DNA of 64,000 bases, taken from Sphagnum compactum. Taxonomy: Eukaryota. Position numbers and translations under genes: made by a program. Location: the NCBI GenBank assembly GCA_965153455.1, contig OZ234493.1, forward strand, positions 2,542,001-2,606,000, in the 5' to 3' direction. Under the pieces are notes generated by a model. It searched no databases. It saw only the letters and a program-made list of their open reading frames with translations, and had not been told where the DNA came from. This document shows, piece after piece, positions 1 through 64,000 of the stretch (positions are counted from its first letter, which is position 1; every line of letters starts with the position of its first letter).

Positions 1-3000
1 TGGTAACCTGCAATCAGTACTCCGCTATTCATATCAACTAAATGAGTGGCTTCCAGAGATTGAACAACAATTTTACCCAAAGACAAAGAGTGAGCGCAAG
101 GCTGTAGTCCTATCTTGAACCAAAAAGTTGTACATAAACTCCAATCTACACTGGTCTTTGTTCATATAGTAACGAAGAAACGGATGTAAAGAAGGTGCAC
201 TTATGGTCGCAAGGAGATATGTAGAGAATCCAGATAGAGAATCCAAATACTTAGTGTGAATATCATGTATTTGTATGTGGGAAGAGGATGAAAATGGTCT
301 CACAGCAATAGCAAAATAGTCAACGAGAGTCTTCCCATCAGCTCCAGTAAAGTGTTTAAAATCAACTTGTGCCAGAAATCTACAACCACATTTGTACCCA
401 AAGACAAAGAATAAACACAATGCCTGTGGTCCTAACTTGAACCAAAAAGTTGTACATAAATTCCATCTCTCACAACATAAGTATCAAATTCAGTCGTGGA
501 GAGAGGAGTATTCCTGTGAAATGTTCAAAAAATCAATTGAGAATATTGGAAGGACTTTCAAGAACTTAGACTGGGCCCCGGGGTAGTGACTTCAAATTTC
601 AATCACAAAATTTTGGCAAGATTCCAGCCGTATTGTGCTTTGTGAGCAGTGAAAAAAGCAGTTTTCATGCGTAGAATTCTTTCGACTATGATCACAGGAG
701 ACAGGAGGAAACCAAAGGACAAAAGAGAATGTTGGGCAATTAAAATTTCCAATTGCTAAAAACAGACCATGCACCTGATGACAAGAATACAGAAGACAAG
801 GACAGCAACAGCAAGGCCGATTTGGCCAATTGTTGTCGCCAGGGAATTGAGGCGCTCTTGCAACGGTGTCTCCTCGTCATTTTCCTCACTGATATTTGCC
901 ATCAATCTTCCCCACTCGGTCCTCATGCCTACTGCCGTTACCTGCAGTTGTTCCTTATTCAAAATCACATCAAGCACTTCCATTCCTCCATTCCACTTTT
1001 CTTAGAACTACTCTATTTTCACGAGCTCGGGAAAAAAAGGAAGGAATCATTTCGTTCTCCATCCTGCTCCACCCTTAAAAAATTCTCGTCATTCCTACTC
1101 CTACTTGCATGGCTTAGAAAATTATAAAAACTCGGTAGGTCTTCCTCCTCTCAATTGATACATTGGTGTGGACTTATGCTGAGAGTCTGAGACATTTTCC
1201 TCAGATAGTTATAGATAGCTGACAGAGGACATGCTTGAGCAGACCGAAACTAATTACCATCATGTCACCGTATCCATCCATCACTTTGCACCCGGAGAGT
1301 AAAAACGGATGCTCTATTTCGTCCTTTTCCATCTGCACATCAAGGAGGCCACATATATCATCTTCCCTTAGTGTAAATTTGAGGCCTAGAACGTTGACAA
1401 CTCGACTGAAACTTTCTTGGTGTCTTCATCTTCGTTTGGAGAAACAACCATTGAGAAAAAGTCAAATTTTGTCCGCAAACGATCATCTAGCCCAAGTACG
1501 ACTGCCTCCAATTACGGTGTGATGTAAGATCTCAAGAGTCGTTCTTGGTAATACATACGTCTCATGACTCCTTTTCTTTATCTTGTAACATTATCCACAA
1601 TTCAAAGTAATACGTGCTTCCAATGTCTCATTTCGCTTGAAACCTTTCCAAATACGTGTTTATACTCAAGGTAATAAAATAGGGAAAGTAAAATTCAGAG
1701 AAGGAAGATTGGAACACACAGGTTCACTTTCTCCAGTCATGCTGGACTCGTCCACAAGCATCGAATGCCCTACTACAAGCAATCCATCTGCTGGGATCTG
1801 CACACACAAAACCACAAGTATATGGGAACCGAAACAGGACACTAAAGAACAAGAAACTGGAGAAGAACGATTGATTCTATAAAGGAGAGAACACATTTTG
1901 CGTAGCTGTCTTGTGCAAATCAATTTTGGACTGAAAATAGAGAAATAGATTCATGGAGAACGTGCATGATTTCATGACCCACAAATTTAGTTGAACAGAC
2001 AACAACACCACATCATGATTGAGATTGGACCTATTTTCTCTTATGCCATGATGTTTAAGTTTTTCGGAACTGTGGATCGTAGATTTCCTCTGTCGTCCCA
2101 CTCGAATTGATCACACATATGTTTCACAATTGCCTCGGCTAAAGCCAATTTGCTCACACACAAACCCTTACGTGTACAGTATAATGCATAAATTATACCT
2201 GGTCACCGATATTGAGTTGCACGATATCTCCCACCACGATATCAAAGATGGACACTTTGAGTCTCCTTCCGTTTCTCGTGACCTGTTGCATGCAAAGAGC
2301 TTTAGAACTACTTCTTTCGTTTGGAATGTATTATTTTCGCGTTGAGACTCGCAAACTTAAAAGTGGACCATGTTCTAATCAGGGTAAAATGCAACATTGA
2401 AAATGAGCCAAGTCCTGTATGCTGCTCTTCCGAATTAACAAATGTGTGAGAAGATGCATAGAGATCCAGAAGGTTGGTGCCTTTGGACACTGCGAGCTAT
2501 GGACAATTGTCTTACATTGATCATGATATTCCTTTTCTGATCATTGAGCCGTTGGAACTGTTGGTCTTGCTTGTAATCACTGATTGCTGTGACAAAGGTC
2601 CCACACGCTGCACATTAGTCCCATGAATATTAATATGATCTTTCAAAGTGTCATTAAAAAGAAGATCCGAATTCATATTTCAGTGGTCGAGATATTGGTT
2701 GTTTCCAGATTTTAGATCATGTCACCGGGGCCTTCCTATGAGGATTCATAGAAATTCTCAATGTTGTGCTTCAATCTCAAAGGAGTTGGAGAGAATGTGA
2801 ATAGACACTGACAAGCAACCATCACGACCAAAACGACTGCAAAGGTAATGCCTCCTCCATCATACCAGCCTGTTGACAAACTCTACACACACCGTGCACA
2901 TCACCAACACACAATAAGAATTTAGGCGAGCATGTTGCCCGAATCATGCTCTCGAAGGAAAATTGAGAACAATTCAAGCCTCAAGAGTGCCAAATTTACA

Positions 3001-4012
3001 GGTCGTGCGTTGATGTGTTGGCCACTTGCTCATCTGGACATGCGATCTCAAGCTTGCACTAGTCGTGTACATTCTGATGGTTGTTGTTGTTGACATCCAC
3101 GATCCCAAATCCATCTCTTTTTGAACTAAATTCAGGTTTGCCAAAATTAGGGTGAGAGCATATAGCTTCAAGAATACCTCAGTCGTTAAGCCAACAATCA
3201 AAGACACAATGGCACAGACGACCAAGATCAGCAGAGTCTCATCCTGACAAGCCTCCCACAAATATTCCTGTATGGGACCAGTCACCACCGTTACCAATCC
3301 CATGTCAAGCCAAAAAAGTACACAATTTATCAAAATCTTTATAGGCAATGAAACGGAAATCGAAGTCTCAGAAAGAATCGGTGATAATTTTGGTCGAGCC
3401 ATGGCGCTTGCTTTATGAAGTTCTACTGAAGATCATTCATGCATGATCGAGGAGATCTACCAAGAAGCTGCTCTAGAGCAAATTGACATTGAAATCTTCC
3501 AAATTCATTGGGGATTATGTCTTACAATAAAAAGCTTAGGTTTCTTGACTGGATATCTATTTGCGCCGAACGAATCAACTCGCAATCTGACGTCTTCAAG
3601 ACTCCCCTGAATGCCCTGCGTTGGATCAACTCGTAAACAGATCGCAATGCCTCGTAATCCACCATGGTCTTTTATATTCTCAGGATTTATGCCTATTTCT
3701 TCAATCTCCTGAGGTGAGATTGCAAACCCTGCCAGACTCCATGGTGGCACGGTATGGACCGGTGTAACTGTATTGTACAAGGACCACAATGCAGCACTTC
3801 ATGAGAAAATCATGTACAAACACTTCCTCAAAAATTACAACTCAACTAACTATCAAGGGCCATTTTCGAACTCTAGTACCTGCATCAAAAAACTGTTGTT
3901 CTACACATCACATGCTTTGTAGGAACATTGGTCAGGGAAAACATGGTCGACACGTCAACGGGACTACCCTTGACGTACCTATTGCTGAAGGGATGGCTGC
4001 ATTCAAAGGCAT
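1..4012 (-). CDS. ACA: Plasma-membrane-type (P2B) Ca2+-transporting ATPase, 5' portion; the gene runs off the window start
   Basis: Phase-consistent GT-AG exons: 4012-3979 (tentative, MPLNAAIPSAIG), 3728-3526 (FAISPQE...GANRYPVKKPKLFI), 3267-3178 (EYLWEACQDETLLIL...LTTE), 2882-2813 (SLSTGWYDGGGITFAV), 2586-2516 (ISDYKQDQQFQRLNDQKRNI), 2282-2199 (VTRNGRR...DIVVGDIVQLNIGDQ), 1797-1720 (IPADG...DESSMTGESEP, the TGES actuator motif), 1332-1258 (PFLLSGCKVMDGYG), 941-775 (VTAVGMRTEWGRLM...ETPLQERLN), 379-304, 7-1. Intron positions resemble the intron-rich ACA8/9/10 type. The start codon is uncertain. Confidence 0.93.
74..465. repeat. About 70-bp duplication in the two introns flanking ACA exon 379-304
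   Basis: 74-143 (tacccaaagacaaaga...cttgaaccaaaaagttgtacataaactcca) aligns by eye with 395-465 (tacccaaagacaaaga...cttgaaccaaaaagttgtacataaattcca). Confidence 0.85.
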
Positions 4013-5799
4013 GATGGATTCTCCTGATTCCCGCCAGTTGTGTCAATTGACCTATTTCATCAGACAGATGCCTGTTGCCGCGGAGCATCCAATCAACATA
4101 TACGCCCCACCAGTATTCATGACCAAAACACTGCATTGATCAGACATTGCTATACGTATTGTATGACGCAGAATCAGCATCCAATGCTAAATTTCTGAGG
4201 CCCCTGATGCAAAATGAATTGTGGAAGAAAAGAGGATTGTGATAACCCACATGGCTTAACATTAACCAAGTAGAGTTATCGCCGAATTATACGATCATCT
4301 CATGTCCTTGTCACAAGTCTCCCCGCCTGCCACAGTCTTGCAGTGACGTCCTTGCTTTCTTGTACGTGGAACATTTTTACTCCCTGATTGGAATCGCTCG
4401 AGCGGTCTACTGCCAGATCTGTATGAATTCACTTGCTTAAAACAGGCTGAAGTCCTTAACAACACAATGCAGCATCGTTTTCAAGGGAGGGAAAACGGCT
4501 CACGAGTCGTGGATCATGTCATGATCACTACTACTCTTAGCTCATGCTGCAAGCACGTCCGGCTGTCACAGGCTTTAAAATTTTTATAATCCCTGCGCAC
4601 CCCACCTTCAAATGTAATATGATTCCACAGCATAAGGAATTAGGTGGCCAAACGAGGATTGAAAAAAAGGCAATAGTAGCAAGCTTGTTGCTTTCCTTCA
4701 GGAGATGAATTGGGCAGAAGAGGAAACAGGGCACATGTGAAGAAGGGGAAGCGTCGCTGTGAGCTCCGTGCTGAGTGTTTGTTTTTACGATGTGCGTTAA
4801 CCGCTCTCCATTCATGCGAAGCCCAACAGGCCTCCAACCGTCGGTTTTCTGGCCTCGTATACCTAATGGACTCTTCCAATGATGGATACCAGTATGAATA
4901 CCCCATTGATACCTGCCCTTAAATATCCATCAGCTATGTAAGTGCTTGTAGGCATTTCTTAATGCATGGTCCCATATTCCAACAGCAGCTGTAACGCTTA
5001 GGAGCCTCAATACATGAAATATTTCGCTGTTGCTGGATCCCCTCACTCTCAATAATGTTGCATGTAGGGTAAAGCCCTAGGTCACAGATTTTATTCTGGC
5101 CCGCACGAGGCAGAGCTGAGTGTGGGCCTGATTCCGGTAAAACCTGCAGCCTCAAGCCTTACCGAGCATAAAGACCTGCTCTGATTTTTTGGGTTTTATT
5201 TTCCCATGCTTGCCTTGGTATTACAGAAAAAATATGCAATGTGTTTTGAAAATAATGCTTGCATGAGTGAGCGTTCCTTTTTCTAGCAAGTATTCTATTT
5301 TTTTAAACACCTCACAAACAGAGCAAAATACGTCGGGCATGGTGCCTTTCAATTGCACTGAAAAATTTGGATTTATAAATTTTTATGATAGTACTAGAGG
5401 TGCAAGTAGGGTTTTAATTATATTTTTATTCATTTTTATGCTATTTTTTAAATTTTATATACGTGATACACAATAAAATTAGAGACATACAATTTTTATG
5501 TCTACTTTACCATACTTTTACCCAAAGACTAGTTCTGACTATTCTTATCTTAGTATGATGTGACCCTTTGAGTCCTTCTCTAGTAAAAGAGGTATCTATA
5601 CCTTAATCACTACTAGTGTGGCCTCTGCTGTTGGCCCAAGTGTGAACCCATTACAAAATAGGGAAACTCAACATGTGAACATTGTTTTGCAATGTATGTA
5701 TCGATTTTTTGAGCAGCCAAATATGAAAGGAAATCATGCTTGAATTGAACGGTAAGCTTTCAAGACTTACCACGTTCTCAACTGATTTTTCCTTCCAAA

Positions 5800-6145
5800 A
5801 CCTGGTTTTTTGGAATTTATTTGAATTTTCTTAATGGCAAAAATCACTTAGAAATCAAATTTTCCCACATTCTGAATCGAAATCTTACCAAATAAGTTCC
5901 TTTAAATCCTGCTCATGAAGATCTTTCCAACAACACCAAAGGCACACTCCAAATCCTCCAAAATTTTCAGCTACGATTTAATTTAATTTTCAGTGAAAAA
6001 ATCATTCAATATTCAAGAACTTTTGCACTGCAAGTCCAAACGTCATGGACCCAAGCCCATGCAGCCCTCCTTGTCAAGAGCTTTCCAGTTCGGTGGATCT
6101 TATAACTACAAAAACAAACAAACTACCTTCCTTCATAGAAAGATG
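5800..6145. repeat. Probable dispersed non-autonomous repeat upstream of ACA
   Basis: Non-coding block (...ctcatgaagatctttccaacaacaccaaagg...cttgtcaagagctttcc...) that I recall as a common Sphagnum repeat. There is only one copy in this window, so it is not verifiable here. Confidence 0.45.
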
Positions 6146-6229
6146 CCATGCTAAGTGCTTAAACTTGTGCGAGAAGAGACAAATGATTCCTTTTATTCAA
6201 AAGAGACACATGGGTGAAAGTTCATTATG

Positions 6230-9200
6230 TTGGTCTTTTGTATAGGAATGGCCTGCAAACAGTCAGCCTCTTCAGCTTGTATGCAACCTTGTGCCCTCTT
6301 CTCAACATTCCTTTGAGAACCCATCCGTTAGACCCGCATGCACCAAATTTTTGCTGACCTAGCCACAAGAACAAAGATTTCCAAGAAGTAATTTGTAGAG
6401 AAAGAAACAACAACATCAAGGAATATGAAACAAATGATGTGTGAAGTTGCAAAGAACAAAGACATCCACAACACTTAAGGATCAAAGGAACATTGTCACT
6501 TCTTGTTTGTTCATATCAGTAAGTTGGATGTAGACCCACCAATGCATGCTCCACTTCTATAGGACGAACATCAAAATAAATCCACCAATCACCTATCAAG
6601 ATAAATGTGTTCATTTGTCCAAAGTACCCTAAAAATCTCAAACAAATAGTCTAATATAGGAAAAGATACGATTTAAAATGAGGTGAAAAGAACACCATCT
6701 TCACTCCCTATGGATGTTCTTCAACAAGAACCCTAATCAACAAAACATCACCCTCCTCTGGACAATCGATACAATACCATGGCAGAGGTTCAATTTCAAA
6801 ATTAAACTTTTGTTCTAAAGATAAGAAGTCGATGCCCTATTCGTGAAATTCAATCCAGTAAATGTAAATGGTAGAGGTAGGTCATACTGACCCTAATAAT
6901 CCTCTTCAAACATATATTCAACAGTTTTTACCAGCATGTTCACACACAACTTGGTTCAATGCACGAACTTTATAAATCATGTGATCTTGCTTTACAAACC
7001 ACAATCACAGTCAACAAATCTTCACAATAATACAAAAACTTAAAAATATGGTTAGACAAAGCTCCACAGAATACAACACACAACCTCTTTTGCAAAATGT
7101 TTGCACACAAATGTTAAACCCTAAGTCACACGCACAATGCAAAAAGGAAACATAGAATTGCATTTGAAATTTGGCAATTGTAAAAAAACCTTAATGTACA
7201 TCTTAAAGCAGATTGTGACATGTGTTTACATGATGTCACCTTGTAGTAATAGTCATGAGTGAAAACTATTTTTATGTCCATTTGATGATTAGAAGTTCTT
7301 GTGTATTGCTTGTGGACAACTTTTTGTGAAACAAAGGTCCCAAATCATTGTCTTCCATTAATCAAGGACTTTGTAAGTTTCTAAATTTTTCCATAACTAG
7401 AACCACAATATGATTTTATTTTATTTCTGGGAAACTCTTCATTTTAGGATTGTTATAACCCATATATCATGTTAGAAAAAATAAATCACAATTCCCCCAA
7501 ATAGGTTATTCAATATGAATCCATATTGATTTTTATAGACTATGATTAGGTGTGTTGCCTAATTTCAAAAGTCCACTACTTACTAATATGATAACATCTT
7601 CTCCTAAATTTTTTTATATTACTTCCACAAAGAATATAGAATGGGTAGGCGAGTCTCATTAAAACATCTAATCCATTCATATAAAAACATATAATTCAAA
7701 GCTTATTGAACATTGTGCAAAAGATTGCGCTATGATATCCAAAAATGGCACACCTTAGTGAGCAACCACCCATCTACCTATTCACATTAAAGTGCTTTCT
7801 TCGATGATGTATCTTTAATTTTACACCATGTCAAAAATTGAGTTTCATAAATTTTTTATGTTATGGTAGAACATAACCCAAGCAAAAGAATAGAATTTAT
7901 TTATTTATTTATTTATTGTTAAGAAAAAATATATGTATCGAGAAACACCAATATATTTCAAAAGTTATTGAAACGATTTTTTAATTTTTATGAAATTTGT
8001 AATATTCATTTCATATGTGATAATTTTAAATAAATTTGAAGCACATTTGTGAACCATTTGAAGAATTTCATAATTTTCAACATAAATTGGGACTCTTTTG
8101 GGGTCTTGATTACAAGTATTGTTATACATGTGTGTGTACCCATGGTTTTATTTTCTTTCAAATAATGTTATATGACATTAGATTTGTGAACTTGTTCAAA
8201 TTATAAGTTTTAAACACCAAAAATTTAATTCAAAATTAAATGAACCACATTTTGGGGTGAAAGTACGATTGGGTGGTACCATTAATTAAGAACCATTTTT
8301 TAAAACATTTCAAGAATGGTTAGAAAATATTTGGTAAAAATTATTTATTTATTTATTTATTTTCTTATTGTTGCATCCATGTAACCAAGGGTTTTGATTA
8401 TTTTTAGGATAAAATGCAAGATCTTCTTGTTCTTATATGCGAAAGTGTGACTAGTGGGGAAAATGTTTTTTTTAATTTCAAGGAGGTTTTGAATTCAAAT
8501 CTCCACTTAATATTAAGTTCTACCTATTATTAAACTTTAAATTTTTAAAGGTTGAGAACAAAACCTCATAGTCCACGCTATAACCATAACTACAACTAGG
8601 GTTAGGGCCAAGTATTTAAACCTAGGTTGAAAACTATACCCAAAGGGCAACCTTACAACCACCTTGGGCATCAAGGTTGGGGCTAAATGATACCCTAGAT
8701 AGTTTTCAAAAAGAAGTTTTTAACCAATGATGGGAACTACCAATGCTCATGATGAAATAATGCCTTGGGTACATCAAGGTTGGGGCCACATGTTACCCAA
8801 GTTGAAAATTAGACCCAAAAATCAACCTCATATTTGTTTTGGGCATCCAAGTTGGGGCCAAATGATACCTTGGACAATTTTCAAGGAGAAGGTTTTCACT
8901 TACAATGAAAATCACCATATTCATGGTGAGAATTGGCCTAAACCAAGGCTAATTTTCACCCATTTTGTGATACTTGCACAACACTAGTTCAAACCTACAA
9001 ATGTAAAAACTCATTAGTAGTTTTAGATTAAAAAGTCATGTATTATAACTAGCAAGGACATGTAATGCATTCTAAACAAACATATAGAGCCAAAATTAGT
9101 GGAACACCATCAAATGTCATGTGTTATGGACACCATAATTTTTGTGTCAATGAAAATTTTATGGGCAAGCAAAAGAAAATTAAACATTTGAAAAAATATT

Positions 9201-11400
9201 ATTTGGAAATAAACTTCACACTTTTCAGCTAATAATTAATGATAAATTTATTGTAAATATTGTACTTACGAAAAGGTGCATGCATATACATTCAAAGGAA
9301 TCAATCAGATTGTTTTATAAAAGGATTTTGAATATTTATTTAGTCTTTTTCATTTTCTCATATATATTTTTGCAATGAAATCTTTTGCAAGTTGTTATTA
9401 AAAATACACATACTTGCGTGAATATATCTCTTTTTTATGTTAATTATTTTTGAATAAATATAAATTTTTCAGAGTGTGTAAATTTTGCTAAATTTTGTGT
9501 GTGTGTGTTTTTTTTTAATTCATAATTTGAATTATACCCCAAAATTTTTATTTTTTTTTTTGTCTTGTATCATAAATTACAACTTTGTTTTATATGTCAT
9601 ATACAATACACCTCATTTACATGGAGTAAAAGACTTTGAAAATTTAAGATTTTGAAACATATTTTGAATTTTAAAATATTTAAAATTCCAATAACTTTTA
9701 AATTGTGAGTGTTTTTGGAATATGCATAATAAGTTACTATCATTTTTTAAAAATTATTATCAATTTTTTTATTAAAATAGTCCTTACTTTAGTCTTTTAA
9801 AAAATTAATTGATGTTGACATAACTATTATTCAAGTTCAAAAGTCTTTTACTAAAACCAAAACCCAAAATTAAATTTAATATTTTTTTATTTGAATTTTT
9901 CAACATTCAAATTAGTCATTTAGCACAACTTGGAATGATTAAGTAATTTTTAAATGTCAAAATAAAAACATATGTAAGAAAGTTTATAGTTTCCACCACT
10001 ATTTGACATGGTTTTTGGTTCTTTTGAATGTATTCACACCCCAAACACTTCAAAAGTCTGCAGTTTTCAAATGACAAAACATCATATACTTGAATTAACT
10101 TGTATAATGGTTTGAATTGTAATTAATAATTGTTGACATATAAAACTTTAGATAATAATTATGTTGTTTTCTCTTCTTCTTGATATGTTTTTTGATATAT
10201 TTACAATATCAAGGAACAAAAAAAACATAAAATAATTATATTATTTTAATAGGTTTTATGTGCTAATTTAAGCATCTTTGAAAATGAACAAAAGATGAAT
10301 TATCTTAAAGGCTACTTCAGGAGATGAATACTTAAGGAAACAAAAGTTACAAATTAATTAAGCTCATGCAATTTTAAACCATGAACATATTTAACATTGG
10401 CATTGTGATTAGCATTTATCATACACCTAATACATTTGAACTTCTTGATTTTAATAATAAAACTCTCATTTATCCTTACATGAAGAGCTTTTTCTTTGTA
10501 ACTTTGTAAATTGACATGCCTTTCCCCCTTTGATTTTTCATGTCTTCGCCATCACCTTTCATTGTATATTGTTTGACCCATGAAAGAATGCTTCATTAGG
10601 TCATGAAATCATTGCAAAACATGTGTTTTTTAAAATCAAAGGATTCAATTATTGTAATTCTTTTTAGACTTGAGGTGTGTGAACACTATCTTGTTTTAAA
10701 TATGGCATGACATGAAATCATTATAATGCATTTCAAACATAAGTTCAAATGCACCAAGATAGTTGAGTGATTTCAATTATCAACCTTGGACCTAAGTATG
10801 CCTTTTTCAAGAACCATGTAACAAAACTCTATTAGAGTCATAGTTTTTAATGGAAGCTTAAAAGCATAGCATTACCATCTTTTTCAAGTATTTCCAATGT
10901 TTTCCTTCCTCAAATTAATTATTTTCTTCAATTCTTTTTTTCCCAACATTCTTTGCCTCATTGATTACAATCAATCCACATACAACACCCAAGAAGACCT
11001 ATTTGATATTGACCTATTTCATGTCTTGCAAGGAAGTCATTGAATAGTTTGCACGTGAAAGTTTAAGACACAAAAAAAATTTAACTTATTTTTGGGCAAA
11101 GATTTTAAGGGAATGATAGCAACATCAATATATCATATTCTTCCAAAGTGTCATATGACTGAAGTTTTTCCAACCATTGATCAATTTTTGCATGTTGCAT
11201 GCATAGATCATTATAGAAAATGTTATTTCCACAAAAACATGGGATCACAACTTTGAATGGACTAGTCAAAAACACACCTTCAAATGTTTGTAATATACCA
11301 TTCATCAAACACTTTAACAAAATGCAAGAGGCACTAGACTTGAATCTCTTCTATTGCACTAGACTTGAATCATGCAATCCTTTTATTTCATATTGTCCCA
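6230..11400 (-). pseudogene. Decayed multi-exon gene remnant, identity unknown
   Basis: Short minus-strand segments, many ending in GT donors, with protein-like translations: ~11320-11105 (FEGVFLTSPFK...KIDQWLEKLQSY), ~9310-9269 (IDSFECICMHLF|gtaagt), ~7350-7240 (MEDNDLGPLFHKKL), ~6775-6697 (IDCPEEGDVLLIRVLVEEHP*GVKM), ~6572-6540 (DVRPIEVEHAL|gtgggt), ~6395-6255 (ITSWKSLFLW...). There are many stops and frameshifts. Confidence 0.35.
8660..8930. repeat. Degenerate local direct repeats
   Basis: catc(a/c)a(g/a)gttggggc occurs at ~8669, ~8772 and ~8844. The first and third copies continue aaatgatacc...ttttcaa...ag, giving a period of about 175 bp. Confidence 0.6.
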
Positions 11401-11417
11401 TGTATAATTTGTAATGT

Positions 11418-11420
<3 letters not shown>

Positions 11421-11459
<39 letters not shown>
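11421..11459. repeat. (GT)n microsatellite
   Basis: Perfect gt run. Confidence 0.97.
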
Positions 11460-11460
<1 letters not shown>

Positions 11461-12715
11461 CAATTTCCCCTGGGGTTTCATTGGTTGATAAGCTAAGTGA
11501 CATATTTGCTTTCATATGACTATCCCAATTTGATTTTCAATTTCAAATTATCTTTTCAGCTTTCTTATTTATATTTGAAAAATGTGTAATACTTGGTAAC
11601 TAGTTCCATTTGCAAACCCTAAGTGTCTAATTGACAATAAAAAAAAACATATCAATTATATTTCAATGTCACAAATTTCATCAATTGCTAAGAAATTGCA
11701 AACATGAAACCAATAGCACAAGTCGTTGGGAATGACAATTGCCTTGTGGATGCTTGCAGGTTCAATTTACCACTACTAATATGATCATGAGGTTACCTAG
11801 ATGCCATTTGGTGCACCATATTTGACTACCGCAAATGTACTTGGCAAGGTGCACTTCACCCCCCACCCCCTAAAAAGCCCCAAACCCACACACACACACA
11901 TATGAAGAGAATTGGATGCAAGAGAAAACACAAATTGTGATCCCAAGACGCAACATATATATAGGATAGGCTTTTATTACTGATATTTCTTGGACGTTTA
12001 AGGGCATTATGGGTTTCATCACCATTCTATTCATTAATTTTACTTGGTCTTTTTTTGGGGCTTACTTTGTTGGTCATACTATTTTGCAATAAAGCATTGT
12101 GTTTTTTTTAAAGTGAAAATTTGTTATAAGTTAAAAAATTGTATTGTTTTCAATGCCCATTGAACATGAGTTGAGTTTTGAAATTATGACATCGAGCATT
12201 GCTTTCTATGAAAGGCAACTTATTGTTTTGAGGACATAATCCTCACTATATAGGGGTATTTAGGACTTAAAATTACCTTCCAAACGATAACATTATTGTC
12301 CTTTGAATAGCAAAATTGTTGATTGTGTTTTTTGCACCACACGCATTCATCTTGATATGTTATGCAACAATCCAAGATCTTGTTATTTTAATGAATGTTT
12401 GGATGATCTGACTCACTTACATTATTACATTTTTAATGATTAGACCTGCAATAGTTCCCAAAATGGAGAATATTGATTCACTTGTGGAGGGTTGTAGAAA
12501 TATCTTCATTATTAACAATAGATTCTATTGGGTTTTACACTATTTTCAACACCCAAGTAAAAATGTAATCAACTTAACAATCTCCCAAAATTAATTGGTA
12601 AGTAAGCATATGATGCAAAAAGTGATTCTAAATGTTTGAAACAGGATGTGCTCCTAATGACCAAAGTTGTTTTTAGGAGTATCAAACCCTAAATTTTGAA
12701 TCAACACAAAATCAG

Positions 12716-15700
12716 GGGTAATGATGAATGATGGCTTTAACTCTAATGGGATTTAACCATGCTAAAGTTTTGGAGAACTTTGAAACGCATGTTGAAAACT
12801 TATATGAAGGCTTGGATGCCAAGGTGATCTCACTTTAATGCTTGTCAAGTCTTCATGATTGTTATTGAACTATTTAAGGATTTTCTTAAATGTAAAAGCT
12901 CAATCAAAGCAAGTTTAAAAATTAGAGTGTTGTTATTAATTTGTAGAGAATGATATGACAAATTATGTCTACTAATGCCTAAAAATCCTTCAAATAGATC
13001 ACATTCCATCTCTTAGTAATGGAATCACAAAATTTGATAAGTATGTGCCAAATTGCAATTAAAATAATATTTTACACAAGCTTTGAAAGGGCCATGATCT
13101 ACTTTCAATGACTCAATTTGACAAATTATCACAATTTGTCACATATTTGCTTCAAGTTCTATGAACTTTGAAACAATTAACATGAATCATTTGGTAAAAG
13201 AAGACCATATTTTGATATTTTGACCTTGACATTTTGTGCAATCAAATCTATTTGGTTTCCAAAAGATCATAAGTTGTACAATTGTTGAACCTCATGGGAG
13301 CATTTTTGATGTGATAGATAAGTGCAACAAGTGTGTTTCACAATGTTTCACGTCATACCGAATGGTTGGAAATGCTATTGACACATGGCAATGCCCTTGT
13401 ACAAATTTTCAAACCCTTGCAAAAGGGTTGTGTCACAAGTACTCTCGATTTGAATTTTACAAATTGAACAATTATTATAGGTTGACATGATTGTCTAGTA
13501 ACACTTAATTTGTGTTGAACCATTGATGTAATTTACTATAATATTGATGTACTTTCAAGTTATTGCAAACTCAAATTCTGTTAATTATTTTGTGTGGGAA
13601 TGTGAAGGAAGCATTAGCAAGAATATTTAGAGAAGAAGGTCGAAAAAGTTTCAATTTACGATTCAATATAATTTCCATATTTTTCATGTTTTCCCTTTTC
13701 CGAAGATTCCACAAGGTTTTCCATCCTTGTTGGCCACTTTAATTACAGTCATGGGACTTGATTGAACCAAACAAAATGTGAACCATTATGATCATGAATG
13801 CAACCAAAAGGAAACACTATCATGGTTTTATACTAACAGATGGAATTATTTCGTATTAAATAATTACTTTAGCGTGCACTATTAAATATCACAAGAGAAT
13901 TTAAAATTGTTGGTCTTGGGTTGTAGTGTCTTTTAGAGCAAAAGATTGGAAAGACAACCCTACAGATGTTTATTTTGGAAATTCAGTGCATGAGAACAAA
14001 ACTTGTTAAGGTACTAAAAAAGTGGTATTAATTTGGATTTTGAAATGAATGATCTATCTTTTATAATACTAGAAATTTGAGAGAATGGAACCACATAGAT
14101 CTAATATGTTTACATGATTTTTATCACCATTTCCCATATTGGGGCATGCATATAAAACATTTTTCACATTAATGCATGAAAATTTTGTTTAACTAGCAAT
14201 CATTATTTTAAAAATTGTTTTGGGGAAGATTGCTTTTAAACTACAAGATTTATTTTCTGGTGGTTAACAAGGTTATGAAATGTTTGCAAATTGTAGTATG
14301 AAGACACCATTGTAACACCACCCATCGGATATGAGGAATTAGGTGTCACAAATGTTACCAACCTTATTCCAAGATGCAAGCAAGTAAATACAAACCTAGT
14401 CAAAGAAGTCATTATTATTCTAACATACTTGGTTATTACCGGTGTTGTGTGGGCACTTGCTTTGGTGGGTTAGAACTGCCAATTCCAGTTTGGATTAACG
14501 AGTATTGAATCCGAACCTAGCCTGATTTTCAAAACCAGAATCCGAATTTGGTTCCAGTTAGATCTGTTGTCTATAAATGAAAATCAATAAAGACAAAAAA
14601 CTATGAACATATATGATCAGTAATATAATGACATAATCAAGGTTGCATGTGTAGGAAAGGTTATTGTACATGGCCATGGGTTTACTTGTTAACATTGCTG
14701 AAGATGTGACTATTGAAAAGAAAATGCAAAAATGTAATCTTGTGGTATTTATTTCACCCTATTTCTCTCTTCGTGTGTAATGTGTCAAACACACACCTCC
14801 CTTTCCCCGCCCACACAAAAAAGGCACATTATGGCATGAAGGGTTGTGCCTTTATCAAATTGGAAGAGGCACTTAATCATGCTTGTCTCTTTATGTAAAG
14901 TGAAGAGGGTTTTTTTATTAAGAATATTCTTTTTAAATTTTTAATTATTATTTTTGTGCATTTTGTGGATCTTCGTTGGGATTTATTGCTTACTTTATGC
15001 ATTTAAACTTTGACACTAATACATTTTTACTTTCAAAAGGCAGCATATTTTATAAGGGGATTATCCTGGTATATCCTAATTGGTTTTGGAACATTGTTCA
15101 GTAACTATTTGATTTAGCAACAAGTAAAAATTGTTTACCTTTATAGTTTTGTAAGTAATGGGGGATATGACAAATGTAATTACTTTTTTAATGCTTAATA
15201 AAAAAAAGATTTAATGTTTTTCTCATTGGGCTTGACTTCTTCATAGGAACATTTGTGCAAAATATTGAATCAGAAGACAATTACTCTTGTAAACATGTAA
15301 CCTATGTTTCCTTTCCCCATCGTTGCCAGAGGATAATCCCACAAATACTTTTCAATGTTTGGCAATATAAATAGCCTCATTGTAATCCTCATAGTAATGG
15401 AGAACATCATAAGATTGATCAACAAATTCACTTTGAACCTGATTTTTTCTTTAAATGGTAAAATGTAAATAACGTTGTTCAAGAAGCCAAAGTAATATGG
15501 AAATTGTGTTTGATGGCCACAGAACACTTTTATTTTTGAAAAAGCTGAGTATATTTAAAGAAAGTAAGGATGCAATGAAACAAAACAAAATTGTGGATCA
15601 ACTTTCCCATCTTTTCCCTTGCAAACATGAGGTCATTTTTTGTAAAATTTAGCCAACACATATATATTCTGAATTCCAATTATATCATTCAACAAATTGT

Positions 15701-18700
15701 TTCCTCTTTTTTTTTAATTGAAAATTGTGATGCACAACAATCCTTTCATAACAAAACCAAATAAGTGTAAATCCTCAAAAGATTATACCATTAACTAGTG
15801 TTGGTTGAAAATTTCAAGTTTTGTGCAAGTTCATTAGTCTACAAAGAAATCATGTACTATTTAGTCCCACACAGCAGTAACCTTTAAATTGGGGTGCACA
15901 AATTGTCATCTTTAGACTTTGAAATTGTGTTTGATCTTTAGACATCTATAAGATGTTCCTAAATGTAAATTCTAGTTGCAAAATGTATATTTCACTCAAT
16001 TATAAGTGTAGATTGGCAATTTTGGAGTGAATATGTGAACCACTGTGTTGGTATGATGATTGTTTGTAAGGTTCTAGTTGGTAAAAAGTACACAAATTTT
16101 TTTGCAAGTGTTGCTAGTTTCTTCAATGTCATACACTTTTAACATTTGTTTTTCCAATCATATATGGATTGATGTTTGGCACACATGCAGTCCATGTTGC
16201 TTGCTATTTTGAGATTGCTTTGGAATCTATCGTTTGACTATAGCCTCAGGATGGATATGGTACGTTAATCTTTCAATGCTTCATCTAGCACCATTATTAT
16301 TGAAGTAGAATATTTATGGTCGAGATTATAACCAAATTTATAGGTACATCATAAATGAAACATTTTTCTTCCCCAACAAAGTCGATTTGTTATTTCATAT
16401 TATCATCCATGAAATTATGCAAATCAAATATCAATGATTTGGGTGGTGCAGGTTAGATGTAAAATGATACCAATTTTAATTGTTTTTGTCAAGGAACACA
16501 AATTTGAACATTTGGTATGTTGACTTGTCACCTGATTCATTGACATGTTACATTTCATTTGTTAAGAAGACCTCTATGTTGAGCAGGTGGTTATAGGTTG
16601 TAATTGTCTTTGGATCAAGGAATAGATTTATTTAGAATGTCATATTTAATTATTGTGCAACTTGCAAGATTTGTATAAAGGATTTAAAAGTTGGGTAGCA
16701 AATTCCTCATTATTTGTTTATTAAATGAAGATTGTGTTATGTATAATGACTCCCACATTTGACATACTTTTCACCTAGTTTGTAATGTTATTCAAGCCAT
16801 GTTGTAATCATCCATGTTGATTCCATCTTTCCTGCTTCAGGTATATGGACTTCTTTATAATCTATCAATGGATACTACTACCCATTCACAATTTGTTGAA
16901 AGTGAGGTTGTGGCTATGATCCTACAGGTAAAAATCAAAATCAAAATCAAACATTAAGATTTCCAAATATTCTTATTTCACTAATTCACCCCTAACAACA
17001 CAGAGTTATTATTGGTTTCCAAACAAAAAAAAATAGGTGGAAAATTTTACATTAGCCCACAATTGAAATATCTACACAATTGACTATGTGTACATAACGA
17101 TATCACATTTAATTGAATTTATACATCAACATAAATGGAGCCAACAGTGTTGTCATTCATCCTTAAGGTGGGATCTATTGAATATTGAAGATGCAATAAG
17201 AGAATGAAATTAATAAAATTAAATAATAAAGGGTGATTTTGTGTAACAAATCTTGAAGGATCCAAAAAAGTGTTTGATTGATGAGTTGATGGCTCTAGCA
17301 ATCAACCTCACTTGTGTTCATACCGACTCTCAGGTTGTTCTTGAACCCCCTCAGGATACAATTCCCCATATTCACAAATTTTGTGGACATGAATGGAGTT
17401 TTAACTAGTTTACACTCCAAATTATGAGTTGAAACGTCATTTTCACAATTTGGTGTGAACATGCAAATTCCACTTTCTAAATTGCTAAAAATGTAATGAA
17501 AAACAATTTATGTAAGAACAACATGTTATTTTTTAGATTTACTTAAAATTCGTAATAGAAAATATGGGAATTTTATTGCACTTTTTTTTAAAAAATTCTT
17601 TATGTGGACCAGTGATTGATTGGTCAATAGGTTGTTGAGCATAGTAGTCATATTGGAAATTAATATGAATGTGGTTTGGCAGGTTTTGTGTCAGCCTAAA
17701 GCGTTGGAACAACTAATTTCAAAGGCTATCCATGTTGAAAATTTGCTTATTTTTAAGGTGGACAATTAAAACCCTGACCAAATAAATCAGTTACAAATAA
17801 TTGATTGTTTAAAAAAAATTCATTGTGGCATCATAAAACATAATTGTTCAATGTGTGTTTTTTAATTTTAGTTGAAAAGATGCTACAATCATGGTTCAAT
17901 TTCCTTGGATTAGGTCATTCGGAATATGAGCCAACTAAATGATGCAAAGCCTCAAATGTTATTGTAAGTATTAAATAAGTGTCTTAAAATCATTACAGAA
18001 GACATTCTCAAATCAGGAACCTTCAACTACCATCTTCATTTTTTGTCTCATAGCTATTGAACCAGCACAAAATTTGCATAAGGATGATATTAGGAAATGG
18101 TGCGGCTTGACATATGTGGTCTCCAGAATAATGTGTGAGATTTATGGTGATGCCTTGTCATGTTGTGTATCGAGTCTCTAAACTTGGAACACTTCAAAGT
18201 TATTAGGATTATTGAATTGGTGATATGATTTAGGACATTTTCTTTTACAATAATTGTAAATCTATCAACAGGATGTCAAGATTTTGTTTGGTATTCAGAG
18301 GTTTGAGAATTTAAAGAATTGAGCATAAAACATTAAATGTTTTCACAATGCAGTGCCTTACCTGCCTTGGTTGACCTGTTGTTGACATCTCACACAACAA
18401 TCCCTCTCCAGGTCAATTTGTTGTTGTTTTCACATTTTGAATGTGCTTACATCCTTTTTATTCAATGTTTTTGCTAAACCATTTGTGTACTCATTTCATT
18501 CCCATGTGCATTTTTGAGTTGGATAAAAGGTGGAATTTTTACATGGTAACTTGATCATGAGGGCATGGACATATTTTGTCTCAATGCATGGGAATTTTAC
18601 TTCAAAAAATTATTGAAGCCATATTTTCACAATAATTCACATCCATGGCTTCAATTGCAAATAAGAAACTACACTATAAGAACTAAAGCATTGTCAATTA

Positions 18701-21216
18701 ATATCTCTTACCACATATTTGTGAAGGTGGAAGTGATTGGGACACTTAACAATTTGTCAAGTATAGAAGACAGTTTTGATACAGTGGTAATCAAGACAAG
18801 CCTGGTGCAATATCTAGTGATGCATATGCAACTTGGGATCATGGAAGATGACCTAATTTTAGAGGTTGCTCCAATTTAAAGATCCCACTGATGTTCATGA
18901 CTTTGATTAATAGTTGAATTGCCCTTTCCACAAGTTGTTGTTACCCTATGTTTTTCGTACTACTTGTGTTCGATGCTCATTAACAAAAAATTGAACTAAA
19001 TTAAATATATAACCACTTGCAAATTTTCATATGTTATATGCCTTCATCAATTTGAACAAGTTTAATAATAGATTGTCAAGTGACATTTATAGATGGAGTT
19101 GACCAACATGTGTTATGTAGATGACAATGTTTGTAGGCGGGGTATGTTCAGAAAAGACGTCATCTTTTCTCTCTAGTTCTAGCTTGGTCTGTGATTCTTC
19201 TAACTTGCACACATCATCGATGCATTAACCAATTTTGATTTTAAGACCATGAATAGAATTGTATAAAATTCTGCACATATTGGTTCAAATTATGAAGTCT
19301 AAGTGAAATTTTTGATGAAGTTCCTCCATTTGAAATTCAAATGATTATTTTTAGTAATCATTTATTTCAAAATTATCATTTCACCACTATAATGATGATC
19401 AAGTAGTTCAATTGGCAGGTAAATAAAATGTGCAGCTTGTTTCTTGATGTCAAAGCAGATGAGGATTTGATAACTCAGGTGTCCTATCAAAATAGAAATT
19501 AAAAATGGAGTTTTTTAAATACTAAATTAATTGGGAGAAAAGCATTTTTAAGTGTGAACTTGGTGTGCACAAGGTTTTCAACTCTAGATAAGATTTTAGT
19601 TTAATTTTTATCAAATGTTGATTTGAACATGATCTTGGACCACTCTCTTTGGGGACACTGTTGAATGTGCTTTGACTTTCAAACTTTGATTCTTAAATAT
19701 GTCAATGTTATCTACTAAAAATATTTGTGTTGGTCAGTTATTGTTCACATTTTGCCAACTTTTGCTCTATAAAGAGACAAGGGAGGACATTACTTCCAAC
19801 ACCAAGGTATCATAATTTCTGGATTAAGATGTTCTGACAGGTTCATATACCAGTATTTCTTCTCTTGGTTGATGTGAGACTTCCAACATACTTAGCAACA
19901 ATAAGTACAAGATCCAATTCACAAGTAATTAACAGTCAGTTGGTGCATATTGTCATATCAAAACTCACAACTAGAGTCACAACAATACAATATATAATAC
20001 CTTGTTGATGGTTTAGACATTTTATCAGAAACATTTTATGGTTAATTTGCTAACACAAGGGGATGAACTTTTAAATACCATTTAATTAGAGATAAGTTAT
20101 TGCAAATTTGTTAAATAGTCCATAGTTGACCATATTGCAAGGACCTTCAATTGTAGCTTATGAGAAACTATATTGTACTTAAGATTATGCATTAATACTA
20201 CATAACATTTATGTCAATGTGGATTCCACAAATGGATTTGTATATTTGCAGGTGGTTGTTTCAATCTTCAAGTTATCTCAGGTTTCTTTCTTTGGTCTTT
20301 ATTGCTAGGTGATCAATCACATGGTAACAAGTCCTGATCAATTCCAATCATTGTTCGATTTGAAGTGTTGGGTTTGTATTTTACATAACATGGGATGGTG
20401 AGGGGATGATCAGCATTTTGTACTCAAGTGGAAAAAGATTTGCTTTCGCACATGGTGCAATTTAGCCTTTGGCAAGAGTGGCACATAGCAATGTCTGTGG
20501 GTTTTGGAATCAATTTCTCACACAAAATTGAAGCTGAGAGACTAGGATCTAAACATAATGAAAATCCCCTATTCTCATTAGCTTAAATTGAAACATCTAT
20601 TGATCCCATTTTTAAAGTAACTAGTGTTTAAATTGTGCTTGTAAATGCCATTTCAACCTAAGGGATTGTGATTTCTTTGGAGTCCAGGGTTATGCAATAA
20701 GTGACCAATTTTACCAATGCTACAAGATGTTTGAAATTCACATACTTCCGTGTGGGTGGGAAAGCAGGATGCAAAGCAAAACAGTTCAGTTAAGGAAGTA
20801 GCAAATGTCACTACACAAACAATTGCTGAAGTGGATCCAAAATGGGGCGCCAGGATCCAATGGTGGAGATTTGCTACCCATAATTTTGATAGGCTTCTAA
20901 TGTTGCAGGTGCACATTTCATACATGATGGATGTTATAACATTGATCTTAACTGTATAAACTCCAAACCCCAAACAAATATAATTTACCATGACAATAAT
21001 ATACAATCCACACAGAGTATATATGTTTGGCAATTAGGCAAGTGATAAAAGGAGGTAAAAGTCAATCATTCCAAATTTGCGTTAACCCTAAACCTCTAGG
21101 AATAACTGACAAGTCAACATATCACCTAATGATAAAAACAAGTTACAAATTCATATGTTTATATGTATAGTAATACTCCCTTGTTGAGTTTGTTTCAGGA
21201 ACTTGAACAAGTTTGA
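12716..21216 (+). pseudogene. FLA3: Kinesin-II-associated protein (KAP3/KIFAP3/FLA3, ARM repeats, intraflagellar transport), apparently pseudogenised
   Basis: Exons collinear with remembered KAP3: 12716-12823 (ENFETHVENLYEGLDAK), 13318-13387 (ISATSVFHNVSRHTEWLEMLLTH), 13597-13715 (EALARIFREEGRKSFNLRFNIISIFFMFSLFRRFHK), 13927-14010 (LLEQKIGKTTLQMFILEI), 14297-14383, 14655-14733 (ERLLYMAMGLLVNIAEDVTIEKKM), 15523-15631 (FLKKLSIFKESKDAM...FPCKHE), 16191-16259 (LRLLWNLSFDYSLR), 16452-16514, 16841-16927 (VYGLLYNLSMD), 17683-17757, 17914-17963 (VIRNMSQ), 18354-18411, 18727-18864 (VEVIGTLNNL...MEDDLILE), 19436-19478, 19738-19806, 20252-20281, 20768-20908 (IAEVDPKWGARIQWWRFATHN), 21199-21216. Lesions are listed under findings. 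Weaker 5' exons may lie at ~11700-11850 and ~12450-12560. Confidence 0.88.
14430..14565. repeat. Short repeat or MITE-like insertion in a KAP intron
   Basis: A GC-richer block with recurring gaacc/ggttcc words inside an AT-rich intron. Termini are not resolved. Confidence 0.35.
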
Positions 21217-22227
21217 TCAGTTGATATGTGGGCCACACAACTTCGAATGGGTTGGATTAGTCAATGCACACTTATGATACTATCCTATCATTTAATGATG
21301 CATAGATGCATAACCACATATAACAAATTTGTAGTCCCATGGTTATATGGGTTTTTTAAGCGCCAACAAAACAAGTTGTGTAGGCCAATTGGGATATGAA
21401 AACAAAATGATGTTAGCGACTTTGATTGTATATTTGCTTGTTGGTGGTGGCTAATAAAAGAATGTAACAATGAAGTTACAACTAATAAGGTGGATACAAT
21501 AGATCCCATAACTTTCTAAATTTAAGTGGTCCAAGCTATGCTTTGGCTAATGTCATTATTTTGCACCTTCATGACCTTGGTGTGTCCCTCGGAAATAAAA
21601 TTTGTTTGGAAAGCAAAACATTAGTCACGATAAAGTTTTCAGCACAAGGAAGGGAACTCCACACCAGGAGTCAAAGTTTTTCCATAAAGGCAGGGGTGAG
21701 CTCACAGTGAGATCAAAATGTAACACTACAAAGAAACACTAGCATGAAACAGAGCCTAAAACTCCTTTCTCCTCAATGTTAGTAGTGAAACAGGATTCAG
21801 CTTGAAGTTTTAATTTGAAAGGCTAAAGGTGAGATCAAAATCCAACACTTGAAAAATACACTGGAGCCTTCCATCAGCTTCAAAAAATTTGGCACATAGT
21901 GGCTGAGGAGCTAAGGGTTCCTCAAATGGTCCACAGTGTAGCACCCAGTCCAGACCAATCTGGAAATCACTGAGCTTCAATGGATGAATGTACAGACATT
22001 CTGATGATTGGTTTAGACTGGTGCTACCATCTAGATAACAAGAGAGTTGATTGACAACAACAGGATTTCAGCAAGCTTCTGCCACAAAGGATAGAGTGAT
22101 GCCATTAAAACTGCAACTGCATACAAACTCATACAGGGCCCATATCTATGAAGTTGCAGAGAATTCTGCACAATGTCATTCTGAAGATAACACAACAATA
22201 CGCGCAGTCAAAATCTTTGGAAGTCAG

Positions 22228-22500
22228 TCACAAAGTTTCAGACCATAACCTTCATCATTTATAGCAGTGACAAGCTACCATGACTAGCCACAAAATAATG
22301 GGTGCAAATAAGTACAGTAATCTGCCCAAAATTTGGGACAAACCACTATACAAAATCTGTGTCCAAGTTCTGTCACATTTCCAGAAGCAAACAGGAAGAC
22401 TCAGTCATGATGCACACATGAGACATATGTAATAGAAAAAGGATGCATACAGAGCCCACTATGCAACCACAAAGTAAAGCTGCAGCAATATCGTGAAAAT
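22228..22500. repeat. Dispersed ~250-bp repeat, copy 1 (3' of MBD9)
   Basis: Shares tcacaaagt..tcagaccataaccttcatc and ttctgtcacatttc..gaagc.aacaggaagact with 29111-29340 and 35051-35300. Confidence 0.8.
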
Positions 22501-22716
22501 GATTGCACATTTCCAGTTGGTGTTATCAAAATATTTACATCTTCGACAATAGGAACCCTCTGCAATCACAAGTACACTTACTACAAAATATCAAATGTGA
22601 AGACTTGACAAAAATTAATTGTCAGGCAGTCCAGTGATGTGGAAGCAACATGATGGAACCTGATCATTACAAACTCAATAAAATCTGCAATCACCTTACT
22701 CAACCAATTGCCAGTT

Positions 22717-25700
22717 CTACTTTGTCTTCACATGCAAATGTCGCTTCTTCTTCCCTTTCCTGCCTGAAGTTGTTGGATGTTGTTTCTCTTGATCAGACTT
22801 TCCCTTTATTCTGTATGTTATTGAAGCATCAAGTGCATATAGCTTCAGAGCCAGTGAAGACACTGTAACAGATCGAGCAGCGGCAGAGAGAGAAGACCAC
22901 TGGCACCAGGTTTTCTTGAGAAATTCTACTTTCACCATCTGTTCCAAAAGAATTATAGCTTTTGTCATCTGCAATCATCAGCAGGCCAAAAAAGCAGTAT
23001 AAAGGTATAGTGATCAGTAGGACTCCAGATACGTAGAAGCAAACTAATTTTCCTTTTTACCGCAACCTTATGTACAAACAGGCTAGTGTTGTAAACCATC
23101 TGACACATCCAAACAGGATGGATCAATAGGGTAACTTATTGAGGCTCTAATCTCATATCAGTTTATAATTGGCCATCTCATTCCACCAGTGAGTACCCGA
23201 GGTAGCCCTGCAGCAATCTGATTGCTGAGTGGACCACCTACACCCTCAAAAACAATCAACATGTATTACATGGCACCTTCTGATTGACTGATGGACCCCC
23301 AGCCCTCTGGAGTTGCATATGTGATGGCTGAAGGCTAATTGCATCATGCACTTATGTTATCTTTTCAGCTAATTTCAAAATTACTTGCAGAGACATGATA
23401 CTGGTACTACTGGTACACATCACAAGGTATACCAACAATACCTAGAGGCCACTGTCCTAATCTGATGTGCACCTCTTTGCATAGTGTAGCAAATCCAAAT
23501 TGCTGGAGCAGCACCATTCATTCAATTCCATTCTGCTCACGGAGGTCAAGACAGGGCTGCAGCACTACTCTCTACACTGGTTGAACCAGGCATGGAGAGC
23601 TCTCTATTTTATTTTCAACAATATCCATATATAACATTCAACTGAACTGGATTCACAAAACTGAGACTGGAACGTTACCTGATAGATACAGGTCGTAGAT
23701 TTGACAAGAAACCTCCATGCACGTCGCCTTACAGGAGATGATCGAGCAGGCTCCAGCATGTCTTTTGTCATGGCTGCCTCTATATCCAACAACCTTAGTT
23801 GAAGCCCTCTAAGAATTACTTTCTGTTCACCAACCAGGGGACATGTTGCAGCTTCCAGAACTGGAAACTTCTTTGCAGGCTTCTTTCCTGTAACACCAAC
23901 AGGCATTGCAGTCTCTGGGCCACAGCTCTGCTCACTGGTATCTTGCTTGAAACCCTCTGACTGCACTTCTCCCAATGGTGCAGTGGATGATGGCACTGAA
24001 TCCTCTCTAAGCACGACATTGTCTACATTTGCATAAGAACTGGGATAATAGCCTTCAATATCACCATCCAATCTCTCATTGACCTGGCATGTCGTTGGAG
24101 GTACATTCACAAGATAGTCCCATTTATAGTCCAACAAAGTGATTGCCTCAGGTGGGAAAAGACCAAAATCATCTCCAGTCTCATTGGCAAGAACTGGGTC
24201 AGTGCAGGTGACTCCAGTGCCTTGAGCATCATTCCACGACACAGTACCAAGTTCTTCTATCTCAAATTCCTTGGGTTCCACCTCTCCACTAGGAGGGGAG
24301 AGAGGTTGGGTTAGTGGCAAGGACAACTGATCATTACTAGTGGAGAAAACATCCTCCATGCAGGGATAGCAGGGTTGGATCATGAGAGAAGGATCAAATA
24401 CAGGCGCAAAATGAAGGGCAGGCGCAAATGTAGGACATTGGTCTGCAAGCCACCCAATTTGAAGTACTCTATCTCTTGTTGAATTGGAACTGGAGAAAGA
24501 CATTTGCATGGAGGCATAATCAACAGGAGCCAAGGCCTCTTTGCTAACCACCTGAGTTGATGATAATTTGTTAGCTTTCCTTTTACCACCTTGGGATCCT
24601 TGCTTCTTCTGTTTTGACTCCATCCTTCCTCGCCAAATGCTTGGAACCTGCTCATTGTGAAGCTGTGAGTCTCCATGAAAGCCACTGTGGAAGAATGGAT
24701 CCATGGGCTCCTCATGTGTGATCCATTTGCTACCATTCATTTGGGGTTGATAGTCTTCTTGTGCAGGACCTGTACTCCTGGTAGCTGGTCTAGAGGAAAA
24801 CACTGAAGCTTCCTCAATCATGCACAATCTCTCTGCACTGTGGGGTCGTTTAAGATTTTCATTATCCCCAGACAATCTAGTGCATTTTGAACTTCCAGGC
24901 CTTGATTCTGTTTTTCTCTCAGATGAAGCTGAATTAATTACCATTCCAGAAGATGAGTTTCCCCATTTCCTCTTATTAGAGAGGGGTTGGGTCTCTACCT
25001 CCTGAAAGTCAGTGCCAGGACTCTGTACTATGGGGCACGTCTTTTGATGATTCAGAAGCTCCACTGAGGATTCATATGTTTCATGGCAACTCTGGCAGTG
25101 TGACCTAGTTCTCCACAAAGGCTCCAGACATTCGCAGCGATTCAGTTGCTTGATTGAAGATGAGGACTCACCAGATGACCCATACCTTGCCTCAAGGATA
25201 ACAGTTGCGTTCACCCTTGGGAAAATGTCTGCACCAATTCTGGAAGGCTTCCTGGTAGTCATCATCACAGGATGAACTGACTTATCTCCCTCCTTGCCTG
25301 AAATGCTGCAACTTAAAGGCAATTTTACTTCATTCAATTCTTCATCAGGATGCTGATGCTTTGTAAACACTGACCTTCGCCATTCATGAATAGAAACCTT
25401 AAGAGATCTTTCTCCCTTGCTTTCAGAGATCAGCCATGAGACCAAGTTATCAAGGGCTTCCTCACCCTTGTAAACCCACCACTGGTATCCCTTTGATTCC
25501 TTCCTTCCTCCACTTGACTCTTTTACTTCTCCATCTGCACATTGACACAACAACCCACAACTTAGTACTATCCTGCAATTGAGTCAACTTAAGAGGCCAA
25601 GTACCTTCTCATGCAGTACATGCGTACTGAACAGCTCATGAACTCTGAGTTCCAACCATTTACAACCATCAACCCCATGATGGGTACTGCATACCCATAT

Positions 25701-28700
25701 ATGATACCACAAGGAAACACAGAAGTGAAGACATTAAGCACAACATCTCAGCATATAGAACCCACTGGAGAGAGCTCACAAACCCACTTTCTCCCAGTTA
25801 TATTCCATTTCAAATGCAGAAAAAAATTGGTTGGACATGCAAACTTACCATCCTCTAGACAACCTACTTTAAACTTCATTTTCCTGCTTTCAACAGTACC
25901 ACCATCCATTCGACCAGAAGTAGAAACTCCAGTTGCTTCAATAACAAAATCTTCCTCAGCAACAACCAAGAAGGGTTGATTGTCAGACCCACAAAAAGCC
26001 CAATATTCCCGTCCCAAGTCATCTGTACCCAAATGGTCACGGCGCACATTCATATTCCATAGCTTGGTCTCTACCTGTCCAATTTCTGCATCCAACTTAC
26101 GCAGTAAATCCTGCAATTTTTCTGCAGAGTCAGCATTATTTTCCAACAACAGTGAAGGTTGCAGTTTGCTCAAATTTGTAGGTGTGGGGTCTTCTCCAAT
26201 ATGTTCTGATCTCCCCACTTTCAGATCACCAGAGTCTGGTCCTACCTCATGGCAAAGATCTTCCCTGTCATCCAACAATGGTGGTGCCATTTCCATTGTA
26301 ACTGCATCTGATGGACCATCAATAACCACACCCAAGGCTGATGTCCCATGAGAACTTGTAAGTTGCTTACCATCCACACCATTCTGCATTTTGCTAAACC
26401 TGATGCTCTCTAATGTCACATCAGCTACCTTCTGCTTTAACAACCATTCTGCGTTCTTGTCTTCAACAGAACCAATCTGACTGAAGATCCCTGTCCTTTC
26501 AGCCTCCTCAGAATTTTCTTCATTGCCATCATGTAACTGTGTTGCCATTCCAAGCTTCTGTTTCAGACATTGTGGTAGCAGGCAGCCCCTTCCAACATTT
26601 TCCTTGGCCAAGTTAGCTCTATTAGTGAGGGTACCAGGGGAGATTGCAAGTTCTGCATCCTTATGACACAAATGCTTCCTTGCAGACTCGGTAGCCTCCA
26701 ATGTTAGGTTATTTCCAGCCTTAAATTGCTTCACGCACAACTCTTCAGTGATGTTAAAGTCTTCAAGCTGAGAACAGGACATCAAGATGTCAGCTTTACC
26801 ACCTTCTCTACAACAAACATGAGGCAGATCAGAGATATGAGAGCGCAGAGTACATGACATGCCCTCACTCTCCATATCAGTAAGAGTCCTGCCTCTTTGA
26901 GAGGTAAGACCTTTAGGTAGGCCATTATTGGCTTTAGTCTCATCAGGAGGAACATCTTCACAAACAAACTTCTCCTCAACCATCTCAGGATGTGGTTGTA
27001 CTGTAACCTTACTGGATGCCTTGAGCTGATCAGATTGAATCATCTCTCCTCTCTTCATACCCATGTGGACATCAGCATATGTATCCTCAATTGCCCTTGT
27101 CAGCTCCAATCCATCTGCAACAGGACCAGACTTCAACCGTTTGTTGCTCCTATCAGCTCCTCCCTCTAAGTTGTCCCCCTCTTGCAAGTACACTGCTACA
27201 GGTGCTAAATTACTCATGTTGTGAATTTCTTCTTCATGCTTCCTCTTTGTTCTGTCAGATGCTATTTGGAGAGTCAAAGGAACACTGGTTTCAGTTATGG
27301 TTGATGGAAACATTTCTGGCTTTTTCTCATCACCTGGTTTGTCAATTACCAGTGTCTCCATAGACAAACAGACCTTATAAGCCCCATGATTCATCCCAGC
27401 TGCATATACATCTAACACTTTCCCAGTCAGATTTCCCCCACTGTCCTCGACCCCCTCCTTCACATTATATTCAAGTTTAAGATTTTTTGGCAAAGTAGGG
27501 TTGCGACTGGCAGCCACTGCAGAACAAGATGACCTACTTCGTAGCCTGGCTGCCCAAGAATCTGTGTTCACATCATGTAGAGGTTCCACAACCATTGCTT
27601 GTGCACTTTGTCCTGGTGTTGTACTTGTTATCTGAATTTGCTCATTGGGTAATCTTGAATGGTGCACATTTTGACACTGCTCAGCCTCCAATGCTTCATC
27701 ACGCTTAACACTTAACACACGAAGCTGCATTCGGAGCTCAGAAGCTGTGTCCAAACTTTTTTCTAGGTGTGCACGAATTTGGGGTGTCTCAAGTGCATTG
27801 TCACAAAGAATCTTCAGGAACTGAACCCTCTGATAGTTGGAATTAACCCAGCAAACAAAGACAATTCAAGTTAGGAAACCCTGATTCCAAAGACACCCAG
27901 GCCTCCCGATTGTATTCAGCCAGAGAGCCCACTTCTTGTTGTACCTCAACAACAATATATCACAGAACTACTAGTGATCAGTCAACTCCAGAGTAATCAT
28001 AAGGTTCACGGGCATGATAACTCTGGGTTATACACCTTGAGTTCAGCAAACTCAGGACTTCTCTTCATACTACAGATAGCACATTTCACGAAGGCACATT
28101 CAGGAATATAAAAACTGCACAAAGAACTTATTTGACAGTTCCATTCACTATGAAACCTTTCAAGATTCACAAAGGGTGCATTCAGACTTACATCTGCTAG
28201 ACTCCAATGGCAGTAGTCCATTGCACCAATCCTCTCCAACAATGTGTGTGCTGGACTCTCCACAAAAGGGGTCTGAACTCGAGGCAGTTCCCCTTCACTT
28301 TCCAATGTATCATCCAGGAAACCATAGGCAGGTACATGTCCATCTTCACCTTCTAGTCCATTGACAGCATTCTTCACCCCAGTTTCTTCCCCTCCAACTA
28401 CAGCAGTTGCCTCTGGAAAACCCCTCTTCACAGAAACACATGATGGGCAAAACCAATTTCCTTCAGGTACTTTTTGAAGGGGTGGATCCAAGCAATAGGT
28501 ATGGTATTCAGCTTCACAACCATCACATAACATAATTCTCTCATAATCTTCATCCACGCCACAAACCCGGCACGTATCATCATCTTCCCAGGGAGCCTTC
28601 AGAAGTTTTCCTGGCTTCTCTGGTATCTCCACTCCATTACCAACATCCTTCTCCAGGAACTTCCTGTCCATGTGATCAGCATCTCCATAACTATTGCAAG

Positions 28701-31700
28701 ACTTATCTTTTGTGTCGACATTGCCTTCAATCAGGCTTAAGACCTGCAAAACAGCTCAGTTGGAGTTTTCAAACATATGTGAAATTGATAGTTTGCAGAT
28801 ATCATGTAGACAAGGAGATAGGGCTTTTTAGAAAGAAGCATGCAGACTAAAAGTTCATATAGAGACAATAGTTGGGATGCTAACTACACAATATCTCTGC
28901 AGGAAAAAAGTCTGAATATCTCAGCAATGGTCCTGCTTGTCCATGTTCTGAGTAAGGATTTTTTGTACAGCACTCCTTATATGGATACAGTGACCAGATA
29001 CATAGAGGGCTCCAAATCTATATCTATTTATGAGATTGGGGAGAAATCTCCACAAAAACATTCTGAAGGTAACACTACAATGAGTGCAGTTGCAACCTTA
29101 TGAGAGTAGCTCACAAAGTTGTCAGACCATCACCTTCATCTCAGATAGCAGTGATAAGCTGCCATGGCTACCAACTTCATCAACTCCTGATGCTGGGTGT
29201 AAATAAGCATATAATGATCTGCCCAAAATTTCAGGCAAACCATATACAAAATCTGCATCCAGTGTTTCTGTCACATTTCTGGAAGCAACAGGAAGACTTG
29301 GACATAACGTTGGCTAGCACTCAAGAGGCATATGCATCGGGCTGCAACTCTATGCACAACGATCAGACAGTCATACCTGCTTCTGGTAAAGACTCTCAAA
29401 GAGCTGAGACAGGGAGTTGGCAAGCTCCACCATATCACTGCCACTCCCATGAACTTCTTCCACATTCCTCCATATCTGCAATTGAGGATATGTGAGGGAC
29501 CCTCCAATTCAATAACGTGCTCAAGTTTGTTGGTAACAATTTCCTGTAGAAATGGAAAAAGAAGAAACATAACAAACCCATTACTGAACAGAGGTTGCCA
29601 TTAGATAGGAGTCATACCTGTCGCACATCTGCTGCAAATGCCTCTGGTAACCCTCCATAAGCACCAGCAGCAAGGCGAGCATCGATGGTCCGAAAATCAA
29701 GGGGCCGAGCTACCATACCACGCACCTTACCAGTCCCATGGCCCTCTGGACCACCAATCAAAATAGAAAAAACTTCTCCTTTGTCTGCATCTGCCACATG
29801 TCGCAGGACAATTCGGCAGCACTGCATGAGGTAGTCAGGGGAAGCCACTGGTTTCCTTGTCTTGCGCCTTTGAGCTTTTGCTGGAGAACCACCATAAAAT
29901 TTTGCCAGAACTTGCACTACAGCTCTCTGTACGGCAAATCAAAATTCCACCTATGAGCAGAATAACAAGGTCTAGACTTTGCAACCATGATAGCAGCTTC
30001 ATGATTCAACAGGCAGCTGGTATCCAAAGCAACATCTGCACTAGCTTTATTCTACACCATTCCCTTATCCAATGATAGTAAACATACTGCATCCAACATA
30101 TAAGGCACACCAGAAACTCATCATCACCTTTGAATCCCAAATGTCCTCAAATAATATTGTGGGGAAAACTGGCATGCATACAACAGCCATCTGATTCACA
30201 AATTTCAGAGCTTAGAATGCCTAAGAACAGTCCAAATATCTAGGCTAAATCCAGCTAAATGTACCTTGGTTGGGCCAGATGCATTGCCCTTGAAGATGTC
30301 CCTACTTATTGACCATTCCAAAATGTCAGCTGCCCATTTGACAGGGTGCAAGTCCAAGGCCTCCCGCACCTTGGCCCTGATCCTGGCACCAACATTTGTT
30401 GGCATTGTGCGCACAGGTTCTAAAGCCTTCACCCAGGGAGGGATTTCATCAGATGGATAATGTCTGTTCTTTTCATCATCTGCCAGAGCTTCCTGCTTGT
30501 CTTTCTTCTCTGCATTTGGCAACCGCAAGGAGAGTTCCATTTCTGCCTCTGCCAGTACCTGAAACATACAGGTAAACTCAAACAATGCAATGATTGGTAG
30601 TCCATGTCCCAAAAACTCAGCAGAAAAAGAATTCTAGACTCCCTGGAGCTGTTTGACAGCTTGAACTCAATCTAAGCTTCTAGCTCCTGACTGCCAGAGC
30701 GAGCAAAAGAAACCAGAGAAACTGGAAAGCTTTCTAAAGCTGCAATTGCTCCAACAAGATGGCCACCCGGTTTGCCCACCAGCTCTTCAGCTCAACTTCG
30801 TGGGATAACGGTCAAGAAGTCACTTTGGTAGATAAAAGTACCAAAAACACAAGACTTATGTCCTGAGACAATTTATCATGAGACAACCAAACCACCACAC
30901 TCCATTGGATGCATTTCATACCTGAGCATCACTTTCTACAGCAACGACTGTAGCAGCTGCCCCAAACAGCACACCACCATCTCCTTGAAGACATCTAATG
31001 AGCCTTCTGCGCTCCTCTGGTCTCAATCCACTGGGATCGCCACTTTTTTTAACCTCAATAAGAGTGACCAGGTACCGATGAGCAAGTTCAGGCCATGTCA
31101 CCTCATTCACAGGGAGATCACCCCCAAACTCTGGTATCACGGGCACTGGTTCATTCAGGAGAGGTCTGCCCCTTTTCTTTGGCTCTTCACACCTGCCACC
31201 AGTTGGATCACCCAAAACCCTGTATTGCATATCTGCAAGCAGAAACTTCAGCAAAGGTATATGTGCATGAGCCACAGTGACAACATTGTGGTCCAATTCA
31301 CTATCCAAGGGCATCATAGCTCCATCACCTCTGCCCAGTTCCTTCCCATGTACTTGTGCAGTTTCACCAACATTTGCTTCAGCCGTGCACTTTTCAGCTG
31401 TTGCTTGCACACTCCCATCTGCAGTCATCACATCAGAATCATCTCCCCTCTTTCCCCCCATATCCTGCTCCCTCAAACCGGTTTTAACCGGCTCACCAGT
31501 TTCTCCACCCCCACAAGGCCTCAATGTGTCAAATTTCCCGGGTAAGATGAGCTGCATATCTGCCTGCTCTTCCACTCCACTTTGGCTTGAGTGTTCCCCT
31601 AATTTGGGTATACCAGCTTGACCTTCATCCCCAGTCTCTGACAACCCCTCTTTGTTCTGTGCCCTGTCGTCCTCTAATTTTGGCACAAATTTGCAATTTC

Positions 31701-34700
31701 CATCCTCAGTCTTTGCTAATGCCTCACTTGGAACCACCAGCCCCATATCACTAAGCCCTGCTTCCAAATCTTCAAAGGTAGGAAGTGACTCTTGGCCAAT
31801 AAGTTCAGAGAAACGGTGCAGAAATTCCCATGCCTGTAGCAATGGCCAAAAAGATTTATCAGGTACATGGCTTCAGAACCATGCATGCTCAACACCAATG
31901 TTTTGACATTGGTCTAACAATGTGGGGGGTCTAACAACTGAGCTGAAACTCAGCTAAAGCATCCTTACACACCAGCTTACAAGGAAAACCATCCTCACCC
32001 ACACATAAAGAAGCCAATCCTTGCTATTGTGTCCAGCATGGATGAAAGAAGTTAGTTGAAAGTGGCCACTGGGAAGTGGCATAGCAAACTGGGTGTCTCA
32101 AAAACAGACATGAATGCTCAACTTGAGAGTTCCCCAGACAAGATTAGGTGCTAATTAATTTAGAACTTATTTGACATTGAAAGGGACTCAGATAGGAGGA
32201 GTGGCTAAAAGCATACAATGCAAAAGTGCTTACTTCAAGCAAATCTCCTACAAGCTCTGTGGGAAGTTTCTTCCCAAGGGGCTGGCCAGTAGGTGGTGGG
32301 GACCGCTCATAACTTCTTAAAGAAACTTCTTGGTTTGCCGAATTGGTCAATTCACTCTGAACATTCTTTTGCAATATCTCCCCACTGATACCTTCCAAAG
32401 TTTGGTTGACTTGTCTGGTATTATCCCCACCTGTCACCCACAGCAGATATCAGGCAAACACCAACTTGGCATCTCTCTGCTACCAAGCATGAAACACAAG
32501 AAAGCACAGCAATGGCAGGACAAATGAAATTGGTACAAAACCAATTTGATCTTGAGATCTAGTCACAGCTACTCAGATAATGCAATACTGCACTACTCTT
32601 GTGCCAAGTGGTGCTAGTTTCAAAACCACTTGGACAAAGTGTGGACAAAATGATCCATCTGCTCAACCTATTCCTCTCTTTGACTGAATCTGTGAAACCC
32701 CGAAAAGCAGCAGTCAGCCAAGTACCTGCTGCTTCAACTTCCTCCCTTGCAGTCTCCTTGAGAGACATGGGATTATCCAATTCTTCAGTGAAACACTTGT
32801 CAATGTTGTCAGTTCCCACCCCTTGAAGAACCTGAGTAACCTCTTGCGCTACTGGTTGATTGATCTCAAACTGACTTTTCGCCAATCTGGCTTCTAACCG
32901 TTTGAACAACACCTCCTCCAACAAGTTCTTGCCCATGCCTTTATGGACTGCCATTCCAGTTTCTCCATGAATCTTGTTTTCATCTGAACGTTCTGCCATC
33001 TCCACATCAGCTCCTCCAGGAATCTGGCACCATTTATTGCCCAATTCATGATCAAACACTAAGGAAGAATTTCCTGATACTTCTGCATCTTGTTTCTGAC
33101 CAATTCTGGATGCAACATGTGAGCACAAAGACTTTGTTGCTGTGTGAGACCTCCTGATTCGAGTCATGAACTCTTGAACAAACAGTTTCCATGCATCTGA
33201 TGGGGATGCAGCCTCAACAACGAATTCACCAATCTCATCCAATGGCCATGGTTTGAACCCCACTGGGATGACCTCTTGAGCTGTCATGTCCTGCAAAGCT
33301 TCAGCCCTCTGGATTGGGTCACTTCTTGTCTGTATATTACTTTGCAGGTGCTGGACCTCATCAATTGACTTCTGGGTCACAAAAGAAGATAATTCACTCC
33401 TTCCACTTCTTGTATGGCCCTTTTCAGTACTATGGTCCGCAAGGTCAAATCCATTATCACATGCATGTTTAGCTGAATCTGCACAAACTACAGCCACACC
33501 ATCACGCTCTGCCACTGGAAAGAATGATTTCCGAGTGACACGGAAAACCAGCCTTGACTGCTCGCCACCCACCACTTCACATATACAAAGTGATCCAGTC
33601 TCAGAGTCATGCCAAGTAGATTTGTAGCCTGAGAGCAAGGTTTGAGGCCCATCCAATTCCCCAGACCAGGACTTCATTGCTCCAAGTCTTTCAAGAGGCA
33701 GATCTCCATGGCCAATTTGTGATTTGAGCTGAAACACACAGCAGCAAGTGAGAGAGGATACCTTGCTTATAACCTGGACAAGCTCTCAGACTTAGAATAG
33801 CACTTCCCTGGATATGACATGTACAAGAGTTCATATTCTTTAGCCATTTCTAGCAATGTCCACAACTAGGACTATATCACATATGCTTACATTGCTTCTA
33901 CAAGATGCAATTTGGACCTCATGATACTTATAACAGTGGAGATGCAGTCCCCAAGATTGTTGCACATTTTTTGAAAGTAAGTGACAACTTGGAGCTTAGA
34001 CTCTAAGCATCTTTAGCAATCCAGTATGTTTCAACTTTCAACAGCCCACTGACAGAGTACTGCAACTCACCCCCTTGGTAACAGTCTGTTCACTGTTATT
34101 CACCAATGCCCTTTCACGAGATCCTACACAAGCATTGCGCTTCTTGGGACCACCCTTTCCGCCTACAAGGCCAAGATACCTGACCACTTCCAACCGTGAT
34201 CTGAACCTCTGCTTGTCAGGAGAGACAAAGTACTTATCACACACACGGTCATTTCCCTGTCTCCTCCGTATCACTACATCCCAACCATTCCCCAGCTCTC
34301 CATGCTTTTCAGCTACAAAGCTCCGCAGCATCTGCAAAGTGTCCTCTTTCTCCTTCAGTTCTGCATCCTTTCCAGAATCCTCCTTCAGGAAATAACTGGG
34401 CACCGCAATATCTGGAAGTTTCTTGCTGCTTACTTCATGGATTGTGTTAACAGTGTTTGATGGAGTTGCCTGAACTTTATTGTTTGCTTGAACAGGAACA
34501 TGTTCAACACTGAAAACCACAAGGAACAAAGCCAGGCAATTACATTCAAGATATCATAACAACCCCATCAAGAAAACTGTCACCTGTTGGTGTTCATACT
34601 AGCTCAGCCACTGTCAGCTGAACCTGACTTTCTTTATGACAGACATTTACTGCTTTGAAGATATCGAATGACAACAATACAACCAACTCTGGATACTACA

Positions 34701-37700
34701 GAAAAAGATTGAATATGAAATTCTCATCTCAGCAATAACAAATCATCCTTTGATTGGGGCAGAAAGAACTGCTAAACTCTTGCAAAAATAGAACTCAAAG
34801 AAACACCACAATAGCTGACTGAGAAATCCCATGCTAACAAGCAGCAATTTAAATGTGGTGCCATAGTAAGAAACAAAATTGTCCCAGGCTCTACTCCCTC
34901 AATATATATAAGGAGCAACAGACCATATATCTATGATATTGCAGAGGATACTCCACAACAACACTTTGAAGGTAATCATTCAGTCAATCCAGCAAAAAAA
35001 AAACCAAACACAACAAGAAATGAGTGTGGTCATATCCTTAGAAGTGTCACTCATAAAGTGTCAGACCATAACCTTCATCATATGAATACAAAGCTGTCAT
35101 GATTCCCCAGTGACTTCATCAGCTTCCAATGGTGGGTGTAGATAAATATATAGTAGTCCACACATTATTTTTGGGCATCTGCATCCTGAGTTTCTGTTGC
35201 ATTTCTCGAAGCGACAGGAAGACTGTGTCATGATGTTGGTTTAGCACTCAATTGACGTATCCAATCAAAAAGATCAGTCATGACAGGAGCAAGTCACCAC
35301 AATAGTTTTTGCATACTTCACACTTGACATGGCATGGTTGCAATCTAGGCCTACAGCTGTTAGGAACCAATATCTTCTATGTATCAAGAACTTCTACATG
35401 CTTACAATTTAAGTCAATCTGAATAGGACTGAAAACTGAACCTATAATAAGGTTATTGAGAATTAAGGATCTGACAACATATCAGCCAAGAGAAAAAACA
35501 GGAAACCCAACCCTAAAAAACAAAGAAGAAACTGAGGAGAAGTTCAGCAACATTAAAAAGCAACATGTACGGCAGTGACCAGCTATCGGAACATCCTCAT
35601 TACATCAGCAGCTTGTGGCAGTGGGTTGAGGTTAATGTTCTACATTAACCAACTGACTCACTTTCTGTCACAAGACCAGCAGGGTAACACAAAGACTGAG
35701 CCATGATGTGGCTAGCTCAACATAACTGAGTTTCTATCACAAGACCAGCAGCAGCAGAAAGATTCAGCCATGAAGTTGGCTAGCTTAACAACACATAAAA
35801 GAGAAGGAGATGACCAAGAAACCCAAGAAAAAAGAGGAACACCAAGAGATGGAAAAGCAAAAACACAAACCAAACCAGGAATGGGGAAGAAGAGAGTGAA
35901 ACCATTTGGAGAACTCCACAGGCATGACAATTTGGTATCAGAAATCAAGTATTATCAGCTCAGTCTGAGCACAATGTATTTCATGAGATCCTCATTAAAT
36001 CTGCCACTGATTCAATAAAAAGTGAACTTGGTACTACATGTGGTACACCTCAGGAAAGCTGAGTTGGACTGACTTCTGTATCCAACCAACCTAAGATCTT
36101 GGTCCCAAGCATACAGAGGGAAACTGGATTACCTCAGTTGATAGGAAGCATCGCTCACTCCACCTTTCCTGCATGCTAGCTCCTCCTTTGCAGCTGGCTC
36201 TACTTTCTCATGTAATCCCTCTTCATCAGGGTACTTGTTGGCAACCGCATTGGAGATCAGTGAAACAGTTCCTACTTTTAAACTCTGAAACTTGTCACAA
36301 CTGTCACCTCCTTCACCATTCTCTTCAGACTCCATGGCATCAAAGTCCCTACACCTTCTTTCCCCAACCTCTTTTCCATCAGTTGTTACCTTCGCAATTG
36401 GATTCACAGCTCTATGTCTTGCATGCGGTTTCATTTGTGCACTGATGGCTATAAATCCTCTGCCAGCATTTACACCACAAAGTTCATCTGCCCCCTCAAT
36501 AAGAACTACAGGCTGCCCCGCATCCAGCTCATCCACTTTCCCCCAATTTTGTTTCATATCTTTGGACTCCCTTACACTGTGTGCGTCCCTAGCTTTCAAG
36601 TTAACACTGGTGGCAATGCTTCCTTCACTACCATGTACCAATGCCTCCTGACAACAAGTCGCAAGCTGCCTGTTTTCAGTGAATCTTGTGCCATCACTCT
36701 CATTGCTTATCTTTGAATCTGCCAACTTCCTCACCAGGCCTGATTTAGTGTTACCGAGAGGCCAACAGCCAACACCAACTGCTAGTCCACAAGCCAAGCA
36801 GTGCCAGTTCTCAAGCTCTGCAACTTGTTTGCGTTGAAGATCCACACAATGGAGATGAAAACTACTTTCACAGCTATCGCACACAATCGTATTTCTCAAG
36901 CTTTCAGGCTTTTGACAACAGTGACACTCCCTCTTGGTATCTAACCCTACCATCCCAGGGAATGAAGCAGCAGGATCTGCAGCTGGCTCCAGCACTCCAT
37001 GCACTTTCATCACCACAGCCATTGCTTCTGCTACTCCAGGTTCAAAATCCTCCTCCAAAACTGACAAACACATAATATAAGATGTGGCAATCATCATTCA
37101 CAAGAGCTGCATCAAAACGATAGCATCTGTTGACAACAAGGACAATAAAGGACTACCAATTCATGTAATTTTCCAACAACTGCTCAAGGCATTGGAACAG
37201 GATAATGAGTTCTCTACACCCAGAGCTGTTTCTCCCTCTCCGGTGCATGTCATGCCACTTTGAACACAAATGTTGGGGGAAGCTGAAATACCTTGTGTTG
37301 ATGTACCCAGAATCTTGCTATTGCCATCCCCCTTCCCTTTGTTGCACAGACTTTCCCCCTCTCCTGGTGTACTGGTGTCTCCTTCTCCCTTCTTCTTTGC
37401 TCGTCTTCGTAACTGTTGTCGCACCGCTGTTGTCAAGTGATCAGTCACAGTCTCCCCCTCATTCATCTGTCCCCTGTCTCTTCCACCTCCATGGGTTGGT
37501 CCCACACCATCTTCTTGATCAGTTATACTAGACCCTTTGTCAAATCCGCTGCAATCCTTGGTCTTTCCTGAATCTTTAGTGTTTCCATATTCAATTGCTA
37601 CACTATCAACTGTCTGAGCTACCTCTGCACAATCAATTTCAGCCATTTCTGTAATCTCCATCGCAACCAAGTCCCCATCTACTGTACTTGCCTTTGGAAC

Positions 37701-38114
37701 CCAGTTCTCAACATTATTTTCCACCACCATTCTCTTCAACTTCAGTTGAAATTCTACACTAGGGACCAAAATGCAAAGTTCCTTCTCCATGCAACCTGTC
37801 TGGCTACCTTCAACCTCATTAACTTCCTTGGTGGTTCCCAAAATTGAACAGCTCACAGATCTGTCCTTAAAACAACCAGACAAAACACTCTTGTTCCCAG
37901 TTAGCTGCTCAACACTTGCATCTTCTGTAGTCAGAGTGTGGTTCTTTGAGCCCCCAGAAGTCACACTTCCCACAGAGTAAATATTCTCCCGCTCACCTTC
38001 TCCAAGGCTGTTAGTTTTCAAAAACCTTAACCCCCCAATTTCCAGAACAGGGTCTGTAATCTCTCTTGATGAGGACCTGCACACACACGCATGTTCCTTC
38101 TTCTCAGTATTCAT
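22717..38114 (-). CDS. MBD9: Methyl-CpG-binding domain protein 9-like (PHD, MBD, FYR, DDT, bromodomain, PHD, WHIM), about 3,200 aa
   Basis: Phase-consistent exons: 38114-37292, 37060-36133 (PHD CHCC...CDSCESSFHLHC...WHCLAC), 34509-34071 (MBD, GWDV...KYFVSPDKQRFRSRLEV), 33728-32726 (GYKSTWHD.ETGS), 32430-32234, 31833-30922 (DDT, AWEFLHRFSELIG; VTWPELA), 30558-30265 (PTNVGARIR, KGNASGPTK), 29926-29618 and 29475-29377 (RPLDFRTIDARLAAGAYGG bromodomain), 28743-28192 (KAPWEDDDTCRVCGVD PHD), 27829-25849 (WHIM, RRDHLGTDDLGREYW), 25534-23679, 22968-22717 (WSSLSAAA...SSLALKLYALDASI). The exons sum to 9645 nt. The first exon and its donor are the least certain part. Confidence 0.93.
29111..29340. repeat. 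Dispersed ~250-bp repeat, copy 2 (MBD9 intron)
   Basis: Similar to 22228-22500 and 35051-35300, in the same orientation. Confidence 0.8.
35051..35300. repeat. Dispersed ~250-bp repeat, copy 3 (MBD9 intron)
   Basis: Similar to 22228-22500 and 29111-29340, in the same orientation. Confidence 0.75.
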
Positions 38115-38784
38115 TCATTCATTCCCACCTCCCTGTAACAAGACCAGTCTTTGTAGGGCCTCCCCATTGAACGAGGGTTTCTAACAATCTACTGACCCTC
38201 TCTCACTTGCACAATGACCTAAAACATGACCTAAATCAGTGCTGATCCCTGCCTGATCTTGGTTCAAGGATCACAAGATGACCAAAGAGAAAGGGTTACA
38301 ACATAGCAGGCTCCATACAGAGGAGACAGGAGGATATAGTCACAAAGAGGAAAACCTAGAAATTACTAGGGTTGGAGGCTTTTTTCAACCTTCCTGTCAA
38401 CAAATGAAGCAGAAGGATGAGAAATTCACTGCCAGTCTCTAGAGAGCCACTAGGTAATACCCTGGTAATAACAGCTTCTTTATACATTCATTTCTCTTGC
38501 ATCTCTCCCTCTCCTCTCGTACCTGCAGTTCAGATTCCTACACCCAATGCAGGGTTATCCTCACCCAAGAACTCTCCTCACCGAGAACACGCTCACCTCG
38601 AGGATGGGTGTTGGAAAGGGCAATCTGTTATTTGGATGGTAGCTAAACAGGTGCGATTCTTGCTTCTCCGCAACCTAAAGAACAACTCCGATTTGAGGTA
38701 ACGCTCAAGCAAACGAAAAAAGGTTTAGGGTTTTCGATATTCTTGAAACAGAGATGTAGTACCATTAGATGCGATGCAAATGAA

Positions 38785-38787
<3 letters not shown>

Positions 38788-38816
<29 letters not shown>
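38788..38816. repeat. (CT)n microsatellite
   Basis: Perfect ct run. Confidence 0.95.
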
Positions 38817-38819
<3 letters not shown>

Positions 38820-38959
38820 CATATCGCATACCCAATAGAGAGATAGACAGTGAGACGGTGACAACCCCTTTTTCACCTAGAAATCCAGCTGGTGAGATTG
38901 ATGACCTACACGCACACTTGGAACAGCAACAATAAACCCTACTCTCCTTTTTCTCTTTT

Positions 38960-38993
38960 ATTATTATTATTGTTGTTGTTGTTGTTGTTGTTA
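38960..38993. repeat. (TTA)n(TTG)n microsatellite
   Basis: Direct reading. Confidence 0.9.
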
Positions 38994-39689
38994 TGACACA
39001 GACTTGTAGTTCTGGTGGGTGGCCAAAGCGACTTATAAGATCGCACATCAAAAGAATCCAGACACATATATCAAATTGTGAACCCCCTGAAAGAATCCGG
39101 AAGAATAGCAAAAATGTGCGAATCGATCCAATTCATACAACCATAAAACACAAACTGTTTGGGTCCACCATTGAATTTGGTGAAGAATATCTTGAGTCAG
39201 ATATTATTATCCCCAAGAAGGAATTTGGGTTGGAATAATATAACTACCTGTTATTACACTTCCTTGTTGTTGTTGCTCCAGAGACGCTGATGCACGCTTC
39301 TTGTTCTTCTTCCATTTGGCTCTTTCCACCACCACCACCACCACCACCTTTGACGCCAACAACGAAGGACTCGTCATCAACGTCGAAAGCTCCACTACGG
39401 TGCTACCGAGTTGGGCACTAGTGCGTTTATCAAATACCCAGTTTCCCGCTCGTTAAGCGCCAGCAGCGTCTGTTTTGCCGCGTTCAACAGAGGGAAATGT
39501 GCATTGTTAAGTACCCTGCTATTTTCTTTCTACTTAACCCTCGCTTCCTTCTGTTGATGATGGATGATGTTCAAAGACAAAGCAAAGTTAAGGACCATTT
39601 TTTTTCTATCCATCTTCATCCACACACTACAAACGTAAAAACTCCACAACACATGTTTTTTCAGCGATGTCAGAGTGGTCAGGTGTCCG

Positions 39690-40165
39690 AGCGTGTTTTT
39701 TTGTGTTTTGGCGAAATTTCGCCACTTGGCGACCCCGAAAAAAAAAGGGGGGCCGGGGATGCGAATCCTAATAAAAGATTTTGACAAAATATCCTACAGC
39801 GTTGCCATTTATTTGAGGAAAAACTAAATGAAATCGCCATATTTGAAGTTCCAGCATGTCGCCAATACATAGATAGCATGATTCCTAAAAAAAAAATTCT
39901 AATGTCCTCTTTGACATGTAGCTGAATATGGCTAAAGACATCTTATGGAAGATAGAAAACCCACTTACCTCACAAAACTGGGGGAAAAAAAGACCCCAGT
40001 CAAGAGAAGGATTATTTTCAAATTTTGTGACATTGAAATTTTTGGCTAATTTTTCCCCCAAAAAATTTAGCAAATTTTCTAATTAGTTAAATTTACACTA
40101 GAAAACAAAATTCTCCATTTTTTTCTTTTCCAAATTTTTTTTTGGTCCAAAAAGCCACAAAATGG
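39690..40165. repeat. Probable MITE-like dispersed repeats upstream of MBD9
   Basis: Contains the perfect palindrome tggcgaaatttcgcca (39709-39724) and A/T-tract-rich blocks that I recall as high-copy Sphagnum repeats. No coding signal. Confidence 0.45.
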
Positions 40166-40767
40166 GTCCAAAAAACTTCACTGTTCAAGAGTGTACATCA
40201 GGACTACTCTCTGACAGTAATTTGTGGAAATCATCCATCCCTACATAGATGAAACAAGTGGCTCACCACCGTGCAATAAATGGTGGTCATCATGCAATGA
40301 CTCTGACCTTTAAGTTATGCCAAGCTCAAACCAGAGGTGATCAAAAGAGCAAATTTTTAATTTAAATTTTTGATATTCGGGTAGTTTACATGAATAACCC
40401 CCCGTTTGATCCTTAAGGGTCTTGGACTAGGGAATCTCAAGTTAGTTAGGGTTTAGGGTCTTAGGGTGGAGGCAAGGTTTAGGGAGGCATCACTTCTCCC
40501 CACGTGAGAAGTAGGATTATATGCATGTTCATTGTTCCACTGTCTATTGTGTTTCTCATTATTCAATTACATTTGTTGATATTCGTCGTGTTGCTACTAT
40601 TTTTGTTGTTGTTCATGATGTTGTTGTGTAAATCGAAATGAGGTGCAAAGGTTGTATGCTCCGTGTGAACACATAGAATTTTTTAAGTTTTTAGATTTTA
40701 TGTCACTATCAACTTTTTGCACAATGACAGCAAAAAGCTTTTCATCATTGTCTTCTTCTTCAAATTT

Positions 40768-40831
40768 AACCATCACCATAAGGAATTTGAACCATCACCG
40801 TAAGGAATTTGAACCATCACCATAAGGATTT
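40768..40831. repeat. 22-bp tandem repeat, 3 copies
   Basis: aaccatcacc(a/g)taaggaatttg at 40768, 40790 and 40812. Confidence 0.92.
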
Positions 40832-41919
40832 GAGCAGTGCATGTGAAGGAGTGGATTTTTTTGTTGTTTGTGTGTAATGCAAGACTTATCCATCAAAGTT
40901 GTGGATGGTGGAGGATGAAGCAGCTTTGATGAAACTCCTAAAGATAGAATTGGGAGATGTTGTGTGACTTGGGATAAAAGGCGAACGTTGAAGTGGAGTT
41001 ATAGAACAAAAGAAAAGCTAAATCATCAACTTAATAGTTTGGGTGATAGAAAGTTGATTTTGCTTACTTACATTGGTAGTTGTTGTGTTGATCTTTCATT
41101 GTGCCAATAACTGCTAATGCAATGCACTATGTATTTCAAAAGTTATATGAGAGATTGTGCCGAAAAGTGATGACAACACTAGGTGGTCCAAGATGTAAAA
41201 ATATGGGCATATAAGTGATTTTGTATTCATGCATTTGATTGGAAAGGATTAAAAAAGGTTAGTCAAACATGGGTGATAATTTTTTTGAAGTGGTTAGCAT
41301 GAGGAACTCATGAGAGATATTTTTAAATTGAAGCATGAAATGAATGAAATTCAAGATTCTATCCATTTGCTAATCTTTTAACCTTGGAATCCACATTGAC
41401 AACATGTGTCTTATACTAATAATGTTTTTTTGTAGAAACCAAGTGTTTTCCATTTGTCTAAAAATTATCACACCTTGAAACTACTAGCTGGATGGGAAGG
41501 GGAATTGTTGTAGTGCAAATGCAAAGAAAGCGTGGTTGAATCAATGCATTACATGATAAGGTCTGGGACTTAGTAGCTCAAAGGACTGAAAGAACATTGA
41601 TGGATTTAATCTTTAGCTAAACCTCCAACAAATATGAAGTGAAAATTGTTTCAATATTAGGAATTGTAAACTACTTGCTAGATGGGCATAAAATTCTTCA
41701 ATTGGATGAACCCAATTATGTAATGAAGGTTGTTGTAGAAGTAGTTTTTTCAATTCTTACTAAATTTCCATCTAAGCATAGAACTTGGATTCGTTCCATA
41801 GACTTATCTGTTAATAGGATTCAAACTTTAAAGGAGTATTAAAGTCCTAGTCATGTTGATGAATTTTAGTTGTATTCCTCTTTTATTGTTTTATGTGACC
41901 CTTTTTTTTTTGGTTAGCG

Positions 41920-42600
41920 TTGGTGTTCATCTTGTTGTAGATGCAAATTTTGTTATTAATGTTCATTGTGTTACTAATGCATGTCATATTGTTACAAGTG
42001 TTCATCGTGTTATTATTGTTCCTTGTGTTATTAATATTCGTCATGTTGTTATAGGTGTTCATTGTGTTGTTAGTGTTCGTTATGTTGTTGTAAATGCTCA
42101 TCGTGTTGTAATGTTCACTATGTTCCTAATATTCATCATGTTGTTGTAAATGTTCCTTGTGTTGTTGGTGTTTCTCATTTTTTAATGTTCGTCATATTAT
42201 TATAAGTGTTCCTTATGTTGTTAATGTTCATCATCTTTGTCAACTCTTTTAGGTATCACCATTGTTGTCCATTGTGTTGCTAGTGTTCATCATCTTTATT
42301 AACATTTTTAGGTATCACCATTATTGTCCATTTTGTTACTAGTGTTCATCATTTTTGTTGACTTTCTTAAGTATTGTCATTATTGTTCATTGCATAGTTG
42401 TTAGTGTTCATTATGTTTGTTGACTTTTTAGGTATTGTCATTATTGTTCATCACATTGTTGTTGGTGTTCATTATATTTTGTCGACTTTCTTAGGTATTG
42501 TCATTATTGTTTATCGTGTTGTTGTTGGTATTCATTGTTTTTATCGATTTTTTTAGGTATTGCCTTTGTTGTTCATCATGTTACTAGTGTTCATATATGT
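41920..42600. repeat. Degenerate minisatellite: ~18-bp tgttcatcgtgttgtt units, changing to ~60-bp units containing ttaggtat
   Basis: Recurrent gttcat/tgttg words. From ~42225 the ttttaggtat(c/t)...att(g/a)ttgt(c/t)cat block recurs about every 57-63 bp. The V/H-rich and N/T-rich ORFs here are by-products of the repeat. Confidence 0.85.
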
Positions 42601-43059
42601 TGTTTTCCCCCTTTTGTGATTAATATTACCTTACCTCTACATTTTTTGCATATTGGAATTTTGTTGGAGGTGAAATGTTGTTGGTTGTTTGTGGTTTCAA
42701 AAAAAACTTTTACATTTTTTAAAAAACAATTCCCAAAATTATGTCATTTTTGTTCATTTTGATTTATTTTTATATTGAAGATAATTTGTTGATAATGAAT
42801 TGTTTATGCAGGAATAACTTGCAAATTGGAAACATTGTTTGCAACCTTGAACTTTTACCTTATATTATTAAAAGACATTTTGAAGTAATTTTGCATTTAC
42901 ATATCTACATCAACCTTGGGCACTTTGTTTGCATAATGTTTTTTTTGAAAAATGAGACATACTTGTCAATAATTTGTATGTGCATGTGTCATCTTTTACA
43001 TTCTATAAAACCATAAAGACTGTATTTTTTCATTTTCTCAATTTTAATCTATTAACACA

Positions 43060-46000
43060 CCATGAAAATGAAACAAAATTTTCTAGATGAAGGATGTGAT
43101 GTGTTCATGAATGAAAATGAAGTAAAAGTGAAGGGAAGAACTAAAACTGAAAGGTTTAAAGAATTTCAAGTTTTTGATGAAAAAATGATGATAGAATGCA
43201 ATCGGTTATGAAAACATTACATGAACAAAGGTTAAATTGGAAATGCCATGGTAGAAAATTTTCAAGATGTGCATTTTTCTTTGTCAATGGTGAATTACTA
43301 ATTGATGTTAAGGTCTTGAAAGTCATGTGCTATATTTTTGTGTTATAATAGACTAATACGTCATGTAGTATCAAACCAAAGAACAAGGTTGAGGAAAGGT
43401 CTTGTTTCATATTTCAAAAATAATGGGCAATTATATTTTAAGAACATGTGAATGCAAACCATGGAAAAATTGCTAAAAAAATCAAAGAAGAAATGAATAA
43501 CAATTTGAAAAGTCCATTGGAAGAACTGCTTGCAAACAAAAACATGCAATGAGTGCAAGTGCAATCTCCAATTTTTTAGGGCCATAGATCCTTACAAAAA
43601 AATAATGCACACCAAAAACAAATTTGTGGAGAATTTGGGTTTATTAGTTGTCAAAAACCATTTTCCATTCATTTCGTTGAAAGTATATGTCGAAACTATT
43701 TAGTAATGCAATTATGCCCTTATGTTGTTTTCCTTTCCAAAAATACCTTTAATCATGAAATGTTATTAAATTTGGTTCAAAAGAAAAAACAGATGTTTTT
43801 ACCAATTTTGGTAAAATAAGTTTGTGTTATTGTAAGTTTTGATTTATGGACACCCAAAAGAAGGGCACATGATGTTTTTGCATTGGTTGTAAAATTTTTG
43901 GGAGTAGATTGGATGCCAAAACACATTACAATTGGTTTATTTAAAGTTACATAAAACATTAAAGCAAACATTGGCAAAAAGTTTGTCAGACATTTTAGAA
44001 CAACATGGCTTTACCAAAAATATTTTTGTTTACGTTAATAAAGATGAAGGTGCAAATATAAATATCATGATAATTGCTTTAAAGTCCATAGTAAGTTGTG
44101 AAGCTTTCGGTTTGATGGAAAGTTTTCAGGGGACTTGCTTTGGACATGCTTTCTCTGAGGTTTAAAAATATACAATTGGGAAAATAGAATCTTTAGGAAT
44201 GTGAAATATGTTTTCATTAAGTTTGTTTATGCAAATTTTTTTAAATGTATTATGTGGCTTAAAAAGCTAAAGAAAGGAAAACAAGAATGGATAAAGGCTT
44301 GCATTACTAAAAGCTACGAGTCTCAAATATTAAACACGTTAATTAAAACAAATTAAAATGCAAGTTATTTGTTCTCATTCTTTTCCCTCTTATTGTTTTG
44401 AATTTTTGTATTGCAAAATGTTGTCTTCTGATTAGGAATGTGAATTGTGCAAGTTTGCAAGCAAAGTGATCATGTTTTAAAAAGCCTTTCAATTTTGAAA
44501 AGCCATTGACTTTTGTTATAACAGATAAACTGGTCCTAGGGTCATTCGTCATGTTCCCTCTCCATTCACATGGCATATATCACAAATTACAATATACATT
44601 TTATTTCTTATTGTCACTATTTACATTGTTAACCAATCCAAGGGTTGTTAATTTTTGAATGATGTTTTGAATGCATGAACTTAAAAGTTAAAGGAAAAAA
44701 TGAAACATCTGCTTTCATTGGATGTTTTAATCAATGATGATGATTACAACTTGAATATTGAGTTGGGAACTTTTGCAAAGAACATTAAAAAGGAAGTCAT
44801 TGGTATCATTGGTTTTTTCATTTCCTTATTAATAAGATAGGATGAGAAAAAAACCCATAATATGCTAGCTTTGATGTTAGATCCTAAATTCAAAAGTTTG
44901 ATATTGATCTCTTCTTTTATTGATCATGAGCATGGGGTGGCCATAGCTGAAAAGTACGATAAGAAATATTTCTTTCCTATGGTCTTGAAGTCTTAAACAT
45001 CATTTGAATCCATTGTCTAAGGTTAAAAGTTCCTTTGTTCACAAAATTAATGAAGATAATTATTAAGGGTAAAAAATGGCCCTTATAAAACCTAATGATA
45101 ACCATTAATTAACTCATGGGAACATGTGATTGGTATTTGTTTACAAATCAACTAGGAAAGATTTGTGTCAAACTTATGATAAAGACCTAGTTTTATGGGT
45201 GAAATGTGGACCTTGTGTGGTTTATGGAAATACGGGATTAAGAGAAGGATTCCTCTCATTCTTGTATGAGGAGATTATGGAAAAATAGAAAAGTAGTTGT
45301 ATGTTGGAAGAAAGAAAACACAAGGGAATGTGAAGGTTATGAAACTTGATGTGTTTTTTTTTTTTTCCTCTTCTTTGCTTTCATTTCCCTTTAGAATATA
45401 GTAGTTCATTTGAATTTGATGTATAATACTAAAGCTCTTAAATTTGTTTAGTGGTTTTTTCCTTTTAATACTTCTTCTTTGGAAATTAACTTGTTGGAAG
45501 TATGGTAAAAATAGTTTACATGCAATTGGTGGATGGCAATTGCTATAAGGAAGTGGACAACTAAATGAAATGATATATATAGTTGGAAGAAATATTCTCT
45601 AGGGATTAGAAGGTTATTACCTTCCAGCCCCCCTTCCTTTTATTCATTATCAATTTCGCAATAATTCACACATATAAAAAATTTCTTGATTCTAAACTAA
45701 AGGTAGGACCACCTTCATGTCTTTTTCCTTTCCAATGTTTGCACTTTGGTAGTTTATTTTCTACCTGACAACTTTTTATTTTGATAGTAGTACGACTATC
45801 AAGTCCATGATTATACAATAACAACTTGGACAATTTTGAGATCGTGACCAACACTCATGAACTTGAAAAAAGGATCGTTAATAAAGAATTGTTGATATTT
45901 TGTAAATATCAAGTGAATGCAAACATCATGTCAAGATATCAAATGCCTTTTGGAATGGTGGAAGAAACATGAAACCATGTTCCCAACTATTGGTTAAACA

Positions 46001-46260
46001 AATATTAAGGATCATAAATTCTCCAATTGAAATTAAATTTTTTTTTCCATTTTTAGAATTCTCACCAATTTGAGGAGATGTTGCTTACAATTAAATAACC
46101 TTGAAAAAATAATCTTTATGAATAAGAATTGACCAAATGATGCAAGGGTGGATAACAAGGCTTCTAATAGTTTGATAAAAGTAATATATTTTGCATTAGA
46201 CTTAGGACAAGAATTAGACGACTTTGAAAGTTCATTTGAGTGAAATGAATAGAAAGAGAT
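43060..46260 (+). mobile_element. Decayed hAT-superfamily (BED-finger type) transposase
   Basis: Frameshifted fragments: SFDLW...HDVFALVVKFLGVDWMPKHITIGLF (~43835-43945), KDEGANIN...FQGTCFGHAFS (44041-44157; second catalytic D and the CxxH motif), HNMLALMLDPKFKSL (~44856-44900), and the dimerisation region CLLEWWKKHETMFPTI...ILTNLRRCCLQLNNLEKIIFMNKN (~45944-46130). Confidence 0.88.
45061..45820. mobile_element. About 760-bp insertion nested in the hAT transposase (possible decayed solo LTR)
   Basis: Transposase homology stops at ...NEDN (45060) and resumes at LDNFEIVTNT...VNKELLIF (45826). The insert ends are TATT...AATA and the flanks are ataat and acaac. Confidence 0.6.
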
Positions 46261-48839
46261 CTAATCTATTTTTTTTGTCTTATATATCTCTTGAATGTGA
46301 TCACATATTTTTGATTAACTATTAAAGTTTTGTAATGAACTTTGTTGATTTGTTTTTGACTTATGAAAATTTGAAAAAATATTTAAAGATTTTAATCCTA
46401 AAATCTTTAAATGAAGTTAACTAATTGACATAATGTAAATAACTAATCTAAATAAGTTATGAATTAGTTGCGAAAAAATGGTTAAGCATGAAGAAAAATA
46501 AAAACAAAACATTGAAGAAAGTGTGAATTTTTCAAAAATATGATAATTGTCTTGTTACTTAAATTAATTTTTTTGAAAATTGAAACAAGCAATTATGAAA
46601 AAATAAATAATTGTCCAACACCAATTCTCACCAATTTTGTAAATTTGTTTTAATAACCTCTAGTTCTAGTTTTTTTGAAAATTTGAAAATTAAAAAATAT
46701 TTGATAATATTTGAACCAAAGAACTTTAGTTTCAATTTTTTATTAATTTCAATGGTGAAGGTCTCTTACATTATGGTGAAGGACCATGTTCATGAAATGT
46801 TGAAAGTCCTTTAAACACTTCAGAAGGTTGTCCCATGGAAATTAAAAAATCATTTATGTGTGGGCCTAGGTTGTCACGTGTAATGTAAAGTTTAAATAGA
46901 CTTGATTGAAATACCAACATACTCTAATGGAACCAAAAAATGTGATTAAGTATTTTATGTAAATTTCAATTTTTAGCTTAATATTCTATTTAACATTTTC
47001 CCTACTTGTTTAATGTTTGTCTTTTCTTTTTTTTCATCACATTTTTCCATTTTTTTCTTCTCCATTTTCTCATTTCAATATGTAACATCATCATGGATCA
47101 TAAAAGGAAAAAAACATGTAAGAAAAAAAAACCAATCATGACTTTTTGGGCCCATGGGCGTTATTGAACCTCAATCCCACCTTTTATTTTTAAAACTTTT
47201 TGTAAAAGTGAGGAAAAAATATGTTAAAGATTTGACCAATGGGCTAGAACATTTTGGGCCCACCTTTAGAAAAATATATATTAAAAACATTTTCAGAATA
47301 ATTATGTACAAAAATTCAACCAATCATGGCATTTTTGGCCCAAGGGGGCTAACACAAGAAGAAATCTTGGATTTTTTTGCTACTCGAATCCATTATGTTT
47401 TTCGTGAAATAGGACAAAGTTCACTAATATGTAACTTGTATGGTTTTGGTTTTTTTTTTTTTTTAAATTGATTTTTGTTGGAGACTACTGGTGTGCTTCA
47501 CCAATTTGCCCTTCATGAAAAATAATTGATACTACTTGAGGCATTTTATGGCACGTAGGTCTTTTTTCTATCCACGGAAGTTTCTATTCAGATTGAGAAA
47601 CTCTTGTAAGTGTTACAAATTGTTAATTTATCTTATCTGCACTCAAATTACTGTTGATGGTAACACCATTTTCCACTTGTTCATGTAATAAAACCTGATC
47701 TAATTGTCTCCTATGACTTATATTTACAATTATATTTTCCACTTTTTCACTATTTAATTCAAATTTGAACAAAGTTCTTCATTAGAACAAAATCCTCATA
47801 GTTAGCTACTCTGCTTAGATCTATTTCCTAAACAAAAACTTATGATCAAGATTTGAAAAAAATGCAAAAAGTGAAATTGAAATTCACTATCAATCCTTAG
47901 AAACAAAAATTTCATCAACAAGACATAAACAACATTTTGAAATTCACTTTGAATTCAGGCCTTGGGATGGTCACCAAATAGTAAATACAGAATTTTTCAT
48001 CCTATATTTTCATTTAAATCTAAACTAAAACATGTCATAAAACTAATACTAATAAAATTTGCTCATTCAAATCTATTCATATCTAGTTTCAGAATTAAAA
48101 TCCAGTAATGAAAGTATGATAAAAACATTTAACAACAAATTTGGCTATGGAAATGAAGCTTTTCCAATAAACCAATTGTTCTTGTTTCATACTTCACCAA
48201 AACTCCATGTTCTACAATGAATCTTCCCCCTCATTCTCTTCCTTATTCCAAGATATAACCATCTAAAAAAAACAGACCTATGATCTACTCAAATTCAATC
48301 ACTGATAAAAGCTATGTAATCTAACTAGTAATTCCTAAAACAATAACTAAATAAGTAAAAATATATTAACTAATTTTTACCACTAGTAACTACTCCCTTA
48401 ACATCACTTTTGGTTGATTAAGTAAGACATCACCTTCCTCCAAGACGCAAAGGAAAATTATATCATATTTATACTCATTGCTCATGATTACATAATGAAA
48501 CATCACCAAAACCTCTTCAATATCCCTTACAATGACATACTAAAACTTTTTTAAAAAGTTAAATTGACATTATAAACGAGTTTAGAACTTAATTAACCAT
48601 ATGTCACAAGACTATCACATCTTTACAAAGCCATTGGAATTTTTGGGGTGAAATAACAAACAAAAGATGCAACTACCATTTGATCATGTAAACTAATACC
48701 AATACATATCCTAAAGTTGGAGAAATTGAAAAATTGTCAAATGGAAGTGATTTTACATTTGTTCCAACAATTTTTTTCCCTTAGTTAATCAGGTTAATCA
48801 AAGCTTAGTCCAAGCATCTAGAGCGAAATTACGTGAAGA

Positions 48840-49120
48840 CATACCTTGATCCATCAATTCCAGTCATAAATTTGGAACATCCAAAACTTAATCGAATCAA
48901 CACAAACTTTAATCCATCAAATCAGACCTTAATTTAAACATTTAAAATTTAGTTAGATGAAGGTAGACCTTAATCCATCAAATCAAACCTTAATTGGAAC
49001 ATCCATGATTTAATTAGGTGAAGGCATACCTTAATCCATCAAATGAGGTCCTAATTGGAGCATCTAAAACTTAATGTGGTCAAAACACACTTTAATCCAT
49101 CAATTCAAAGCTTAATCCGA
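48840..49120. repeat. ~61-bp tandem repeat, about 5 diverged copies
   Basis: The core atccatcaa occurs at 48849, 48912, 48973, 49034 and 49095. Confidence 0.9.
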
Positions 49121-51888
49121 TCAATATAGAATTAAATCAAGGTAAGCCAAAGTCAAGATTCACATTAATAATACATAATATCAAAGCCAAAAATGGATGT
49201 TTTGAAATAAAAGCACAAATTGAGTTGAGAACCAAAATGTATTACATTTTGCTATTGATGTCCAATGTTGCATGACAAATGTGGGGGCTATTTTCATTCT
49301 ACCTAAGGGTTTGTAGGCCTAATTTAGTGTCTTCCTTTAAATTTGTATTTGAATCACAACGTAGATAAATGTCAGTTGCAACCACACATTCAGTTGCACA
49401 AAAGAATTCAAGCTCAAAATAATAGGCTTGAAAGGACTCCTCTTCATGCCATGTTTTTTAATGTAGCATCTATGGTCCAATCTAACCACCTCTTGGGCAT
49501 TCCATGATAAACTTTTACTCACAACCACACACCGCGTTTTGTTTGTTCAGTTGAGATGCCATAACATCAATGGGGTTCTTGGTAGGCGTGGAATGATGTG
49601 GTTTACTATTATTGTATCTGGACGAGGAGGCAACAAACAAGCTTCAAATTGGGTTGCCAATTTAGGGTTAAAGCACAAGGAAACTTGGGTGGGTTCAGCA
49701 ACAACTTCTATTTGAGAAATGGGATGGGCAAGCCATGTGGATTGAACAAGTTGGGCCACCTTAACGCAACATTTGGTAATCGACCACACCAACAACAAGA
49801 ATGATTGACACAAGCTAAGTTCCTCACCTCGACAATGAAAAATACTAAATCCTTTCTAGAGTTCTTTACCATGGTGCTTTGAAAACTAGAAATCAGAAGG
49901 TTCTAAGATCCCTAAACCCTAAACCTCACCTGAGAATTTTCAAAGTTTTGTTTTGAGGTTGGGGAGAAATTTTTGTTCAGTTCAGATGCTTTGGGTGTTA
50001 ATGGTCCGAGCCTTGAATATGTCACAACTAGAATACCAATGTGTTCTCCAAAAACCTTTGAACTCTTGTTCAAGAGATGCGCAACGAAAACTAGACTCTC
50101 CAAAAACCTTCATGGCGCGACAACCAGATGTTCTAGAAATCTTCACTCTTGTTCACAAGATGCACGGTGAAACTAAACCCTTCAGAAACCTTTTCTCTCC
50201 GAAACCTTTTCACCCCTAAACCCAAAATCTTATGAACTTAAAAATATGGCAAGTGTTTTAGTCAAGTTAATTGTTTTAAGAGTATTTACTTGTATGAAAT
50301 TCCAATCATCCAAAAATTCAATACCTATCCCATAAAGGTTTGTTCGTTCTGTGGATGCTACCTACCAAGTGCATAAGTTTTTTTGGAATTTTTTTCAAAA
50401 AAATCAATTATCAATATGTAAATTATTAATATCCATATTCATAAGGGGGTGTTTTCTCAATAACTTGCCAACACTGTTAGAAACCCACATCGTAAATAGC
50501 ATAGAAAATGTAAGAACTTTCCTTGAAATGAAATCTACCCTCCTAAATATAAAATTACCCCAGATAGAAATGCCTCAATTTTACACTAAAAAGTATCTCC
50601 TAGTGAGCTTCTTCATGTGAAGTGTAAAGCCCAATTCCTTCTGCAGGGCATAAACACTTACTCCAATTTTTTTTTCTTATTTTCTCCTCATGATATCCAG
50701 TGGGGTATCAGGACTAAAACAAATGAAAAAAAAAATGAGAGACGTGGATGCATATTAAAAAAAGAAAAAAAAAGAAAAAACCCGGTCCGGGGTCATTCTG
50801 GTTTTCGGAGTGAGCATTCCATTTTTTTGAAACACACCCAAAAAAAGATTATGTGAGTACAAAGTTTTACAACAAATTAAAATGAAAAGTTTATGTAAAT
50901 ATAGAGTTGAATAATTAATTAATAATTAATTATAGAACTCAGTCTACACCCGATACCCTCACAACATTGGTCTTTAGATGGCAGTGAGGTTCCTAACTAA
51001 AAAAGAAGAAGAAAGGAAATGGCTTGTCAGGTCAGGTCTGCTGTTGTTGTTGTTGTGCTTCAAAAAATTAAAAGAAAAACAAAAAAAAAAACAAAAGAGA
51101 TGGGGAAAAAAATTAGGTTAGGTTTCAAATAGAATGATTGAATTGAAAAACAACCTACTAACCCCAATGACTTGTTGTTAATATATTTAAAAAATAAATA
51201 AATTAAAGAATGTTAAAATCAAGCTCAAATTTCCTGGATGAGTTTGACGCCAATTCGTGTGTAATAAATAAATAAAGAAAAGTTGGGTACACACAGAGTC
51301 ACAGACAGACACAGAGGAGGAGCACACGACCCTGTCGAAGCGAGGCAGGTAAACGTACTTCCCAGCGTCGGCAGAAGAATTTGCCCCTTAGCAAAATCCC
51401 ATTTGAATATACCTACCTACCTATTTACCTAGTTTGCATTTGCCCGTTAGCTACTCGGCATTTCAAATCGTACGTACTTGGGTGAGTTGGTTGGTTGGTT
51501 GGTTGGTTGGTTTCCATCCCCTAATTGCGACGGTCGAGCGATCAATCGATCGCTCCGAGATCGAGGTTCGTGGAGGCGCATGGACGGGGGACTTGCGAAA
51601 TTCGTGAACATGGTAAGTGGAAACATGGAGAGTTTGTGTTGGGTAGTAGTAGCATTTGATTTTTGTTTGTGTCGAGAGTTGATGGAATGGGGTTGTGGTC
51701 ACCAAGTTTTGTTGTAGCAGGTAAGTGTAATGAGTGAGGAGAGTAAGAGGAGGAAGACGAGGTGGAGGAGGAGTTGAGGTGGGGACGTGTTGAGTGTGCG
51801 GGTGGTGTGCTTGGTGTTTCTTTCTTGGGTTCTTGGGTTGTCTTGAAAGAGGCGGTCTGAGGGAAGTAGGGTATAACAATCTTTAGGG

Positions 51889-54291
51889 ATGAGAAACAAC
51901 AACGGAGAAGAAGATGATGACGATGATGGGGTGGTCGTCGTGGAAGCGACGGGAAATTTGGACGAGATTGTGGTGCTCAAGGCGTTGGATGCCGGAGCGG
52001 GGATTGCAATGAAGAAGAAGAAGAAGAAAGTCGTGGCGATCGCGGAGCAGGCATTATTTCCGCTCGGAAGTTGCAGAGAGGTGAATCATCAGAAGAGTAG
52101 TGTGCAGCAGCAGCAACAGCAAATGGGTGGTGGCAAGAATTTGGCATTGATCATGAAGTTGGCGATGGCGGACGAGACGAGGAGGCGGGTGGTGGCTGGG
52201 GCGACGGCGGCGGCGCCAGTGACGGACTTTTCGTCGGACAGGAGGCGACGGGTTCTGTGGAAGGAAGAGGAGAATGTTCAAGATTCTAGTTTCCTAGGGA
52301 CGGAGGATTTGGAAAAGGGCAGAGTGATGATTGAGGAGGAGGAGGAGGCGGCGGCGAGAAGAGAACAAGCAGGTAGGCACAACAACAACAACATCATCAT
52401 CCTCCCAGAGCATTGCAATGATCTGACGCTTACAGTAAATGCAGAAGGAGAAGATAGATCCTCAGTAGGTAATCAGAAGGTCGAAGGGAAAGGGAAGACG
52501 GATGACTGTAATAGCCTACTGCGAGACCGGGTTTGGGTGCTGGAAGAAGAGAACGGCAAGTTGCATAAGGAGCGAGCGGCGATGACCTTGAAGGAGACGG
52601 TTCTGAGGTACAAGGTAAGCGAGTTCGAGTCGCAAATGGAAGGGCATAGAAAGCGGGTGGATAGAGCAGAGAAGATTATAATGGAGCTACGCCATGAGGT
52701 GGTGCGGAGTAATACACAGGCGCGACAAGCAGAGTGGGAGCTTGAAGAGCTTCGGAAGGCGTGCACGGCAAAACAGAGAGAGAATCAAGACTTGCAGAAC
52801 TTGGTCGGGAGATTGCAAAAGCTTTGCGTGGATCATGAGAAGAGCATCCATGGCCTCCGTCAGGGACTCAAAGACGGCATGGATGGGAACAAGGAAGGCA
52901 GGATGACTCGGTTGCAAAGGGAGTTGCACAGGTTGAGTGGTGCGGAAATGAGTTTGCGTACTGAGCTGGAAGCTTCACGAAGCGAGAATGCAACTCTGAG
53001 GCGTGACATGAATGGCTTGTTGGATAGACTTTCTTCTGAGGAGAGTCACAGCACTGCCTACGTGAAGAAGGTAGAACAGGATTTGCGAGCCGAGATTGAC
53101 CGTGGACATGCCCAAGTTGCTGAAATGCAAGACGAGAACAATCTTCTCCTTGCCAAGCTGAAGCTAGTGATGAGAGAGAGACAGGACACTCGCGAAGCCT
53201 CCAGGGTTTCCAAAGCCATGTTTGCAGGAATAGAAGAAGAAAAGAGAAGCTTACAAGAAGAGGTAGCCAAAGGAAGGGATGTGTTGCAAGCTAGGGAAAG
53301 AGATTTGCAAGAGTTAGAAGAACAACTGGAGTTGCTCACAAAGAAAAATCAAATGTATCAGGCTGCATGCACACTGAGGGATAAGGCAGCAGCAGCTACA
53401 AATGGTTGTACTACTGTGAAGGAAAAGGAAAAGGAAATGCAAGAAGCTCAACAAATTGAGTCTGAGATGCGGCAGAGCCTTCAGGCCGCTGCACAGCAAT
53501 TGTCCAGCATGAATGAAAGGTTGGAAGCCTTGATGGATAAGCTCTCGGAGCGGGATGCACAGCTACAGGAAGCCAGGGCTGAAAGTGCAAGGAAGGATGA
53601 AATGATTCATGGATTAGAGCAGAGCCTCAGTAATCTTGCTAGAACTGTGGACAGTCAAAGCGCACGGCTAATGCGCCACACTAAGCAGAATGAGGATCTT
53701 ATCAATGTGATGCAATTGCAGGTCAAACAGATTGAGGATCTGCAGGTGCAAATTGCAGCAGCAGTTGACCGGAAAAACAAGGCAGAGAAACACCTGGAAC
53801 AAATGAATGAGCAGATGGAGGGCTGGCAGCAAGAGATACAATCACAGGACCTAAATTGCCACCTTCTTCGTGAAAAAGTGGAAACCTTAGAGGCAAAATT
53901 GCAGAAGTGCCACACCCAAATCACCTTGCTGCTTCAGAGTCGTGATGAGTTGTGCTCAGAGAAGGAGTTCTTACAACAGTCACTTTCTGATACCAGTCGC
54001 AGGATTGCCAAGCTTGAGCAACAGCTCACTGAGAAGGAAGAAGCAATCAAAGTGTTGGAAGCCAGTTTGGAGAAGAACTTGGAGCAGGTAGCAAAAGTGA
54101 ATGAAGAGATATGTCGTGTCTCAAAGGAGAGAAATGAGATGCAGCAGGAAGCAGAGGCAATGAGCAGAGAAGCACTTCGGACAAGTGTGGAGGTGGAAAT
54201 GTTGCAGAGGCGTGTGCAGCAGCTTGATGAAGATTTGCTGATCCGAGATGGGCAGATTGCAATTCTGCGATGCAGCATGGAAGAAAACTAG
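51889..54291 (+). CDS. Intronless 800-aa long coiled-coil protein, probably of the At3g55060/At2g39300-like plant family
   Basis: An uninterrupted 2403-nt ORF with E/Q/K/L/R heptad character. The motifs HEKSIHGLRQGL, LQRELHRLSGAEMSLRTELEASRSE and the C-terminal QLDEDLLIRDGQIAILR match my recollection of that family. Confidence 0.85.
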   Translation: MRNNNGEEDDDDDGVVVVEATGNLDEIVVLKALDAGAGIAMKKKKKKVVAIAEQALFPLGSCREVNHQKSSVQQQQQQMGGGKNLALIMKLAMADETRRRVVAGATAAAPVTDFSSDRRRRVLWKEEENVQDSSFLGTEDLEKGRVMIEEEEEAAARREQAGRHNNNNIIILPEHCNDLTLTVNAEGEDRSSVGNQKVEGKGKTDDCNSLLRDRVWVLEEENGKLHKERAAMTLKETVLRYKVSEFESQMEGHRKRVDRAEKIIMELRHEVVRSNTQARQAEWELEELRKACTAKQRENQDLQNLVGRLQKLCVDHEKSIHGLRQGLKDGMDGNKEGRMTRLQRELHRLSGAEMSLRTELEASRSENATLRRDMNGLLDRLSSEESHSTAYVKKVEQDLRAEIDRGHAQVAEMQDENNLLLAKLKLVMRERQDTREASRVSKAMFAGIEEEKRSLQEEVAKGRDVLQARERDLQELEEQLELLTKKNQMYQAACTLRDKAAAATNGCTTVKEKEKEMQEAQQIESEMRQSLQAAAQQLSSMNERLEALMDKLSERDAQLQEARAESARKDEMIHGLEQSLSNLARTVDSQSARLMRHTKQNEDLINVMQLQVKQIEDLQVQIAAAVDRKNKAEKHLEQMNEQMEGWQQEIQSQDLNCHLLREKVETLEAKLQKCHTQITLLLQSRDELCSEKEFLQQSLSDTSRRIAKLEQQLTEKEEAIKVLEASLEKNLEQVAKVNEEICRVSKERNEMQQEAEAMSREALRTSVEVEMLQRRVQQLDEDLLIRDGQIAILRCSMEEN

Positions 54292-56151
54292 GGAGGTTTT
54301 CCCCATCTATGATGAATCTAGCTTCTGAAGGTATTTGTACATAACTGATCTGACTTTGTGAGTTAGGTGGGCTTAGGGTTGTAAAGGCAAGTGCAGCACC
54401 ACACTGCTCAGATGTGGGCAGAATGCAATTTAAAGCTGAAGCTTTGAAGAAAAGTTAGCAAAGCCTTTTCCACTATTGACCATGCTAACTTCTGAGCAGA
54501 CTTGTACAATATTCAGCACAAGTTCATCACAGAAGAGTAGTCACTTCACTGAAAATGCATAGCCATGATTTTTTGTCCATTGAATTTCCCTGCACCCAAG
54601 AGTGTCAATTTGCTGAAAATGCATTTAAGAGCTCATTTGTGTTCATTGAGTTTCAATATACTCAGAGTTAGACATTGCCATCCAGTTTGGGTGCCAAAGG
54701 TAGTCTGTGGGTTGTGAATGAATAGAATATCCATGAACACTGGTGGATCGAGCAGATTAGGAGCAAGACAGCTGAGATTGATGACCCACAGTGGCACTGT
54801 ATTTTTATTAGTGATAGTCTGGCCTTCTTTGAGTGGGTTCAACTCTGTTTTGACATTGTTAGGATCCGTGGATTGCAAGCACTTTGGGCAAACTTGCTCC
54901 CCTTCAATGACCTGGAATAATGCAGAGCTTCAGATGCAAGATGAACAATAGATTGAAGGCTCTTTAAAACTCCTTTGTGTTGCAGCTTGCTGGAGAGCAA
55001 TAATTGAAGCCTATTTTTAGCTTCTGACATTGGTTGGATTGATATGGTTTTGGCTAATGAAATGTTCACCTTGACAAACTGTTGCACAAGAGCTGAGAAC
55101 TTGCAACATGAACAAACATTGGCTCCTGTTTCTGATTACCATATGTTGGTATGCCTCTTCGTAAAGCTTAACCACTTTACTACCATATTAAGTCTTTATC
55201 ACTAGATCAATGTCTAAGATGCTATAGTGCCGGTGATGGCATGGCAGACAAGCTGGGCATCTAAAAAGTAGGGGGTAGCTAAATGAGGTCAGATTTGTGA
55301 TATGACTACTTGCATGAATTGGAATCTGAATTGAAACCACACATAGTATATATTCAAGCATCATTTGTTGGAATTCAGTTTCTATTGAAAGAAATCATAT
55401 ACACTCTCATCAATACTTTCCTTGCCAAGGTTTCACATTTGCAAACACAATAGATCATCCCATAAGCTCACTCTTCAATCTATATATACATTCTCCCTGA
55501 TACTAATTCACATTGCAAAACCAGTAAACACCAAAATAAAACACCACTTTTCATCACAAAAAACTAAGTGATTAACCTCATGGAAACAAAACAACTTTCA
55601 CAAAAAAAAGCTAAGTTATTAACCTGTTGGAAACATCAACTTGAGAGAAAGAAGCATGCCTGACATTGGTGCTTAATCAAGGGGCCTGACATGGGTCCTT
55701 ATGTAAGGGGCCAAAATGTGGACTCTACTGCACTTTACAATAGAAAACCCCAGTGCTTGTTGGTGTTAAGAGCATGACAAAGTTCTGCCATCACCTTTAC
55801 ATAGGGGTAGTAATAGCATGGGGAACAGATTACTGTGCTAAAACACATCTTCAGAGCTCAGCCAACATGAGCAATAGTTTGTTTTATTAGGGTGGTAATC
55901 TAGAATGAACTCTAAGTGAAAGAGTCAATTGTCTATGGTCAAAATGTTTGGGTACTTTTGAGCATGAAGTAATCTAAGTCCATCACCAAAATGTGGCTGG
56001 ACTTCTTTGTAGATGTGGGGAGGGGTTAAGATACTCAGACTCGAAGAAGAATCTTACAACATGGCAGTATAGTAAGCTTTATAATTTTGAAGCTTATAAA
56101 TTGTTCTGGATTCAAATAGCGTAAAGTCACATTTTATGCAGGGTTTGTGCC

Positions 56152-59100
56152 TCATGCTCTCATAGGGCTCATGTCCATCGGATAACTGCCCAAAACTCTC
56201 AGAAAAATTGCAAACTCCTGCACATTATACACAATTCAATAAGAGTCAGAATGTGGTGTTTGTTTGTTTGAAGCAATTTCAAACTGGCAAACATCATATT
56301 ATTTATGGTGTGCTTTGAGGGCCTTAAAAAGTGAACCAGAACAGACCTTTTTCATGATATTTGAAACAGGTCAGTTCTTAAGAGGGTTTAGGGTTTAGGA
56401 CTTAGGATTATGGAAATTGGATTTGAAAAACAAATTGGTGAGAAAGAAAACACAGATGTATATAATTTGTTGTACCTGCAGATGCCCAAGAGCATTTTGT
56501 GCTCGTGAGTCAGCCATGGATGCCTCAAAATCAATGTAAAAGAGGTAGTCAAAATACCTACAATCGAACCACCAAAGGTAATATGAATAAACACACTGGA
56601 AACCCACTTAATTAGTATCTCAATCACACTAATCCATCTAACCACAAGTTTTTGAGCTAAAACCACCAGATCCCTTATGCTGAAACCAAGCTTTTATACC
56701 ATCATCCCTGAGACAAGTGCAGATGAGAATAAGACAGGAGTGGGATATATACTTGGCAGTGCCATTGTTGCTGTCATCAACAATGCGGAGAGGCCTCTTT
56801 CGTTGAGGTCGGCTTTCAATCTGTGAATGCATAAAGGTAAAAGCTATTTAAGGCCTTGTAAGAAAGCATTTTCAGAACCATCAGAAACCATGGGAGTTTC
56901 TGAAAGCATGGAATGAGATGAGGTTGTGTATGAAAAAATTAAGTTCTGGAAAACTTGGAGACTTTTTAACCTTTGTCAGGTTGATGTTTCGTAGTGAGAA
57001 ACACGAAAGTGCCCTGAACAAGACTCCAGGGCCCTCCTCCAATGTAAATACAATACTAGTCTGCAGAGAAAGTAAATAAAGTAGTACAAAATTAGCAACA
57101 TTTTGGATCAATTGGGTTTTCCTCTGTTGGAAGCAAAATGCCATTTCAGAATTGAAAAAGTGCTGCAGACAAAAAGCACATCATCTAGTTCACAGTGAGA
57201 ACAGCAAAAAGACCTTAAATGGTCTGTCGTTTCTTGGAATAACTGGCTCCCTTGCCAGCATGAGGAACCGGGTGACATTGTCACAATCATCCTGTATCAC
57301 AACCCAACTGTCAAATTGAGCAAAACCTACTAGATCTTTTTACATTTAAGCCATTGAATGTTGGTTTCCTATGTCTGCCCTATCAGAAAAAATTGCTAAG
57401 ACACACCACATAAACATTAACTTAAAAAGCAGGAGCAAAATGACCAAAAGAAAAAGGAGAAAACCTGGATCCCATCCATTAAAATTTCAAGACCATAAAT
57501 CTCAGCTGCACGAGCACTTGCAACTGCTCCTGTGTCCCGGAGATTATGAGTGGAAATGAACTGCATCCCCAACCACCTTATAAGATGAGCATCCCCTTAC
57601 CCACTTGTCTAATCAATCCCACTCTACAGGTTTCCAGAATCATTGACGTACTACAAAGACATGAGGTGTATGTAATATAGAGGACTGTGTATACTTACTT
57701 GTGCTGCTCCTGCTGTATCATCAACAGCCTCCCGAGCACAACCTTCTAGTTTGGACAAGGTATGTTCACATTGAGCAAGAGCCTGCAGCATGGTCATCAC
57801 AGCAAAAAGCCAAAACTGTCAATCAGGTGACTGTTCTACACAGACCACAGTATACAAAATCTTTCGGAAATTCTGAGCCAGAAAATTCCAGAAGTTAGAT
57901 TCTGACCCAGAAAATTCCAGAAATTTGATCCTGCCCCAGAAAATTCCAGCAGTTAAAAGTTTGACCCCGAAAAGTTCCAGATGTTAAATATTTGACCCAG
58001 AGAATTCTGACCGAGCTTTGGGTATACCTACTGTACAAGGGTCAAAGTGGGTTGTGATGAATACGATGATGATACCTGTGGATGGCTCACCACTCGTCGC
58101 AGCTCTTCCTTTTTCACACCTGGAATTGCTAACAGGCAATGATGGACTGCTAGTTGGACTTCCCCTACTATATGCAGGCGGTGGCGCAGGAGAAGGTCAT
58201 AATTTCGGTGGATACTTCCGCCCAAGGAATTCTCTATTGGTAGTACAGCTCTGTCAACTAACCACAGCTCCACTGCCTGGACAGAATTTTAGAGCTTATT
58301 TTTAAGGCATCATCATGTTATGTAAATAACCTCAGAGTGCTGCAGGCTCAGACAAACATGAAAAAAGGATTTTCTTTTTTGTGGTGGATTTGGAAGAAAT
58401 GGCATCAAATTTGGCAACAAACTTGCATGTGAACTCAAGCAGACTACACCACAAAAAGAAAAAAACGGGTTTCTCAAATTTATAGTCTCCATACTCCTTG
58501 ATCACCAAAGCTAAAATTATACAAATTTACAATTCTAAAAGCCTACCTGGAAAGCAGCGTCAAACTGTTCACATGGTACAGCTTCACATTGTGGGTATGC
58601 CTTGGCAGCTGCTGCCTCACTATAAGCCCCAGGAACCCCCTGCCAAAAAATTACAACCAGAACCCAAAATCTCTCAAGTTACACAATCCCAAAAGGAAAA
58701 AACACAGTACTAATCTGAAACAATGAAGGAATCTTTCAGTGTTTTGAGCAGGAGTGCAAAAATAAAATAATAAAAGAAAAACATTCCACAGGTTTAACAT
58801 CAAGTCCATGCCAAAAGTTTGTAGCTTTTTCAGTTCGGGTTTAGCAGTTGGGCATCGGTACTGCACGTTTTTGTATGCTCAAAGCAGGTCTAACTTCTTG
58901 CTGACTGACATTCAATGGAAAAATCCAGTTATATAGAGCCTTGGAACAAATCAAAATCAAGAACCGGATTATGAAATTTTGCTTACTTGATATGCCACAC
59001 GCAAGTCAGATCCATGCCTCGGAGGTAGTGCTAAATCCATGACTGACAAAGGCCCTGTGTAAAAGACAATTTGGAAAAAAAGATCCAACATTCCATGAAC

Positions 59101-59808
59101 TTCATCACCATGCCAATCGAGGGTTCTGTCAGATTGTGTATTGCTCTATTGCTGCAGAAACATGGGCTTTTTTCTCTTGCAATTTTAAGTTCCTCGCTGT
59201 TCCATTTTCTCTGAAACTGAAGAGTAAAAAGAAAGAGCCTTTGCGAGTGAGCCACATTCCACAGTTTTCCCTCCCACCCATGTAACCCATTTCTCGAAGA
59301 AATTTACTCTGGATATTCCCAAGTGACTGGGATTGAAAAACCATGATCCAAAAGAATCCCCAGCAGAAGAAGAAAAAGAAGAAGAAGAAGAGAAGAAGTA
59401 TCCATAGGCTGGTGGCTTACTTGGAAGTTGAAGGCTGACCAAATCCTTGGTGGAAACTTCTGGAGGCCGTGAACCATTCACAGATTGTAAGCTGCTCTCT
59501 GTGGTTTTCTCTTGTTCCACTTTTCTGAGCACAGGCCCAGAAGAAGAAGAAGATGATGGTGAAGAAGAAGAAGATTGCCACTGTGGTGGTGTTGGTCCTG
59601 TGATTTGCTCAAGTAAGGAGCTGGAAGCAGGCCACAAGTTCTGACTACATGCCCTCCACTGCACATGATGATGATGATCATTCTTCCTCATCACCTTCAC
59701 TGCCTTCGAACCACTACCCACTGCACCAGCACCAGCTGCAAGACTGCCAGCAAACATGGTGGATTCCACTGCCCCCCCCAGTGCAAGATTGCTACCCACC
59801 ACCATCAT
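56152..59808 (-). CDS. ADT: Arogenate/prephenate dehydratase (intron-rich ADT1/ADT2 type), 437 aa, with a probable plastid transit peptide
   Basis: 11 GT-AG exons: 59808-59421, 59054-58987 (LRVAYQ), 58639-58547 (GVPGAYSE), 58276-58076 ([21 protein letters not shown]...SHPQ), 57782-57699, 57560-57465, 57291-57214 (NVTRFLML), 57060-56971 ([15 protein letters not shown]), 56820-56753 (IESRP), 56557-56476 ([12 protein letters not shown]), 56217-56152 ([12 protein letters not shown]). The sum is 1314 nt, in frame. Confidence 0.97.
57868..58012. repeat. ~30-bp tandem repeat (about 5 copies) in ADT intron 4
   Basis: tgacccagaaaattccagaagtt-like units repeated head to tail. Confidence 0.9.
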
Positions 59809-61239
59809 GGCCTAGTAGTAGTGCACACTGCAGACCCTTTCTTCCTCAAGCAAATCTTCCCCTTGAAATCCTCCTCCTCTCTCACAGACCCACAAGCTTC
59901 AATTTTCCCTCCTCCTCCCCTCAAGCTTTTCCTCTTCTCCCGCCCACCCACCCACCCACAACAAAATGCAAACTCCCAATTCTCAACAAACCTCCAAAGG
60001 CTAACAGAATTCAGAAGTTTTCCAACTTTGCAGTTGTAGCCTAAAGGAAGGAGCTCTCCAGACTTGACCCAAAACTGATGCTCCTGTGAAAAAACTCAGT
60101 GTCTACAAATCCCAGAAACATGTCAGAAAAAAAGATAGAATTCTTTTTTTTGGGTTTGTCCTTCAGAAAAAATTTCCTCCACTTCTCTCTTTTGTTCAAA
60201 AGACCACAAGTCAGTGCTATATAGCCCTTTTTTCCTTCAATTCACAAGCAGTGCAAACTCTCTCTTTTGCTCCTCCTTCTCTTCCTCTTCCTCCTCTTGG
60301 TCTTCTTGTTGTTCTTTTTCTTCTTGAGCTCACAAATGGTGGGAGCTTAAAAGTGTCATTGCAGGCCACAAGGGAAGGAAGGAGTAAGGACTTAGGAGGA
60401 GTGAGGGAGAGAAACATACACAGAAAAGAAAAGAGGGGGGGGAGGATTGGAGAAGTAAAGAGGCAAGCCAAAGGAAAGGAAAGGAAAGGCAAAAGGAAGA
60501 CTTGACTGAAGACTGAGGACCAGACTAGAGAAAGGCATTCTTTGTGGGGAGTGCTTCTGTTTTAACCAACACCCACTCAAAGCAACAAAATTAGGTAGGG
60601 TCTTATTATTTATTATAATTGTACATGACAGTTTTATACCTTACAATACTACTGTTGGTTGATTTTGAATTTTTTTAAACTTTTAAAAAAAAAAAAAGGA
60701 GCAGAGATTATTTTTCCCCATCAAATTTTGTCTCTTTTTTTTTTTGAACCCCAAGAGTCAATTCTTCTTTAGGTTTTTTTAGAAAAATCCAGTTTTCAAT
60801 CAACTAATTTTGCTATTTTTTGAGGGAAAAAAATTGCCAATTGTCAAGTCATCACAAAATTGGAAAAAAAGGAAAACCCTACTCTAAATCTTTTGTAGGG
60901 TACACCTACCTAAAATCTTGTTGCACCCTTTTAAAGCTACAAACACGTTTTGGGCTTTTAGTTTTAATAATTTATATTAAAGGTTTATTTTTGGAAAAAG
61001 AATGCATGACTTAGTAGACACAAAACATCTAGAATTATACCCTTTGGGTGTGAAAAAAAAAGGGGTACAACAAACCCTTTCCCCATTCCTTTCTTTTTTA
61101 AAAAGAAAAAAAAAAAGAAAAAAAACTCCTCACTAGTTAGTTGTGTTTACACATGTTTGGGTAAAGCACCAAGGTTGTTCTTACACCTTAAAACTATTCA
61201 AGAGTGCTCGGTTTAAGTTTTCATGTGTTGGTGCTCAGT

Positions 61240-61579
61240 ATGTATGAGATCCTGCACAGTACAACAATTAGATGAAAAAAAGTCAAAATATGGCAGTTCC
61301 GCTCAGTACAATTGCACTGCTTTCTTCTGTGGCTGGTAAAAGGCGCAGCAAGCAACGTTGTGCACCTCTGCAGAAAAGAGTGTAATAAATTTGACCTGAC
61401 TGCTGCTCAGTGTTTCTGATTGTCCCATCATAATGATCGGTCCAGGTGGTTTGCTATCAGTAGTCCCCCACGTATTTGTTGTACCGGTTTCAATTTTATG
61501 GGTGGCGTTGCAAAAGTAAACAACTAAACTTGGATATTTTTGCAGGGTCACATACTAAGCACTGCTGGAGACGCTCTAA
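61240..61579. mobile_element. Probable truncated PIF/Harbinger (Tourist-like) MITE
   Basis: The right end reads CTGCTGGAGACGCTC followed by TAA (61577-61579), matching Tourist-type termini and the TAA target site. No matching left terminus was found. Confidence 0.5.
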
Positions 61580-63744
61580 GTAAGTAAGTATCCTGCATAA
61601 GTAACTAAGGAGGTACATCGCGTGTAAGTGGTTACTATGTGGGTAAGTAAAAGTAAGGCACTTGGTGGTTTATTAGGTAGGTAGATGCATGTGGATGTTT
61701 GGTAAATAGCTAACCACCATGGTTAACTATGGGAGATGGTTAACTATGAGAGAGAAATACAATGAAAAAAAGTGTTCCCTGTTCACATTTCATCCATCCT
61801 GCATGGTGTGCTGGTTTGGTCTGGCCTCCATTTTAGTCGTTACACTTTGCCTTTGAATTGAGACAATTTTTGAAAGAGTGATTGACAGACAAATTCTGAA
61901 CATAACCAAAAGTGAAATATTTGAAGACTGCAACAATCCATCCATCTGTGATGCCTAAGCAATTTATTTGCCAAATCAAGTTTGGTGTAAAGAGAACCTC
62001 GATGTGAAAAATATAATGAAAAACCATAGCTTCTTCTAGATTAGAATAAATCCACTTAACCATGCTAGAACGGAGATTACTATAGCATAGGGTTAGTTTT
62101 CACATGGACGTAAAGAATTTTTTTAAAATTTAAAAATAATAAATTTTTTATGAACTTGAAATTTTATTTTTTTCAGGATCTACTTATCATATTGTCATAT
62201 GAGGAGTGAAATTATTCAGATTGAAGCCAAATCTAATTATGACGGTTTTCAACAACAACACTACCACATGTAGCCAATTTAGTGACATTATTGGAGCACT
62301 TTTCTAAAGGAACACTTTCAATTGCATTAAAGTAAGTTAGGGGAAAAAAACGTTTTTTTTTCCAATCTAGCACCGAGGTTCTCTCTCGCCCCACACCCCC
62401 CCCCCACCAAAAAAAAATTCTTGCAAAGTCATTAAAATCCAAAGAGGAGAAATTCAGAGAACAGAGGGGGATGGTGGTCATTGTCTCTTTTTCTTTTCTT
62501 TCTACTTGTTTGGTCACTTTTTTTTGGGGCGGGTTTTTTGGGAAGTCAAGTTCGACCAGAGCAAACCTGACTTGCAAAACCACGTTCGGTCAAAATGGAC
62601 ACCACTCAACACTGGGTATATACGAATTGTAAGAAAGTGTAAAAGACGAGAGGAGGTCTTGCTTGACCAAGGCCCCTCAAATGGGCCCGTGGCAATAGGT
62701 GAAAATTGATTGACGGCACATAAGAGTCTAGTTACGGAATTGCACATTGGGACTACTACAAGGTCAAAAGTTAGATGCCTACAAATAATATATTATTAAC
62801 AACTTAGGTTATAGAGATTTCACAACATTAGGGTTTTTTAAAAATTCCTTTAGGGCGGGCTTTTTTGAAATAGTTTTGTACAACCTCAAGCTTTCTTTGC
62901 TTGACTCTAGGGTGAGGATATATTTTTTCATATGGGTTTGTGGTTTTCCCATATGAAAAAAAGGAGAAAAAAGACAACCCTAAACAAATGGGTAGTTCAA
63001 AAATTGGAAGAGACATAGGTTACATACCTTAAGGTCAAGAAAACTCAAGCTTTACAGTTTGGACATAGTTGAAGATTTGAGACCTTTTCTTTCTTTCTTT
63101 CTTGTTGTTTCTTGCCTTCTTTTGGGGGTGAGAACAAGAAATCTCTGTGTACTAGGGTGGAAGTTTGAGACCTTTGAGACAATTGGTCAAATGTGTCAAG
63201 CAATGCATGGAAAGTATTACGAAATGTCATGACCAAAAACAACAACTTGTGAGGGCCGCATTTGAAATAGCAAATTTGGCAATCTTTAATGGTAATTCCC
63301 AAGATGTGTGCCCTTTACATAATACATCTTTCTCCTTCTTTTTTGGTTTTTGGCATAAACGGACAAAATACATTGCCAAGAGAAAGAGAGAGAACCAATA
63401 CAAGAGAGAGAGCTACATAGTATATCTTTGAAGAGGTTTAAGGGGAGTATAAGGGGATAGGGTGTAAGGGGAGTATGAGAAAAAAAGGATGAAAAAGAAA
63501 GGGCAAAGAGTAGCATAGGAAGAGCTCTAGAAGTACACTCCTAAGCACGCACACACTCCTTCCAATTGGTAGTAGTCTTTTGAGTTAAGAGTTAGGACAA
63601 CTTTTGCAAAGCAGATTTTACATTAGAAAAAGGGTTTCAAAATTGGGTGTCAAAAATCACCCATTTTCACACACTCTCTCTCTCCCAATTACATGAATCC
63701 AGCCCCCACCAACTATGAGCCCACAAATGGAATATACACTTTGA

Positions 63745-63957
63745 ACGAGATGGATGACGCACGAACGGATGGAAAGCTTCATTTCATCCTGACAAACAAC
63801 CACGACGTCCTTTACTATATAGAATTTGTTCTGTTTGGATGAATGACGGGATGGATGACGGACGGACGGATGGAAAGCTTTTTTTCATCCCGACAGAAAG
63901 CTTCATTTCATCCCAGCAAAAAGCTTCATTTCATCCCGACGTCCTTTACTATATAGA
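63745..63957. repeat. Two-unit duplication with internal aagcttcatttcatcc repeats
   Basis: ggatgacg...cggatggaaagctt...ttcatcc...cgacgtcctttactatataga occurs twice, ending at 63822 and 63957. Confidence 0.8.
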
Positions 63958-64000
63958 AGTACTTAAATATGTACATACTTTGCGGGTGGGGCCTTTGGAC

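What the first reader, a model, noticed from the sequence alone, without database searches (positions are those of the whole stretch)
12716..21216. Hidden flagellar kinesin-II accessory gene (KAP3/FLA3), almost invisible to the ORF track
Seen: about 19 short exons, most with intact AG/GT boundaries and compatible phases, whose translations follow KAP3 in order (LYEG..AKV, ALARIFREE, LLVNIAED, FLKKLSIF, LWNLSFD, LYNLSMD, IRNMSQ, GTLNNL, EDDLILE, W...I...RF..HN). Only two of these exons appear in frame as KAP peptides in the ORF track. Known: KAP is the non-motor subunit of heterotrimeric kinesin-II for anterograde intraflagellar transport; among land plants it is expected in lineages with flagellated sperm. 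Inference: the source is a plant with swimming sperm, and this locus could easily be missed by automated annotation.
Basis: partly seen in the sequence, partly recalled or inferred. Interest (0 to 1): 0.8.

Follow-up and report, generated by a model that had tools for sequence, protein, structure and literature searches.

The report
Intact kinesin-II accessory (KAP) gene in moss
This stretch of a moss genome holds a complete, evolutionarily conserved gene of about 20 small exons for KAP, the non-motor subunit of the kinesin that builds flagella, so it is an ordinary sperm-flagellum gene that is easy to mis-annotate.

Summary
On the + strand, 12728-20959, lies a 20-exon (19 if E5 is skipped) gene for a roughly 566-aa kinesin-associated protein (Pfam KAP, PF05804).

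- **Specificity:** all 17 profile hits of 3 bits or more in the whole 64 kb window, both strands, lie in this locus, on the + strand and in profile order.
- **Splicing:** every junction has a frame-compatible GT-AG pair.
- **Family match:** the spliced product scores 595 bits as one domain against a profile of 23 KAPs. It is 48% identical to a liverwort KAP, 34% to a Chlamydomonas KAP and about 30% to animal KAP3.
- **Selection:** in three related contigs, exons differ by 1.6-2.2% against 4.1-4.4% for introns. There are 0 exon indel events against 40-44 in introns, 113 of 114 splice dinucleotides are kept, and dN/dS is 0.19-0.42. The gene is functional, not a relic.
- **Source:** a neighbour gene's only organism-named relatives are mosses.

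The protein is a natural "delta-N" KAP: it lacks the N-terminal domain and C-terminal tail of algal and animal KAPs. It was silent in one polyA RNA run in which the neighbouring gene was covered, as expected for a sperm-only gene.

This is a new member of a known family. Interest is moderate because mosses are reported to have a single kinesin-2 motor and no IFT dynein.

The parts
12728..12823 (+). E1, from the ATG; encodes the LYEGLDAK motif (N-terminal helices of the KAP core)
   Evidence: Profile hit 134-156 at 9.5 bits. Three in-frame stops lie just upstream. Donor AAG|gtgatc. 2-3 of 96 differences in relatives; ATG and GT kept.
13318..13398 (+). E2
   Evidence: Profile 156-183 at 11.7 bits. 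Junction scores 37.8 and 84.6. AG and GT kept in 3 of 3 relatives.
13608..13715 (+). E3, ALARIFREEGRKSF motif
   Evidence: Pfam KAP 33.2 bits, above the 25.6 cut-off. Aligns to KAP3 chain 9w9h_C residues 178-211. 0-1 of 108 differences in relatives.
13927..14004 (+). E4 (the donor could equally be at 14010; both are phase 0)
   Evidence: Profile 220-244 at 16.2 bits. Donors score 50.5 against 50.4. Both donor sites are identical in all relatives.
14297..14383 (+). E5, probable exon in the variable linker, ends ..RCKQ
   Evidence: Acceptor ttgtag|, donor CAA|gtaaat, phase 0/0. Fills the 30-40 residue segment ending ..KQ in liverwort KAPs. AG and GT kept and no indels, but divergence of 3-4 of 87 is intron-like. 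This is the weakest exon.
14655..14744 (+). E6, LLVNIAED motif
   Evidence: Pfam KAP 18.1 bits at profile 263-294. Own profile 42.8 bits. Junctions.
15247..15296 (+). E7 (ends in phase 2)
   Evidence: Only 1.6 bits alone, but the joined peptides score 56.3 and 61.4, well above the alternatives. 1-2 of 50 differences in relatives.
15523..15631 (+). E8, FLKKLSIF motif
   Evidence: Pfam KAP 29.9 bits, above the cut-off. Own profile 46.6 bits.
16191..16259 (+). E9, LWNLSFD motif
   Evidence: Pfam KAP 13.1 bits at profile 346-370. Own profile 30.4 bits. Junction score 89.8.
16452..16514 (+). E10
   Evidence: Profile 382-404 at 5.8 bits. Junction scores 51.8 and 43.3. 0 of 63 differences in all three relatives. 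Exactly the segment missing from the Riccia sorocarpa model.
16841..16927 (+). E11, LYNLSMD motif
   Evidence: Profile 402-435 at 23.7 bits. Donor CAG|gtaaaa.
17259..17333 (+). E12
   Evidence: Profile 433-464 at 12.2 bits. In L001 this AG is lost and a new AG 12 nt upstream keeps the frame.
17683..17757 (+). E13
   Evidence: Profile 445-486 at 16.8 bits. Junction scores 41.4 and 35.2. Exactly the segment missing from the Selaginella model.
17914..17963 (+). E14, IRNMSQ motif (ends in phase 2)
   Evidence: Profile 486-501 at 4.1 bits. Donor ATT|gtaagt. 0 of 50 differences in relatives.
18354..18411 (+). E15
   Evidence: No own profile signal. The joined peptide scores 54.5 and aligns without a gap to Calypogeia ..LVDLL... 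0-1 of 58 differences.
18727..18864 (+). E16, GTLNNL and EDDLILE motifs; the longest internal exon
   Evidence: Pfam KAP 18.6 bits at profile 484-555. Own profile 43.4 bits. 0-1 of 138 differences in relatives.
19121..19186 (+). E17
   Evidence: Profile 570-592 at 7.4 bits. Junction scores 66.5 and 31.5.
19419..19478 (+). E18
   Evidence: Profile 591-613 at 8.7 bits. Exactly the segment missing from both Riccia models.
19738..19806 (+). E19, LLLYKETR motif
   Evidence: Profile 607-634 at 19.1 bits. Donor AAG|gtatca.
20768..20959 (+). E20, last coding exon with stop 20957-20959; W..I..RF..HN motif (C-terminal helices). The acceptor may be 20765, a tandem CAG|CAG-type site.
   Evidence: Pfam KAP 16.8 bits at profile 632-675. 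Aligns to KAP3 9w9h_C residues 645-687 of 693. L001 has an earlier stop nine codons before the end, so the last ~15 residues are not constrained.

Best explanation
This is the intact, expressed-when-needed orthologue of kinesin-associated protein (KAP, known as KAP3 or KIFAP3 in animals and as KAP in Chlamydomonas) in a moss. It has 20 small coding exons over 8.2 kb and encodes about 566 residues. The protein corresponds to the armadillo-repeat core of KAP: N-terminal helices, ARM1-11 and C-terminal helices. By homology, the superhelix takes the C-terminal tails of a kinesin-2 motor dimer into its central groove and links the motor to intraflagellar-transport trains. It would therefore be needed only while the two flagella of the spermatozoid are built. 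Shown here: family identity, gene structure, purifying selection and the moss origin. Inferred: binding to kinesin-2, a role in anterograde IFT and expression limited to antheridia.
For: (1) Pfam KAP hits on 6 of 16 raw frames, in profile order, two of them above the gathering score.
(2) Whole-window control: 17 of 17 hits of 3 bits or more are in this locus, on the + strand and in order.
(3) All 19 introns are GT-AG with compatible phase.
(4) The spliced 566-aa product scores 595 bits as one domain over profile 135-688 of 761. BLASTP identity is 48% to Calypogeia, 44% to Riccia fluitans, 38% to Chara, 34% to Chlamydomonas schloesseri KAP and about 30% to animal KAP3.
(5) The tree places it in a land-plant KAP clade (SH-aLRT 100) and outside the liverworts (98) (quick tree only).
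(6) Three related contigs at 94-95% identity give exon divergence of 27, 34 and 37 of 1701 against intron divergence of 280/6440, 263/6332 and 261/6327 (Fisher p 1e-8 to 9e-5). Indel events are 0 in exons against 44, 40 and 41 in introns (p 3e-5 to 7e-5). 113 of 114 splice dinucleotides are kept, and the one lost acceptor is replaced in frame.
(7) dN/dS is 0.19, 0.32 and 0.33 for window against relatives and 0.41-0.52 among relatives. dS of 0.04-0.047 matches intron divergence. Deficit of nonsynonymous changes: p=3.5e-5, 1.6e-3 and 0.013 for the three pairs tested.
(8) The neighbour gene's named relatives are mosses only, and mosses have biflagellate sperm (established knowledge).
(9) KAP-1 lacking its N-terminal domain (residues 123-679) is sufficient to bind the paired motor tails (PMC12289918, passages read). 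The moss protein covers the equivalent span: frog KAP3 127-690 and 9w9h_C 178-211 and 645-687.
(10) One polyA RNA run has 0 reads on 11001-21672 while the adjacent gene has depth 2-9. This fits tissue-restricted expression.
Against: - There is no transcript evidence for any junction. The single RNA run laid shows the locus silent, which a dead gene would also give.
- dN/dS of 0.2-0.4 (up to 0.5 in the near-identical pair, based on 3 changes) is only moderate constraint.
- E5 diverges at the intron rate, and E7 and E15 have no profile signal of their own.
- One relative (L001) has an earlier stop in the C-terminal tail.
- The N-terminal domain of about 130 residues found in algal and animal KAPs is absent from the window.
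- Mosses are reported to have one kinesin-2 motor (PMC3472504, PMC4947347, passages read). Canonical KAP recognises hetero-paired tails (PMC12289918), so the partner is not obvious.
- DNA run X1 shows a depth hole over 15.0-21.0 kb, which could mean a relative lacks most of the gene. The tool warns that a hole proves nothing.
- The fold and the Pfam score of the whole spliced product were not tested with the curated tools.
Confidence: 0.8

Rival explanations
1. The gene is a functional KAP kept for a job other than classical anterograde IFT. Possibilities are cytokinesis or membrane traffic in spermatogenous cells, or flagellar length control with an atypical single kinesin-2.
For: In the fern Marsilea the single kinesin-2 is needed for cytokinesis of spermatogenous cells and for cilium length, and is called atypical (PMC4947347, abstract and passages). 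Orthologues of DHC16 (cytoplasmic dynein 2), IFT43 and DYNC2LI1 were found in a liverwort and a hornwort but in no other land plant (PMC9237703, passages), so moss IFT is already reduced. The land-plant KAP clade has long branches (stem 0.82, window stem 0.98).
Against: The retained part of the protein is exactly the motor-tail-binding core. IFT-B orthologues are reported in all land plants with flagellated sperm (PMC9237703). Nothing here points to expression outside sperm development (one search shows silence in one sample).
Confidence: 0.12
2. The locus is a recently inactivated or decaying KAP gene, a unitary pseudogene that merely looks intact.
For: There are no RNA reads in the one run laid. 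L001 has an earlier stop in the tail and a lost acceptor. No moss KAP protein is listed among database hits. X1 shows a possible depth hole.
Against: The 1701-nt frame is open in the window, L002 and L003, and in L001 up to nine codons before the end. There are no exon indels against 40-44 intron indel events. Exon divergence is half that of introns. dN/dS is significantly below 1. The lost acceptor in L001 is compensated in frame.
Confidence: 0.05
3. The exons belong to another armadillo-repeat family (importin-alpha, beta-catenin-like or ARABIDILLO type) rather than KAP.
For: One frame gave a weak generic Arm hit (PF00514, E 0.13). ARM repeats can cross-match.
Against: The only significant Pfam family on the exons is KAP, in profile order from position 165 to 675. 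The PDB best hits for E3 and E20 are KAP3 or KAP chains. The nearest proteins all carry PF05804. The tree nests the protein inside KAPs.
Confidence: 0.01

Closest known systems
Liverwort and lycophyte KAP homologues deposited as 'hypothetical protein' (Calypogeia fissa P0021, Riccia fluitans P0020, R. sorocarpa P0003, Marchantia paleacea P0022, Selaginella moellendorffii P0006, Diphasiastrum complanatum P0004)
   Same: PF05804 proteins of 470-660 aa that start shortly before the LYE motif and end shortly after the W..I..(K/R)F motif. They lack the algal and animal N-terminal domain and long C-terminal tail. Identity to the window's product is 36-48%, and they fall in the same land-plant clade.
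   Different: The window's protein comes from a moss and sits outside the liverwort group. It contains segments E10, E13 and E18 that individual deposited models lack. No moss member is among the 120 listed hits.
Chlamydomonas KAP, the non-motor subunit of the FLA10/FLA8 kinesin-2 (that the FLA3 locus encodes KAP is recalled, not from a call)
   Same: Collinear over the whole ARM core. Identity to the C. schloesseri orthologue P0033 is 34% across window residues 15-542. Per the abstract of PMC11380706 seen in the listing, Chlamydomonas kinesin-2 consists of FLA8, FLA10 and KAP.
   Different: The algal protein is 842 aa, with about 200 extra N-terminal and about 90 extra C-terminal residues. 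It works with two different motors and a full retrograde IFT system.
Animal KAP3/KIFAP3 and C. elegans KAP-1 (structures 9w9h, 9w9i and 9ikb; PMC12289918, PMC12551710)
   Same: About 30% identity over frog KAP3 127-690. E3 and E20 align to KAP3 residues 178-211 and 645-687. The moss protein matches the KAP-1 delta-N construct (123-679) that binds the motor tails.
   Different: The moss protein has no N-terminal domain (said to be of 'unknown functions' in KAP-1) and no C-terminal tail. Animal KAP binds hetero-paired tails of two distinct motors, whereas mosses are reported to have one kinesin-2.

Membership tests
KAP (Pfam PF05804, kinesin-associated protein) | Match to the curated PF05804 profile at or above the gathering score (25.6 bits) | tested here: met
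   Single exons E3 (33.2 bits) and E8 (29.9 bits) pass alone. Four further frames hit KAP at E 0.00058-0.027. All six hits are in profile order (6 of 16 frames submitted). The whole spliced product could not be given to the Pfam tool.
KAP (Pfam PF05804, kinesin-associated protein) | Collinear coverage of the conserved core (N-terminal helices, ARM1-11, C-terminal helices) | tested here: met
   One domain, 595 bits, covering profile 135-688 of 761 and protein residues 12-550 of 566, against my profile of 23 PF05804 proteins. Ungapped against Chara, Chlamydomonas and frog apart from the tail.
KAP (Pfam PF05804, kinesin-associated protein) | Groups with KAP orthologues in a phylogeny | tested here: met
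   Land-plant clade SH-aLRT 100; the window lies outside the liverworts (98). This is the quick IQ-TREE run; the careful search did not finish. 19 rows.
KAP (Pfam PF05804, kinesin-associated protein) | N-terminal domain of about 120-130 residues found in algal and animal KAPs | tested here: not met
   No hit above 0.5 bits to profile positions 1-134 anywhere in the window. The same absence is seen in deposited liverwort and lycophyte homologues. This domain is not required for tail binding in KAP-1 (PMC12289918), so it is not family-defining.
KAP (Pfam PF05804, kinesin-associated protein) | Armadillo-repeat superhelical fold | not tested
The fold is inferred from sequence homology only.
Heterotrimeric kinesin-2 holoenzyme | Physical binding of KAP to kinesin-2 motor tails | not testable with these tools
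   No moss kinesin-2 sequence was available, and no genome is held for the window.
Heterotrimeric kinesin-2 holoenzyme | Two distinct kinesin-2 motors in the same genome | not testable with these tools
   No genome is held. The literature reports one kinesin-2 in Physcomitrella (PMC3472504 Table 1 and text; PMC4947347).
Flagellar or IFT gene set of plants with motile sperm | Expression in spermatogenous tissue | tested here: inconclusive
   One polyA RNA run of unknown tissue shows 0 reads on the locus while the neighbour gene has depth 2-9; about 12% of the run was read.

The most novel reading that the evidence does not exclude
Mosses may run flagellar assembly with a non-canonical kinesin-2 holoenzyme. 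It would combine a single motor species (a homodimer) with a naturally N-terminally truncated KAP, in a lineage reported to lack the retrograde IFT dynein. The KAP gene would have gone unnoticed because gene finders skip or mis-join its 50-140 nt exons. If so, KAP's 'co-recognition of hetero-paired tails' is not universal, and land plants offer a minimal anterograde-only IFT motor.
Probability: 0.3. Interest if true: 0.6.

Novelty: new member of a known kind. Interest (0 to 1): 0.4.

Why it matters
Two papers on plant kinesin-2 leave its composition open. Shen et al. 2012 infer that the single moss kinesin-2 'will only homodimerize'. [quoted passage not shown] Neither reports KAP in a plant: the term does not occur in Shen et al., and the Marsilea paper uses it only to define the canonical heterotrimer (passages).

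A selectively maintained KAP gene in a moss supplies a concrete candidate partner and makes the question testable by pull-down, co-folding or knockout. It also shows that the anterograde motor's accessory subunit persists in a lineage reported to lack cytoplasmic dynein 2 and IFT43.

On the practical side, the exon map gives a template for repairing KAP models in bryophyte and lycophyte annotations, where whole exons are missing.

Tried and rejected
- **Own genome:** not held, so kinesin-2 and IFT genes of the same organism could not be sought.
- **Exon E16 as a query for longer proteins:** found only two unspliced read-through ORF calls, which were no use as references.
- **Run search:** no RNA holder was listed. 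Six DNA holders held 0.30-0.32 of the sampled words.
- **Rfam:** no family at gathering score in the window.
- **N-terminal-domain exons:** none found anywhere in the window.
- **E1 against PDB sequences:** no hit.
- **Sliding-window conservation across 12.0-21.5 kb:** at about 5% divergence it is too coarse to reveal or exclude further 5' or 3' exons. Low-variation blocks inside the 961-nt last intron were not explained.
- **Extra exon between E19 and E20:** considered and rejected, because liverwort models join the same residues directly.
- **Splicing after ..LMLQ|gtgcac to a further exon:** considered. It is neither supported nor excluded. The tail after that point is unconstrained in L001.
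- **Repeat search between 21.5 and 29.9 kb:** nothing of 60 nt or more.
- **Literature query:** too loose to be informative. Searches were the useful ones: 1 irrelevant paper and 0 papers.
- **Hodges et al. 2012 (New Phytologist):** cited by others but not held. It may contain a KAP presence/absence table that I could not see (recalled, not read).
- **Careful tree search:** did not finish in the time allowed, so only the quick tree is reported.

Full report
**Observation.** I submitted 16 raw stop-to-stop frames to Pfam. Six matched the KAP family (PF05804) and no other family significantly. The profile coordinates rise along the DNA: 165-203, 263-294, 312-346, 346-370, 484-555 and 632-675. 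Two single exons exceed the curated 25.6-bit threshold on their own, at 33.2 and 29.9 bits.

**References and specificity control.** A HMMER search with exon E3 returned KAP proteins, which Pfam confirmed. A second search with the Riccia sorocarpa protein gave 232 relatives, of which 120 were listed. I built a profile from 23 of them. Scanning every stop-to-stop fragment of the whole window on both strands gave 17 hits of 3 bits or more. All 17 are on the + strand between 12758 and 20911, in profile order from position 134 to 689, and nothing elsewhere reaches 3 bits. Chance does not produce this.

**Gene model.** For each of the 18 junctions between the 19 profile-supported cores I listed all GT (or GC) to AG pairs that keep both frames open. 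I scored the joined peptides against the profile. Every junction has a clear best GT-AG solution. The alignment to liverwort KAPs left one gap of 30-40 residues. It is filled by a further exon, 14297-14383, with a ttgtag acceptor and a CAA|gtaaat donor in phase 0/0. This exon ends in ..KQ, as in the references. The model has 20 coding exons of 50-192 nt and 19 introns of 156-961 nt. Exon GC is 36% and intron GC 31%. The ATG is at 12728, preceded by three in-frame stops, and the stop is at 20957-20959, giving 566 residues.

Small ambiguities remain:
- the E4 donor may be 14004 or 14010;
- the E20 acceptor may be 20765 or 20768;
- E5 may be a cassette exon;
- E7 and E15 rest on junction scores and conservation rather than their own profile signal;
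- 5' UTR exons, and whether the last 15 codons are used, are unknown.

**Identity.** The spliced product scores 595 bits as a single domain over profile 135-688. BLASTP identity is 48% to Calypogeia fissa, 44% and 42% to the two Riccia species, 38% to Chara, 36% to Selaginella, 34% to a Chlamydomonas KAP and about 30% to animal KAP3. A quick maximum-likelihood tree of 19 rows puts it in a land-plant clade (SH-aLRT 100) with Selaginella and the liverworts, but outside the liverwort group (98). The careful search did not finish. No exon for the N-terminal part of the profile (1-134) exists anywhere in the window. The protein corresponds to frog KAP3 residues 127-690. E3 and E20 align to residues 178-211 and 645-687 of the solved KAP3 chain 9w9h_C.

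**Is it alive?** Three contigs of close relatives were fetched. They align at 94-95% identity across the locus.
- Exons differ at 27, 34 and 37 of 1701 sites. Introns differ at 280/6440, 263/6332 and 261/6327 sites (Fisher p 1e-8, 1e-5 and 9e-5).
- There is no indel event in any exon, against 44, 40 and 41 events in introns.
- 113 of 114 splice dinucleotides are kept. The single lost acceptor (E12 in L001) is accompanied by a new AG 12 nt upstream, in frame, which restores the length seen in liverworts.
- Nei-Gojobori dN/dS is 0.19, 0.32 and 0.33 for the window against L001, L002 and L003, and 0.41-0.42 for L001 against L002 and L003. It is 0.52 for the near-identical pair L002/L003, based on only 3 changes. 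dS of 0.04-0.047 equals the intron divergence. The deficit of nonsynonymous changes is significant (p 3.5e-5, 1.6e-3 and 0.013).

Against this, L001 has a stop nine codons before the end, E5 diverges at the intron rate, and constraint is moderate rather than strong.

**Expression.** No indexed RNA holder was listed. The one raw-read polyA RNA run offered was laid on 11001-31000. It has 0 reads on 11001-21672, while the adjacent minus-strand gene has depth 2-9; about 12% of the run was read. A sperm-specific gene would give this, and so would a silent one. It confirms no junction.

**Source organism.** A long single-exon coiled-coil gene at 51.9-54.3 kb has 15 relatives at E of 1e-10 or better. 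The only three with organism names are two Ceratodon purpureus proteins (59% and 56%) and one Physcomitrium patens protein (51%). The best hit, at 97%, is unnamed.

**Mechanism (inferred).** In C. elegans, KAP-1 lacking its N-terminal domain (residues 123-679) forms an ARM superhelix. Its central groove holds the two folded motor tails, and its C-terminal helical hook is captured by the segments preceding the tails. The N-terminal domain is of 'unknown functions' (PMC12289918, abstract and passages). The moss protein is a natural equivalent of that core. I infer that it binds the tail region of the moss kinesin-2 and couples it to IFT-B trains during spermatid flagellum assembly.

**Context that makes it more than routine.**
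- Physcomitrella is reported to have a single kinesin-2, said to 'only homodimerize' (PMC3472504, Table 1 and text).
- Cytoplasmic dynein 2 (DHC16), IFT43 and DYNC2LI1 were found in a liverwort and a hornwort but in no other land plant, while IFT-B is kept (PMC9237703, passages).
- In the held library, one unrelated paper contains both 'kinesin-associated protein' and 'Physcomitrella'. No paper contains all of KAP, kinesin-2, Selaginella and Physcomitrella.
- Hodges et al. 2012 is not held and might list KAP.
- No moss protein is among the 120 listed relatives of the Riccia KAP, where a moss orthologue should rank near the top (only proteins of 304-970 aa and the 7999 best word-sharing candidates were scored).

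**Annotation difficulty.** Deposited orthologues carry gaps that match my exons. Riccia sorocarpa lacks E10 and E18, R. fluitans lacks E18 and Selaginella lacks E13, each exactly. Marchantia paleacea lacks E5 plus E6 to within one residue. Chara, Chlamydomonas and the animals have all of these segments. This supports conserved intron positions across land plants and shows that gene finders mishandle this gene.

**Verdict.** This is a real, intact, selectively maintained KAP gene in a moss. It is a new member of a known family, of moderate interest.

Noticed in passing
window 23604-38114, minus strand: A large multi-exon gene with MBD (PF01429), two PHD fingers, and DDT and WSD motifs. This is the domain set of plant MBD9-type chromatin proteins (the name is recalled). 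It is covered at depth 2-9 in RNA run X7, with first mates on the + strand.
   Followed up: partly
window 51877-54291, + strand: An open frame of about 800 codons encoding a coiled-coil protein (DUF7653). Its named relatives are only from the mosses Ceratodon and Physcomitrium (51-59%). I used it to place the window taxonomically.
   Followed up: partly
window 15003-21005 (run X1): DNA run X1 drops from about 130 to 0-13 word depth over most of the KAP gene, and shows a contig joint from 25327 to 15449. Run X4 has one 19.5 kb contig across the whole stretch. This could be a deletion or rearrangement in that relative, or a filtering artefact.
   Followed up: no
window ~21673-23006 and ~29010-29676: Word depth is 10-40 times the single-copy level in three DNA runs, with many short cross-joints and RNA reads. 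These look like fragments of a high-copy repeat. No repeat of 60 nt or more links the two places within the window.
   Followed up: partly
L001, aligned to window 17245-17258 and ~20924: Relative L001 has lost the E12 acceptor AG and gained an in-frame AG 12 nt upstream, which adds four codons. It also carries a TAC to TAG change that ends the protein nine codons early.
   Followed up: yes
window 12721-12756: A short upstream ORF (ATG plus 10 further sense codons, then a stop) in another frame overlaps the KAP start codon and is also open in the relatives. It matters only if the 5' UTR includes it.
   Followed up: no
proteins P0003, P0020, P0022, P0006 (deposited liverwort and Selaginella models): Deposited KAP models lack whole exon-equivalents (E10, E13, E18, E5+E6) and are named 'hypothetical protein'. 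These are probably annotation errors that could be repaired.
   Followed up: partly
window 11412-11467: A (CA)n-type microsatellite lies about 1.3 kb upstream of the gene. The 8-21 kb region is AT-rich (GC 27-36%) compared with 40-47% in the neighbouring gene.
   Followed up: no
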